NCBI GenBank assembly: GCA_965368975.1
Contig: CBDUPA010000001.1
Location: 576,001 to 640,000, forward strand
Direction of reading: 5' to 3'
Source of the DNA: an uncultured bacterium
GTDB taxonomy: Bacteria; Acidobacteriota; Thermoanaerobaculia; Multivoradales; JAHZIX01
DNA: 64,000 bases
Both the position numbers and the translations under genes were made by a program. Positions within the stretch are counted from its first letter, which is position 1; each line of letters opens with the position of its first letter. Under the pieces are notes generated by a model. That model did not search any database and was not told the DNA's origin. It worked only from the letters and a program-made list of their open reading frames with translations. This document shows positions 1 to 64,000 of this stretch, one piece after another.

Positions 1-2
1 TG

Positions 3-1454
<1,452 letters not shown>

Positions 1455-1480
1455 ACGGAGAAGAGCGTCCGTGAAGGTCG

Positions 1481-1511
1481 AGAGCCCGGCGTCCAGGGGA
1501 TGCCGGGCTCT
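1481..1511 (+). terminator. Hairpin after clpB, probable intrinsic terminator
   Basis: AGAGCCCGGCGTCC...GGATGCCGGGCTCT inverted repeat about 26 bp after the stop; U-tract is weak. Confidence 0.6.
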
Positions 1512-1579
1512 GTGACCCTGGGGATAAAGATCCGCTCACAAAGCTGAGAGTTCGGGAAATCCTCATGAACTACGGGTTG

Positions 1580-1660
1580 AAGGTCTTATTATATTGACAT
1601 TAAATAGAATTTTATTTATAGATATAGTGATATTGGGTTTATTGAGCTGGTATTATGAGT
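1580..1660 (+). promoter_or_regulatory. AT-rich segment with a TTGACA hexamer; possible promoter for the TIR/SEFIR gene
   Basis: Abrupt AT-rich stretch; TTGACA at 1594-1599; only imperfect -10 candidates (TATAGA 1617, TATAGT 1623). Confidence 0.35.
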
Positions 1661-1873
1661 CAGACCCGCGTCCTCAACCGGGGGCGGCAAGAGCTAGAGC
1701 CCTGGATGTTTTGTAGAGGAGAAACGAAGGTTTGTTAGACAGAAGCCACATTTTCCGCCACAATTCATGCGGAAACAACGACTCATGAATACGGACTTTA
1801 GCGCGAAGTGCCAGAGGGGGGATATTGCGATGCTCAGTGAAGCGCAGCGCGTTAGGTGCCCCGCATCAATCCA

Positions 1874-3190
1874 ATGGCACAGCTAAGCTTCGTCGAACGT
1901 AGAAAGCTTGAGACGCTCTTCGAAATGGGCGGCGGGTACGTTCTCGACTTCTCAAACCGCACTCTTCAGGAATTTGTTGCGGACAGTGTTGGAGTCGAGA
2001 TTTACGACGAGCGATACAATTATGATTCCGGATCGAAGGCGAACCGGCTACGCGGGTTCTGGAAGATCGAATCCGATGCGAACGTTGCCAAACTCATCCG
2101 GGATTTGGTGGACTACGCGGAATTCCTAAACAAGAACACCGATGCGGACCTTGTTTCCGCATGTAGGGCCATAGCTGATCGGCTCGTTGCCAGGTCGAAC
2201 ACGAGCGATTCTGAGAATTCCGCTATGTCCCGTCCGATTCGCGTTTTCATTGCGTACAGCCATGATTCGCCCGAACACGTTCGCCAAGTACTAGCACTCT
2301 CGGACTCCCTGCGGCGGGACGGAATCGACGCCGACCTCGACCAATATCACTTATCGCCGACCGATGGATGGCCCGCGTGGGTCAGTAACCAACTCGCAAC
2401 TGCTGACTTCGTGATCATCGTCTGCACCAAGGTGTTCTTGCGACGTTTTCGCGGCGAAGATAAAGCCAGTATTGGACTTGGGGTTGAATATGAAGGCGCT
2501 CTCCTTCAGGAAACGAACTTCAATGACTCGTCCTTATTTGAAGTCGGTCGCAAGACAACAAGGTACCTGCCGGTTGTGTTTTCGAACACCGATTCAGCCT
2601 ACATTCCCCCGCAGTTTCGCGCGCTTACCTTCTACAACCTAACTGGGCCTGAAGGGTACGGTTTCCTATACCGGCGGCTTACCAATCAACCAAAGCTCGC
2701 CGCTTCCCCTATCGGTGAACTCTTCAAGCCGCCACCAAGAGCTACCGAAGATAAGCTCAACGGGCTACGCACGTTCCTCTGCCATTCGTCAAAGGACAAG
2801 CCAGCGGTCCGCGATCTCTACAAGAAGCTACTGACGCACAACGTAAGACCTTGGCTAGATGAAGAGGATCTATTGGCGGGGCAAATATGGCGCGAAGAGA
2901 TACCCAAGGCTATCCGTGGCTCGCATGCGGTAGTGGTTTGCTTATCAGCCAATGCCGTGAGCAAGGCCGGCTACTTTCACAAAGAGGTGAAATTCGCGCT
3001 TGACGTTCTGGACGAACAACCTGAAGGTACAGTTTTTGTCGTTCCGGTTCGTCTGGCAGAATGCGATATACCTGAACGCCTTGGGCATATTCACTGTGCA
3101 AACCTTTACGACCACAATGGATTCGAGAAATTGCTTCTCGCACTACAATCGCGCGCAAAGCAAGTCGCGGCTAACAACAAAGACATCTAG
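1874..3190 (+). CDS. AbiJ-N-terminal-like + SEFIR + TIR domain protein, putative anti-phage
   Basis: N-term LFEMGGGYVLDFSNRT..SKANRLRGFW (AbiJ_NTD3-like); middle VFIAYSHDSPEH..L..DGIDADLDQY..GW..W (SEFIR); C-term FLCHSSKDK..WLDEEDLLAGQIW..GYFHKEVKFALD (TIR_2 with Glu); lower GC than flanks. Alternative GTG start at 1856. Confidence 0.85.
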   Translation: MAQLSFVERRKLETLFEMGGGYVLDFSNRTLQEFVADSVGVEIYDERYNYDSGSKANRLRGFWKIESDANVAKLIRDLVDYAEFLNKNTDADLVSACRAIADRLVARSNTSDSENSAMSRPIRVFIAYSHDSPEHVRQVLALSDSLRRDGIDADLDQYHLSPTDGWPAWVSNQLATADFVIIVCTKVFLRRFRGEDKASIGLGVEYEGALLQETNFNDSSLFEVGRKTTRYLPVVFSNTDSAYIPPQFRALTFYNLTGPEGYGFLYRRLTNQPKLAASPIGELFKPPPRATEDKLNGLRTFLCHSSKDKPAVRDLYKKLLTHNVRPWLDEEDLLAGQIWREEIPKAIRGSHAVVVCLSANAVSKAGYFHKEVKFALDVLDEQPEGTVFVVPVRLAECDIPERLGHIHCANLYDHNGFEKLLLALQSRAKQVAANNKDI

Positions 3191-3274
3191 CAATTGCGTG
3201 AGCCGGAGCAGTGAATCCGGCGGAATCTGAAAATAACGCGTAACGTCGCCGCCCGGTTACGCTGGTTGTTAGGC
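3185..3274 (+). mobile_element. Integron attC-like recombination site (solitary, degenerate R'')
   Basis: R'' ATCTAGC overlaps the TAG stop; 5-bp spacer; L'' CGTGAGCC; L' GGTTACG; R' GTTAGGC; arms GCGTGAGCCGG / CCGGTTACGC pair with one extra base. Confidence 0.65.
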
Positions 3275-3297
3275 ATCGCTCCGCCAGCGCAGGCGGT

Positions 3298-3570
3298 ATG
3301 ATCGACCACGCGCTCGACCGGCTGACCGACGACCTCCGCAGCTTGAGGCTGTGGTCGAGTGGTGCGTTCGACGAGGTGCGACATCTGTCCTACGGCGACG
3401 TCAAGAACAACGGTGTGTACTACCATCCGCGAGCACGCCTCCTCTATTCCGACCTGTCCGGGAGGGAGCTGCGTCATGAGCCGGCTCGGGCGAGCCGCTC
3501 GCTGAACTCGCAGATGTTGTCACTATGGACGAGGTCAGAACTCTATCCACCGCAGGGTCTTAAGAGTTAG
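3298..3570 (+). pseudogene. Short hypothetical ORF or gene remnant directly after the attC-like site
   Basis: ATG 24 bp after R'; the first part is coding-like and contains an LRHE motif with no second His. Confidence 0.3.
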
Positions 3571-3637
3571 CGCTAGCATTGAAGAGGTCTCAGTTTGGGA
3601 ATCTCGTCTGACGGCGGGGGACATCCTTGGTGCGAGA

Positions 3638-3925
3638 CTACCGCTCGCTCTTCGGCCTCTGAATCACCCGCATCGTCCCCTGCTCCTCTCGCTCCCGCTG
3701 CAACTTCTGCACGTGCTCCGTCAGCCACCGATCCCGCTCTGCCTGAGCTTCTTCGAGCGTCCGATACTTCCGGACTCCCTTCGGATAGCTGCGTGGATTC
3801 AAGAGCGCACTCCGTCGCCACAATTGACGAACCCGCTCGAGGTACGCGTCGTCTGGCTCATCGCACCACATGTCGCGGTCGGCGGCGTTCATTTCTTCGA
3901 GCGTTCGGAACTTTTGTACTGGCAT
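3638..3925 (-). CDS. Small hypothetical protein with a duplicated K(F/Y)RTLEE motif
   Basis: 95 aa; MPVQKFRTLEEM and GVRKYRTLEEAQ internal repeat; GAGG upstream. Confidence 0.7.
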   Translation of the reverse strand: MPVQKFRTLEEMNAADRDMWCDEPDDAYLERVRQLWRRSALLNPRSYPKGVRKYRTLEEAQAERDRWLTEHVQKLQREREEQGTMRVIQRPKSER

Positions 3926-4056
3926 TGGAGCGGAGCCTCAATCCTCAAAGAAGAACCGTTGTAGAAGGCGTGAAGAGCTGCCTCGAGCGCCCATGACTAT
4001 CGAACGATGTTATCTCGCTTGGCGCCACGACGTCTGAGCGGCTCGGCTGTGCGCCC

Positions 4057-4096
4057 AGAAAATGCAAAAGCCCGGCATCTTCGAGATGCCGGGCTT
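4057..4096 (-). terminator. Rho-independent terminator of the RiPP precursor-like gene
   Basis: Perfect 13-bp stem AAGCCCGGCATCT-tcg-AGATGCCGGGCTT; U-rich tail on the minus strand (TTTTGCATTTT). Confidence 0.85.
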
Positions 4097-4117
4097 GACC
4101 GAAGGAGGTACTAGCCT

Positions 4118-4291
4118 TCAGCAGGCGAAGCAGGATCCGCCGATGTCGCAGGTCTGCTGGGAGTTGCAGGGATAGCACGTGAACGTGCAAACGACGGTGC
4201 AGACCTCGGTAGCAGCGCCCTTGGCTTGTTGCGTGGAAGATTCGCTGAGCACGGAGAGTGTTTCGCGGCTGAGGCGTAGCTTCTTCTTCAT
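4118..4291 (-). CDS. 57-aa Cys-rich RiPP (class I lanthipeptide-type) precursor-like peptide, absent from the ORF track
   Basis: Hand translation MKKKLRLSRETLSVLSESSTQQAKGA-ATEVCTVVCTFTCYPCNSQQTCDIGGSCFAC; SD AAGGAGGT 7 nt upstream; terminator downstream; KKLxLxxETL leader; GA cleavage-like site; 7 Cys. Confidence 0.85.
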   Translation of the reverse strand: MKKKLRLSRETLSVLSESSTQQAKGAATEVCTVVCTFTCYPCNSQQTCDIGGSCFAC

Positions 4292-4352
4292 AGGTATGAC
4301 CTCCTTGAAGATTTCTCAGAACCTGCTTAGGTTCAATGAATAATGTGTTCTT

Positions 4353-4382
4353 AGGGTAGTGTGCTTGGTAGGTCGAAGTCAA
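4353..4382 (-). promoter_or_regulatory. Possible sigma70 promoter for the precursor gene
   Basis: TTGACT-N18-TACCCT on the minus strand, about 60 bp upstream of the ATG. Confidence 0.35.
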
Positions 4383-4505
4383 TGCCCTGGTGGCGCTTGC
4401 TCGGTGGTCCGTGCCGGAATTGTCCGGTAGACGATCTGGTTGTTGAGCAAAACGACTGTCTCTCACGCGGAGCCCGACGCTATCCGCAACTACCGGAGGC
4501 CCCTG

Positions 4506-7500
4506 ATGCGAAACCGTGTTCGTCCCCTCGTTCTGCCGACCTTCGGCCTGTTGTTGCTGACTCTGACTTCGGCGGCGCACGCCCAGGAGCCGCTCTTCAC
4601 GTCGCAGGTGCGCAGTGCCCAAGGCGACGGATGGCGTGTGATGGTGAACGTGGACGGGCTCTTGACGGCACCGGAGTTGCTCACGTTCGAGTTACCTACG
4701 GGAGAGACGGTGTGGGCGCGTCAGGACCACTTCGAGGTCGACGGTTCGTTCGTCGACGACGAAGGCGACGTCCGAGAGACGTTTCGCTGGTGGGGCAAGA
4801 CGGACGATGGCGAAGACGTCCTGCTCAACGGCGTTGGGAACCAGGTGGCGGGAACGGTGATGCTGCAGTCAGGGATGTATCGGCTGCAGCCTACAGGCAG
4901 TCGTCAGCACCGCTGGTTCCGCGCAGCTGACCCGGAGGCGGGCTGCGGGACCGATCAGGATGTGGTGCAACGAGTCCGTTCGGTCCTCGAATCACGAGTG
5001 GCCGCTGAGGCCACGGCCTCGGCGGTGGTCACCGGACAGGACACGGGCACCGAGGATGTCGCGGCCGGCAAGGCGGGGCCGACAGTCGACGTGGTCATGG
5101 TCTACAGTCCTTCGGCCCGCGCGCGCGTCGGTGGGGATGCGGCGATGCTGGCGGAGATCCGCAGTGATATCGATTACACGAATCGGGCGCTGGGCAACAG
5201 CTTGATCGACGCGAGCGTTCGCCTCTTGCAGGTAGAGCAGGTGAACTATCAGGCGGACGCGGGCAGTGATGCCGGGCTCAACTGGTTGATCACCAACGGT
5301 GACGGCATTCGCCGCGCCTGGGGAGCAGATATCGTTGGGATCATCCACCACGTGACCGACTATTGCGGCATCGCTGCGTATCGGGGTATCCGCGGCAATG
5401 CCGACGGTGGCTTTTTCCTGACCGCCTCGAACTGTCTCGGCCGGGGCACGACGGCGCACGAGTTGGGGCATTTATGGGGTGCCGATCACGATCCTGAGAA
5501 CGCGGGCATCGCGCATGGCACGCAGTCGTTCGCCACCTATCCCGATGCCTATGGCAACTTCTATGACGGCATCTACCGCACGATCATGTCGTACAGCCGT
5601 CCGTGTGACCTGGGATGCCCCAAGGCACCGTACTTCTCCAATCCTGCGGTTTCGTATCTCGGTCGGCCGACGGGCACGAGCCAGCGCGCCAACCATCGCG
5701 TCATCCGCGACTACAGCCCGACAGTTTCGCGCTATTTCACGTCCAAGGCCGGGCCGCCGGCAGGGCCCACGGATCTGACCGCGGAAGTGGTGGAGACGGC
5801 GAGTGGCTTCGAGGTGATGCTGACCTGGACCGATCGCGCCAGCAAGGAGGGGCACTACGAACTCTACCGGGCGACGGACGGCGGCGCGCTGCCACGTTTG
5901 ACCCGGCTGAGCAAGAATAGCGAGCGTTATGTCGACCGGGCGGTCGAAGGGCGGCGAACCTACAGATACCAGGTGGAAGCGGTAAACCTGCAGGGCAGCA
6001 GCCGCTCGGAAGAGGTCGAGGTCGAGGTGGTGGCACTGGCGGCCCAGTTGGAGGTGCAAGCCAACCTGCTACGGGCCGGTGAGCCGGTGGTCTTTGACCT
6101 GCGGGTCGAAGGGAGTGGCCGGCGGGCACTGTGGTCCTTCACGCCGATTCTCGGCACACAAGCGACGGATGGGCTTGCGGTCACGGATGCCGCGAGTGGT
6201 TGGGGAGCGGTCCACGTGTTCGACACGCCCGGTGTGTATGAGGTCAGGGTGAAGGTGCAGGGCGGCCACGGACAGGAGGTCGCTGCGAACCTGACGCTCG
6301 ACGTACGTGGCGCGACGCCAGTCTGGACGCGCACGGCGTCGCGGTTGCAGAGCGTGATCCATGGTCCGCGCGGCGGCGGTGGCGTCTTCGAAAGCCAGCT
6401 GTGGCTGCACAATGCGGGCGCCGCGCCCGCGCTGGTCGACCTGGCGTTCCTGGCGCGCGGCCAGGACAACCGCACGGCGCGTCGGCGTGCGTTGACCTTG
6501 TTGCCGGGGCGGACGCTGCACTTGCCGGATGTGGTGTCGACGCTAGACGCCGAGGGCGCCGGGGCGCTGAGCGTCGAGGCGCGAGCCAATGCGGATCTGC
6601 ACAGCGCTGCGCCACGCGTGCTGGCCTTCGGTCGGTCGTTCGTCGAGCGTCCCCAGGGCCCGAACGGTGCGAGCTTCGGCCAGCGGGTGGGGGAAGAGCC
6701 GGCGGAGCTGTGGAGCGACGCCACGCGCTGGATCGTCGGGCTCTACGATGGTCCCGAGGTCGACGACGTGACCGAAGCTGACGACGGAGCCGAGACGGGC
6801 TGGCAGGCGACGTTGCACGGTGTCAACCTGGAGGATCGTCCCGGCCGCCTGACGCTGGAGCTGACGGACGCGCTGGGTCGTGCCGTCGGTGAGCCGGCAG
6901 AGCTGGGCTTGCCGCCGCAGGGCATGCGCTTCCAGCGGCTGATTCAGCTGTTCCCCGAGGTGCGTGCCTTCCAGCCACCGTTCACCGCGCGGGTGACATC
7001 CAATGGCATCCGCTTCCTGGCGTCCGGGACGCTGCTCGAGAGCGGCTCGGAGGATCAGGCGTTCTTACCAGGACAGGGTGAGCTGGTGGGGCCGGCGAGT
7101 GTCCAGACACGCCTGCTGATTCCGCGTGTCGTCGAGGGACCGGGGCAGTTTGGTGTCACGCTGAGTACGAGGCTGCTGCTGCACAATCCGGCTGACGTCG
7201 CGCGTACGCTAACGCTGGAGCTACTCGAACGGGGGCAGGACAACTCGCAGCCCAAGACTGCGACCGTGACGGTGCCGGCGGGACAGACGCGGGAGATCCG
7301 AGCGGTGTTGCCGTCGCTCTTCGACATCGACAGCGGTGCTGGTGCGCTGGCTCTCAGCTGGCAAGGGGAGGGACCTGCTCCGCAGGCGGCCGCGTTGGTC
7401 TTCGCGCGCGCTGAGGCGGGGGAGCGTTTCGCCACGCGCGTCGAGGCGCGCCCACCTACTGCAGCGGCGACCGAGCGGTCGATCGACTTCGGTGCCGAGC

Positions 7501-7805
7501 AGTCGTCGCGTTTCACGTCTGCCTACGGTGTGCTCAGCCTGTTCGAGCGCACGACGCGGCTGGAGCTGATCCTGCGCGACGGCCAGGGCGTCGAGCTGGC
7601 ACGGCGGACACAGAACTTGCGGCCACATCAGCATCTGGAGCGGAGTCTGCTCGGGCTCTTCGAGGACGCGGCTGGTCAGCTCCAAGGCGTCCAGGATCTG
7701 GCTGTCGAGACGCGCGTGCTGGCAGGTGGGCCAGTGCTCACGTACCTGATCAATGTCAACGTCTCGGGTGACGTCTTCTACGTGCCGGGGCGTGGGTGGC
7801 GCTAG
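4506..7805 (+). CDS. Secreted metzincin (reprolysin/M12-like) metalloprotease with FN3-like, PKD-like and C-terminal repeat domains
   Basis: GGAGG RBS; signal peptide ending AHA; HELGHLWGADH zinc motif; TIMSY Met-turn; LTW.D..Y.Y.V.AVN FN3 pattern; H.F..PG.Y.V PKD pattern. Confidence 0.88.
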   Translation: MRNRVRPLVLPTFGLLLLTLTSAAHAQEPLFTSQVRSAQGDGWRVMVNVDGLLTAPELLTFELPTGETVWARQDHFEVDGSFVDDEGDVRETFRWWGKTDDGEDVLLNGVGNQVAGTVMLQSGMYRLQPTGSRQHRWFRAADPEAGCGTDQDVVQRVRSVLESRVAAEATASAVVTGQDTGTEDVAAGKAGPTVDVVMVYSPSARARVGGDAAMLAEIRSDIDYTNRALGNSLIDASVRLLQVEQVNYQADAGSDAGLNWLITNGDGIRRAWGADIVGIIHHVTDYCGIAAYRGIRGNADGGFFLTASNCLGRGTTAHELGHLWGADHDPENAGIAHGTQSFATYPDAYGNFYDGIYRTIMSYSRPCDLGCPKAPYFSNPAVSYLGRPTGTSQRANHRVIRDYSPTVSRYFTSKAGPPAGPTDLTAEVVETASGFEVMLTWTDRASKEGHYELYRATDGGALPRLTRLSKNSERYVDRAVEGRRTYRYQVEAVNLQGSSRSEEVEVEVVALAAQLEVQANLLRAGEPVVFDLRVEGSGRRALWSFTPILGTQATDGLAVTDAASGWGAVHVFDTPGVYEVRVKVQGGHGQEVAANLTLDVRGATPVWTRTASRLQSVIHGPRGGGGVFESQLWLHNAGAAPALVDLAFLARGQDNRTARRRALTLLPGRTLHLPDVVSTLDAEGAGALSVEARANADLHSAAPRVLAFGRSFVERPQGPNGASFGQRVGEEPAELWSDATRWIVGLYDGPEVDDVTEADDGAETGWQATLHGVNLEDRPGRLTLELTDALGRAVGEPAELGLPPQGMRFQRLIQLFPEVRAFQPPFTARVTSNGIRFLASGTLLESGSEDQAFLPGQGELVGPASVQTRLLIPRVVEGPGQFGVTLSTRLLLHNPADVARTLTLELLERGQDNSQPKTATVTVPAGQTREIRAVLPSLFDIDSGAGALALSWQGEGPAPQAAALVFARAEAGERFATRVEARPPTAAATERSIDFGAEQSSRFTSAYGVLSLFERTTRLELILRDGQGVELARRTQNLRPHQHLERSLLGLFEDAAGQLQGVQDLAVETRVLAGGPVLTYLINVNVSGDVFYVPGRGWR

Positions 7806-7942
7806 TCGTTGCGCCAGTTTGCAGGACGCTGTAGGGAATCCGCGTCCGCGTGTCCAAGCACCGTTCGGCTCACGTACAACATATATACAGTGTTTATCTG
7901 AGCCCTGGATTGCCATGCCGGATTGGGGCATAATCTCGCTCT

Positions 7943-8947
7943 ATGACTTCCGAAACAGCAGCCGCACCGACCCTCGACGAGATCCGGGACGCGCGTCGCC
8001 GAGTCGGTGACTTGATCGTCACCACGCCGACCTGGCACTGGCGCGGCCGCGAGGCCGAGAGGGCCTTCGGCGACACCCAGGTGTTCCTCAAGCTCGAGCT
8101 GTTCCAGTACGCGGGTACCTTCAAGCCGCGCGGCGCTCTGCTCAACATGCTGGAGATGGACGACGACGCGCGCCGTCGAGGTGTCACCGCGGTGAGCGCG
8201 GGCAACCACGCGATGGCGGTGGGGTACGCCGCCAAGGCCTTGGGCATGCAGGCCAAGGTGGTGATGCCGAAGACGGCCAGCCCGGTGCGTGTGCAAGGGT
8301 GTGAGGCGTACGGCGCCGAGGTGGTGCTGGTTGACGACGTGCATCAGGCCTTCGACGAGGTCAGGCGGATCGAGCGCGAAGAAGGCCGCACCTTCATTCA
8401 TCCCTTCGAGGGGCGCAACGTGGCGCTGGGCACCGGCATGGTGGGCCTGGAGCTGGCCGAGCAGGTCCCGGATCTCGATGCGGTGATCATTCCGGTGGGG
8501 GGCGGTGGTCTGGCGGCTGGTATCTCGACGGCGTTGCGTGCGGCGCAGCCGAGCTGTGATTTGTTCGGCGTCGAACCCGAGGGGGCCGACTCGATGCACC
8601 GCAGCTTCGCTGCTGGCAGTCCGCAGGCGATCGAGCGCGTGCGCACCATCGCGGACAGCCTCGGCGCCCCGCATGCGGCGCCGTATAGTTTCGAGCTCTG
8701 CCGCCGCAACCTGACCGGCCTGGTGAAGATCGACGACGATGCGTTGCGTGCGGCCATGGGACTGCTGTTCGCGGACATGAAGCTGGCTGTGGAGCCAGCG
8801 GCCGCGGCGGCGACGGCAGCTCTCTCCGGCCCTCTGGCCGAGCGCTTGCGCGGGCGCCGGGTGGGACTGGTGGTCTGTGGAACCAACTACGATCTGGCCA
8901 GCTTCGCGGCCAATGCCCAAGGCGGAACTGCCCGGCGGCCGACCTAG
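7943..8947 (+). CDS. PLP-dependent threonine/serine dehydratase family protein
   Basis: LKLELFQYAGTFKPRG (PLP Lys), SAGNHA, PVGGGGL, VEPAAA. Confidence 0.92.
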   Translation: MTSETAAAPTLDEIRDARRRVGDLIVTTPTWHWRGREAERAFGDTQVFLKLELFQYAGTFKPRGALLNMLEMDDDARRRGVTAVSAGNHAMAVGYAAKALGMQAKVVMPKTASPVRVQGCEAYGAEVVLVDDVHQAFDEVRRIEREEGRTFIHPFEGRNVALGTGMVGLELAEQVPDLDAVIIPVGGGGLAAGISTALRAAQPSCDLFGVEPEGADSMHRSFAAGSPQAIERVRTIADSLGAPHAAPYSFELCRRNLTGLVKIDDDALRAAMGLLFADMKLAVEPAAAAATAALSGPLAERLRGRRVGLVVCGTNYDLASFAANAQGGTARRPT

Positions 8948-8984
8948 TCGACCCGCTGCCCAGGCGCCCGTGGCGTGCCACCTG

Positions 8985-11900
8985 ATGCTGGACATCGGAA
9001 CCAAACTCCTCGATCGCTACGAGATCCTCGCCGAAATTGGCCGCGGTGGCGTGGGCGTGGTGTACGAGGCGAGCGACATCAAGCTGCAGCGGACCGTGGC
9101 GGTCAAGTTGCTCAACGCACCGCGCGCCGATGCCGAGACGCTGGCCCGCTTCGACCGTGAAGCGCGTTTGATCGCACGCCTGGACCATCCGGCGATCGTG
9201 CCGATCTTCGACGTTGGCAGTTGCGACCTCGGGGCGGAAGGCGAAGTGCCGTACTTTGTCATGCCGCACGTCGGTGGCGAGAGCCTGCGTTCGCGCCTGC
9301 GCCTGCGCTCACTGAGCCTGTCCGAGATGCTGGATGTGCTGGTGCAGGTAGCGCGCGGGCTCGACTACAGCCACGCCAAGAACGTCGTGCACCGTGACGT
9401 CAAGCCGGGCAATATCGTGTTGTCGCAGGAGCCCGGCGGCGGCTTGCGTGCACGGCTGACGGATTTCGGCATGGCGCGCAGCGGAGAGTTCGACGAGCGG
9501 CTGACCGATACCGGTTCGGTCATGGGCACGATGGTCTATCTGAGCCCGGAGCAGGCCTGCGGACACGATGTCGACGCGCGCTCCGACATCTACTCACTGG
9601 GCGTCGTGCTCTACGAGTGCCTCGCCGGCACGCCGCCGTTCACCGGCAATCCGGCGGCGGTGGTGATGGGAATCACTCAGCTGCAACCGGCGTCGCTGTC
9701 CGAGCGTGGGCTCGGGCTGGACGACGAGCTGGAGGCTCTGGTGCTGCAGTGCCTGGAGAAAGACCCGGCCCTACGGCCGCCGACCGCTGGCGAAGTGGCC
9801 GCGCGCCTGCTGCGTTTGCGGGCGCGGCTGGTCGAAGGTGAGACGATGACGGTGCCGGTTCTGCCGCCGGTGGTCGGCCGCGGTCAGGAAGCGACGCGGA
9901 TCCTGCATCCCAGTGGCGAGGCGACCGCTGTTTTCGAGTCGCAGCCGCGGAAGCCACGCGGTGCACCTGGGGTACCGCTTTCGTGTCTGTGCCGTGAGGA
10001 CGAGCTGGACGCGCTGGAGAGGCGTCTGCGCGCGGCGGTCGAGACGGCGGGTTGTCAGCTGGTGCTGATCGGTGGTGAGACCGGCATGGGCAAGACCGAA
10101 CTAGTAGAGGAACTCGGACGGCGCGCGCAGAACGGTGGCGGTTTGGTTCTCAGTGGTCGCTTTGTCGAGGACGATGCCTTCGCCCACCAAGGTTTCTGTG
10201 AGTTGATCCAAGATTATTTCGATGGCGGTTCAGTGCGCGGCATGACGCTGGTGGAAGATCTCGCCGACCTGGTGCCGGATCTGCTCGGCCTCTTTCCCAG
10301 CCTGGGCGAGATCGAGGCGCTGCGCGGCTTCGCCTCGTCGCGCGGCTGGCGCAGCGGCGACCGCCGCCGCAGCGAGGATCCGACCCACATCTTCGAGCTG
10401 ATCTCCCGCACGCTGATCCGGATGGGAGAAGGCCGTGTGCTGGTGCTGCTGCTGGAGGAGCTGCACGCCACACATGCCGGTATCGAGGCGTTGCATTACG
10501 TGGTGCGGCGGCTGGCCGCAACGACGACCCTGATGGTGGGTACCTTCCGTCCCTCGGCCACGACCGGCGAGCATCCCCTGGACCAGATGCGTGCGGCCTT
10601 CGCCGGTGATCCCCGCTTTCAACTCCTGGAACTCGAGCGTCTGAACGCCGAGCAGCACCTGCGCCTGCTGCGCGCGATCACCGGTAAGGAACACATTGAC
10701 CCTAAACTGGCACGGCGCCTGCTCGAGATCACCGAAGGCAACCCCTTCTTTACCCGTGAAGTGGTGCGCTCACTGAGGCCGGAGGGGGGCACTTTGCCCA
10801 GGTCGCCGTGGCAGATCGGAGCCGATGCAGGTTCGGATTCGCAAGCCGGCTGGGACGTCGAGTCGGCCGTCGGCATGCTGCCGGACACGATCCAGCAGGT
10901 GGTCAGCCGCCGACTGCAGCGCCTGTCGGCGGAACTGCGGCAGGTGCTCAGCGTCGCCGCGGTGCTTGGCCGTACCTTTGCCTTCTCCGACCTGGGTGCA
11001 CTGGTGCAACTGCCCGGTGATCTGGATGATGCGGTCGATGCTCTGGTGACGGCGGCCTTTCTCGAAGAGGCTCCGCAACTGGCCGGTGATCAGCTGCGTT
11101 TTTCCAGTGCCATCGTCCGCGACGTGCTCTACGACGAATTGCCACCGCGCAAGCGGCGGTCACTGCACCGCGCTTTCGCCAACCACCTGGAAGCGACCTA
11201 CGCCGGACGTTTGGAGCAGGTCTACCCGCAGCTGCTGCATCACTACGTCTGTGCCCGCGTGGCCGAGCGCGTGCGAGATTATGGGCTGCGGCTGGCCAGC
11301 TTGAAGGTGGAGCTTTCGAGCGGTGCCGCGGCGCTGGCCGCTGCCGAGCGCGCCGCCGCGGCGCAGGCCGAGCTGACGGAGGTGGGGCCGGCCGCCGCCG
11401 GTGAATTGAGCCGGGTGCTGGGGCAGTCCAAGCACCTGACCGGGGACTTCGACGGCGCGCTGGAGGCTTTTTCCGAGGCCGATCGACACTTTCGGCGCAG
11501 CGGCCAGACGGCGGAACGCACGCATGTCGCGGCCCTGGCGGCCGAGGCTGCCTGGCGCGCGCGGCGCGTCGACGAGGTGGGTGCCTGGGTGGATCGCGGC
11601 CTGGCCCAGGTCGGGCCGGGCGTCGAACTGCACCGCCGACGCCTGCTGCGCCTGGGCGCCACGCTGGCCAACCTGCGCGGTGAATACCACCGGGCGCGTC
11701 AGTACCAGCAGCAGGCCGACCAGTTGCGTCCGCGCCAGCTCGAAGGGCGCACCGAGATGCCGCGCGGTGGCCGCCTGGTGGTCGGCTTGCCGGCGGAACT
11801 GCGGGGTCGCCACCCAGTGGAGCTGCGACTGGTGGAGGAGATGGAGGTGCTGGCCAACGTGTTCGAGACGTTGTTGGTCAAGGACAGCCAGGGCGTGCTG

Positions 11901-14792
11901 CTGCCGCACTTGTGTACCCGCTGGCGCCTGCACAGCTCCGGCCGTTCGGTGCGCCTGGAGCTGCGCAACGACGTGCTCTTGCACGACGGCCGCCCGCTGA
12001 CGGCTGCCGATGTCAAGGCCTCGATACAGTGGGCCGTGCGCCGTTGCAGTGAGCGCCTACCGCCGGCGCTGGCCGCGATTCGGGGCGTGGGTTCCTGGCG
12101 TCGGGGCGATGCCGACGACCTGGAAGGGGTCTGTGTGCTGGCGGCGAGTGAGTTGGAGGTGCTGCTCGAGGAGCCATTGCCGATCTACCCGGAGCTGCTC
12201 ACCGATACACGCACAGCGGTCGCCATTCCGGTTGCCGACGCGAGTGAAGCACAGCTGGAAGCCGGTATTCGCGACCAGGCGGGCCTGCTGCTCGGGACCG
12301 GTCCTTTCCGTCCCGTGCAGGTGGCCACACAGCGCGTCGAGTTGGCCCGCCAGGAAGCCTACTGGGATCAGCCGCCACGTCTCGACGTGCTCGAGTTCCA
12401 GGCCGGCCTGGAGTCCGAGCAGATGGCCGAGGGGCTCCGCGGCGGTAGTCTCGACATGGCTCTGGAACTGCGCCCGGACGATCTCGAAAGCCTGTTGCGC
12501 GACCGCCGCCTGCGTCGCCGCCTGGTGGAAACTCCTTGGACCAACAGCTTCTTCGTGGTCTTCGACCGCGCCGGCGAAGTCGCCCGTCACTACGCACTCC
12601 GCCGAGCGCTGTCCGGCGTCGTGCAAACCGATAGCCTGGTACGCCGCTTGCTCGGCCGCCTGGCCCAGCCGGCCGACGGCTTGTTACCGCCCGGTATCCT
12701 CGGGCACGACCCGGGGCGGCGGCGCGAGCGCCTGTCGCTGGTGCAGGCACGAGAGGTCTTGGAGGACGTCGGCCTGCGGCCTCCGATCCGCCTGCGCGTC
12801 ATGCTCCATCCCAGCTTCCGCAATCGCTATGACCAACTGGCGCGGGAACTCTTCGAGCTGTGGGCGCAGTTGGGGGTCGAGGTCGACATCGAATCGGGCG
12901 GTCTGACCCACTATTTGTCGCACCCTGAGCGGGGGACGGAAGAAGGCGCACCGCACGTCGATGTCATCCTGGCTCGCTGGATCGCTGACTACCAGGACCC
13001 GGACATCTTCACGCACGGTCTTTTTCACTCGCAGCAGGGGCGCTTCCGCCACTCGTGCTCGTCACCTCAAGGTGATCGGCTGCTCGAACAGGCGCGCGCA
13101 AGTGCCGATCCAGATGTCCGCGCCGACTTGTATCGTCGCTTCGAGGATCAACTGCTCGACAGCCATCTCTTGCTGCCGCTCTTCCACGAGATCAACTACC
13201 GTCTGCTGGGTCCCAACGTGCGCGGGCTCGAAGTGTCGGGCACACCGCCGTACGTCAACTACCGGCAGCTGGCCAAGCTCGGTACGCGGCCAGCGGGGTC
13301 ACTCCTACCCGCCGAGTCCAGCGGCCGCGCTACCGGGGCGGGACTCTCGGTGGCACGCATTCCGGTGGCCCGTATCCCGATGATGGGGCACCTCAATGAC
13401 CTGGACCCAGCGGTGCCGATCGCTTCTCGCCTGCAGGCACTGAGCGCCCTCTACGAAACGCTCATGCGCCAGGGGGACAGTGCACGTATCGAGCCCTGGC
13501 TGGCCGAGTCGGTCGACAGGCTCGACCAGGGCCGATGCCTACGCCTTCGCCTGCGCCGCGACGTTCGTTTCCACGATGGGCGTCGTTTCGGTGCACGCGA
13601 CGTGCGTTTCTCCTTCGAGCGCCTGCTGCGCAGCTCCAGCTACAGTCGCTGGTTGCTGGCACCGGTGCGGGGAGCCCGCGACGTGCTCGAAGGGCGTACG
13701 CGCGAACTCGTCGGTCTGCGGCTGCGCTCGGCCTTCGAACTCGATATCGAGCTGGAGTATCCGGTTGCGTTCTTTCCCGCGGTGCTTACCGCGGTAGCTA
13801 TCGTCGCGGAGGGCAGTGACGATTTCACTGGCGACTGGCGTACCTGCGGTGGTGCTACCGGTCCCTTCCGAGTCCGCCGCTTCGACCCAGGCCGCGGCCT
13901 CGATCTGGAGGCCAACCCGGACTACTGGCGCGAAGGCTTGCCGCGCCTGGATCGTCTGTGCTTTGACTTCAACGTGCCGCCCGCGTCGGCGCTCGAAGGC
14001 TTGCACAGCGGCCGCTTCACCCTCGCCTGGGAATTGCCACCGTCAGCGCTGGAGAGCCTGGAGCAGGATGGGGACTTGCTGTTCCGGGAGATTCCTGGCC
14101 TGGCTACCGCTTTCCTTGCGTGCAACGTTCACCGGGGGCCGCTGGCCGATTCTGAAACGCGCCGACGGCTGGCCGCGGGGCTTGGTGTCCCGGACCTGGT
14201 GCAACGTCATCTGGGCCGCCTCGGAACCGTGGCGCGTAGCCTGATCCCACCCGATCTGCTGGGCTACGAGCCGCTGCAGTCACGACAGCCGAAGTCGTCG
14301 TCGCAGCCGCCGGTCGAGCTGGCGGTCATGCTGCAGTCTGCCTTCCAGAGCCAGTATGCAGACATGGCGCGCGACCTGCTGAGACAGCTGGAGAATTGTG
14401 GCTTCCGCGTACGCTTGGTCGAGCCGCACCCTTTCTACCAGGCGCTGCTGCCAAACCAGCGGGTCGACCTGGTGATCAGTCGTTGGATCGCCGACTATCC
14501 AGATCCCGACGCCTTCGTGCACAGCGTGTTGCACAGCGTCGAGGGTGGGGTCGGGGCGCTGTGTGGCGATCGCGCCCTCGACGCGCTGATCGATGAAGGG
14601 CGCAAGACCGCCGACACGGTCCGTCGACGTGAGATCTACCGCGACATCGAAGGCCTTCTGGCGCGCGAGCAGCGCCTGCTGCCACTGTTTCACGAGCAGA
14701 TCTACCGCTATGCGCGGCCGGAAGTACGCGACTTCGAGATCCACCTGTCGCCGCCGCAAGTCGCCTATGAGAAGTTGTGGCTGCAGGGCTGA
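8985..14792 (+). CDS. Ser/Thr kinase + AAA/STAND-like ATPase + helical region + two family-5 solute-binding domains
   Basis: GRGGVG, AVK, HRDVKPGN, DFG; Walker A GETGMGKT and Walker B LLLEELH; GNPFF motif; two ETL..LR.DV..HDG..A.DV..S / GPF / W.ADY.DPD modules. Confidence 0.88.
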   Translation: MLDIGTKLLDRYEILAEIGRGGVGVVYEASDIKLQRTVAVKLLNAPRADAETLARFDREARLIARLDHPAIVPIFDVGSCDLGAEGEVPYFVMPHVGGESLRSRLRLRSLSLSEMLDVLVQVARGLDYSHAKNVVHRDVKPGNIVLSQEPGGGLRARLTDFGMARSGEFDERLTDTGSVMGTMVYLSPEQACGHDVDARSDIYSLGVVLYECLAGTPPFTGNPAAVVMGITQLQPASLSERGLGLDDELEALVLQCLEKDPALRPPTAGEVAARLLRLRARLVEGETMTVPVLPPVVGRGQEATRILHPSGEATAVFESQPRKPRGAPGVPLSCLCREDELDALERRLRAAVETAGCQLVLIGGETGMGKTELVEELGRRAQNGGGLVLSGRFVEDDAFAHQGFCELIQDYFDGGSVRGMTLVEDLADLVPDLLGLFPSLGEIEALRGFASSRGWRSGDRRRSEDPTHIFELISRTLIRMGEGRVLVLLLEELHATHAGIEALHYVVRRLAATTTLMVGTFRPSATTGEHPLDQMRAAFAGDPRFQLLELERLNAEQHLRLLRAITGKEHIDPKLARRLLEITEGNPFFTREVVRSLRPEGGTLPRSPWQIGADAGSDSQAGWDVESAVGMLPDTIQQVVSRRLQRLSAELRQVLSVAAVLGRTFAFSDLGALVQLPGDLDDAVDALVTAAFLEEAPQLAGDQLRFSSAIVRDVLYDELPPRKRRSLHRAFANHLEATYAGRLEQVYPQLLHHYVCARVAERVRDYGLRLASLKVELSSGAAALAAAERAAAAQAELTEVGPAAAGELSRVLGQSKHLTGDFDGALEAFSEADRHFRRSGQTAERTHVAALAAEAAWRARRVDEVGAWVDRGLAQVGPGVELHRRRLLRLGATLANLRGEYHRARQYQQQADQLRPRQLEGRTEMPRGGRLVVGLPAELRGRHPVELRLVEEMEVLANVFETLLVKDSQGVLLPHLCTRWRLHSSGRSVRLELRNDVLLHDGRPLTAADVKASIQWAVRRCSERLPPALAAIRGVGSWRRGDADDLEGVCVLAASELEVLLEEPLPIYPELLTDTRTAVAIPVADASEAQLEAGIRDQAGLLLGTGPFRPVQVATQRVELARQEAYWDQPPRLDVLEFQAGLESEQMAEGLRGGSLDMALELRPDDLESLLRDRRLRRRLVETPWTNSFFVVFDRAGEVARHYALRRALSGVVQTDSLVRRLLGRLAQPADGLLPPGILGHDPGRRRERLSLVQAREVLEDVGLRPPIRLRVMLHPSFRNRYDQLARELFELWAQLGVEVDIESGGLTHYLSHPERGTEEGAPHVDVILARWIADYQDPDIFTHGLFHSQQGRFRHSCSSPQGDRLLEQARASADPDVRADLYRRFEDQLLDSHLLLPLFHEINYRLLGPNVRGLEVSGTPPYVNYRQLAKLGTRPAGSLLPAESSGRATGAGLSVARIPVARIPMMGHLNDLDPAVPIASRLQALSALYETLMRQGDSARIEPWLAESVDRLDQGRCLRLRLRRDVRFHDGRRFGARDVRFSFERLLRSSSYSRWLLAPVRGARDVLEGRTRELVGLRLRSAFELDIELEYPVAFFPAVLTAVAIVAEGSDDFTGDWRTCGGATGPFRVRRFDPGRGLDLEANPDYWREGLPRLDRLCFDFNVPPASALEGLHSGRFTLAWELPPSALESLEQDGDLLFREIPGLATAFLACNVHRGPLADSETRRRLAAGLGVPDLVQRHLGRLGTVARSLIPPDLLGYEPLQSRQPKSSSQPPVELAVMLQSAFQSQYADMARDLLRQLENCGFRVRLVEPHPFYQALLPNQRVDLVISRWIADYPDPDAFVHSVLHSVEGGVGALCGDRALDALIDEGRKTADTVRRREIYRDIEGLLAREQRLLPLFHEQIYRYARPEVRDFEIHLSPPQVAYEKLWLQG

Positions 14793-15002
14793 GTCGCTCC
14801 TGGAGAGTCGTAACGTCACCATGGTGCAAGAGTACTTGAGTACGGCAATTTATTTCTTTTTTGCTATTAGGCATATCACAAATAATCCTTGCTCTGATGT
14901 CCGTGTCGGCGATACACTGGCAGAAGTCGGTGCTTTCGTCGCCTATTGTGCAATCCCATGATTTGACTTCTCAAGGTCAGCCTTCTCTAGAGGGCAGCAA
15001 GT

Positions 15003-16610
15003 ATGATCCAAGGTCCGATATCTATCGGTAGGAACGCCGCTGGGGATGGTGCGTCCGCGCCACCGGAGCAGCCAAGCTCCATCTTTCTTTCCGGAGATCT
15101 CGTCGGAGGGCGTTTTCGGGTCATCCAGCTCCTGGCCACGGGTGGCATGGGGGAAGTCTACGAGGTCGAGGACCAGGATCTCGGAGAGCGCTTGGCGCTC
15201 AAAGTCATTCGGCCGGAGCTGGCGTGCGACGAGATCAACCTCGAGCGGTTCCGCCGCGAGCTGCAACTGGCCCGCCGGGTGACGCATCGCAACGTCTGCC
15301 GCCTCTTCGATCTGGTACGCCACCGCGCGCGCCGACGTGAAGACCGGCTGATACCGTCGGAACTCGCCTGTGTCACGATGGAACTGCTGCAGGGAGAGAC
15401 GCTGGCCGAGCGGCTACGGCGTGTTGGCCGGCTGCCGCCCAAGCAGGTTCGGCAGATCGTGCACCAGGTTGCCGAGGGTCTGGCCGCCGCACACGACATG
15501 GGTATCGTGCACCGTGACCTCAAGGCGTCCAACATCATGCTGGTCCCCGATGGTCGCGGCGGCGAGAGGGCGGTGGTCATGGACTTCGGTCTGGCCCGTC
15601 TGGGTGCCGTGCACCGAGAGACGGATTCACTCGAACCGATGACGCGCACTGGCCAGTTGATCGGCACGCCCGACTACATGGCACCCGAGCAGGTGGCCGG
15701 AGGCCGCGTGACACCGGCGACCGACGTCTATGCCCTCGGTGTCCTGATGTACGAAGCGATCACGGGCCGCCTGCCGTTCTATGGCAAGAGCGCCATGGCG
15801 ATCGCGCTCAAACGTCTACACGAGATCCCCGAGACGCCGATCCAACTCGTCGACGGCCTGGACGTGCGGTGGGAGGCGGTCATCCTGCGCTGTCTGGAGG
15901 CGGATCCGGAGCTGCGCTTCCAGAACACCATTGACATCCTGCACGCGCTCGATCTGGCGCCGGTGACTGCCCCGAAGCCAGCAGCCAGTGCGGACGACAA
16001 GGGCCTGGTAGCTCGCTGCTGCCGCTACGTGCTGCCGATGGCCGTCATTCTGGCCTGCCTGCTCGCCTTCGAAGCCTGGCGTTACCGCGCCGTTTGGCTG
16101 CCCAGCACCGCCGTGGAGTCCGTGGTTACGGTGCCGCAGGTCGCGGTCCTTGGCTTCAGCAATAGTTCACCCGGAGGACAGCTGCGCTGGGTCGGTACTG
16201 CACTGGCCGACGAGTTGCGCGGCCAGCTGGCCTCCGAGTCGCTGGGCGTCGTGCCGGGGCATCGTGTCGCGGCGCTGCGCGCAGACCTGCCGCTGCCCGA
16301 AACCGGACCGTTGAGCCTGGGGACTCTCGAGGCGGTGGCGGAGCGGCTGAGTGCCGACTACGTGGTCGTCGGTAGCTATGTTGCGCTGAATTCGCCGGCT
16401 GGGGCGGTGGCTGCGAGTGGTACCAGTACCATTCAGCTTCGCTTGTGGCTGCAGAACGTCGCATCGGGCAAGGTGTTCTTGATGGTCGACACCTTTTCGG
16501 AAACTGGACAGCTGTCACAGCTTGCGCGGCAGGTTGACGAGCAGATACGCTCTATCCTCACCAGTGGCCGCTTGACCGAGGCAGAGCCTCGAGATGTCGA
16601 GCGAGACTGA
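15003..16610 (+). CDS. Membrane Ser/Thr protein kinase with a C-terminal TolB-N/FlgO-like domain
   Basis: GGMGEVY, LALK, HRDLKASN, DFGLA, GTPDYMAPE; hydrophobic segment; VAVLGF.N..W.G.ALA..L domain. Confidence 0.85.
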   Translation: MIQGPISIGRNAAGDGASAPPEQPSSIFLSGDLVGGRFRVIQLLATGGMGEVYEVEDQDLGERLALKVIRPELACDEINLERFRRELQLARRVTHRNVCRLFDLVRHRARRREDRLIPSELACVTMELLQGETLAERLRRVGRLPPKQVRQIVHQVAEGLAAAHDMGIVHRDLKASNIMLVPDGRGGERAVVMDFGLARLGAVHRETDSLEPMTRTGQLIGTPDYMAPEQVAGGRVTPATDVYALGVLMYEAITGRLPFYGKSAMAIALKRLHEIPETPIQLVDGLDVRWEAVILRCLEADPELRFQNTIDILHALDLAPVTAPKPAASADDKGLVARCCRYVLPMAVILACLLAFEAWRYRAVWLPSTAVESVVTVPQVAVLGFSNSSPGGQLRWVGTALADELRGQLASESLGVVPGHRVAALRADLPLPETGPLSLGTLEAVAERLSADYVVVGSYVALNSPAGAVAASGTSTIQLRLWLQNVASGKVFLMVDTFSETGQLSQLARQVDEQIRSILTSGRLTEAEPRDVERD

Positions 16611-16708
16611 TTTCCTCAGACAAGCCAAGGCCCCCAAAACCAGCAAACGGCGGAGTTCACGCCGCGACAGCCTCGGCAGCCGATGAGTGTGCCGAACCGA
16701 GACCCACG

Positions 16709-17212
16709 ATGTACGTCCGTAACGCCCTGCTGGAAGCCCCTCTGACCGTCCATCCGGACGAACCCTTCGAGTCCTTGCTGCACCGCCTGCTCGAGTTCCG
16801 TCAGGCCACCGCCGCGGTACTCGACGACGAAGGTAGCCTGGTGGGTATTGTTGGGATTCACGACATCTTGCGCAAGATCGTACCCTTGTATGTGGATCTC
16901 GATCAGAAGTTGATGGAAGTCATGCACGAGGGCTACTTCGAAGAGCGCCTGGGCCGCCTCCAAGGGCTCAGCGCACGCGACTTCATGACCTCTCCCGTCG
17001 ATACGGTGTCCCCCGACGATACCCTGATCAAGACCGTCGGTCTGATCGTCGAGAACCGTCGCAAGACCCTACCGGTACTCGATGACGGCAGGTTTGTCGG
17101 TATGATCACGCGCCGCAGTATCCTCGAAACCGTCACGTCGAGTCTTCGCGGCGAAGACTCGGGCGCCGACGGAGAAAGTCCCCAGCCTGCCGAGGCTGAC
17201 GGAACTGTCTGA
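16709..17212 (+). CDS. CBS-domain pair protein
   Basis: VLDDEGSLVGIV, ARDFMTSPV.TV.PD, LPVLDDGRFVGMIT. Confidence 0.9.
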   Translation: MYVRNALLEAPLTVHPDEPFESLLHRLLEFRQATAAVLDDEGSLVGIVGIHDILRKIVPLYVDLDQKLMEVMHEGYFEERLGRLQGLSARDFMTSPVDTVSPDDTLIKTVGLIVENRRKTLPVLDDGRFVGMITRRSILETVTSSLRGEDSGADGESPQPAEADGTV

Positions 17213-17297
17213 TCCGACCCGCCACAGCTGCCACTGCCCCAAGCGCCAACAACCCCTGAGTCCTTCCCCCGGAGTCCCTTTCCCCGGAGCCCAACCC

Positions 17298-18686
17298 ATG
17301 CATACCGCAAGCGAGGCCGCTGGCCTGGTGCCGGCAGGCCTGCACTACTGGCTAGCCTGTGGCATTTTCCTCGTCAGCTTCGTGCTGATCGTGTCCGAAA
17401 AGGTGCACAAGACCAAGGTGGCGCTGATCGGCGCCGCCCTGACGCTGCTGCTGTCCATCCTGACGCAGCACGAAGCCTTCCACTCGTCCACCTTGGGCAT
17501 CGACCACAGTGTCATCTTCCTGCTCATCTCGATGATGATCATCATCAACATCATGGGCAAGAGCGGCATCTTCGACTGGAGCGCCGTCAAGCTGGCCAAG
17601 ATGGCCAAAGGCCGCCCGTTCGCCATCATGGTCGCCTTCCTGATCTTCACCGCAGTCTTCTCGGCGCTGCTCGACAACGTCACCACGGTGCTCTTGTTCA
17701 CGCCGGTCACGTTGCTGATCGCCGACGAGCTCGATCTCGATCCGATTCCTTTTCTGATCGGTGAAGCCCTGGCCTCCAACATCGGTGGCACCGCGACGCT
17801 CATTGGTGATCCGCCCAACCTGATCATTGCTTCGCGCTCCGACCTCGGTTTCGTCGACTTTCTGGTCAACCTGGGGCCGGTGGTCGTGGTGATCCTGGGG
17901 GCATACTTGATCTTTGCCTACTTCGCCTTCGGCCGAGGCTTGCAGGTCGACGAAGAGCGGCGCAACCACATCCTGAGCATGGATGAGAGGCGCTTGATCA
18001 AGGATCCGCGCTTGGCCAAGCAGTCGCTCTTCGTTCTCGCCATCGTAACGGTCGGCTTTGTGCTCCACGGTGTGACGCACATCGAGCCCGCTACCGTCGC
18101 GCTCTTCGGTGCTGCGCTGTTGCTTCTCATGTCGCCCGCTGATCCCCACAAGATCCTCGCCGATGTCGAGTGGCCGACCATCTTCTTCTTCATCGGCCTG
18201 TTCATTATCATCGGCGGTGTCGTCAAAGTCGGCTTTATCGGCGACCTTTCCGGCTTGGTCATCGACCTCACTGGACCTACCGCCGAGAGTATGTTTGGCA
18301 CCTCGATGGTTCTGCTGTGGTTCTCCGGCATCATCTCCGGTTTTCTCGACAACATCCCCTACGTCGCCACCATGGCCCCCCTGGTCACCGATATGGCGGG
18401 TGCCGTCCTCCAAGATGGTGTGGCTGGTGCCGAGCTGACGAAGGAGACGCTGCACGCCCCTGTGCTACTACCGGTGTGGTGGTCCCTGGCCTTGGGCTCT
18501 TGCCTGGGCGGTAACAGCACGCCGATAGGCGCTTCCGCTAATCTGGTCGTCCTCGGTATCGCCGAGCGTTCGGGCACGAAGATCTCGTTTCTCAAGTTCA
18601 TGCGCTACGGCATGCCGGTCATGTTCATGAGCTTGATCATCGCGACCGCCTACGTGTGGCTGCGGTACTACGTGTTGGGGTGGTGA
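17298..18686 (+). CDS. ArsB/NhaD (IT superfamily) anion or Na+/H+ transporter
   Basis: Multi-TM; SALLDNVTT, ASNIGGTATLIGDPPN, DNIPYV, LGGNSTPIGASAN. Confidence 0.92.
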   Translation: MHTASEAAGLVPAGLHYWLACGIFLVSFVLIVSEKVHKTKVALIGAALTLLLSILTQHEAFHSSTLGIDHSVIFLLISMMIIINIMGKSGIFDWSAVKLAKMAKGRPFAIMVAFLIFTAVFSALLDNVTTVLLFTPVTLLIADELDLDPIPFLIGEALASNIGGTATLIGDPPNLIIASRSDLGFVDFLVNLGPVVVVILGAYLIFAYFAFGRGLQVDEERRNHILSMDERRLIKDPRLAKQSLFVLAIVTVGFVLHGVTHIEPATVALFGAALLLLMSPADPHKILADVEWPTIFFFIGLFIIIGGVVKVGFIGDLSGLVIDLTGPTAESMFGTSMVLLWFSGIISGFLDNIPYVATMAPLVTDMAGAVLQDGVAGAELTKETLHAPVLLPVWWSLALGSCLGGNSTPIGASANLVVLGIAERSGTKISFLKFMRYGMPVMFMSLIIATAYVWLRYYVLGW

Positions 18687-18791
18687 ACGTCGGCGAGGCT
18701 TGATGAGCAAAGAGAAACGCCGACCCCACGTAGGGACCGGCGTTGTTCTCGAAACGGGGTTGAAGCTCGGGGCGAATCCCCTAGGCTCGAC

Positions 18792-22091
<3,300 letters not shown>

Positions 22092-22283
22092 GGCGCCTCC
22101 GAGAGATTGGGGAGAATCTGGGGAATGGATCGACGAAAGGCATCGAGGAAAGACGTAGCGATGCGCACCTCGTCCAAGGTGTGCGGCTACGGTTCGATCT
22201 TGTAGCTTCGATCCTGTACGGGTAGGTGGCACCGGGGTTGCGCCCGGCACCGTCGGTGGGGTCGAGGATATAGCGTCGGCGCG

Positions 22284-23555
22284 TCAGACGCTAGCGGCGC
22301 TCTGCTCGTCGACGATGCGCTCCAGACGACCGAGCAGGCGGTCGAGCTGGTCGACCATGGGGAGGGTAGAGCGCTCGCCCTGGGTTTCCCCGAGGACGTT
22401 GAGCCACAGGTCACGCTGGCTGTCGGCCAGCACCTCGGGGCGCAGGCGCAGACCGTGACGCTCGAAGATGGGCGTCAGTTCCGCTTGCCGTGTGCGCAGC
22501 TCGTGGAGTGTCGCTTCGTAGGCGTGTTGGCACAGCTCGCGCCGGCCGCGGAAGCTGAAGATGTTGCGGAAGAACATGCGGTAGTCGTCGCGCTTGGGCT
22601 CGAGCAGCACCACGTCGCGATCCGCGAAGGTGGTGTCGTAGCGTGCCATGCCGACGTCCAGGCGGGAATGTACGAGGGTGCGTACCGCCTGCGACAGGAC
22701 GGTTGGCAGACCTCGGTCGATCAACTTGCCGCGGCGCATGATGCCGGCCTCGACGGCACGCACCGTATCCACCGGCACGATGGGATTGACGCACAACAGC
22801 AGTTGCGCGCCCGCCTCCAGGGCGACCGAGGCGTGCAGCGTCTTGAGCAGGACGCCGTCGGCGTAGTGTCGGCCGTCGATCTCGACTGGTGAGTAGAGGC
22901 CGGGCAGCGCCGAGCTGGCCTGGATGGCGCGCGAGATCGGAATGTCATCGGCACCGGGTTCACCGAAGCGAATGGCCTCGCCCGAGTCGAGATCGGCGGC
23001 GACGACGACCAAGTGCTGTCCGAGCTCACGGAAGTCGTCGGTGCGGCCCGGAATGGTGAAGATCTTGTTCAGGTACTGCCGGATCGGTTCGTTGTCGAAC
23101 ACGCCGACCGGCAAGGCCTGCGACAGCCGCACCAGCGCCTCTTTGAGCGTCTGCTCGCCGCCGAGGTAGGCTCGGATGGCCTGGAGTAGCAGCCGGGGGA
23201 CGGTCAAGGCCCGCTGTCCCAGCTCTTTGACCGCGGGGGTGAAGAAGGTCTCGGGCACGAACGGGTGCTCCCCGGGTTCGCTCTTGACGATCGCCCGGCA
23301 CATCTGCGCTGTCGACAGCTGATTGGCCAGGCAGGCACCGATGAAGGCTCCGGCACTGACGCCGACGTAGACGTGGAGGTGGTTGAGGTCCAGCCCCTCG
23401 ACGGCTTCGTCGAGGGCCCGCAGCACACCGATCTCATAAATCGCGCCGCCGGGGCCGCCACCGGCGAGGGCCAGACCGATCGCCGTCGGGTCCGCGGCCG
23501 CCGTCGGGTCCGCGGGCGCGGATGGGTTGATGCTCGAGTTCGTCTTGTCAGCCAT
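22284..23555 (-). CDS. Patatin-like phospholipase/esterase in a PHA locus
   Basis: LAGGGPGG oxyanion loop, GVSAG nucleophile, ASSALPG, DG motif. Confidence 0.9.
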   Translation of the reverse strand: MADKTNSSINPSAPADPTAAADPTAIGLALAGGGPGGAIYEIGVLRALDEAVEGLDLNHLHVYVGVSAGAFIGACLANQLSTAQMCRAIVKSEPGEHPFVPETFFTPAVKELGQRALTVPRLLLQAIRAYLGGEQTLKEALVRLSQALPVGVFDNEPIRQYLNKIFTIPGRTDDFRELGQHLVVVAADLDSGEAIRFGEPGADDIPISRAIQASSALPGLYSPVEIDGRHYADGVLLKTLHASVALEAGAQLLLCVNPIVPVDTVRAVEAGIMRRGKLIDRGLPTVLSQAVRTLVHSRLDVGMARYDTTFADRDVVLLEPKRDDYRMFFRNIFSFRGRRELCQHAYEATLHELRTRQAELTPIFERHGLRLRPEVLADSQRDLWLNVLGETQGERSTLPMVDQLDRLLGRLERIVDEQSAASV

Positions 23556-23755
23556 ACCAACAACCCTCCTTCAAGAAACCGATGTCCCCAGACAGCCTCC
23601 GTCGGCAAGTGCGATTCTCGTCGAGTCCAGGCAGCTGTTGCTGCCATGGGTCCGACGCGGCCCAAGCCGCGGAATTGGGGGTGAGAAGCGAAGGACCGCG
23701 CTCCTTCGGTTCGAGGGGGGCTGGAACAGCCCCCCTGACGAAGTAAGAACTGGAT

Positions 23756-23788
23756 CCAAACGCCCGCGGCTAGGCCGCGGGCGTTTGG
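23756..23788 (-). terminator. Strong hairpin immediately after the phasin gene
   Basis: Perfect 15-bp stem CCAAACGCCCGCGGC-tag-GCCGCGGGCGTTTGG. Confidence 0.65.
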
Positions 23789-23794
23789 CCCAGT

Positions 23795-24196
23795 TCAGTT
23801 TGCGGCCGCCGTGGTCTTGGCCGTGGTCTTGGCCGGCGTCTTGGCTGGTGTCTTCAACTGGTCCACCTTGGCGGTCAGTTCCTCGACGCGCTTGGTCAGC
23901 TTCTGGATCTCGTCGCGGCTCGGCACACCCAGGCGGTGCAGCGTGCCGGTGACGCGCTCGTCGATCGTCGAGGTCAGGTTGTCCCAGGCCTTGTCAGCCG
24001 ACTTCTTGGCCTTGGTGACTTGCTCTTCGAACTGCTCCTTGTTGCGGCCCTCGAAGTCTTCGCCCTTGGCGACGAGCTTCTTGAACATCTTGCCGCCTTC
24101 TTCCTCGGCGGTGGCGAGGGCGCCCAGGCCGGCCAGCCAGATCTTGTTCGCGGCGTCGCGCAGTTCAGTTCCGGATTTCTTGCTCTTCTTGCTCAT
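23795..24196 (-). CDS. Phasin family PHA granule-associated protein (PhaI/PhaF-like)
   Basis: IWLAGLGA..EEGGK.F..LV.KGE and L.RLGVPSR.EI..L..RVEEL signatures; Lys/Ala/Thr tail. Confidence 0.9.
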   Translation of the reverse strand: MSKKSKKSGTELRDAANKIWLAGLGALATAEEEGGKMFKKLVAKGEDFEGRNKEQFEEQVTKAKKSADKAWDNLTSTIDERVTGTLHRLGVPSRDEIQKLTKRVEELTAKVDQLKTPAKTPAKTTAKTTAAAN

Positions 24197-24296
24197 GATG
24201 CACTCCTCAGCCGCTCTTGGCGGCTAGCTGTATTGCGGTCAGGTCTGTTTCCGTAGTCTCGGATTCGTCCGGCGCTGAAGTCGGCACAAGGCCTTC

Positions 24297-24875
24297 TCAG
24301 GCGGATGCTGAATCCTGACTCTTGGTGGCGGTGGTCTTCTTGGTCTTCGTTGCGGTCGTCTTGCCCGCGGCGGTCTTGCGACTCGTCTTGCGAGCTGGCT
24401 TGGCCTGCGTGGGCTGGTCGCTCGCGGTCGCCTGATCCGCCGTGGTGCTTGCCGGCTCGCTGTCCTGCTGGGTCTCGAGGTCGACCAGGGTCCGCTCCAA
24501 CTGTTCCAGCCGCTCGCGCAGCTGCTCCATCTCGTCGCGGGCCCGGCGCACGGGTCCCAGTTTGTCGATCGAGGCTCGCACCAAGCGATCAACGCCCTGC
24601 GAGACTTGCTCGACGCCGCTGCTCAGCGCCTGTTCGCCTCGACGGATCAGGTCGTGTAGCAGCTCGTTGGGCAGACGCGAGGTTCCCTTGCGACCACCTT
24701 CGAGGATGATCTGGGTCAGCGTCTGTGCGGTAACGTCCGTTCCAGTGGCGTTGTCGGCCACCTGAATTTCCTGCCCCTGACGCACCCACTCGGCGATTTC
24801 GTCCAGGGACACATAGCGGCTCTCTTCAGTGTCGTAGAGCTTGCGGCTTTCGTAGCGCTTGATCAGCCGTACCAT
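24297..24875 (-). CDS. phaR: PHA synthesis regulator with a PhaR-type DNA-binding domain
   Basis: IKRYESRKLYDTEESRYVSLDEI..TG.DVTAQTL.QII. Confidence 0.9.
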   Translation of the reverse strand: MVRLIKRYESRKLYDTEESRYVSLDEIAEWVRQGQEIQVADNATGTDVTAQTLTQIILEGGRKGTSRLPNELLHDLIRRGEQALSSGVEQVSQGVDRLVRASIDKLGPVRRARDEMEQLRERLEQLERTLVDLETQQDSEPASTTADQATASDQPTQAKPARKTSRKTAAGKTTATKTKKTTATKSQDSASA

Positions 24876-24912
24876 GGTGTGCGTCCTCTCGATTTCGGTT
24901 CATTGGATTCAT

Positions 24913-24984
24913 TGCCGCCTTGCGGCATGTTCAAGATACCGCGCTGCGGCATAGGTGTCAAGGGTTTCTTTCCGCACTGCGGCA
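24913..24984. promoter_or_regulatory. Three operator-like palindromes TGCCGC-N3-GCGGCA overlapping the phaR promoter
   Basis: TGCCGCCTTGCGGCA 24913, TACCGCGCTGCGGCA 24937, TTCCGCACTGCGGCA 24970. Confidence 0.7.
24933..24961 (-). promoter_or_regulatory. Sigma70 promoter of phaR
   Basis: TTGACA-N17-TATCTT on the minus strand. Confidence 0.75.
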
Positions 24985-25006
24985 AGGTCGTTGGCAGGTC
25001 GTGTGA

Positions 25007-26143
25007 TCAGCAACCGGCCAGACGGCGCCCGAGATGGCTCAGGGCCGTCAGATTCGTCGGCTCTTCCGTCATCACAGGCACTTCCAGCACGTCGTGACGA
25101 CCCCCCAGTAGCTGGCGCAGGCGGCTCAGACCCTGATGGTCTCGCTCGCCCAGCCAGGCGAGCAGGTCGAGGCCGGTGAGGGAGAGGCCCGCTTCAGGAT
25201 TGGTTGTGCCGCGTTGCGGCAAGTCCCTGGGCAGGTCGAGTTGCGGGTCGAGTTGCGGGTCGAGGCATGGGTGCACGCGGTTGACCACCAGCGGTCCCAG
25301 ATGGTGACCGGCTTCCTGTAGCTTGCGGGTAAAGAAGAGTGTGTCCGGAATACGTTCCTCGCCGGGACCGGAGACCAGCGTGAAGCGGGTATCGGCGGAG
25401 CGCAGCAGCGCCTGGACGCCCTCGGCGCGCTGGCGGAAGCCCTCGTAGAGCGGGGCGAAGGCCTGGAAGAACTCGACCATGTCGCGCAGGAAGTCGAGTC
25501 CGATCAGCTGGTCGAGCGTACTTTCGACCTTGCGCCGCAGCGGCCCCCAGAGCTTCAATTGTCCCTCGGCGTCGAACCAAGGTCGCATTGCCGCCTTGAG
25601 TACGGTGCTATCCAGAAAGCCGACGATGCGCTGCGGCGCTTCCAGGAAGTCGAGGGCCTGGCGCGTCGGCGGCGTGTCGAGCACGATGCGGGAGTAAGCA
25701 CCGCGCCGGTGGACCTCGAACAGACGCTCGACCGCCATGTACTCGAGAATGCCCGCGAGTGAGCCGGAGAGGTGGTGGTAGTAGCGATTGTTCAGGATGC
25801 GCTGGCGTGCCTCGTGGTCTGGCGCGTAGCGGTCGACCAGGCCATCGAAGGTCGACTGCGCATCGAGCAGGCTGGCAGCCAGCCGCCCCGGTTCGGTACC
25901 GGTATTTGGCTCCGCATCTAGCAGAGAACTCAGGTCGACGTCGACTTCGCGCTCCTTGGCCTCTTCCCCGACGCCGAGGGCATCCTTGAGTCGGTGCGAT
26001 GGGTCGAAGGTCATCACCAGCGTGTCGTGCCCTTGTCGCGCGAGCTCAACGCCGATGGCCGCCGCCAGCGTTGTCTTGCCGACACCGCCGGAGCCGACTA
26101 CGACGAGCAGTGGGACGTCGAACAGCGCTTGTGCCGCCGTCAT
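25007..26143 (-). CDS. ArsA/Get3 family ATPase (second of a pair)
   Basis: GSGGVGKTT, TFDP..RL, G.LEY.A.E.L, DTPPT, VVNR. Confidence 0.9.
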   Translation of the reverse strand: MTAAQALFDVPLLVVVGSGGVGKTTLAAAIGVELARQGHDTLVMTFDPSHRLKDALGVGEEAKEREVDVDLSSLLDAEPNTGTEPGRLAASLLDAQSTFDGLVDRYAPDHEARQRILNNRYYHHLSGSLAGILEYMAVERLFEVHRRGAYSRIVLDTPPTRQALDFLEAPQRIVGFLDSTVLKAAMRPWFDAEGQLKLWGPLRRKVESTLDQLIGLDFLRDMVEFFQAFAPLYEGFRQRAEGVQALLRSADTRFTLVSGPGEERIPDTLFFTRKLQEAGHHLGPLVVNRVHPCLDPQLDPQLDLPRDLPQRGTTNPEAGLSLTGLDLLAWLGERDHQGLSRLRQLLGGRHDVLEVPVMTEEPTNLTALSHLGRRLAGC

Positions 26144-27087
26144 GACGCCGCTCCGTCCGCGTCGTCGATGGAGGGCAGTGCTTCGATGCCGGCGAGCAGT
26201 TCCTGCCGCAGTGCGGCGACCAGCTCGGGTCCGCGCTCCAGTGGTAGCAAGGGTAGGCTCAGCTGAGGACCATCCCAGGCCGCCGCGAGCCGCCGCAGCT
26301 CACGTTCGTTGATGCGCCGGCGCCGGTGCCAGGCCGCCAGGGCCTCGTGGTTGGGCGAGTCAGCCGGCACATCGTCCAACCCTTCCGGCAACGGTGGGTA
26401 GAGGGCGTTCACCACCAGCAATTCCGGCTGCCGGCCCAGACGCTCGTCCATCGTGCGTCGCAGTTCTAGCGATTCCTGCACCGGCATCTCCTCGGCCAGT
26501 GCCACAACAACGATGCCCAGGCGCTGCGGATCGGCGACGAAGTCCGACAGATCGCGCGCCTTGCGGCCCACCGGCCCTTGTTGCAGTACTTCGGTGACCA
26601 GCAAGGGCGCCGCTAGCAGCGTGACCCCATGCCCGGTCGCTGGAGCGTCGAGAATCACGGTGTCGAAAGGACCGAGGCCGTCGTCTCCCCGCTCGCGAGT
26701 GCGTCGATCCGCGTAGTCGAGAATCGCCAGCTCCTTCAGCCCCGGCGCGCCTTCCGCGGTGTGGTGATATCCTGACGACTTGACGATCCGGTTGTAGACG
26801 AAGCCGTCTCCCATTTGATCGCGCACCAGCAGATCCAGGGCCTGTCGCGGCTTGAGGTTCTGCAGGTAAAGATGGCTACCTTGGTCGACCACATCGCCGC
26901 CGGACGGCGGCACCTGGAACAGCTGGTGGATGTTCTCGCGCGGGTCGATCTCGATGATCAGGACCGAGCGTCCGGCCTGCGTCAACGTCTGTGCCAACGC
27001 TGCCGAGACGGTCGACTTGCCGACACCTCCCTTGCCGGTGACGACGAGGAAGCTACGGTCGGCGAGCGAGTGGAGAAGGGGATGCAT
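26140..27087 (-). CDS. ArsA/Get3 family ATPase (first of a pair)
   Basis: GKGGVGKST, APGLKE, DAPATGH, EEMPVQE; 4-bp overlap with the next gene. Confidence 0.9.
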   Translation of the reverse strand: MHPLLHSLADRSFLVVTGKGGVGKSTVSAALAQTLTQAGRSVLIIEIDPRENIHQLFQVPPSGGDVVDQGSHLYLQNLKPRQALDLLVRDQMGDGFVYNRIVKSSGYHHTAEGAPGLKELAILDYADRRTRERGDDGLGPFDTVILDAPATGHGVTLLAAPLLVTEVLQQGPVGRKARDLSDFVADPQRLGIVVVALAEEMPVQESLELRRTMDERLGRQPELLVVNALYPPLPEGLDDVPADSPNHEALAAWHRRRRINERELRRLAAAWDGPQLSLPLLPLERGPELVAALRQELLAGIEALPSIDDADGAAS

Positions 27088-27127
27088 GATGGCTTGCCGC
27101 GCGGCGTGTGAGCGTTACGTCAGGGAA

Positions 27128-27142
27128 TGCCGCGCTGCGGCA
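27128..27142. promoter_or_regulatory. Operator-like palindrome matching the phaR boxes, upstream of the ArsA pair
   Basis: TGCCGCGCTGCGGCA 40 bp upstream of the ATG, just downstream of a possible TTGCCC-N16-GATACT promoter. Confidence 0.65.
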
Positions 27143-27233
27143 AGAGTATCGCAACGATCGAGGGTAGGGCAAGTCAGAAAACTGCGTAACTCAGGGGTGA
27201 GGCGGAGTGTGGGCATGGGGTACAGTGCATCCT

Positions 27234-28724
27234 ATGAGTACTCGCATCCGCATCGAAGACCGCAATCCCGACGGCCGTGGCCGTGGCTACGTCGGTAAGC
27301 CTCCCAACGCCAAGACGGTTCTCGTCTCGCAGGCTCACCCAGGCGAAGAGATCGCGCTGCGGCTCGACCGCAAGACGAAAGGGACGCTGCAAGGGCGAGT
27401 GCAGAAGCTGATCGAGCCGGATCTGCGCCGCATCCGGCACGACTGCCAGCACGAGTTCCACTGTACCGGCTGCCCGCTGCTGGCGGCGCATCCGGACGAG
27501 GAAGCGGGATTCAAGATGACTCGGGTACGGGCGGCGTTGCGGGATGCCGGGTTGCCGGAGAGTGACGAGGTCGTACAGCCGCTGGTGACGCCGGTGGGAC
27601 CCTTTCATTACCGGCACTATGCCAAGCAGGTGGCCGCGGTGCGGCGTGGCTTGGTGGTCTTGGGGTCCTATGTGGCCGGGACGCATCAGGTGGTGGACAA
27701 CTCGGGGTGCCCGGTTCTGGTGCCGGAGCTGGTGGTGTTGCTCGACGAGGTGGCGCGGCGGGCGACGGAGATGCGGCTGTCCGTGGACTACGCGCGGCGC
27801 GACGGGGAGGAGCAGACGGGATTGCGCTATGTCGTGGCGCGGCAGTCGCGGGCGACGGGTGAGCAGCTGCTGGTGTTGGTGACGTCGAACGAACACGTGG
27901 ACGCGGAACGAGACCTGGTCGACGGACTGCTCTTGGACTCGGCCTCCGTCTCCGGTCCCAAGCTGGTGGGGGCCTGCGTGCTGCGCAACCTGGGCGACGG
28001 CAATGTCTTGCTCGACGGTGACATCGTGTACCGCGTCGGTGCGGCCTTCCTGGTCGAGGAGCTAGCGGGATGTCGGCACCAGATCGGGCCGACGTCATTC
28101 TTCCAGATCAACCCGGCGGCCGCCGAGGTGTTGGTGCAGCGGGCGCTCGAGGATGCCCTGGGTGGGGTCCTCGATGGGGCAGCAGAGGAGGGTGAGCTGT
28201 GCCTGGAGGGCTTCGCAGGCGTCGGCGCTTTGACCTTGCCTTTGGCGCAGCGCTTCCGCAAGGTGCGCGCCGTGGAGGCGTCGTCCGAAGCGGTTGAACA
28301 TCTGCAGCGCGCTGCGGCTGAGCAGGGATTGGCGGACCGGCTGGAGGTTGCGACCGGCAAGGCGGAGGTGGTGATGCCGACCTGGCTGGCCGAGGCCGAG
28401 CCGTCGACGGTGGTGGTGCTCGACCCGCCACGCAAGGGGCTGGGCCCGAGACTGGCGTCGGCGCTGGCAGCGAGTCGGGTGCGGCGTGTGGTGCTGTTGT
28501 CATGTCAGCCCTCGACTCTGGCGGCGGATCTGCCGCCGCTGCGCGCAAGCGGCTTCGAGGTGATCCGCGTGACGCCGATCGACCAGTTTCCGCGCACCGG
28601 GCATGTCGAAACCGTGACACTCCTCGAACGGCCGATGGAGAACGGCGCGGCCAGCGGGTCCTCCGTCGAGTCCCCTGTCGGGTCCCCTGTCGAGGAGGGC
28701 TCTCGGGGCTTGTCTGGAAGCTGA
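27234..28724 (+). CDS. rlmD: 23S rRNA m5U methyltransferase (RlmD/TrmA family)
   Basis: C..F.CTGC Fe-S motif, SFFQIN, FAGVG, DPPRKG, SC.P, DQFPRTGHVE. Confidence 0.85.
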   Translation: MSTRIRIEDRNPDGRGRGYVGKPPNAKTVLVSQAHPGEEIALRLDRKTKGTLQGRVQKLIEPDLRRIRHDCQHEFHCTGCPLLAAHPDEEAGFKMTRVRAALRDAGLPESDEVVQPLVTPVGPFHYRHYAKQVAAVRRGLVVLGSYVAGTHQVVDNSGCPVLVPELVVLLDEVARRATEMRLSVDYARRDGEEQTGLRYVVARQSRATGEQLLVLVTSNEHVDAERDLVDGLLLDSASVSGPKLVGACVLRNLGDGNVLLDGDIVYRVGAAFLVEELAGCRHQIGPTSFFQINPAAAEVLVQRALEDALGGVLDGAAEEGELCLEGFAGVGALTLPLAQRFRKVRAVEASSEAVEHLQRAAAEQGLADRLEVATGKAEVVMPTWLAEAEPSTVVVLDPPRKGLGPRLASALAASRVRRVVLLSCQPSTLAADLPPLRASGFEVIRVTPIDQFPRTGHVETVTLLERPMENGAASGSSVESPVGSPVEEGSRGLSGS

Positions 28725-28757
28725 AAAGATGTACAATGGGTCTGTCCTTGGAAGACT

Positions 28758-31437
<2,680 letters not shown>

Positions 31438-31533
31438 TCGACCTTCACCAACTGAGTTGAGATACGGCGGTGTGGCCTTGGGCTGCGCCGCCGTTCTCGC
31501 TATGGGCCGTTCCAGGTACCGGTCCCCATTTGG

Positions 31534-32151
31534 CTACCGGCCAGTTTCCAGCTGCGCGCTGCGGTGCTGTCGGTGGTAGGCCCACAGACGCTGAGCAGCC
31601 GTGAACAGCGTCAGGACGGTGTAGGTCCATGCTAGCGCTGTGAACCAGCCGGGCACGAGCGCCATGACGAAGATCAGCAGGAAGCTCTCCGGTCGCTCGA
31701 TCAGGCTTGGCAGGTCGGCGTAGCCCTTGTGATTCCGGGTGCGCGTGAAGACACTGAGGATCAGGTAGGTGCTCATGTTGATGTAGAGGCTACTCAGCAT
31801 GGCCAGGGTCTCCCAGCCTCGTTCTGCCGGGGCGACGCTGAAGAGGCCGACTAGCAGGGCGGTATCAACGAAGCGATCGGCGATCGAGTCGAGGACGGCG
31901 CCGCTTTCGGATTGCACACCCGTGCGCCGGGCCAGGGCTCCGTCGAGACAATCCAGGTAGCCGGTCAGCAGGATCAGCACCAGGGCTGTGGCATGGTGGT
32001 CCCAGTAGAAGGCGGGCAGGACGGCCACGCCGCTCAGCAGGGACAGCATGGTGAGGACGTTGGGTGTCAGCCCCGGGACGCGGCGCAGCACCTGAACCGC
32101 GGGGTCGAAGAGCAAGCGAGCGAACAGGGGGCGCAGCTTGGGACCGATCAT
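31534..32151 (-). CDS. CDP-alcohol phosphatidyltransferase family protein
   Basis: TPN.LT and D..DG.LAR..G..S..G..LD...DR signature; GGAGG-like RBS. Confidence 0.9.
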   Translation of the reverse strand: MIGPKLRPLFARLLFDPAVQVLRRVPGLTPNVLTMLSLLSGVAVLPAFYWDHHATALVLILLTGYLDCLDGALARRTGVQSESGAVLDSIADRFVDTALLVGLFSVAPAERGWETLAMLSSLYINMSTYLILSVFTRTRNHKGYADLPSLIERPESFLLIFVMALVPGWFTALAWTYTVLTLFTAAQRLWAYHRQHRSAQLETGR

Positions 32152-32162
32152 GTGCGTGCCTC

Positions 32163-32520
32163 CTAGAACGTTGCCGCGCTGGAAACGGGGGAGAACCAAA
32201 GGACCAGGCGCGGCAGCAAGGGGATCAGCTGCGATAGCAAGAAAAGCAGCAGGTAGGCGCGGTGCCAACGTCGTTCCTCACTTTGCGCGAAGCCGAGTAC
32301 GCACAGCAGCGTGGCGAAGCCGCCGACCGGGGCGACCAGGTAGGTGGTGCCGAGGAAGAGAAGAAGGAGCAGCTCGCGCAAAGTCGCCGGTGAAACCTTG
32401 GCAGTCGCGGTGGCGTCCACAGGAAGAGGACGGCGAGTAGCGCTTCGATGACGAGAGTCCAGTACGACATCAGCACTGCCGTCCAGCGCAGGCGCGGACT
32501 CGAGGTGAGGACGGCGACCG
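32163..32520 (-). pseudogene. Frameshifted fragment of an integral membrane protein
   Basis: LRWTAVLMSYWTLVIEALLAVLFL in one frame continues as LRELLLLLFLGTTYLVAPVGGF in another; shift near 32381; no obvious 5' part. Confidence 0.55.
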
Positions 32521-32565
32521 CGTCGCTGCACACCACCGACGAACGAGGCCAGGCCCGCGAAGCGT

Positions 32566-33000
32566 TCAGGTGACCCGGGGGGGCTCCTCGGGCGGACTTC
32601 CAGGATGCCAGTGATAGTGCTGGACGCTGAGGCGCACGCGCGCCACTCTCGAACTGGCTCGTGCGGCGATCGTCGAGTTGGCCGGAAGTGGATGGCAGAT
32701 GGGCAGCGTCGCCGATGCCGATGCCGATGCCGATGCCGATCCCGATGCCGATCCCGACGCCGACTCCAGCTGCAGCGCGAGCCGACCCAGGGCCTCGGCC
32801 AGGGCCTGGAAGTCTCGCTCGTTGGGGCGAGTTCGCAGGCGCACCAGGCGCTCGGGCTCGCCCAGGCTCGGCCACGCCTCGGCGCTCAGCCGACAGGAGA
32901 TACCTTCGGTGGTCGTGACGACGCCGTACACCGCCGGCAAGCGCGCGAGCAGGGCCACGAGCCGCTGCCGTGAGCCCGCGTCGCGCAGGGGCACTTTCAT
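32566..33000 (-). CDS. Hypothetical protein with a Ser-Ala repeat
   Basis: ATG overlaps the stop of the glycosyltransferase-like gene. Confidence 0.45.
   Translation of the reverse strand: MKVPLRDAGSRQRLVALLARLPAVYGVVTTTEGISCRLSAEAWPSLGEPERLVRLRTRPNERDFQALAEALGRLALQLESASGSASGSASASASASATLPICHPLPANSTIAARASSRVARVRLSVQHYHWHPGSPPEEPPRVT
32711..32764. repeat. Hexanucleotide tandem repeat (GCCGAT)n, about 9 units
   Basis: Direct reading of GCCGAT/CCCGAT units. Confidence 0.9.
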
Positions 33001-34103
33001 CTCTCATGGACACGCTGGGCAACGTACCGTGGGTAGTCGGTGCCCGGCTCGCGCTCGAGCAAGTTTCGGTGCAGGCGTTCGAGCACCGCCAGGTCGAAGC
33101 CCGTGGCGCGCCAGGCTTCGTAGCGGATGCCGAAGCCCAGGTGTTCCCAGATGTCGGCATTCTTCTCTTCGGCATAGCCGAACGGGTCGAGCAGGATCAG
33201 GGGGGTGGCCGAGGCCAGGGAGTCGATCATGGTGCCGCCGCCGGGCTTGCTGATGACGGCGCGGCTGCGACGGACGGTGTCGAACAACTCGTGATGGCTG
33301 TCACGGTTGCGAAAACCGCCCTTGCCGTCACGCACCGGTCCGAAAGGCGGGAACTCGGCGCGCTCGCCGATCTCCAGTTGCCAGGCGGCCCAGCCGGGCC
33401 GCACCATGAAGCAACGGCTACCGTCAGCGACATCGTGGGTTTCCTCCAGCTCGTAAGCGAGGATATCGAGGTCGAAGCCGGCGGCCCGCAGCTCGGGGAT
33501 CAAGCGCTGGTAGTTGCCCAGGCCCCAGCCACCGCCGTGGATGACGAAGCGTGCCTCGCGCTGATCCCAGGGCAGCGGAGGTTGGTCGCCGACCGGGATC
33601 TCGAAGTCCAGGCGGCGCTCGTGCCAGGGCCAGAGCCAGACTTCCCGGCCGCTTTGCAGAAGTTCAGGTTCGAGATCGGCGTAGGGCTGGAACGAGGCCG
33701 AGACGACGGCGTCGATGCGGCACAGGTGGATGTCGCAGGCGATGCCGTCGCGCCGCTCTCGGTAGGCATCGAGAATCGGCAGCCAGAAGCCGGACCAGAC
33801 GAGGAAACGCCGCCGATCTTCCGCCTGCCAGCGAGCCAGCAGCTTCTCCAGGAGTCGCGGGTCGAGGCTGGGCCGGATGTCCTTGACCATGCGGTGGGCC
33901 ATCAGGGCGAGCGAGAAGTTCTTGTGGTAGGCCTTCTTGTGTTGCCAGAGCTTGGCGCGTTCCGTCGCCTGGTAGCAGCTCTCGATGACCTCGACCTCGG
34001 CGGCGACGCCCAGGGCTTCGAGCCGGCGGGCGACCAGCATGGCGGGAATGTAGACACCCAGATTGACGCCGGAGCCGAGGACGGAGACGGTAGCTTCACT
34101 CAT
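32997..34103 (-). CDS. GT-B fold glycosyltransferase-like protein
   Basis: N-terminal GSGVNLG loop; HGGGWG; A.ISKPGGGT..DS......L......E..NA as in the MurG/MGDG-synthase C-domain. Confidence 0.75.
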   Translation of the reverse strand: MSEATVSVLGSGVNLGVYIPAMLVARRLEALGVAAEVEVIESCYQATERAKLWQHKKAYHKNFSLALMAHRMVKDIRPSLDPRLLEKLLARWQAEDRRRFLVWSGFWLPILDAYRERRDGIACDIHLCRIDAVVSASFQPYADLEPELLQSGREVWLWPWHERRLDFEIPVGDQPPLPWDQREARFVIHGGGWGLGNYQRLIPELRAAGFDLDILAYELEETHDVADGSRCFMVRPGWAAWQLEIGERAEFPPFGPVRDGKGGFRNRDSHHELFDTVRRSRAVISKPGGGTMIDSLASATPLILLDPFGYAEEKNADIWEHLGFGIRYEAWRATGFDLAVLERLHRNLLEREPGTDYPRYVAQRVHER

Positions 34104-34134
34104 TCGGTGGCTTCAGCCGCGGGAGCGGTCTGAC

Positions 34135-34425
34135 TCATGTGCTGATGTGACAGGTGGCCGTGTCGGCTGCGGGCGTCGGCTCTCCTAGACGGTTCAGCGT
34201 GCCGAGGAACTGCGCCAGGCTGCCGAGCGACTGCAGTTGACTGAAGTCCATGCGGGCGAAGTCGATCTCGATCTGTAGCTGTTGTTCGATGCCGAGCATC
34301 AAGTGCAGCATCTCGAGCGAGTCGAGGCCGACGTCTTCGAGGATGTTGGTCGAGGCATCGAGAGTCGCGGCCAGGCCGGGTTGTCCCTTGATGTCTTCCA
34401 GGATGCTCTTGAGACCTTCGATCAT
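34135..34425 (-). CDS. Stand-alone acyl carrier protein
   Basis: DVGLDSLEML phosphopantetheinylation motif; GAGGG RBS. Confidence 0.9.
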   Translation of the reverse strand: MIEGLKSILEDIKGQPGLAATLDASTNILEDVGLDSLEMLHLMLGIEQQLQIEIDFARMDFSQLQSLGSLAQFLGTLNRLGEPTPAADTATCHIST

Positions 34426-34435
34426 GGTGGGTCCC

Positions 34436-35197
34436 TCAGTTCGCCGCGGCGAGGCGGTCGTTGCGGATCGCCAGGCCGATCCCCATGAACCGGCCCTGGA
34501 CGCTGTCGTATTGATCAGTGAATTCGAAGCACTCGTACTCGCCCAGCGCCTGCACTTCCCGCCACACGGTCGCCACGTCGGGGTACGTGTCGCTGGCAAT
34601 GTCGTGGAAGGCGAGCATATTCGCGTAGGGGTGCAGGGCTCGAACCTCGTTACGGCAGTGTTCGGCCTCGTGCAGCGAATCGATGAGCACCAGGTCGAAG
34701 CGGCCGTGGCGTTCCAGCAGCTCGGTGAAGGCAGGCTTCTGGGTGTCGAGGCAGGCGAACTCGGCTTTCGGCTGGTACTGCCGACGGTAGGCGTCGAGGG
34801 CGGTACAGGGAATGATGTCGACACCGACGGCGTGATCGAGTGGGGTGAAGCGTTGCAGGTATTCCACCGTCGCGACGAAGGTGCCGCCATGCCGTACGCC
34901 GAGTTCCAGGTAGGACGTGATGCCGAGCCGCGACAGCGCCGCCAGGTAGCGGCCGAATTGGTGTGGGTACTGCCAGATGCGCAGACCCTGGCCGCAGTAG
35001 GGATGGAGGTCCACGGGGTACTCGTCCAAGCCTTCGTCGTTGAGTCCGAGTTCTAGTAGCAGAGGCACGAGTCGCACCGGGTCGCGCAGCCGCTCGCGGG
35101 GACAGGTGCGCAGGAGTGCCAGGCGAGACAACTCGATCGGGCTGGGTGTCAGGCGCTTGAGCCTGCTCCATGCACTGGGTATGCCGGTTGCGCTCAC
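34436..35197 (-). CDS. Class I SAM-dependent methyltransferase (Methyltransf_24/CmcI-like)
   Basis: WQYP, YLELGVRHGGT, GVDI, FDLVLIDS.H, AFHD. Confidence 0.8.
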   Translation of the reverse strand: MSATGIPSAWSRLKRLTPSPIELSRLALLRTCPRERLRDPVRLVPLLLELGLNDEGLDEYPVDLHPYCGQGLRIWQYPHQFGRYLAALSRLGITSYLELGVRHGGTFVATVEYLQRFTPLDHAVGVDIIPCTALDAYRRQYQPKAEFACLDTQKPAFTELLERHGRFDLVLIDSLHEAEHCRNEVRALHPYANMLAFHDIASDTYPDVATVWREVQALGEYECFEFTDQYDSVQGRFMGIGLAIRNDRLAAAN

Positions 35198-36849
35198 GGG
35201 CTTGCCTCCGCAGACTCCGTGGGCTCGGCGCTCGCCTGTGTGCTGGTCAGGGCTGGCGGGCTCAGGGCCTGCTCGCGCGCTTGCCGGCGGTGGGTCTTGC
35301 CGGTGCTCGTACGCGGCAGCGAAGCGATGAATTCGATGTCGCGCGGCACCATGAACTTCTCGAGCACCGTCGTGCAGTGCTCGCGTACCTGCTGGACGTG
35401 TAGGCGGGCGCCGTCGGCTAGCACGAGACGTGCCGCCAGCGCCTGCCCGAGGATCGGGTCGTCGACACCGAAGACCACGGCTTCAGCGACCGCCTCGAGC
35501 TGGAACAAGGCGTTCTCGACTTCTTTGGGCGAGACCAACTCGCCACCGATCTTGAGCATGTCATCGCGGCGGCTGACGAAGTACAGGAAGCCCTCGGCGT
35601 CGAGGCGGAAGAGGTCGCCGGAATGGAGTCGACGGCTGCCGGGCGTGCCCTCGGGATCGGGACGCAGTGCCAGGGACGTCGCGCGGGGCCGGCGCCAGTA
35701 GCTCTGCATCACGTGCGGGCCGCGCACCACCAGTTCGCCGATCCGGCCGCGTTGGTGGATGGCCCGGCCATCGCGATCGACCGGGAAGGCCTCGGTGCCG
35801 GGCATGGCCTTGCCCACCGAGGCCGGCCGTCGCCCGAGCTCGGTCGGGGGAAGGTATGAAACCCTCTTGCACTCGGTGAGGCCGTACATCGAGTACAGCT
35901 GCACCCTGGGCAGGCGTTGACGTAACTGCTCGATGTGGCTCGGCGGCAAGGCCTGGCCGGTGCTCGTGATGTAACGCAGACTGGGCAGTCGGTAGGTGCC
36001 ACGGTGCTGGAAACGCAGCAGGATGGCGATCGACGTCGGTACCAGCGGTAAGCCGGTGATGTGCTGCTGCTCGACCAACCCGATCAGCTGGAACGGATAG
36101 AGGAAGGCGCGTTCGAGTCGTAGCGTGGCGCGGTTGCGGAAAGCGAGCAGCACGTTATAGAGGCCGTAGTCGCAGGACAGCGGTGAGAATCCAGCGATCC
36201 GGTCCGTGGCGCGCAGTTGCAGGTACTGGCTGATCGACGCCGTGGCCTGCAGCACGTTCTCGTGCGTCAGCGCGACGCCCTTGGGGTAGCCGGTGGAGCC
36301 CGAGGTATAGACCAGGCAGCAGAGTTCGTTGCCGTCCAGGTGGTGGTCGAACTCGTCGGCCTTCGGCACGCCAGCGGGGGAGTCTGGCCTCGGAGTCAGA
36401 GCGTCGAGGAAGCCCTGGCGGGGTACGCGCGAAGAGGGGGCGGTGCGGTGTGCGGTCTCGAGGACCCAACGCAGCGGTTTGCAACTGCCGTCGGTCAGCG
36501 ATGGATCGACCCTCTGGGTGATCAGCACGGATGCGCCGGCATCGTCGATGAGGAAACGCAGCTTGGCGGCCTTGACCTCAGGGTGGACCAGCGCGAAGCA
36601 ACCCCCGGCTCGCAGCACGCCGAACATCGAAATGACAGCCTCGACGCTGTTGCCGAGATGGATCAGGACCCGGTCGCGCGAGCACAGGCCACCAGTCCTC
36701 AGAGCTCCGGCGAGCCGGCCGGCAAGCCGATCGAGGCAGCCGTAGCTGAAGGCCTGATCACCGAACAGCAAGCCGATGCGATCCGGCTGTACCGCGGCGA
36801 CATGTTCCAAGAAGTGTCGGACCGACCGATGCGGTGAGGGAGCGGGCAT
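35194..36849 (-). CDS. AMP-dependent synthetase/ligase (adenylate-forming)
   Basis: YTSGSTGYPKG, MYGLTE, SGDLF, R.DD..K..G, TGK; ATG 5 bp after the radical SAM stop. Confidence 0.92.
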   Translation of the reverse strand: MPAPSPHRSVRHFLEHVAAVQPDRIGLLFGDQAFSYGCLDRLAGRLAGALRTGGLCSRDRVLIHLGNSVEAVISMFGVLRAGGCFALVHPEVKAAKLRFLIDDAGASVLITQRVDPSLTDGSCKPLRWVLETAHRTAPSSRVPRQGFLDALTPRPDSPAGVPKADEFDHHLDGNELCCLVYTSGSTGYPKGVALTHENVLQATASISQYLQLRATDRIAGFSPLSCDYGLYNVLLAFRNRATLRLERAFLYPFQLIGLVEQQHITGLPLVPTSIAILLRFQHRGTYRLPSLRYITSTGQALPPSHIEQLRQRLPRVQLYSMYGLTECKRVSYLPPTELGRRPASVGKAMPGTEAFPVDRDGRAIHQRGRIGELVVRGPHVMQSYWRRPRATSLALRPDPEGTPGSRRLHSGDLFRLDAEGFLYFVSRRDDMLKIGGELVSPKEVENALFQLEAVAEAVVFGVDDPILGQALAARLVLADGARLHVQQVREHCTTVLEKFMVPRDIEFIASLPRTSTGKTHRRQAREQALSPPALTSTQASAEPTESAEASP

Positions 36850-36854
36850 CGAGG

Positions 36855-38066
36855 TCAGATACCCCGTGAGTAGAGCAGGTTGCACTTCGAGCACACGGGC
36901 ATCAGACCTTGGTCGATGGTCTGGCGCACGCGCTGGAAAGTCTCGCTGTGCCAGACGTCTTCGACGCTCGCCTCGCTCAGGTTGCCGACGGAAAACTCGG
37001 GGAAGAACTTGCAGGAGATGACCTCCCCGTTGGGGAACACGTCCATGCGGTTCTTGATCGCGGTGCAGCGGGTCTTGCCTTGCGCCGGCCGGTCGCTGCC
37101 GGAAAGGAACTCCTCGAGTTCTTCGAACGCGAGTTCCGGGTTGTAGCGGACCTTGATCTTCCAGCTGCGCTGGTGGATGCGATCGAGCTCTTCGATCAGC
37201 TGGTCCTTGAGCTGGGGACTGAGCTGGTACTTGTAGGCGTGCCAGCTGAAGCGCGCCGTCTCGTGCTCGGAGCACAGCCAGTTGAACTGCCGGGCGTAGT
37301 AGGCGTCCATCTTGGCCGAGGTCGCGGCGGACAGGAACCACGGGAAGCTGAGATAGATCGAGTCCAGCCCCTTGGCTTCGAGGTACTCCGCCAGCGCGGT
37401 GAGCTTGCCGACCATGGGTCCGGTGATCACGCAGTTGACGGCGATCTCGCCCTGGTACTCGCCGCGCCGCTTGTGTTCGAGCAGCAGATCGATACCCGCC
37501 ATGGTGCGCTGGAACGTGCTCTTGCCGCGGATCGCGTCGTGTTCTTCTTCGAAGCCTTCGAGCGCGATCAGTGCCTCGAAGTGATCCGAGATGCGCAGCA
37601 GCGAGGCAAGACGTTTGTCCAGGCCGATGCCGTTGGTACACATGGTGGTCCACCGGGGATCGGCTTCGAGCAGATCGACGAGATCGTCCCAGCGACCGTA
37701 GATCAGCGGCTCGCCGCCCCACAGGTAGACGTTCGACTTCAGCTCGCGGGTGGCGTCGAACACCTTGCGGATGATGCTGAAGTCCATCTCGCGCTTCTGC
37801 TCTGCCTTGCTGAGATCGTGGTGGTGACCATCCTCGTTCCACTGGTAGCAGTGTTTGCAACGCAGGTTGCACCGGTTGGTCAGCTTGAAGGCGATCTCTT
37901 CCGGCAGCGCGCGTACACCCAGGTCGCTCGGCTGCTGACTGCGGTGGGCGCTCAGCAACCCCGGCAAGATCCGCTTCATCTTCTCGAAGGCGACCTGGTC
38001 GAGGGTGACCCCGTCGAGGGCGACCCCGTCGACCGCGTCGACTTTCAGCTCGGATTTCGCTGTCAT
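36855..38066 (-). CDS. Radical SAM protein with a SPASM/twitch domain
   Basis: CNLRCKHC, GGEP, TNG; C-terminal C...NG.V.SC..GNL..CSKC. Confidence 0.92.
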   Translation of the reverse strand: MTAKSELKVDAVDGVALDGVTLDQVAFEKMKRILPGLLSAHRSQQPSDLGVRALPEEIAFKLTNRCNLRCKHCYQWNEDGHHHDLSKAEQKREMDFSIIRKVFDATRELKSNVYLWGGEPLIYGRWDDLVDLLEADPRWTTMCTNGIGLDKRLASLLRISDHFEALIALEGFEEEHDAIRGKSTFQRTMAGIDLLLEHKRRGEYQGEIAVNCVITGPMVGKLTALAEYLEAKGLDSIYLSFPWFLSAATSAKMDAYYARQFNWLCSEHETARFSWHAYKYQLSPQLKDQLIEELDRIHQRSWKIKVRYNPELAFEELEEFLSGSDRPAQGKTRCTAIKNRMDVFPNGEVISCKFFPEFSVGNLSEASVEDVWHSETFQRVRQTIDQGLMPVCSKCNLLYSRGI

Positions 38067-38257
38067 GAACCGGCCCCCGCGGCTTGTGCGGCGAGCAGAA
38101 CCACCCGGCAATGAGGAACCGAGCGGGCAGCGCCGCTGTGCCGTTTCTCGAGTGTTTAGGCGATCAAGCCAGAGAGAGACTAACCTATTTCGAGTGGGGC
38201 GACAAGCGGCGACTGCCCAGGGTTCTCTACCGGCGGGAGTCGTTCCCGAGGGCGAGA

Positions 38258-41215
38258 CTAGAAGCGGAAGCCGACCGAGAAGCGGTAGGTGAGCGGCAGC
38301 TGGTAGGCGTTCTCGCTCACCGCCTGGCCGAACTCCGGATGCTTCTGCCAGTGCACGCCTTCGATCGGCGTGGTGGTCATCGGGTTGAAGCGGTCGCAGC
38401 GGCTGCCGTCGGCTTGACGGCACGCCGAGTTACGGCTGGTGTAGATCGTCTGGCGGACGCTGCTCGGATCTTCGATCCCGGCCTCGTCCCACAGGTTCAG
38501 GATGTCCGCCTGCAGGAACAACTCGATGCCGCGGATGTCGACGCTGTAGTTGATCGCCAGGTCGGTCTGGGTGATGTCGTCGGTGCGGTAGGCCTGGTCA
38601 CCCTCGAAGAAGTAGGTGGCCGTGGTCGGTGCACTCTGATATCCCGGATTGGGGATCGCGCGCAGGTCGATCGTACCGGCGGCATAGTAGGGGTAGCCCG
38701 AGTGGTACTTCTGTAGCAGGGCGAAGTTGAAGTTGCCCACCGAAGTCGGCAGGTCGTAGGTCAGCCACAGGTTGGCACGATGCTCGACGTCACCTGGCAA
38801 CGCCCGATCAGGCTTGTTCCAGGAGAAGTCGATGTACTCAGGGTAGTTGTTGATCGCACCTATCGAATCGGTAGCGCTATTGGAGGCTTCGCCGACCGCG
38901 TTGCCGCGCAACTCGGACCACGTGTAGTTGCCGTTCAGCGACATGCTGCGGTTGAAGCGGTAGGAACCTTGCACCTGGAGGCCGTCGTACTCGCGCGACA
39001 GTCCTGTGGCGTTGGTACCGACGAGCTCGAGGTCGAAGACCTGACCGAGTGCGTTGCTCACCGTACCTGTCTCGAGGTTGGTCCAGTTGGTGTAGAAGTC
39101 GTCCCACTCACGGTGAATGTAGTTGGCTCGGATGTAGCCCTGGCCTCCGAAGGAGTAGCTATAGCCGAGATAAATCTCCTCCATGGTCGGCGACTTCAGG
39201 CCACTGCCGGCGATGCGGGTACTGACTCCCGGCAGGCTGGTGCTGCGCAGGTTGCCGGTGCAGCCGATGGTCGCTTCCGAGCCGACCTCGAAGCCCGGGC
39301 AGTTGACGTTGTAGAACCAGTCGAAAACCATCGTCAGCACGACGTCCGACGGCAGCAACGAGCCGTCCGGAACACCTGGGCCGTTGATCTCCGGGCCGGT
39401 GTAGAACCACGAGAACGACGCCGGCGAACCGGCCGAAGAAGCCTCATCGTTGACGCCGTTGTCGATTGCAGCGGCGTACTGGCCGTAGCCGACCGAGAAG
39501 CGCTGCTTGCCGTCGCCGGCCGGGTCGTAGGTTGCCGACAGCCGGGGGCTGAAGGCATTGTCGTCGGCAGTCGTGGCGCCGGCCTGGTCGACCGACTCGT
39601 TCTTGTCGTAGCGGACGCCGACGTTGAAGCTCCAGTTCTCGTTCAGGTCCCACTTGTCGTTGATGTAGGCCGACTTGGTGGTGCCGTCGGAGGTCTCGCT
39701 CAGCTGCAAGACCGGGAAGAACTGAATGTAGGACTCGTTCGGGTCGACATTGATGAACGTATCGCCGTTGGGATGGCGGAAGTTGCCCCACAGGCGGAAG
39801 CCGCTGCCTCCCTGGTGGTTGTTCTCGTTGCGCAGCTGCGAGAAGTCCTCGTAGCCGGCGACGACATTGTGCGAGCCGAGGTCGTCGGTCGACAAGAAGT
39901 AGGAACCACGCACCTGGTAGTACTCGTTGTCTCGTGACTTCGGCGGGCCACAGATCGCGCAGAAGGTTGGAGACCAAGCGCGACGGCTGCCGGAGAAGCC
40001 GCGCAGGATGGTGCCGTCGATCAGGTCCGTCGTCTGGGCACCTGAGTTGACGAAGGCGAACTCACGCTCGGACCACTGCAAGTCGAGAATGAAGTTCGAG
40101 CTGAGCAGACCGTTGTAGTTGGCCGTGGTCAGGGTGTAGGGAAGAGAGCGGTCGTAAAGCGAGCGTAGATCGGTGATCGAACCGAAGCTGTTGTTGCTCT
40201 GGATGATCTCGCGGTCGAGGTAGGACGCGACCACGGAGTGGCTCTGCGACAGCTGACCGGTGAGCTTGATCTCCCAGCGATCTTCTTCGTCCGCGAAGGT
40301 GTAGGGCAAGTTGGTGTCCCGCGTGTTGCGCGAAGTCTCGCCGTCCTCGATACGGCCGGCGGTGAAGAACCACAGGCGGTCGCGCAGGATGCGGCCACCG
40401 AGGGTGCCTTCCCAGCGATCGTTGATCGAGTCCTCGTGATCCGCTTCGCCCTCGAAGGGGGTCTTGCGCGTCCAATCGTCGTTGGTCAGGGAGTCACGCA
40501 GCGAACCGGAAAATTCGTTGCCGCCTTGCTTGGTGATCGCGCTGACCACGCCACCGGTGAAGCGGCCATACTCGGCGGAGATGTTGCCGGTGATCACGGT
40601 GGTCTGGGAGATGGCGTCCTCGATGAAAACGCTCTGTGGCTGGCCGCGCAGGTTCTCGTTGACCACCGCGCCGTTGACCAGGTAGAGGCTCTCGTACGAC
40701 GGTGCGCCGGAGATCATCACCTGGTCGTTGGGACCTTCGGTCGAGATGCCGGGGGCCAGCTCCGTGGCGCCGCGGATGGTGCGATTGACCGGCAACTGGT
40801 TGATGACCTCGGCGGTGAAGTTCTGCGACATCTCCGAGGTCTCGAGCACGCTCGCCTCGGCGCTCACGTTGAGCACCTCGCTAATCGCGCTCAGGCTCAT
40901 CTCGGCGTTGATGCGGGTCGTCTGGTTGAGCGACACCGTCGCTTCTCGGGTGACCGTTTCCATCCCTTCGAGCTGGAAGCTCAGCTCATACACACCAGGT
41001 GGCAAGGCTGGGAAGATGTAGTTACCGATGGCGTCGGTGACAGTGGTACGGGTGCCCTGCAGGGCGGGTGAAGCGATGGTCACGCTGACACCGGGCAGTG
41101 CCGCGCCCTCGCTTTCCACCGTTCCACGAAGGATGCCGCGCGTGCCTTGCGCGAACAGGGGTGTGGCTATCAGGAAGCTGCACACCAACAATCCCAGGAT
41201 CATTCTGACTCTCAT
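38258..41215 (-). CDS. TonB-dependent receptor (Oar-like, with a carboxypeptidase-regulatory N-domain)
   Basis: Signal peptide; G.LRGTV...LPGV.V; AEYGRFTGGVV; C-terminal FSVGFRF. Confidence 0.93.
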   Translation of the reverse strand: MRVRMILGLLVCSFLIATPLFAQGTRGILRGTVESEGAALPGVSVTIASPALQGTRTTVTDAIGNYIFPALPPGVYELSFQLEGMETVTREATVSLNQTTRINAEMSLSAISEVLNVSAEASVLETSEMSQNFTAEVINQLPVNRTIRGATELAPGISTEGPNDQVMISGAPSYESLYLVNGAVVNENLRGQPQSVFIEDAISQTTVITGNISAEYGRFTGGVVSAITKQGGNEFSGSLRDSLTNDDWTRKTPFEGEADHEDSINDRWEGTLGGRILRDRLWFFTAGRIEDGETSRNTRDTNLPYTFADEEDRWEIKLTGQLSQSHSVVASYLDREIIQSNNSFGSITDLRSLYDRSLPYTLTTANYNGLLSSNFILDLQWSEREFAFVNSGAQTTDLIDGTILRGFSGSRRAWSPTFCAICGPPKSRDNEYYQVRGSYFLSTDDLGSHNVVAGYEDFSQLRNENNHQGGSGFRLWGNFRHPNGDTFINVDPNESYIQFFPVLQLSETSDGTTKSAYINDKWDLNENWSFNVGVRYDKNESVDQAGATTADDNAFSPRLSATYDPAGDGKQRFSVGYGQYAAAIDNGVNDEASSAGSPASFSWFYTGPEINGPGVPDGSLLPSDVVLTMVFDWFYNVNCPGFEVGSEATIGCTGNLRSTSLPGVSTRIAGSGLKSPTMEEIYLGYSYSFGGQGYIRANYIHREWDDFYTNWTNLETGTVSNALGQVFDLELVGTNATGLSREYDGLQVQGSYRFNRSMSLNGNYTWSELRGNAVGEASNSATDSIGAINNYPEYIDFSWNKPDRALPGDVEHRANLWLTYDLPTSVGNFNFALLQKYHSGYPYYAAGTIDLRAIPNPGYQSAPTTATYFFEGDQAYRTDDITQTDLAINYSVDIRGIELFLQADILNLWDEAGIEDPSSVRQTIYTSRNSACRQADGSRCDRFNPMTTTPIEGVHWQKHPEFGQAVSENAYQLPLTYRFSVGFRF

Positions 41216-41354
41216 GCTACCTACCTCCAGCCTCTAGTCCGTGTGGGGTGGGCCTCACCGATGAGGCCACAGACTTCCCGTGCGTCGCCGAAGGCTCACA
41301 GCTTCGCGCGGGCGTTCAACGTTCAAGAGTGGACCCAGCTACAGGGTCTCGACA

Positions 41355-41375
41355 TGTGAAATCTGTGTGAAATCT
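41355..41375. promoter_or_regulatory. Direct repeat TGTGAAATCT x2 (11-bp period) in a divergent intergenic region
   Basis: Copies at 41355-41364 and 41366-41375. Confidence 0.4.
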
Positions 41376-41599
41376 TAGCACGGTGACCCGCATCCGTGGC
41401 TCTATGGGATGTGGTAGATTGCCGGCGTTTCCATGCTCCATGCTGCCGGCCGCTTCACGGAAGCTCCAGCGTGTCGGCAACTCATCTCGTCGCCCGGCCT
41501 GAACCGGTGGCGCACTCCTCAGTGACCTGATTCCCGGCAACCGTAGCTGGGAGCGGATCCGGGGTGTCGTCGACGGGCGATGGTTACGAAAGGGATTTC

Positions 41600-42964
41600 A
41601 TGTTTCGCTCAATTCTGCTTTCTATTGTCCCCGCAGCGTTGCTGCTCTTCGGTCTCGCCTGCGGTGGTGGACAGCCGGCGGATTCGCAAGGCGAGTCCGC
41701 CTCCGCTGAAGATGCCTCCGCTGACGTGTCCCAGGCGACCCCAGCTTCGAACAACCGCTACGACCCGTTCAATTACGCCTTTCCGCGCCCGTCTACAGGG
41801 CCGGATGGCCAGCCTTACACCGGCCCTTTCTTTGATGTACCGGAAGACTGGCCCACGACGCCGCCCGCTGCACCGCAGGGTCCATGGGACAACTACGCTT
41901 CGATCGACACCAGCAACGTCGAAGACTTCATGGTCGACATGCGCAACTATGTCTTCGACGCCCTGTTGCCGGTCGACTGGCGCTATCAAGATCAGCCGGC
42001 GGAAGAGCGTTGGTACTCCGGGCCCTGGATGCCGCGTGAGACCGTGCGCGGCATGTACGATGGCAACAACCAGCCGGCCGGTTCCTACGGTCCGGACCAG
42101 GTCGACTGTGCCGTCAACTACACCCTCGATCTCTACAACCACGTCGGCGGGTATACCTTCGGCGAGGTGTGGGGCAAGGCAGCCAACGTCCACGAGCCCA
42201 ACATCACGGTCACCTCGACGCAGTTCCCCGAGGGCACGGTCGTAGCCAAGCTGGCCATGACCTCGTTGCCCGTCGCGCAGGTGCCGAGTCTGGCCAACGC
42301 GCCCACCTGGTGGATCTATCGCGAGAAAGTCGTAGCCAATGCGGATTGCTCTACGACCAGTAGCGGAGCGCTAGAGTGGATCGAAGTGCGGATCATGCAG
42401 ATGGACGTGATCGTCAAGAACAGCCGCCTGGCGCCCGAAACCGGCTGGGTGTTCGGCACCCTGGCCTACAACCAGGATCCCGATCCGCGCGGCTGGGATG
42501 GCAACCCGGAAACCGAAGCCTGGTACCAGTCTTCCGCCGTCGGCGCCATGTGGGGCAATGACCCCAACGCGCCGAACCCTGGAGACACGCTGACCGAGAC
42601 GGTCATCGGTCCGCATATCAACAGCGTCAACACGGCACTGCTGGGCTACGGTGGTCGCTTGTCCGGTCCCATTGATGGTGGTCAGCCCCAGGCCGGTGCC
42701 ACGCCCGGTTCCTCCTGCATGAGCTGTCACAGTGCTGCCCAGGTCCCCGTGGACTTCGCCCTGCTAGTGCCGGCCGAGCCGATTCAGTCGGGACACACCC
42801 TGATGGACTGGTTCCAGAATCCCGCGGGCAATGTTCCCTTCACCGCGGGCGACATCGCGACGGACTACGACTTCGTCATCGCCGCCGGCGCCGCACATGC
42901 GGCGCAGGGCCAGTTGGGCAAGTCGTTCAGCGAGATGGACACCCTGGTCGGTAGGCACCACTGA
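41600..42964 (+). CDS. Lipoprotein with one C-terminal CxxCH (c-type heme) motif
   Basis: Lipobox GLAC; SCMSCH. Confidence 0.75.
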   Translation: MFRSILLSIVPAALLLFGLACGGGQPADSQGESASAEDASADVSQATPASNNRYDPFNYAFPRPSTGPDGQPYTGPFFDVPEDWPTTPPAAPQGPWDNYASIDTSNVEDFMVDMRNYVFDALLPVDWRYQDQPAEERWYSGPWMPRETVRGMYDGNNQPAGSYGPDQVDCAVNYTLDLYNHVGGYTFGEVWGKAANVHEPNITVTSTQFPEGTVVAKLAMTSLPVAQVPSLANAPTWWIYREKVVANADCSTTSSGALEWIEVRIMQMDVIVKNSRLAPETGWVFGTLAYNQDPDPRGWDGNPETEAWYQSSAVGAMWGNDPNAPNPGDTLTETVIGPHINSVNTALLGYGGRLSGPIDGGQPQAGATPGSSCMSCHSAAQVPVDFALLVPAEPIQSGHTLMDWFQNPAGNVPFTAGDIATDYDFVIAAGAAHAAQGQLGKSFSEMDTLVGRHH

Positions 42965-43030
42965 TCACCGCTGACCTCTGCCCTCGAGAGATCTAGATCT
43001 CGAGCGAGTTCGAGGCAGTGAGTTCGAGAC

Positions 43031-43062
43031 AGAGCCCAGCCAGGGTCCCTTGGCTGGGCTCT
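43031..43062. terminator. Hairpin between convergent genes
   Basis: AGAGCCCAGCCA...TGGCTGGGCTCT 12-bp stem. Confidence 0.55.
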
Positions 43063-43076
43063 TGCCGTCTGCGGGT

Positions 43077-44393
43077 TCAGTGCGGGCAGCGCGGGCCTAT
43101 GTCGAGCAAAACGCGCCAACCCGCGGGGGTGTGCGTCCAGGTCGAGACGAAGGATGAGGTCCAAGTGCCGTCAGGCAGGAATACCGGACCGGTCGAGAGC
43201 CCGCGCTGGCCACTGGCTTCGACGGCCACGCGTTCCGGCCGCCAGGTGAACGGCGGTTCCGGACCCTCTCCGCGCAGCGGCGTCCAGCGCTCCAGCACTG
43301 CCTCAGGGCCACGCAGTGGCTGGTCACCGGCCATGAAGACAACCCCTTCGGCGAGGAAGGTCGCGAAGGCCTCCATGTCGCCGCTCGCGAACGCCGCCGC
43401 GAAGGCGGCCTCGGCGTCACGAAGTTCGACTTCCAGGGCGGAGATGCGGTCGGCGGGTAGGGACACCGGGCCTGTTGCGGCACGCTCGACGAGTTCCAGC
43501 AGTTCCTCGATCTGGTCCGCGTCGTCACTGCGTTGTAGGGCACGCAGCGCCGATGTGCGGGCGTCGGTCGAGCTACCGGCCTGCAGCTGGGCAGCCGCCA
43601 GGCGCGCGTGCGTCGTAGCGCTGTCCCAGAACAGCGAAGCGTTGACCTCGGACAGCTTGACGGCTTCGACGACGTCACCGCGCAGCAGCAGCACGCGCGC
43701 CGCGGAGTAGATCTCGGACTCCGAGCTGGCGAGGTGGCGCACCTGCTGCGCCAGGCCATCGGCACTGACGTTCGGGTCGACGAGCAGTCCGTCCTGCAAC
43801 CAGCGTCGCAGTACGGGGTAGGTCGGGTAGCTTGGCTGGTAAGCGTCGCCGTCCTGGTAGCTGCCGCCGTCGAGGATCGCCAGCAGGTCGCGTTCCAGCG
43901 AGCGCACCGGGTGCTCGACCAGCCGCGCCACTTCGTCGCCGCCGTGACTGACCATGACCGTCGGTACTCGGTAGATCTCGAAGCCTTCTTCTTCGCCGTT
44001 TGGCGAGCGCTTGTGCAGCGTGTCCGTGTTGTCGACCGCGATCAGCTCTACGGCCGAGTCCGCGACGCCGAGCGTGTCCAACAACTTGAGCAGCCGCGGT
44101 ACCTCGCGCCGGCTGTCGCCGCACCAGGTGCCGAAGAAGACGGTGAACTCCAACTCGTCGAGCGCCTGCCCGCGCAGCGCCTCGACGACGTCGGCGTCTG
44201 GATGGTAGTGCGTGTAGCCGGAGGTGAACCATTCGGCGAAGGGAGCTTGCTCGAGCTGCGTTTCGGTCACCGAACCGAGCAGTTTCTCGGGTGTCTCAGC
44301 GCCCGCCGGAACGGCGGCGAAGCTGAGCACCAACTGGAGGGCCGCAGCGGCCAGAGCCGTGGCAGCCAGGGGACGTGAAAGCTGGATGATCAT
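43077..44393 (-). CDS. Secreted thioredoxin-like + TPR-like + NTF2/DUF4440-like fusion
   Basis: Signal peptide; FFGTWCGDS..VP; helical repeat; AE.AF..AF..GD..F..W.V..D.G C-domain. Confidence 0.75.
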   Translation of the reverse strand: MIIQLSRPLAATALAAAALQLVLSFAAVPAGAETPEKLLGSVTETQLEQAPFAEWFTSGYTHYHPDADVVEALRGQALDELEFTVFFGTWCGDSRREVPRLLKLLDTLGVADSAVELIAVDNTDTLHKRSPNGEEEGFEIYRVPTVMVSHGGDEVARLVEHPVRSLERDLLAILDGGSYQDGDAYQPSYPTYPVLRRWLQDGLLVDPNVSADGLAQQVRHLASSESEIYSAARVLLLRGDVVEAVKLSEVNASLFWDSATTHARLAAAQLQAGSSTDARTSALRALQRSDDADQIEELLELVERAATGPVSLPADRISALEVELRDAEAAFAAAFASGDMEAFATFLAEGVVFMAGDQPLRGPEAVLERWTPLRGEGPEPPFTWRPERVAVEASGQRGLSTGPVFLPDGTWTSSFVSTWTHTPAGWRVLLDIGPRCPH

Positions 44394-44476
44394 CCACCGA
44401 GTCTACACCGCCTCGCGCCAGCTACAGCTGGCCTGGGGGCTGCTGGAGGCGACCGATTCCTGCTAGGGTTGCGCCA

Positions 44477-45427
44477 ATGCTCGATCTACGGCAAACCATC
44501 CAGCGCGTCCTAGGGTTGCCGCCAGAGATCCAAGACAAGCTCCTGCTCAGCCTGTTGGTCTTCCTGGTACTGTGGCTGCTGCGCCGGATGCTACTGCGGA
44601 TGGTGCGCCGCCGTACCGAGGATGTACGCGTCCATTATCAGTGGCAGAAGATCTCGGGCTATGTCTCGGCCTTGCTTGGCATCCTGCTGCTGGCCCGCAT
44701 CTGGCTGCAGGGTTTCGGTTCGCTGACGACCTTCTTCGGTTTGCTCTCGGCGGGCATCGCGATCGCGCTCAAGGACCTCTTTGTCAACCTGGCCGGCTGG
44801 GTCTTCATCCTCTGGCGCAGTCCCTTCGACGTCGGTGACCGCATCGAGATCGGCGACCATGCCGGCGACGTCATCGACGTGCGCATCTTTGAGTTCAGCC
44901 TGCTCGAGATCGGCAAATGGGTGCACGCCGACCAGAGCACTGGCCGCGTTCTGCACATTCCGAACGGCTGGGTCTTGACCCATTCCCTGGCGAACTTTAC
45001 GCGCGGATTCGAGTTCATCTGGAACGAGATCGAAGTCCTGGTGACCTTCGAGAGCCACTGGCAGCAGGCCAAAGAGATCCTGCTCGACGTCGCGCGCCGC
45101 CATTCCGAGCACCTGAGCGAAGAAGCCGAGAAGCAAGTACGCCGCACCGCCCAGCGCTACTTGATCTTCTATTCCAAGCTGACGCCGATCGTCTATACGA
45201 GCGTCGAGAACAGCGGCGTCCTGCTGACCATCCGCTACCTGTGCGAGGTACGCAAGCGTCGCGGCAGTGCGCAGGCGATCTGGGAAGACATCCTCACCAG
45301 CTTTAGCCAGCACGACGACATCGACTTCGCCTATCCGACCCAGCGCTTCTACGACAATGTCGTCGAGGGCAAGCCGGCAGCCCGCGCGAGGCCCCTGCCG
45401 TCAGGAGCACCGGTGTCTGGAGACTAG
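44477..45427 (+). CDS. mscS: Small-conductance mechanosensitive channel (MscS family)
   Basis: TM helices; ALKD...N..G, PF.VGDRIEI...GDV.D, IPN, FAYP. Confidence 0.9.
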   Translation: MLDLRQTIQRVLGLPPEIQDKLLLSLLVFLVLWLLRRMLLRMVRRRTEDVRVHYQWQKISGYVSALLGILLLARIWLQGFGSLTTFFGLLSAGIAIALKDLFVNLAGWVFILWRSPFDVGDRIEIGDHAGDVIDVRIFEFSLLEIGKWVHADQSTGRVLHIPNGWVLTHSLANFTRGFEFIWNEIEVLVTFESHWQQAKEILLDVARRHSEHLSEEAEKQVRRTAQRYLIFYSKLTPIVYTSVENSGVLLTIRYLCEVRKRRGSAQAIWEDILTSFSQHDDIDFAYPTQRFYDNVVEGKPAARARPLPSGAPVSGD

Positions 45428-45443
45428 CGAGAGAGCTTGTTCG

Positions 45444-47135
45444 CTAGCGACGCGGAACTGGTCTACGACTCCGACCGGCCGAGGTTGACGGAAAGCTCTC
45501 GTCGACGATCGCCTGCATGCGCTCGAGTTCACTGTCACTGAGGCGAGCGAAATGCTGCTTGCGTTTGCGAGCCGACAGGGTGCCGTCGCCCTGGCGGCAG
45601 AGACGGATGAACAGGCTGATCAGCCGGTCCGGCATGTCGGCGACTTCCTGTATTGCGTGCTTGGCCGCGTCAAAGCCAGTGAGGTACTCCAACTCGGCCA
45701 CGAGCTCTTGTTCGATTGCTGTGTCCAACCATGAGATCAACGTTTCTGCCATGTGAGTCAGGTCGGGATGGCGGTAGAGATCGATCGTCGAGCCCTCCAC
45801 CGTCATGCGGCCCTCTCGATCGAAGTGCCAGTCGAGTTGCCGCAGAAGCGGGCGCGAGAAGGTCTCCAGGGTCTCGTCGTAGCGACGGCGCTGGGCCTGA
45901 ATCACCGCGGACACCGGGATCACCACTTCCGGTGGCGTCACGCCACGGCGGGCGAGAACCCAGCGGATCAGCCATCGATGCAAGCGGCCGTTGCCGTCCT
46001 CGAAGGGGTGGAGGAGCACGAACAGGAACGACAGTGCGGAAGCCGCCAGTACCGGCTCGAGTTCGTCGTCGCGGATCAGCAGCTCGCAGACGTCCAGAAA
46101 ACTGGTCATGAGGGCATCGAGATCTGCCGCTTGGGGCCCGACGAAGTGAACGTGTTCCAGGTGGTCGGACCCGGCACCGCGCCTGGCCGATTCGCCCACG
46201 TACACGAGGCTCTGCCGCCAGCCCTTGTCGCGAAAGCGCGGATCGACGGTCTCGTTCTGAAGCTGTACGAGAGTTGCTTTGTCCAGCTTGTCGAGGCCTG
46301 GCGCGCGCTGTAACAGAGCGATGAAGCGATCCTCACGGCTGCGGCTCGGGCGCTCGCTCTCGATGTCGAAGCTGGCCATCGTCTCGCGGCTGTACAGGAA
46401 TGAGAGCGCACGGCGGATGACTCCATCGTCGTAGCGCTGTAGCAGGCGATCGATCCGCCTCCGTAGGTCGCTCGAGATGGGACGCCCCAGCGCTTCGTCA
46501 ATGATCAGAGTCCGCCGGATTGCCGGGGCCAGATCGAGTGTTCCGAGCAGGTTCAAATCGATGCGCCAGCGCTGCATCTTGCGTACCGGCCCGGTGACGA
46601 AGATCAGTGGGTCGAGCAGCGGCACGTAGTTGCCACGGTCCAGATCGGGTAGCGGCAGAGGCTGTCCCGTCAGAGTTTCCCAGAGGAACCAGAGACGGCG
46701 CCGGAAGGCACTGGTCGGCTTGTTGCGAACCTCTTGGACTATTGCTTGGCAGAGATCCTGTTCTCGACAGAGGTCCTGTTCTTGACAGAGATCTTGGCGG
46801 AGAGTCTCGCGAACTGACTGGTGGAACAGAGCCCGGCAGATAGCGATGTCGACGCCCTCGTAGCGCACCGCGAAGAGGAGATGGTCGATGTCACGGTCAC
46901 CAGGTGCACGGCCTTTCGGCAGGAGCTGGAAGCTCTGCCCAACACGCTCCACTTTGCGTGGCCGGGAGCTGTCCTGGAGAAACGTCCAGCGGCAAGAACC
47001 GACGACCTGCAAGCGGTGTTTCAGCACCAGCTGGGCATATCCCACCGGCCTACAGCCGGGTTCCGGCGGCTCGACAGGAGACCGCCAAGCTGGCGAGGAA
47101 GGAGGCTTGCTATCCGGTACGCTGTTCTCTGACAC
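45444..47135 (-). CDS. Fic domain protein
   Basis: HPFEDGNGRLHR; inhibitory-type ASFDIE helix. Confidence 0.92.
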   Translation of the reverse strand: MSENSVPDSKPPSSPAWRSPVEPPEPGCRPVGYAQLVLKHRLQVVGSCRWTFLQDSSRPRKVERVGQSFQLLPKGRAPGDRDIDHLLFAVRYEGVDIAICRALFHQSVRETLRQDLCQEQDLCREQDLCQAIVQEVRNKPTSAFRRRLWFLWETLTGQPLPLPDLDRGNYVPLLDPLIFVTGPVRKMQRWRIDLNLLGTLDLAPAIRRTLIIDEALGRPISSDLRRRIDRLLQRYDDGVIRRALSFLYSRETMASFDIESERPSRSREDRFIALLQRAPGLDKLDKATLVQLQNETVDPRFRDKGWRQSLVYVGESARRGAGSDHLEHVHFVGPQAADLDALMTSFLDVCELLIRDDELEPVLAASALSFLFVLLHPFEDGNGRLHRWLIRWVLARRGVTPPEVVIPVSAVIQAQRRRYDETLETFSRPLLRQLDWHFDREGRMTVEGSTIDLYRHPDLTHMAETLISWLDTAIEQELVAELEYLTGFDAAKHAIQEVADMPDRLISLFIRLCRQGDGTLSARKRKQHFARLSDSELERMQAIVDESFPSTSAGRSRRPVPRR

Positions 47136-47204
47136 GTCTTGGCTCGCTGAACGGTTATCGACGTCTGGAATTTATTACCTGGGCCAGATGGCGTCAAATT
47201 TTTA

Positions 47205-47723
47205 TTATGAAGCCGACTCCCGTGCTCGAAATTCCATGTACGAGATCTCCAGCGTCGGAAACTCGTCCGTGCCTGCGAGCAGATCGGGTTCCCCCTCGGG
47301 GCGCTCGGCGGGCCGGAAGCCGAGGGAGCGATACAGGTTCACCGCCGGTGTGTTCACCGCTAGCACGTTCAGCGATATCACCTTGGCGCCTTGCTCCAGG
47401 GCTCGTTCGAACAAGAAAGTCGTGATGCCGCGGCCGAATCCCTCGCCGCGGTGGTCCGGTGACGAGATCAAGCGTGCCAGGTGCCGCCGACCGTCCGACC
47501 GTGTCATGAGTTGGCCAAAGGCGACCACCGGACCGCCGCTAGCTGCAGCGGCGGTCCGTGTCCAGCAGTCGTGCACGTCGAATCGTAGGATCCCCGGCAG
47601 TGCCTCGACGTCGATGGGATAGCTGAGGCTCAGGCCGCTCCATTGGCGGCACTCCGCCTGGGAGCGGATCCACGAAGCGATGACGGCGAGGTCGTCGAGT
47701 TGGGCGGGGCGGTAGTCAGACAT
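47205..47723 (-). CDS. GNAT N-acetyltransferase
   Basis: P.HRGEGFG motif A; N..A..LY...GF motif B. Confidence 0.85.
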   Translation of the reverse strand: MSDYRPAQLDDLAVIASWIRSQAECRQWSGLSLSYPIDVEALPGILRFDVHDCWTRTAAAASGGPVVAFGQLMTRSDGRRHLARLISSPDHRGEGFGRGITTFLFERALEQGAKVISLNVLAVNTPAVNLYRSLGFRPAERPEGEPDLLAGTDEFPTLEISYMEFRARESAS

Positions 47724-47736
47724 GCCCGCGGTTGTA

Positions 47737-48900
47737 TCAGCCCAGTCCCAGCAGTTCCAAGAGTTTGCGCCACCAGGATTTCGACGATGCTTGGCTCGAT
47801 GCTGCCGTACCTCCAGATTCCCGTGCCGGTGCCGGTGAAGAGGCTGAAGCCACCTGCGGTGGAGTTTCGCGTCTGCCATCCGTCACCACGTAGGTGAAGA
47901 CGGGGCCGGCGTTCTTGCCGCTCCCGTCGCCCAGCGGGATCTGCAGCAGCTGCTGGGCGGCCAGGCGCAGCTGGTACATCAGGCCGATCGCGGTGTTGAT
48001 CCTGTCCGGCCTGCCGTTGAACGCTTCGTGCAGAGAGCGCAAGAGGTTGCTGTAGCCCCAACTGAACGTCTCGGCCAGCAACGCGAGCTGGCTTCCTGGG
48101 GGGAAGGTGAGTAACTGCGGATTGTCGACCATCGGGTAGACGCCATCTTCGTCGAAGTCGATCGGCGCACCGGCATACGCGTAGCCGTCGTCGGTCTTGA
48201 TCAGCTTCTTGCCGTAGTAGATCTCGCCGAAGCGGTAGTAGTGGGCGGGCTCGCCAGGAGACTCGAATGGACTGGTACTGGTGCCCTCGCCCTCGATCAC
48301 CACCGTCTCGATGGCGTGGTTGGCGCTCTTGACGTCGACGATCGGGAACAGGCGTTCGTCGTCGAACCAGGTCAGGACCTGGCGCTCGGGACCGACGATG
48401 AAGATGCCGTCGCCGAGCTGGGCAATCTTCTTCTGGATCGCCTGGTAGAACTGGCCGATGGTGGCGAACTCGGGTTCCTCCGCGAGAGCTTCGGTCTTGA
48501 CCGGAATCGGATGCTCGGGTTCTTCGATCTCCATGAAGACGTCCTTCACCAGGTCCTTGGTGAAGGCCTGGATCGGTACCAGGAGGTGCTTGTGGATCCC
48601 CATCGGCAGATGGCCGGGATATTGGGGGACGAACGCCGGGTTGTCGATCTGCGGGCTACCGCCGATCGCCACCAGGATGTTGGCGGCGATGGTCAAGTGC
48701 AGCATTTCCTCGATCACCACCGAGCGAATCAACTCGGAGATCTCGTCATTCTTGCCGGGAATCAGCGAGTACATCGCTGTCAAGTACGGCGGGATGGTGG
48801 CGTGTTCGAGTTCGATGGCATTCTGCAGGAAGTACTTCAGGCCCTCGGCGTCTGTGCAGGCTTCGAGATCCTTGAGGATTTGCGGGTCGATCTTGAGCAT
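47737..48900 (-). CDS. Ferritin-like domain protein resembling the VioB/RebD/StaD C-terminal domain
   Basis: LQNAIELEHATIPPYLTAMYS, EEMLHL..AN.L.AIGG, EGEG, AHYYRF. Confidence 0.85.
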   Translation of the reverse strand: MLKIDPQILKDLEACTDAEGLKYFLQNAIELEHATIPPYLTAMYSLIPGKNDEISELIRSVVIEEMLHLTIAANILVAIGGSPQIDNPAFVPQYPGHLPMGIHKHLLVPIQAFTKDLVKDVFMEIEEPEHPIPVKTEALAEEPEFATIGQFYQAIQKKIAQLGDGIFIVGPERQVLTWFDDERLFPIVDVKSANHAIETVVIEGEGTSTSPFESPGEPAHYYRFGEIYYGKKLIKTDDGYAYAGAPIDFDEDGVYPMVDNPQLLTFPPGSQLALLAETFSWGYSNLLRSLHEAFNGRPDRINTAIGLMYQLRLAAQQLLQIPLGDGSGKNAGPVFTYVVTDGRRETPPQVASASSPAPARESGGTAASSQASSKSWWRKLLELLGLG

Positions 48901-48915
48901 GATGGTCCTTCCCGT

Positions 48916-50856
48916 CTACTGCCCGGAACGGTTTTGGTGGGCGAGCGCCTGGCGCACGAAGTTGAACTTGCTGGCAACATCGGGCGCATCTGCGGACGCC
49001 TCGGCGGCTGCCGATGTCACGCCCTCGGGCTGCGCTGGGGGCGGATCACCGAGGTAGGGCTTGCCGGTCGCCGGGTCGGGTGTGGTCAGCCAGCGAAGGA
49101 TCATCTGGCGCTTGGCGTCAGACAAGTCGCGGGTCACGGGCATCGAGTTCGGATTGCTGATCGGCAGCCGGAAGCTCAGCTCCAGGATCGCCAGGTTCTG
49201 GACTACCTGGTCGTAGTCGGCCAGGTCGAACAGGCTCTTGCTCATGATCGGGTAGAGATTGGCGTACTGCTGCAGGATGGGCTGGATGTCCTGGTACCAG
49301 GTCGGCTGTGCCGGAGCCTCGAAGCGGTTCCAGGCCAGGATGCTCAGGTAGTTGAAGGGATTGGAAGCGTAGCCCTTGGGCTGGTTGTGGAGCTGGTAGG
49401 CGACGCCGTAGAGTTGACCGTCGAGGTAGCCGCGCGGACCCAGCGGCTTGCCCTGGTTGGGGCCATCGGTGGCCGCGCTCAAGGTCAGTGCTCCGTGACC
49501 GTGACGGTCGGTCTGCAAGCTGGCGGCATAGGTCACGATGCCGTCAGGTGTTCCAATGGGTGGCGTCTTGATGTCGGGAAGCTTGGCGCCAGTGCCGTCG
49601 CCCCCCATGAAGCCTTCCGTGCTGCTGGTCTCGACTGTCGCTGCCAGCGGTGCGCCGTAGCGTGTCGCCCACAAGTCGGCGCCGGCGTCCTGACCGGCGT
49701 TGAGCCGGAAGACGAACTGGTCGGCGCGCACGAACACGCCGTCGAGCGTTTCGCGGTTCATCACGGTGAAGCCGCTGCTGTTCTCCTGCAGTATGGCCAG
49801 CGGGTGATCGCCGATGTTGTCGACCACCCAGCTATTGCCGCCGAAGTCGAAGTCAACGACGCCGGCCGTGCGCGGATACCAGTGCTTCTGCCGATATGGA
49901 AGTGCGCCGATCAACGCGACCTCACTGGCATTGATGGTGTCACCCTGCGCGGTATCGGCGTCTTTCAGCACACCGAAGTGCATTTCGCCGAGGTTTTCCA
50001 GGTCACCACTGGAGTCGGTGGTCGGCAGAGCGTTGCCGAAGTCGGCGGTGACGCGGCAGGCACCGTTGTCGACCTGGGCCTGGATGTTGGAGATCTTGTT
50101 GTTGGGCACGAAGGGATAGGAGGCTTTGTCGAGCGTTGCCACGAGCTGCCGGCCGAGTACGAAGCGCTTCGGGCCGGTCGCCGAGGCGGGACCGATGGTG
50201 CCCACGACCCTGCCCGTCGTGTAGTCGGGGGCGCCGGGTGTCCGGTCGTAGCCGAAGACGTTCATGCGGATCGACAGCTGACCGTCGGCACTCGCTTGCT
50301 GCAGGGCGCAGAGCACTGGCGAGTCCGAGATGTCGTGCCACTCTACGTCGATCAGGTGTGATTGGTAGGCCGCGGCGAGGGTTTGATCGAAGGCATGTGT
50401 CGCGTTCTGCTGACGGAGCCACAGATCACAGAAGGGGGCAACCTCGAACTCGCTGCGCACGGCCGTTCTGCCCTTGGCGTCTTGCAGTCGAATGCCCAGA
50501 CCCCAGATCTCGGACACCATCTGCTGCTGCGGATCGAGGTCGACCAGCTTGCCAGCCACGCGGTCGTCGGCGCCGGTCAGCTGCATGCTGAGCACCGGAT
50601 CGTCCCCGGTGCCGCAAGCGCGACCGTTGAGCACGGCACCGGTGATCGCACAGCCGACCATGCGCCAGGCACCGGTGCCGTCGGGGTTCCAGTAGCCGTT
50701 GTACTTGACGATGGTGTCGCCCTTGGTCTGCATGATCTCCTGGAAGCTGGGGCGAAACTTGGCGTCGTCGAAGTGGCGCACATCGTTGTTGATCGTCGAA
50801 GTATCAGCCTGGAAGCGGCCGGCGAAGTGCAGGCGGGTACCGTCCAGATAACTCAT
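48916..50856 (-). CDS. Protein resembling the VioB N-terminal region
   Basis: MSYLD..RLHFAG.F.A..ST.NN start; W..G.G; Y..LYP.M; MPVTRDLS..KR..I..W. Confidence 0.7.
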   Translation of the reverse strand: MSYLDGTRLHFAGRFQADTSTINNDVRHFDDAKFRPSFQEIMQTKGDTIVKYNGYWNPDGTGAWRMVGCAITGAVLNGRACGTGDDPVLSMQLTGADDRVAGKLVDLDPQQQMVSEIWGLGIRLQDAKGRTAVRSEFEVAPFCDLWLRQQNATHAFDQTLAAAYQSHLIDVEWHDISDSPVLCALQQASADGQLSIRMNVFGYDRTPGAPDYTTGRVVGTIGPASATGPKRFVLGRQLVATLDKASYPFVPNNKISNIQAQVDNGACRVTADFGNALPTTDSSGDLENLGEMHFGVLKDADTAQGDTINASEVALIGALPYRQKHWYPRTAGVVDFDFGGNSWVVDNIGDHPLAILQENSSGFTVMNRETLDGVFVRADQFVFRLNAGQDAGADLWATRYGAPLAATVETSSTEGFMGGDGTGAKLPDIKTPPIGTPDGIVTYAASLQTDRHGHGALTLSAATDGPNQGKPLGPRGYLDGQLYGVAYQLHNQPKGYASNPFNYLSILAWNRFEAPAQPTWYQDIQPILQQYANLYPIMSKSLFDLADYDQVVQNLAILELSFRLPISNPNSMPVTRDLSDAKRQMILRWLTTPDPATGKPYLGDPPPAQPEGVTSAAAEASADAPDVASKFNFVRQALAHQNRSGQ

Positions 50857-51923
50857 CGGTCGCCTCCCGAACCCTGCTGATGCGGCCGTAGATTGCTCCA
50901 GTCCGTGTTCGTGGGGGCCTCGGCCTCAGCTTCGGCACCATGGCTGGCATAGCCGGAGGGACAATCGGTCGGGAACAAGCAGCACCACTTGGGCTCCGGC
51001 GGGCACACCTGGTCGACGAGGTCCCACAGCTCACTCGGTGGCTGCGCGACGCGGAAGCTCTCGTAGTTCTGGCTGACGATCGGCGCATCTGGCGGATCGG
51101 TGGGTTGACCAGAGAAGTAGAAGCTCTGCGGAAGGTTGTACTTTTCGCCCGTCGCCGGGTCGGTGATCCACTGGTCCTTGTAGAAGGCGTAGCCGAAGAG
51201 GATCGGCGGTGATGGCGGCGGTGTAGTCCAGGCGTAGGCGAGAAGGCTACCGTCGAGATGCTGGCTGCGCTCGGTGCTGTACGGCAGGTGCTTGATGAAG
51301 TCTGGCCGTGGTGGATGATTGAAGGGCGAGAACTTACAGCAGGTCGGGGTCACATCCCTCGGCGGCACGGCGCCGTTCTGCGTCGTACCGACTTCCAGCT
51401 TGCCGTAATTCAAAAAGTACGCCTTGTTGCCGCGCGAGATGAAGGCGCAGCTGTAGTCGTTGCGCATCGGGAAGATGGGTAGGCACTGGTTGTAGCCGTA
51501 GAATTCCATCATCGCCCCGGTTCCGTCGCCATCGGCGGGCACGTAGGTGTTGTCGTAGAACGTGCTGCCGCGCGAGACGCGGTAGTCACTCTGCGTCAAG
51601 TGCTGGGGCGGATTGGCGTAGGGCGGTGGAAACACCTGGTAGTTCTGGAACACCTGGTACATCGTCCACTGGCTCATCCAGTAGGGCGCGTAGTGTGGGT
51701 CTGCCGGCCGGCCTTCCTGGTCGGAGAAATCGCACTTGGCCGGCGGGTCGCAGAAGCAGTCGTTGTGGACGCTGTTGTTGGCGTAGATGTGGTTCTTCGC
51801 CATCGGATCGCTGGGATTGCAGCGCGGATCCTCGGCTTGCACACCTCCGGCCACGAGCAAGGCGGCAAAAAGTGCGGTGATTGCTGAGGGAAGCGAATGT
51901 GGAAATTTCTGGGTCTCGAGCAC
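50853..51923 (-). CDS. Secreted Cys-rich hypothetical protein
   Basis: GTG start with AGAGGAG RBS; signal peptide ending VQA; many Cys; 4-bp overlap with the next gene. Confidence 0.75.
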   Translation of the reverse strand: MLETQKFPHSLPSAITALFAALLVAGGVQAEDPRCNPSDPMAKNHIYANNSVHNDCFCDPPAKCDFSDQEGRPADPHYAPYWMSQWTMYQVFQNYQVFPPPYANPPQHLTQSDYRVSRGSTFYDNTYVPADGDGTGAMMEFYGYNQCLPIFPMRNDYSCAFISRGNKAYFLNYGKLEVGTTQNGAVPPRDVTPTCCKFSPFNHPPRPDFIKHLPYSTERSQHLDGSLLAYAWTTPPPSPPILFGYAFYKDQWITDPATGEKYNLPQSFYFSGQPTDPPDAPIVSQNYESFRVAQPPSELWDLVDQVCPPEPKWCCLFPTDCPSGYASHGAEAEAEAPTNTDWSNLRPHQQGSGGDR

Positions 51924-52039
51924 GGCTGACTCCTCTGTGTAATTTCGGCTCACGCGATACGCGAGACACCACCCAAAGGTGGGTCTCATCGAGTGCTTCA
52001 GTGCCAAGGGATCAGAATAGGAACGGAACGAGGAGGAGT

Positions 52040-52345
52040 CTACACCAAACGGGTGGCGGCGAAGCGGTCGAAGAGCCAGGGCCGGTTCACCAAGTTGACC
52101 GCCGCAATGCGTCCCCGCTGGAAGGTCAGGTACTCCGTGTCCATGGTGACACCGCCACTGCGCCAGGTACCGATGCATCGCGTCTGCACACCGACTGCCG
52201 CCGCCTTGGCGTCGCTGAGAAGACGGGCTTCCGTAAACATGGAGTCCCAGTTTAGCCGCTGGTCGTAGTAGTGCAGCAGGTCGAAGGCCGTCTCGCAACT
52301 TGCTGGGAGCTCGATCTGGACGTGTTTCTGGGCATGCTCCTGCCA
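52040..52345 (-). pseudogene. Truncated SRPBCC/polyketide-cyclase family gene
   Basis: AFDLLH.Y..RL.WD..F..A..GV..RC..M.TEY..F; ends early; the ATG near 52335 is out of frame. Confidence 0.6.
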
Positions 52346-52354
52346 GGAGTAGCT

Positions 52355-52452
52355 ACTCAACTAGCCGCTTCAGCATGTCACTGTAGCTCGGGTGCAGGCG
52401 CTGGATCGCTTTCGGCTCGGCCGAGTCCACCTTGGCAGGCGGCACGTTATGC
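52355..52452 (-). mobile_element. Degenerate attC-like site
   Basis: Minus strand GCATAAC gtgcc gcctgcca ... gctgaagc ggcta GTTGAGT; terminal arms pair, centre pairs poorly. Confidence 0.3.
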
Positions 52453-52638
52453 CAATGGCTTCTATGACTGCTATCGTTGCTGATCAGAACGTGACTGCTG
52501 CTGTGCTTCTGTAGCGCCTTGATCATACTGTAATCTGACTACGATGTTGGCCCGAAACCGGGGCTGACTGGTCCAAGAGATGCCAAGAGTGTGCACGTAG
52601 ACATACCGAAGGTTCGTGGAGCCTGCTACTTCGGATGG

Positions 52639-53505
52639 TTAGTTTGGTCTTTGGTTTCCCTGGGGGATTCGCTGAAGTTCTCTCTCAATTCGTAAGGCAC
52701 CTGCAACAGGAACGTTAACGGAGAAGGACTGCGAAGTCCCGAGGTCTCGGACATCAACTTCCCATGTTCCTGGAGCAACGTTGTCAACTTGGAGTGTGCC
52801 ATTGGCATCTGTCGTGCCTCGTAGCTCGTCCCCTGCTCCGCCGCCAAGTCTTCGTAGTACTATATATATATGAGCTAGCGGCTCTTCAGAATTAACGGTC
52901 ATGCGAATGGTCACTCGTGAACTCAAGAGGGCGGGATTAATCGTGCTTTTTTGCGTTTCTCGAATGAAGTCGTCCCGTTGGCTGGGGTCTAGAGCAGCCC
53001 AAAGCTCATGAATTCTGAATCTTTGCTGACCCTTTGACATGTTCGAGGCAGAGATTCCTTCGATTGTCCTCAATGCGGATTGTACCGAGAGTATAGGGCT
53101 TGGCTTGTCTTTGATCTTTGGCTCCTCTTGGGAGCCGTCGGATAGGCAGAATCTGATCTCGTAGTTATCTCTTCCGATTTCAATCTGGCGGGACTGTTGC
53201 TTCGGCTGCATTGAGTCCGCTTCTACCGTGACTGTAGCTTTCCCCGCTTCGAGGTCTCTGCAAGTGAACCGCCCTTGTTCGTCAGTCCGGCCTGATGCCA
53301 TCAGTTTAGGTTGTTCTCTTCTTTCAACCGTGCAAGTTATCCGGACCAGTGCGATGCCTGATTCTCGGCAGCCACTCCCAACCGTAAGACCGTTACAGTC
53401 TTCATCCTTGGCATCTAGACATACCAAGCCGCTGATCTCTGCTGCACTAATGATGTTCGGGCAGCAAGTTATTAATGTGGCTAATAATATGTGTCTTGCT
53501 GTCAT
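52639..53505 (-). CDS. Secreted hypothetical protein with carboxypeptidase-regulatory-like beta-sandwich domains (low GC)
   Basis: AAGGAGAG RBS; signal-like N-terminus; TDEQGRF...L.AG and TDANG.....V.PG.W motifs. Confidence 0.7.
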   Translation of the reverse strand: MTARHILLATLITCCPNIISAAEISGLVCLDAKDEDCNGLTVGSGCRESGIALVRITCTVERREQPKLMASGRTDEQGRFTCRDLEAGKATVTVEADSMQPKQQSRQIEIGRDNYEIRFCLSDGSQEEPKIKDKPSPILSVQSALRTIEGISASNMSKGQQRFRIHELWAALDPSQRDDFIRETQKSTINPALLSSRVTIRMTVNSEEPLAHIYIVLRRLGGGAGDELRGTTDANGTLQVDNVAPGTWEVDVRDLGTSQSFSVNVPVAGALRIERELQRIPQGNQRPN

Positions 53506-53535
53506 CGTGCCTCTCCTTGGTTACTGCGGCTGGAT

Positions 53536-54693
53536 CTAGTCCTGGGCTGCGCAGCTCTCTCGGATTTCACAGCTCTCACATGAGATCCTGAAGTGCTGTT
53601 GGATACTCCCCAAGGACTCTCGCGCCAGCTGCATGTTGGGTGCGTGCGCTTCGATAGCTAATGCAACATCCTGACATTCTTCTAGGGGCTCCATTGTCCA
53701 GAGCAGCCTTGACCCCTGAGGAACGTCCCTAGCAAACCCAAGTGCTGCGTGAGAGGACTCAATCCCAACACCCTTAACCCGGCTCAGTATTAGGCTAGAT
53801 TCAGATAGTGCTGCCTTGCAGGTGAGTCCTTCCTTCTGGGCGCGGCCGACATGAATTGACGTAGAAAACGTGAGAGTCTGGCTGGATGCGCCAACATGTA
53901 TAGGTTTGTCTATTTTAGTATTCCTGCTGCGAACTCTGAATGAGAGTTGAGTGTAGCCCTCGATGTCTTTGCCTATCGAGCTGCTTGCTGTTCTGTAATG
54001 TATCTGGATTCTGTAGGTGCCTGGCTCAAGACTATCGACTGTTAGCTGTAAGCGCCGCTCTTCTCCTCCGGAGAGAGGGCCGATTCTTCCTGGCAGCTCG
54101 ACGTTTCGGAGAGAGGAAGGACCAGCCGAAGTTCGCATAAGTCTGACTTCTATGAAATCAATGCTGAGTCTCACCGAGTCATTCTTGTTGTTGACGACTA
54201 TTGGAACCTTGATTCGATTCTGACTAACAAGACAGGTATTTACAGGGCAGCTTAGACTAATCTTCGGTGTGCGGAAGTACTCAAGCCAAAAGTCAAAGCC
54301 AGTGTTGGCGAGAGAGATCAACGTGAGGCTGAACGTGCATACTAAAAGGAAGAGGCTAAGGTTGTCGTTGACGTATTCTGTGATCGAGCGCTTCTTTCCA
54401 GTCTGCAGGGAGGTTACGCTTCCATAAGATTCAATTCTGAAGTCTCTCCTGATGGTTGGAGCAGCTTGCCGGAAATGCTCGCGAGACTTCCATAGGGTCA
54501 AAACTAAGTGACTTCTAGCAGAGCTAATCTCTAGAGACCACAAGAACCCGGGTAGCTTGGCTAAGTTATGGCGACATACTTCCCTCCGCCTTGGAGCGAG
54601 TGTGCTAGCGAAGACAAGACTCTGGTCGATTCTCTTTCGTATTCTCTTGGATGCCTTGGATAGGGCAAGCCTAGACCTGTAGGCGCGGAGCAT
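53536..54693 (-). CDS. Hypothetical single-TM protein (low GC)
   Basis: 385-aa ORF in AT-richer DNA; one hydrophobic segment; Ig-like L.PG.Y.I motif; start uncertain. Confidence 0.6.
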   Translation of the reverse strand: MLRAYRSRLALSKASKRIRKRIDQSLVFASTLAPRRREVCRHNLAKLPGFLWSLEISSARSHLVLTLWKSREHFRQAAPTIRRDFRIESYGSVTSLQTGKKRSITEYVNDNLSLFLLVCTFSLTLISLANTGFDFWLEYFRTPKISLSCPVNTCLVSQNRIKVPIVVNNKNDSVRLSIDFIEVRLMRTSAGPSSLRNVELPGRIGPLSGGEERRLQLTVDSLEPGTYRIQIHYRTASSSIGKDIEGYTQLSFRVRSRNTKIDKPIHVGASSQTLTFSTSIHVGRAQKEGLTCKAALSESSLILSRVKGVGIESSHAALGFARDVPQGSRLLWTMEPLEECQDVALAIEAHAPNMQLARESLGSIQQHFRISCESCEIRESCAAQD

Positions 54694-54817
54694 TGTTCCG
54701 GGATTCCTCTGATCTGCGTTTAGCCGCGCAACGCTAAAGCACTAACTTACGTTTACATGTCATGCTTTCGACTTACCGAACGAGGGCTCTCTAATACTAG
54801 TATCGAGGACGGCATTT

Positions 54818-54846
54818 ATTATAGCATGGTTGCTGAGATGCGGCAA
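54818..54846 (-). promoter_or_regulatory. Near-consensus sigma70 promoter facing the low-GC genes
   Basis: TTGCCG-N17-TATAAT with extended -10 TG. Confidence 0.7.
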
Positions 54847-54889
54847 GGCCGAAGCAGCGAAGCTGCGGCTGCACCTGCTCTCAGCGCTC

Positions 54890-56563
54890 TCAACCCACCA
54901 TCTCGACGCCCACCGCCTCCGCGACGCGAATCCCGTCGATCCCCGCCGACAAGATCCCCCCCGCGTAGCCTGCACCCTCACCAGCGGGATACAGCCCCCG
55001 CGTGTTGACGCTCTGCATGTCTTCCCCCCGGGGAATCCGGATCGGCGACGACGTGCGGGTCTCGACGCCGGTGAACAGGGCGTCAGGCATGGCGAAGCCT
55101 TTGAGCTTGCGATCGAAGGCAGGGATGGCTTCGCGGATGGCGTCGATGGCCCACGAGGGCAGGCACTCGGAGAGGTCACCGAGCTGGACGCCCGGCTTGT
55201 AGGAGGGGAGGACATCGCCGAATTTCTTGGACGCACGACCGGCGAGGAAGTCGCCGATCTTCTGGCCGGGGGCTTCGTAGGTGCTGCCACCGGCGACGAA
55301 GGCTTTGGCTTCCCAGTGGCGCTGGAAGGTGATGCCGGCGAGCGGTTCGCCGGGACGCAGGCCGGGGAGCAGGTCGGCTTCGGGGACCTCGATCTCGACC
55401 GCGGTGTCTTCCGGCTGTAGGCCCACGACGATGCCGGCGTTGGCGTTGCGCTCGCTGCGGTCGTACTGGCTCATACCGTTGGTGACCACGCGGCCCAGCT
55501 CGGACGCGGCGGCGACGACGGTGCCGCCGGGGCACATGCAGAAGCTGTAGACAGAGCGACCCTTGACGCGTTCCCCCTTGCAGTGGTGCACCAGCTTGTA
55601 GTCGGCGGCGCCGAGCAAGGGGTGGCCGGCGGCTTTGCCATAGCGGCGGCGATCGATCAGGGCTTGTGGGTGCTCGACGCGGAAGCCGACGGAGAAGGGC
55701 TTGGGGTCGATCTGGACGCCTTCGGCGTAGAGATGCTGGAAAGTATCGCGTGCGCTGTGGCCGGCGGCGAGGACCAGGTGATCGCAGCGGATGTGCTCAC
55801 CGTCCGCCAAGATCACACCGCGCACGTGGCGCTGACCGTCGGGGGTTTGCTCGATGTGGAAACTCTCGACGCGCGCTTGGAAGCGGATCTCGCCGCCCAG
55901 GCCCTCGATCTTGGCTCGCAGGTGTTCGACCATCTTGACCAGCTTGAAGGTGCCGATGTGCGGCTTGGCTTGCCACAGGATTTCCTCGGGCGCGCCGGCC
56001 TCGACGAACTCGGTCAGCACCTTGCGGCCGAGGTGGCGCGGATCGCGCACCTGGCTGTAGAGCTTGCCGTCCGAGAAGGTGCCGGCGCCGCCTTCGCCGA
56101 ACTGGACGTTGGACTCCGGGTCGAGGACATTCTTGCGCCAGAAACCGAAAGTGTCGACAGTGCGCTCGCGGACCTTCTTGCCGCGCTCCAGGATCAGCGG
56201 TTCCAGGCCCATCTCGGCCAGGATCAGGCCGGCGAACAGGCCGCACGGGCCCATGCCGATGATGACCGGCCGGGGTCTAAGCGGTGCGTCGGCATGGGCG
56301 ACCGCCTGGTACTCCATGTTCGGCGTCGGCTGGACGTGCGGGTCCTCCGCGAAGCGTTCGAGCAACTCGGCTTCGCGCGGCGTGTCGATGTCGAGGCTGT
56401 AGATCAGCTGCACACCTCGCCGGCTACGCGCGTCGGCGCTGCGCTTGAAAACGCTGAAGTCCTGTAAGTCGCTGGCGTCGAGGCTGAGGCGTTCGAGCAC
56501 CGCAGCGCGCAGGGCTGCGGGAGTATGGTCGAGAGGCAGCGATAACTGGTGGAGGCGGATCAT
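54890..56563 (-). CDS. FAD-dependent oxidoreductase (uncharacterised COG2509-like family)
   Basis: IIGMGPCG, GEGGAGTFSDGKL, SFCMCPGG, GVETRTSSP, GEGAGYAGGI. Confidence 0.92.
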   Translation of the reverse strand: MIRLHQLSLPLDHTPAALRAAVLERLSLDASDLQDFSVFKRSADARSRRGVQLIYSLDIDTPREAELLERFAEDPHVQPTPNMEYQAVAHADAPLRPRPVIIGMGPCGLFAGLILAEMGLEPLILERGKKVRERTVDTFGFWRKNVLDPESNVQFGEGGAGTFSDGKLYSQVRDPRHLGRKVLTEFVEAGAPEEILWQAKPHIGTFKLVKMVEHLRAKIEGLGGEIRFQARVESFHIEQTPDGQRHVRGVILADGEHIRCDHLVLAAGHSARDTFQHLYAEGVQIDPKPFSVGFRVEHPQALIDRRRYGKAAGHPLLGAADYKLVHHCKGERVKGRSVYSFCMCPGGTVVAAASELGRVVTNGMSQYDRSERNANAGIVVGLQPEDTAVEIEVPEADLLPGLRPGEPLAGITFQRHWEAKAFVAGGSTYEAPGQKIGDFLAGRASKKFGDVLPSYKPGVQLGDLSECLPSWAIDAIREAIPAFDRKLKGFAMPDALFTGVETRTSSPIRIPRGEDMQSVNTRGLYPAGEGAGYAGGILSAGIDGIRVAEAVGVEMVG

Positions 56564-56697
56564 ACTTTTGGCCTGGTTTTGCGTATGTGGGAGCGGACGG
56601 CTCTGCAGTCATGCCAGGAGAGAGCGGCAGCGACTGTCGATCGCAAGAGCCGATCATAGATCAGGGTGGTACGATCCTGGAAAGGAGACTCACTAGA

Positions 56698-57702
56698 ATG
56701 ACTGACAAACCCCTGAAGTTCCCAATCCGTCTACCGAAATTACCCGGTGCTTCGACCGGGCTCTTCCTACCCTTGATCCTGACGATTCTGGCCATCGCCT
56801 TCGTCTGGACGACGTTCTACACCGTGCCCGCGGAGTCCGAGGGCGTGGTGATGCGCTTCGGCGAGTTCCACACCACCGTATCCCCGGGGCTGCATTTCAA
56901 GATCCCGTTGGGTGTCGACACCGTGGAGATCGTGCCGGTACGCCGGCAGCTGAAGCAGGAGTTCGGCTTCGGCACGGCGGGGGGCGGCAACCCTTCACAG
57001 GTGGGTGCGCCCAACGAGTGGAGTGACGTCAAGGCGATGGTGACCGGAGATCTCAACACGGCCTTGGTCGAGTGGGTGATCCAGTACCGTATCGAGCGGC
57101 CGGACCACTACCTGTTCAACGTGCGCAATCCCGACGCCACCCTGCGCGATGCTTCCGAAAGCGTGATGCGCGAGGTGGTCGGTGACCGCACGGTCGACGA
57201 AGTGATCACCATCGGACGTCAGGAGATCGAGGACGAGGCCCTGGTCAAGCTGCAGGCGCTGGTCAAGGACTACGAGATGGGCATTCGCATCGACCAGGTG
57301 CAGCTCAAGAACGTCAATCCACCCGAGCGCGTGCAGGCTTCGTTCAACGAGGTCAACCAGGCGCAGCAGGAAAAGGAGAGCGCGATCAACAACGCGCGCG
57401 GTGAGTACAACAAGTCGATCCCGCGCGCCCGTGGCCTGGCCGACCAGAGCATCCGCGCCGCCGAGGGCTACGCGCAGAAGCGAGTCAACGAGGCACAGGG
57501 TGAAGTCACCGCCTTCAATGCCTTGCTCAGCGAGTACGTGCAGGCGCCGGAGGTGACTCGCCAGCGGTTGTACCTGGAGACCATGGCAGAGGTGCTGCCG
57601 GGGGTGCAGAACAAGGTGATCGTGGACGAGAACGCCACCAGCATCTTGCCGCTCCTCAACCTGGACGGTGGACGCACCAGCAACGTGGGAGGGTCGAACT
57701 GA
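56698..57702 (+). CDS. hflK: FtsH protease modulator HflK
   Basis: TM plus SPFH domain; M.TGD.N; PP..VQ..F..V..A; A.GY; PEVTR.RLYLETM. Confidence 0.93.
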   Translation: MTDKPLKFPIRLPKLPGASTGLFLPLILTILAIAFVWTTFYTVPAESEGVVMRFGEFHTTVSPGLHFKIPLGVDTVEIVPVRRQLKQEFGFGTAGGGNPSQVGAPNEWSDVKAMVTGDLNTALVEWVIQYRIERPDHYLFNVRNPDATLRDASESVMREVVGDRTVDEVITIGRQEIEDEALVKLQALVKDYEMGIRIDQVQLKNVNPPERVQASFNEVNQAQQEKESAINNARGEYNKSIPRARGLADQSIRAAEGYAQKRVNEAQGEVTAFNALLSEYVQAPEVTRQRLYLETMAEVLPGVQNKVIVDENATSILPLLNLDGGRTSNVGGSN

Positions 57703-58676
57703 TGGCACAAGCAAAGAAAGGTTGTGGCCTCCTCGCATTGGCCATCGTCCTGATCGTCACCGGCTGGAATGCCGCGTACATCCTCAGCGAGACCGAGCAA
57801 GCGATCATCACCCAGTTCGGCAAGCCGATCGGCGAACCGATCACTGAAGCCGGTCTGCACTTCAAGGTGCCGTTCATCCAGGAAGTCAACAGCATCGAGA
57901 AGCGGATCATGGAGTGGGACGGACAGCGTACCGAGATGCCCACGCGCGACAAGCTCTATATCTCGGTCGACACCTTCGCGCGCTGGCGCGTGGTCGATCC
58001 GCTGGAGTACTTCCGCCGTCTGCGCGACGAGCGCAGCGCACAGAGTCGCCTGGACGACATTCTGGGTAGTGAGACGCGCAACGCGATCGCCAAGCACGAC
58101 CTGATCGAGGTCATCCGCACCACCCGCGATCGCGAACCGATGGTCGACCAGACGCTGGAGCAGATCGTCGATAGCGGTTCCAACATCGGCGTGCTGCACC
58201 CGATCAACAAGGGGCGGCAGCTGATCGAGGAAGAGATCATGGAAGCCGCCGCGGCCAAGCTGGCGGAGTTCGGGATCGAGTTGCTGGACATCCGCTTCAA
58301 GCGCATCAACTACAACCCGAGCGTGGTCGAAAAGATCTACGAGCGCATGATTTCCGAGCGCCGCCAGATCGCCTCGCGCTTCCGCTCCGAGGGTGAGGGC
58401 GAGGCTGCCCGTATCCTGGGTGACAAGGATCGTGACCTCAGCGTCATCGAGTCCGAGGCCTACCGCCGCGTGCAGGAAATCCGCGGTGCCGCCGACGCCG
58501 AGGCGACGGGCATCTACGCCGCGGCTTACGACCAGAGCCGCCAGGCGCGCGAGCTCTACGCATTCGTCAAGACCATGGAGACCTACCGCCGCGTCGTCGG
58601 TGCGGACAGCACACTCGTGTTCTCGACCGACAGCGACCTGTTCAAGTACCTGACCGATGCGGAGGGTGGCCCGTAG
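57702..58676 (+). CDS. hflC: FtsH protease modulator HflC
   Basis: FG..I..PGLHFK-like motif, RM.SER..A..RSEG..EA..I, G.ADA.A..IYA.AY. Confidence 0.93.
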   Translation: MAQAKKGCGLLALAIVLIVTGWNAAYILSETEQAIITQFGKPIGEPITEAGLHFKVPFIQEVNSIEKRIMEWDGQRTEMPTRDKLYISVDTFARWRVVDPLEYFRRLRDERSAQSRLDDILGSETRNAIAKHDLIEVIRTTRDREPMVDQTLEQIVDSGSNIGVLHPINKGRQLIEEEIMEAAAAKLAEFGIELLDIRFKRINYNPSVVEKIYERMISERRQIASRFRSEGEGEAARILGDKDRDLSVIESEAYRRVQEIRGAADAEATGIYAAAYDQSRQARELYAFVKTMETYRRVVGADSTLVFSTDSDLFKYLTDAEGGP

Positions 58677-58723
58677 ATGGGTTGTGGCACCGGCTTTCGC
58701 TGGTGCCACTCCTCATTTCAGAT

Positions 58724-58803
58724 GTAGGGGCGGCCCCATGTGGCCGCCCTGCGGCGTCAGCCGCATCCGGATCTGGAGGGCACCCACGAGGGAGTGCCCC
58801 TAC
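58724..58803. repeat. Inverted pair of GTAG-type REP elements (REPIN-like)
   Basis: GTAGGGGCGGCCCCATGTGGCCGCCC (58724-58749) and, inverted, GTAGGGGCACTCCCTCGTGGGTGCCC (58778-58803); each has its own hairpin. Confidence 0.8.
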
Positions 58804-58830
58804 CCAGATTTGGAATCCCGTTGGTTGTCG

Positions 58831-60192
58831 TCACTCCCCGTTCGACGCCATGTAGTCCAGCGTCAGGTGCGTCAAGGCACGCACCCCGAGTCCCAGGCCG
58901 CTCTCGTCGATGAAGAAATCCGGCGTGTGGTGGCCCGGGGCTTCGTCTTCGCTGAGGTCCAGGGACTTGCCGCCGAGGAAGAAGAAGAAGCCGGGCACCT
59001 GCTCGGCGAAGAAGGAAAAGTCCTCGGCACCGGTGATCGCCGGCACGATATGCAGGTTGTCCTCGCCGGCGACGCGGCGCAGCGTCGGCTCGACGGCGGC
59101 AGTCAGGTCGACGTTGTTGTAGGTCACCGGGTAGGAGGTGGTGAGCGGGATCTCGACCTTCACCTCGGCACCGAGACTCTCACCGACGCCGGAGGCGATC
59201 TGGCGTACTTTGGCGTGGATGCGCTTGCGGTCGTCGGGGCTGAGCGCGCGCAGCGTACCGACTAGCACCACTTCTTCCGGGATGATGTTGGAGCGTACGC
59301 CGCCGTGGATGCTGCCGACGGTCACCACGCTGGCGTTCTCGGTCAGGTTCATCTGCCGGCTGACGATGGTCTGCAGCGCGGTGATGATGTGCGCCGAGGC
59401 AACGATCGGGTCGGCACCCTTCCACGGCTGCGAGCCGTGTGCTTGCTTGCCCGTCACGGTGATGCGGTAGTTGTCGGCACTGGCCAGCATGCCGCCCGGG
59501 CGGTAGGAGAGCGAGCCGACGTCGAAGGTGGAGGAGATGTGCAGGCCGAAGACGACGTCAACGTCGGGATTCTGCAACGCCCCTTCCTTGACCATCAGCT
59601 CGGCGCCGCCCTCTTCGCCTTCCGGCGGCCCTTCCTCGGCCGGCTGGAACAGGAACTTGACGGTGCCCGGCAAGTCGTCGCGCAACTGGCTGAGCACTTG
59701 CGCGACCCCCATCAGGATCGCCACGTGGGTGTCGTGGCCGCAGGCGTGCATCACCGGCACTTCCGCGCCGTTGAAGACACCGGTCGCCTTGGAGGCGAAG
59801 GGCAGGTCGGCTCGTTCGGGCACCGGCAGGGCGTCCATGTCGGCGCGCAGCGCGACGACCGGGCCGCCATCCGCACCCGCCTTGCCACCGCGTAGCACAC
59901 CGACGACGCCGGTGTGGGCGACCTCGGTCTGCACGTCGATGCCGAGCGAGCGCAGGTGCTCGGCGATCAGGCCAGCGGTGCGAAACTCGCGGTTTCCCAA
60001 CTCCGGATTCTGGTGGATGTCGCGCCGCCAGGTGATGACGTCCGGCTGGACGGCGGCGCACAGCTGGTCGACGTTGTCGGCGCCGAGCTTTCCGTCGCCG
60101 GCCGCGCTCAGCGGGGCCAGGGCGAGCGGCGCGATCAGGAATGCGAGCAGCAGCAGGCTGCCGCGGGAGCACACGGTGTTGATGGTCAGCAT
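58831..60192 (-). CDS. Secreted M20D amidohydrolase
   Basis: H..PEL..E..T, LRADMDALP, MHACGHD, QPAEEG, AEDF, HH.P.F. Confidence 0.93.
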   Translation of the reverse strand: MLTINTVCSRGSLLLLAFLIAPLALAPLSAAGDGKLGADNVDQLCAAVQPDVITWRRDIHQNPELGNREFRTAGLIAEHLRSLGIDVQTEVAHTGVVGVLRGGKAGADGGPVVALRADMDALPVPERADLPFASKATGVFNGAEVPVMHACGHDTHVAILMGVAQVLSQLRDDLPGTVKFLFQPAEEGPPEGEEGGAELMVKEGALQNPDVDVVFGLHISSTFDVGSLSYRPGGMLASADNYRITVTGKQAHGSQPWKGADPIVASAHIITALQTIVSRQMNLTENASVVTVGSIHGGVRSNIIPEEVVLVGTLRALSPDDRKRIHAKVRQIASGVGESLGAEVKVEIPLTTSYPVTYNNVDLTAAVEPTLRRVAGEDNLHIVPAITGAEDFSFFAEQVPGFFFFLGGKSLDLSEDEAPGHHTPDFFIDESGLGLGVRALTHLTLDYMASNGE

Positions 60193-60309
60193 GGCGGTGA
60201 TTCTGCCACAAAGCTGGCGTCGCGGCAGGGGCAGCTACAGGACGAGTCAGGCCGAGTTGGCGAGGCGGTACAGTCCCTGGTTGTCTGCCTCCTGTGCAGC
60301 CGACAGCAG

Positions 60310-60347
60310 AAAAAAGGCGGGCCCGGACGCGTAGCGTCCGAGTCCGC
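60310..60347 (-). terminator. Rho-independent terminator
   Basis: GC-rich hairpin followed by T6 on the minus strand, about 30 bp after the stop at 60379. Confidence 0.75.
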
Positions 60348-60378
60348 GTGTAGGAGTAGACCCTTGGGAAGTTCGTGT

Positions 60379-63300
60379 CTATGGACAGGTCGCGAACGCC
60401 TGCGTGTCCTGGATCGGCTGGAAAGCGGTTGCCTGCGGATTCAGGTAGCGCACGACCTCGCCGCTCTGGGTATCCGTGACCGTGATCCGGGCCTCGACGT
60501 TGGTCAGGCCACCGGCGAAGACCCAGAAGCGGTCGCGGCCGGCGCAGGCGTCGAGCACCTTGATCACCAGCTCGACGTTGGTGTCGCGGAAGAACCAGAA
60601 GTAGCCGGTGTCGTCGGTGAGCTGGACACCCTGGCCAATGCCGCTGGTGCCGTTGGCACGGGTCCAGTCGACGCTGACCTCGAAGCGGTCGGCGTTGAGC
60701 AGGATCGAGTCGCTGCCCGGCGGTGGTGGTCCGGGATCGACCAGGTCCGAGGACACATCGAGGGCGTCGCAGGTGCTGAAGGCGCTGGTGTCCTGGAGCG
60801 GTTGGAACGGTGCTTCGAGCGGGTTCTGGTACAGCTGTACCTCGCCGGTCCAGGTGTCGGTGACGGTCATCACCACCTCGACGTTGGTCAGGCCGCCGGC
60901 GAAGACCCAGAAGCGATCACGGCTGGCGCAAGCGTCCAGGGCCTTGACCACCATCTCGACGTTGCTGTTCTGGAAGAACCAGAAGTAGCCGGTGTCGTCG
61001 GTCAGCTGCACGGCATGTCCCGTGCCGGTACGGTCGTTGGGCGTGCGCCAGTCGGTTTCGACGGCGAAGCGACCCTCGTTCAGGCACAGTACCTGCTCGG
61101 AAGGCGTGCAGGCGCGGCCGACATGGGCGTTGGTGACCGTCAGCTCCTCGATACCGCCCTTGGCGACCACCTCGAGCGAGCTCTTGCCGCTGATCCGCTC
61201 CGAGGTGCCCTCGGCGGCCAGCAGCCGGATCTCGTCGCCCACCACGGTGAGCTTGGCCGGTGTACGCAGACCGTCGGGGTCGTCGGGCACGGCTTCGAAC
61301 AGGGAGATGGTGATGTCCTGGTCGAAGTCCATGACGTAGCCCTCGGTTGCGGTGTCCAGCTTGCCGAGACGGTCCGGGAGTCCCGTCAGCAGGGCGGCCG
61401 GCCCGGCGGGTAAGACGGTCTCGGTGACCAGGAAGCCGTCCTGGAACACCTGAACGGTCTGGGTCGGCGAGGCGATGGTCGAGAAGTCGGTGGCGACCTC
61501 GATGATCGCGTCGATGTCCGGCCGCGCCAGCTCGAGGCGGCCGAGGGGCTGGTCGGCGACGCCGTCGTAAGTACCGAAGGCGGTCAGCTGCAGGGAACTC
61601 CCCTCGGGGGGCAGGTCGGTATTGCCTGGAGCTCCGACGGTGAGGTCGAGAAGGAAGGTCTGGGCCTCGCCCTGCCGGCTGTTGGTGACCAGATTGAACC
61701 CGCCACCCTCGGCCGGGATCTCGCTGACACGCAGGCTGCCATTGGCTGGTTCCAGTCGCACGGGGCCGACGGCACCGTACAACTCCTCGCCAACGATGAC
61801 TGTCGAGGGCCCGATCACCAGCTCGTCGAGGCCGTTGTTGGTCACCTCGATGCTCGACAGGCTTAGTTCCTTGACGGGAACGACCAGCGGCGGGCAGATG
61901 ACGACGCGATCGCCTGTCACGTTCCGAGGGCCACCTTGCGCAATGTCGACCTCGGTAGTCTGGGTCAAGTAGACCTCGAAGCAGTAGGTCTGCGGATGGC
62001 TGCCAAACTCACGAAGGTCGATCTCGCTGAAGCACGAGCCGGCCGGCAAGGTGGCGACGAGGCCTTCCGCCGCGTTGAAGTACTCGGTAACCTTGGTATC
62101 TCCGTTCCAGATCTCGACTCTCACGAAGGGTTCAGTGCCGGGGAAGTCGATTGTGACAGTGGCAGGGTTGCCGCCTGTGTAAGTGAGAACTGCAGGGGTG
62201 TCAGTGCCGCCGAAGTTCGCCGTCGTCACGATTTCCTCCCCGATGTCCGGGCAGGTGATCTCAGTGTTGGCGCAGACGCCGTTGGCACCATTGAGTTCGA
62301 AGACGATGCTGCTGCCGGTAGGCAGGGCGATGTACTCGTTCGAGAAGTCGATGTCCCCGATCGGTATGCAGGTCCAGCCGTAGCAGGGCACCGGTGGTGG
62401 GCAGGTGCGGTAGCGCAGACGGGCGTAGTCGAGGATGGTGTCGTCCTGGATATAGAGGTCGAGCCGGCCGTCTAGGATCAGGTCGGAGACGTCGAAGTTG
62501 AAGGTGGTGGGTGGGCCGTCGATCCGCCAAATGCCGCCCGCCTCCGGCAGGGCGCGGATCTCGCTCATGAAGGCGAAGAGCGGACTGCCGCCGCGCAGGC
62601 CGAGATGCAGGGTGTCGTTGGAGAGTAAGCTCGAGCTACCGGGCTGCAGACGGACTTCGAGCTCGGCTTCGAAGATCGACTCGGGGAGGTTCTGGAAGGT
62701 GCAGGCGACCGCGCGGTCGGTGCGGATCTCGTCGGCGGTCTTCCACAGCACGCTCGGCAGAGCCGCTTCGAGCTCTGGGCCCCGGTAGGTGAAGTCCGTG
62801 GGCAGGGCGAACTCGTCCGGCCGGCCGCAGTAGCGGGTCGTCCAGGGTACCGACCACAGCCGCAGCTCGAAGTAGTCGACGGTCGAGTCGTCCTGCACGC
62901 GCACATCGAGCACGCGCTCACTCTTCAGCACGTCGAGCACTGTCATGCCGTCACCGAACCCCAGTGTCGAGAGATCGAGCGTAAAGGTAGTGGGACCGTT
63001 GTTGGCGATGTCCCAGGTACCGCCGGACTCCGGCAGCTGGACGAAGCTCTTGCTGGCGAAGCCCTGACCGGAGGTAGCCGAACCGAGGTTGACGCCATCG
63101 TTGGAGGCCAACGAGCTGTTCAAGGGCCGGGTGCGGATGACCAGTTCCGCTCGGCAGAGGTCGGCGGGAATGTCGGTGAAGGTGTGTCCGACCCAGTGGT
63201 CCGTGGTGGTCTGGTCGAAGCTGCCCCAGAAGGTCGGGCTGCCGAAGGCGGTGTCGAGTTCCGGGCGTCGTGACGTCGCATCCGTCGGTGGTGCGAAGTC

Positions 63301-63444
63301 GTCGGCCAGGCCGGCGCGCAGGACGACAGGCTCACCGAGATTGTCGCACTCGGACGCGTGGCTGGGTACGGGTGTCAAACACAGGCAGAGCACCGCGACC
63401 AGTACGGTCAAAAGTGCCTTGCGTGGGGGCAGAGGTAGAAGCAT
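60379..63444 (-). CDS. Large secreted repeat protein (two N-terminal QDD repeats, two C-terminal GYFWFF repeats)
   Basis: GGAG RBS; signal peptide; duplicated LD..QDD..DY..L domain; duplicated TDDTGYFWFF..NVE..K.LDAC..RDRFWVFAGGLTNVE domain. Confidence 0.85.
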   Translation of the reverse strand: MLLPLPPRKALLTVLVAVLCLCLTPVPSHASECDNLGEPVVLRAGLADDFAPPTDATSRRPELDTAFGSPTFWGSFDQTTTDHWVGHTFTDIPADLCRAELVIRTRPLNSSLASNDGVNLGSATSGQGFASKSFVQLPESGGTWDIANNGPTTFTLDLSTLGFGDGMTVLDVLKSERVLDVRVQDDSTVDYFELRLWSVPWTTRYCGRPDEFALPTDFTYRGPELEAALPSVLWKTADEIRTDRAVACTFQNLPESIFEAELEVRLQPGSSSLLSNDTLHLGLRGGSPLFAFMSEIRALPEAGGIWRIDGPPTTFNFDVSDLILDGRLDLYIQDDTILDYARLRYRTCPPPVPCYGWTCIPIGDIDFSNEYIALPTGSSIVFELNGANGVCANTEITCPDIGEEIVTTANFGGTDTPAVLTYTGGNPATVTIDFPGTEPFVRVEIWNGDTKVTEYFNAAEGLVATLPAGSCFSEIDLREFGSHPQTYCFEVYLTQTTEVDIAQGGPRNVTGDRVVICPPLVVPVKELSLSSIEVTNNGLDELVIGPSTVIVGEELYGAVGPVRLEPANGSLRVSEIPAEGGGFNLVTNSRQGEAQTFLLDLTVGAPGNTDLPPEGSSLQLTAFGTYDGVADQPLGRLELARPDIDAIIEVATDFSTIASPTQTVQVFQDGFLVTETVLPAGPAALLTGLPDRLGKLDTATEGYVMDFDQDITISLFEAVPDDPDGLRTPAKLTVVGDEIRLLAAEGTSERISGKSSLEVVAKGGIEELTVTNAHVGRACTPSEQVLCLNEGRFAVETDWRTPNDRTGTGHAVQLTDDTGYFWFFQNSNVEMVVKALDACASRDRFWVFAGGLTNVEVVMTVTDTWTGEVQLYQNPLEAPFQPLQDTSAFSTCDALDVSSDLVDPGPPPPGSDSILLNADRFEVSVDWTRANGTSGIGQGVQLTDDTGYFWFFRDTNVELVIKVLDACAGRDRFWVFAGGLTNVEARITVTDTQSGEVVRYLNPQATAFQPIQDTQAFATCP

Positions 63445-63602
63445 GTGGATCTCCAATCGAGGGTGGAGTGAGTGCCGCGGCGGCTCTGGAAAGAAATCCG
63501 AGAGCTGCCGCGGCGGGTTCTACCTCTCTCTTTGCGGTGGGTGGATCTTTTGGACGAGTTGTCTCGGAGTCTGTCTTGGCGTCTAATCTCGGTGCGTGAT
63601 CC

Positions 63603-64000
63603 TCAGAGATCGAATTCCAGGCCGACCGTCAGCCGCACCGTGGTCTGGTTGTCTCGCGGCAGCTGCAGCGCCTTCGGTCCGGCCGGTCCGTCGAAGTTCA
63701 GCGTCGTATCGCCGTGGAAGACGGTCGAGGCCCGCGCTTCGAAACGCAGCGCCAGTCGTGGTGAGATCGGATGGCGCAGGCCGGCACCGAAGGTGAGCAG
63801 CGGACTCGTCTCGGCTCCGGTCGATGCTTCGACGCCGAGGCCAGAATCTCGACCGCGCTCGTGCCACAAGCCTGCTCCCACGAAGACCGAGGGCTGCCAG
63901 CAGCAGTCGGTGCGAAAGGTCCACTCCAGGCTGGGCGTGAGGGAGATCGCCGGCCCGGCTTCCCGATCCTCCGGAGCGATGGCGAAAGGGAGGTCACAGC
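63603..64000 (-). CDS. Outer-membrane beta-barrel protein, C-terminal part
   Basis: Amphipathic strands FVGAG, FGAGLR, LALRFEAR, LTVGLEFDL; runs off the window edge. Confidence 0.65.
   Translation of the reverse strand, partial: CDLPFAIAPEDREAGPAISLTPSLEWTFRTDCCWQPSVFVGAGLWHERGRDSGLGVEASTGAETSPLLTFGAGLRHPISPRLALRFEARASTVFHGDTTLNFDGPAGPKALQLPRDNQTTVRLTVGLEFDL

Follow-up and report, generated by a model that had tools for sequence, protein, structure and literature searches.

The predicted precursor gene and its surroundings

The window, i.e. the whole 64,000-nt stretch of DNA analysed, corresponds to C1:576001-640000 (contig 1) in a genome of 7.13 Mb (59 contigs, 65.4% GC). An ORF at 4291-4118 on the minus strand (Table 1) had been singled out in an earlier note as a hidden precursor of a ribosomally synthesised peptide, and all 57 residues of the peptide given there match the sequence. 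The ORF is surrounded by genes for a ClpB-type ATPase and a TIR/SEFIR protein, by small unassigned ORFs, and by a divergent gene for a secreted M12B/PKD protein.

Table 1. Location of features in the window. Positions count from the first nucleotide of the window.
Feature	Position	Strand	Remarks
Intrinsic terminator	4058..4096	-	13-bp stem, 3-nt loop, T-rich tail
Predicted precursor peptide gene	4118..4291	-	57 aa + stop, ATG to TGA, intact frame
Predicted core, residues 27-57	4121..4213	-	31 aa, 7 Cys, 7 Ser/Thr
Predicted leader, residues 1-26	4214..4291	-	MKKKLRLSRETLSVLSESSTQQAKGA; LxLxRx5L, Gly-Ala end
Shine-Dalgarno site	4299..4306	-	AAGGAGGT; 7 nt spacing to the precursor ATG
Divergent intergenic region	4292..4505	.	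214 nt, common to the precursor and M12B/PKD genes
Secreted M12B/PKD protein gene	4506-7805	+	1099 aa
rSAM-SPASM gene	36855-38423	-	beside AMP-binding, carrier-protein and CDP-alcohol transferase genes

Judged from the Shine-Dalgarno site, the terminator, the third-position GC content (GC3) and the intact frame, the ORF is a real gene. GC3 is 0.78 in the frame of the ORF, as compared with 0.46 and 0.56 in the other two frames, and this is the coding level of the genome (median 0.785 over 138 long ORFs). An overlapping 225-aa ORF at 3945-4622 (-) was considered as the gene and rejected, its GC3 being 0.56 and no Pfam match being found. The exact 57-aa protein is present in a large protein collection (entry P0001), and hence the ORF has been called by at least one gene caller. 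A search for sequencing runs listed no RNA run, and the single DNA run listed, with a word share of 0.16, yielded just two short contigs identical to the window, at 3000-3235 and 4396-4667, neither of which covers the ORF.

The earlier note had described the ORF as a self-contained transcription unit with a Shine-Dalgarno sequence, a candidate promoter and a perfect terminator. The Shine-Dalgarno sequence was found at 4306-4299, 7 nt ahead of the ATG, as reported. The terminator hairpin at 4096-4068 likewise has a perfect stem and is followed by the T-rich stretch TTGCATTTTC; folded as RNA it has an energy of -28.6 kcal/mol (z = -2.76), which was equalled by one of 200 shuffled sequences. A sigma-70 scan of positions 3900-4600 gave 0 sites, and the hexamer TTGACT at 4382-4377 is followed at best by a -10 hexamer that matches in 3 of 6 positions when read by eye. 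The candidate promoter was therefore not borne out, and the notion of a self-contained unit holds for the Shine-Dalgarno site and the terminator but not for the promoter.

Leader and core of the predicted peptide

The N-terminal part of the peptide includes the residues L5-x-L7-x-R9-x5-L15 and a G25-A26 end, which fit the LxLx(K/R)x5L type of leader with a GG or GA terminus. We place the leader in the double-glycine family of class I lanthipeptide precursors that has the LxLx(K/R)x5L motif. In passages of Walker et al. 2020 (PMC7268733), class I LanAs of Bacteroidetes are described whose LxLxKx5L leaders end in Gly-Gly and whose clusters frequently include a C39 protease, and the earlier note's account of such leaders as class I lanthipeptide leaders that are cleaved by C39 peptidase transporters agrees with those passages.

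In searches with NCBIfam models, the sole match of the peptide at E<=10 was NF038153 (lant_leader_L1a, annotated 'class I lanthipeptide'), with 18.9 bits (E 0.0013), or 19.9 bits in a six-frame search, both scores lying under the curated cut-off of 22 bits for this family. Higher scores were obtained with two profiles built from other leaders. A leave-one-out profile of the genome's own leaders matched the ORF with 37.9 bits (E 3.4e-9), and a profile made from eight leaders adjacent to LanB or LanC genes (four from this genome and four from the relative G007) matched it with 26.5 bits (E 1.2e-5), at rank 23 of 58,424 small ORFs.

The core has the 7 Cys, the 7 Ser/Thr and the CxxxCxxxCxxC arrangement attributed to it before. 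It opens with three back-to-back TxxC units, which are of the (S/T)xxC type, and each of the 7 Cys can be assigned an upstream Ser/Thr of its own in an S/T(x)2-7C arrangement. Alignment with the homologues P0002 (GG|ATDLC), P0007 and P0008 suggests that cleavage would take place after Gly25-Ala26.

A word-indexed protein search with the peptide gave one relative besides the peptide itself, and an exhaustive phmmer search gave seven matches, namely itself, two small peptides and four long proteins (782-6448 aa) matched in several stretches each. P0002 is encoded on a metagenome contig of 1.5 kb. It has 49% identity to the peptide, with the same first 12 residues, a GG end and the core start ATDLCTVVCSVPC. 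The leader and the (S/T)xxC core units are retained in P0002, P0007 and P0008, and the last two have a core opening of (S/T)xxC-TxxC-(S/T)xxC. Leads in the ESM Atlas were all below 0.9; in one of the clusters found there, 63% of the members carry the Pfam family Lant_leader_dom. A further peptide, L153 from a Thermoanaerobaculia MAG, is identical in its first 15 residues and has a different 7-Cys core. It is an orphan too, its gene lying between a Xer-type recombinase gene and a CorC-type gene (judged from the translations), and its genome has one full LanB on a different contig and four NF038153 matches.

A dispersed family of predicted precursors in the genome

When all six frames of the genome were searched with NF038153, there were 45 matches at E<=10, of which 16 are above the cut-off, and no match above the cut-off was obtained in 14 control genomes. 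The genome's own leader profile, which was seeded by a regular expression and accompanied by the leave-one-out and enzyme-adjacent profiles as controls, matched 52 of the 58,424 small ORFs at E<=1e-3 and 0 in the reversed set. With the enzyme-adjacent profile of eight leaders, 39 of the 58,424 small ORFs were matched at E<=1e-3, and again 0 of the reversed set, where there was no match at E<=0.01 either. Homologous leaders, the lack of which the earlier note had named as a ground for refutation, are abundant.

At E<=3e-3 the family comprises at least 53 ORFs, distributed over 37 loci on 20 contigs; a further member at C10:228856, which lies inside a long open frame, was left out of the 53. Just four of the 53 have a LanB, LanC, C39 or SPASM gene at a distance of 10 kb or less, and the other 49 are more than 10 kb from any of these. 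These counts accord with the suggestion that the ORF belongs to a dispersed family whose precursors would be matured in trans. Of 308 ORFs called in the neighbourhood of the precursors, 123, at loci L119-L130, were subjected to a Pfam scan and proved to be ordinary housekeeping neighbours; the remaining loci were checked by distance to five enzyme families. The LanC gene at one locus (L124) was missed by the gene caller and was seen through the LanC searches.

In an alignment of 51 sequences, no variation is seen at M1, L5 and L7, and conservation reaches 90% or more at E10, T11, L12 and G25. By contrast, the cores of the same 51 sequences are hypervariable and not alignable. Leader and core could be separated by script for 48 members, among which 47 have Cys in the core and 47 have no more Cys than Ser and Thr together. 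The median core length is 26 aa, and Cys and Ser+Thr account for 12.4% and 20.4% of the core residues, respectively. A Shine-Dalgarno-like motif precedes 45 of the 48 members, as compared with 601 of 4997 random small ORFs, and a strict terminator-like hairpin was found in just 5 of the 48.

A Ser or Thr is located 2-5 residues upstream of 135 of the 169 core Cys residues, the shuffled cores giving 93.2 ± 6.3 and none of 1000 shuffles reaching 135. When each Cys was paired one-to-one with an upstream Ser/Thr at a distance of 2-7 residues, 154 of the 169 could be paired (101 ± 5.9 in shuffled cores; 0 of 1000 reached the observed number). The number of Cys residues is odd in 21 of 47 cores, without a bias towards even numbers.

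Candidate modification enzymes and exporters

The earlier note had stated that no LanB, LanC, LanM or C39 transporter is encoded in the 64 kb, and this was upheld on two counts: Pfam scans of 43 ORFs of the window revealed none of these, and none of the genome-wide matches to PF04738, PF05147, PF14028 and PF03412 lies inside C1:576001-640000. The rSAM-SPASM gene of the window (Table 1), one of six SPASM genes in the genome, was considered as a maturase gene and set aside, given that it is 32 kb from the precursor gene in a cluster that looks lipid-type.

Elsewhere in the genome, compatible maturases were located, as the earlier note had advised seeking. There is one canonical LanB, a protein of 1159 aa encoded at contig 13:48590-52069 (PF04738, 558 bits; PF14028, 223 bits). 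Its gene is the first of an operon with the order LanB-LanA-LanA-LanC-LanC, and both LanAs of this operon have an L1a leader and 7 Cys each. The genome has four stand-alone LanCs in all. The other two are encoded at C13:186 kb and C1:561 kb; each comes after one L1a precursor, and no LanB is near either. Such pairs without LanB would require a dehydratase that acts in trans. The LanC at C1:561 kb, which has this precursor of its own, is the nearest to the ORF under study, at 17,249 nt, and the canonical LanB is on another contig. Thus, no LanB and LanC lie beside the precursor gene, and both a full LanB and LanC are present at the level of the genome.

Other LanB-related genes were also found. 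Contig 12 carries a split LanB, with an elimination domain at C12:117344-118159 followed by a glutamylation domain at 118700-120874, and several LanB_N-like ORFs with no elimination domain are located at C9:118.7-128.3 kb. Three complete C39-ABC exporters with HlyD-type partners are encoded at C13:97 kb, C13:122 kb and C8:194 kb, one of which also has an outer-membrane factor. At none of these three loci is the exporter beside a family precursor or a Lan enzyme.

Distribution of the leaders among related genomes

L1a leaders (E<=0.01) were detected in 5 of 30 relatives, and none of the five genomes of the same family was among these. In all five L1a-bearing relatives a strong full-length LanB is encoded, the best E values ranging from 1e-105 to 1e-176. 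No L1a leader was found in any of the 15 relatives without a LanB_N match or the 8 relatives with a weaker LanB_N only (best E 2.1e-75 or poorer), and two relatives (G009 and G025) have a strong LanB yet no L1a leaders. These counts come from kin genomes that are not independent, and the division into strong and weak was set after seeing the data. The leaders adjoin LanB in G007 and G010. In G011, with 11 leaders, and in G030, with 17, no leader is on a contig with LanB, the G030 assembly being fragmented.

The M12B/PKD protein encoded divergently from the precursor gene was considered as a dedicated partner and rejected. There is no homologue in G030, which has 17 leaders; those of G007, G010 and G031 are encoded on contigs other than the ones that carry the leaders; and in four relatives that have no L1a leader, orthologues are present without such an ORF nearby. 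A search for related loci with the C-terminal domain of the M12B/PKD protein gave no match. In the genome studied here, a paralogue of the M12B/PKD gene on contig 23 is likewise divergent and beside an L1a precursor.

Model of the LanB-peptide complex

A complex of residues 1-800 of the contig-13 LanB (6-row alignment) with the 57-aa peptide (51-row alignment) was modelled. The model score was 0.64, as compared with 0.00 for the best control. Of 80 solved complexes, 58 reach this level, as do 2 of 110 mismatched pairs, and these are rough counts for the present case, in which custom alignments were used. Agreement in contacts between runs was at least 43%, and the partner pLDDT was at least 38, its own fold being uncertain.

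The confident contacts of the model involve residues 3-17 of the peptide, which make up the conserved leader motif, and residues 244-268 and 290-316 of LanB. The conserved leader segment is laid as an extended strand on a β-strand and helices of the N-terminal domain of LanB, a placement that resembles the known mode of NisA leader binding by NisB. The two systems differ in the leader motif, FNLD in nisin vs LxLxRETL here, and in the gene arrangement, the nisin genes being clustered. The good score of the model may partly reflect likeness to the solved NisB-NisA complex. The model therefore supports a plausible binding mode of the leader on LanB and not binding itself.

Proposed maturation and alternative explanations

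Taken together, the data suggest that the ORF is probably a functional class I lanthipeptide precursor (LanA), which would be dehydrated in trans by the contig-13 LanB, cyclised by a LanC, cleaved after Gly-Ala and exported. The peptide would be translated from its own small unit, for which the Shine-Dalgarno site and the terminator are observed. The enzymatic steps, each of which we infer, would be as follows. Residues 3-17 of the leader would dock, as in the model, on the leader-binding region of the canonical LanB (contig 13:48590-52069). What is known of the LanB family predicts that this enzyme would then dehydrate up to 7 Ser/Thr residues with glutamyl-tRNA; class I dehydratases are described in PMC9993889 as dependent on glutamyl-tRNA-Glu. 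One of the four stand-alone LanCs would add the 7 Cys residues to form up to seven thioether rings, the first three of which would be (S/T)xxC rings in direct succession, and one of the three C39-peptidase ABC exporters would cut after Gly25-Ala26 and export a product of 31 aa. The overall layout would be of a hub-and-spoke kind, in which at least 53 precursors at 37 loci, with conserved leaders and hypervariable cores, share one dehydratase operon. Against this reading, no LanB, LanC or C39 gene is located within 17 kb of the precursor gene, and the leader scores under the NF038153 cut-off. Packing seven rings into 31 residues would give an unusually dense structure, so that full modification is not assured, and the split LanB of contig 12 or the LanB_N-like proteins of contig 9 could act instead of the contig-13 LanB.

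If the leader did no more than let a C39 transporter recognise, cleave and export the peptide, the product would be an unmodified or disulfide-bonded double-glycine peptide, bacteriocin-like or a signal, without lanthionine. A GG/GA-type leader and three complete peptidase-containing transporter systems with HlyD partners and no fixed precursor would suffice for that, there is no modifying enzyme near the gene, and double-Gly leaders are, according to passages of Walker et al. 2020 (PMC7268733), found across many peptide classes. However, 7 Cys is an odd number, as is the Cys count in 21 of 47 family cores, and Ser/Thr residues are found 2-5 positions ahead of Cys in 135 of 169 cases vs 93 ± 6 in shuffles. 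Among the 30 relatives, L1a leaders were seen only in those with a strong full-length LanB, and the same leader occurs inside the LanB/LanC operon. A class II-type bacteriocin would further be expected to have a dedicated C39 exporter and an immunity gene beside the peptide gene, and all three exporters are remote from family members. This explanation is thus considered unlikely, and the disulfide or metal-binding peptide that the earlier note offered as an alternative is weakened by the odd Cys counts and the Cys-Ser/Thr pairing.

Modification of the precursor by other machinery seems distinctly improbable. Candidates for such machinery are the split LanB encoded on contig 12, the contig-9 LanB_N-like proteins, an rSAM-SPASM enzyme, and the LanC at C1:561 kb if it has another target. 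These genes exist, and one of the six SPASM genes is in the window, but no SPASM gene has an L1a precursor within 25 kb, and the split LanB has none within 48 kb. The eight relatives with weaker LanB_N only are devoid of L1a leaders, and the neighbours of the rSAM gene in the window are those listed in Table 1. The lack of a sigma-70 site would fit a decaying or silent family copy that gives no product, as would the position of the ORF as the sole family member at its locus and a leader at the short end of the family range. The intact frame, the GC3 at coding level and the strong Shine-Dalgarno site and terminator argue against decay, as does the retention of the (S/T)xxC core pattern in homologues from other samples, which makes a silent copy very unlikely indeed.

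Comparison with known lanthipeptide systems

A class I lanthipeptide precursor at this locus would have its nearest counterparts in the viridisins (VdsA1/A2-VdsCB), Ped15.1/15.2, the thalassomonasins and the pinensins, as these are described in parts of PMC9680876 and PMC7268733. Like them, the present system has separate LanB and LanC, a conserved leader of the LxLxKx5L kind with a Gly-Gly or Gly-Ala end, and several LanAs with dissimilar cores rich in Cys and Ser/Thr, and removal of the leader by a C39 peptidase is to be expected. In those systems, as far as the same parts go, the LanA gene is in an operon beside LanB and LanC and the families have 2-3 members, whereas here the gene stands alone, LanB is on another contig and the family has at least 53 members. 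Their hosts are Bacteroidota or Gammaproteobacteria, and the host here is Acidobacteriota-like.

In the number and dispersal of precursors, the system is similar to the prochlorosins (ProcA/ProcM) and to SyncA/SyncM of marine picocyanobacteria, for which 29 and 79 precursors, respectively, are given in passages of PMC12328550. As described there and in parts of PMC7268733, tens of precursors in these systems have conserved leaders and cores that are hypervariable, and many are encoded far from the enzyme; here, too, one system would serve all. However, ProcM and SyncM are class II systems with a single LanM and Nif11-type leaders, whereas the genome studied here has a class I LanB, several LanCs and L1a leaders, and two of the LanCs are each paired with a single precursor. 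Many remote and hypervariable precursors are thus common to both, and the class II LanM with Nif11/NHLP leaders is not.

Searches of an open-access library gave no account of class I precursors that form a dispersed family. The natural lanthipeptide systems with one enzyme and many substrates found there are class II (ProcM and SyncM, in passages of PMC12328550), and a 2026 paper on Acidobacteriota RiPPs (PMC13083261), in its relevant part, characterised class II and III clusters only. The survey of Walker et al. 2020 extended to within seven genes of a LanC, as stated in the corresponding passage (PMC7268733).

We tentatively propose, as a reading about as likely as not, that the genome holds a natural combinatorial class I library, with one substrate-tolerant LanB for at least 53 precursors, four LanCs (two of them privately paired) and three unlinked C39 exporters. 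The same layout is seen in G011 and G030, and thus in two or more further genomes of the order. For the single gene at the locus, what was an orphan without an explanation becomes a substrate that can be tested with a named set of enzymes. If the proposal is true, the system would be the class I, two-enzyme counterpart of prochlorosin/ProcM, with a LanB and LanC of unusually relaxed core specificity that would be useful for peptide engineering. Genome mining based on clusters would then overlook most class I precursors in such genomes, and the family would represent about 50 new scaffolds from an uncultured phylum.

Neighbours of the peptide gene and related loci

The features are listed below by position in the window or, for the source genome (G000), by contig (C) or locus (L123, L149); L1a denotes the LxLx(K/R)x5L double-glycine leader type.

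Features in the window and elsewhere in the source genome
Feature	Position	Strand	Remark
SEFIR + TIR_2 domain protein	window 1856-3190	+	downstream of the peptide unit, ~0.9 kb away
Secreted M12B/PKD protein, 1099 aa	window 4506-7805	+	divergent from the peptide gene
Fusion of Ser/Thr kinase, AAA_16 ATPase domain and family-5 solute-binding domain, 1971 aa	window 8877-14792	+	
rSAM-SPASM enzyme, AMP-binding enzyme, carrier-protein (PP-binding) gene, CDP-alcohol phosphatidyltransferase	window 31534-38423	-	
Ferritin-like (PF12902) gene, then large unassigned gene	window 47737-52298	-	
Same arrangement, second copy	L123:4963-7820		
M12B/PKD paralogue	L149:8308-11370 (G000:C23:22807-25869)		contig 23
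Small ORFs, leader ...L(E/D)xVAGG	G000:C13:106894-106751, C13:109011-109151		different double-glycine leader
Large ORFs (several; 878, 944, 1698 aa)	G000:C9:118735-128334		LanB N-terminal (glutamylation-type) domains
Stand-alone LanC (L142)	G000:C13:186196-187704		single L1a precursor before LanC gene; no LanB close by
Stand-alone LanC (L124)	G000:C1:561300-562878		single L1a precursor before LanC gene; no LanB close by

The contig 23 paralogue is 39% identical to the M12B/PKD protein of the window across 614 aa and includes a PKD domain; it has no reprolysin domain. Another 7-Cys L1a precursor is divergent from it, 196 nt apart. The pairing of an M12B/PKD gene with an L1a precursor did not recur in four relatives' genomes (G030, G007, G010 and G031), and it may stem from an ancient segmental duplication, or the two genes may form a locally co-regulated pair.

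The rSAM-SPASM cluster looks like one for lipid or small-molecule biosynthesis, with no relation to the peptide gene, and the SEFIR/TIR_2 protein may be defence-related. The ferritin-like gene and its large partner occur twice in the source genome, and the L123 copy adjoins an L1a precursor at C1:497 kb.

Within the precursor family, the core of one member (G000:C1:497366-497166) is internally duplicated, with two ALETxNTVLCCD repeats. In the tandem pair on contig 21 (G000:C21:93891-93192), the C-terminal core stretch is identical and the N-terminal core parts differ.

Candidate precursors and modifying enzymes elsewhere in the genome

The small ORFs with the ...L(E/D)xVAGG leader sit between both C39 exporters of contig 13 and may constitute a second precursor family. 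Only two elimination domains were found in the genome, neither of them in the contig 9 region, and the ORFs there may encode LanB-like peptide-modifying enzymes of another kind. The L142 and L124 loci look like 'private cyclase' pairs, which would call for a dehydratase in trans.
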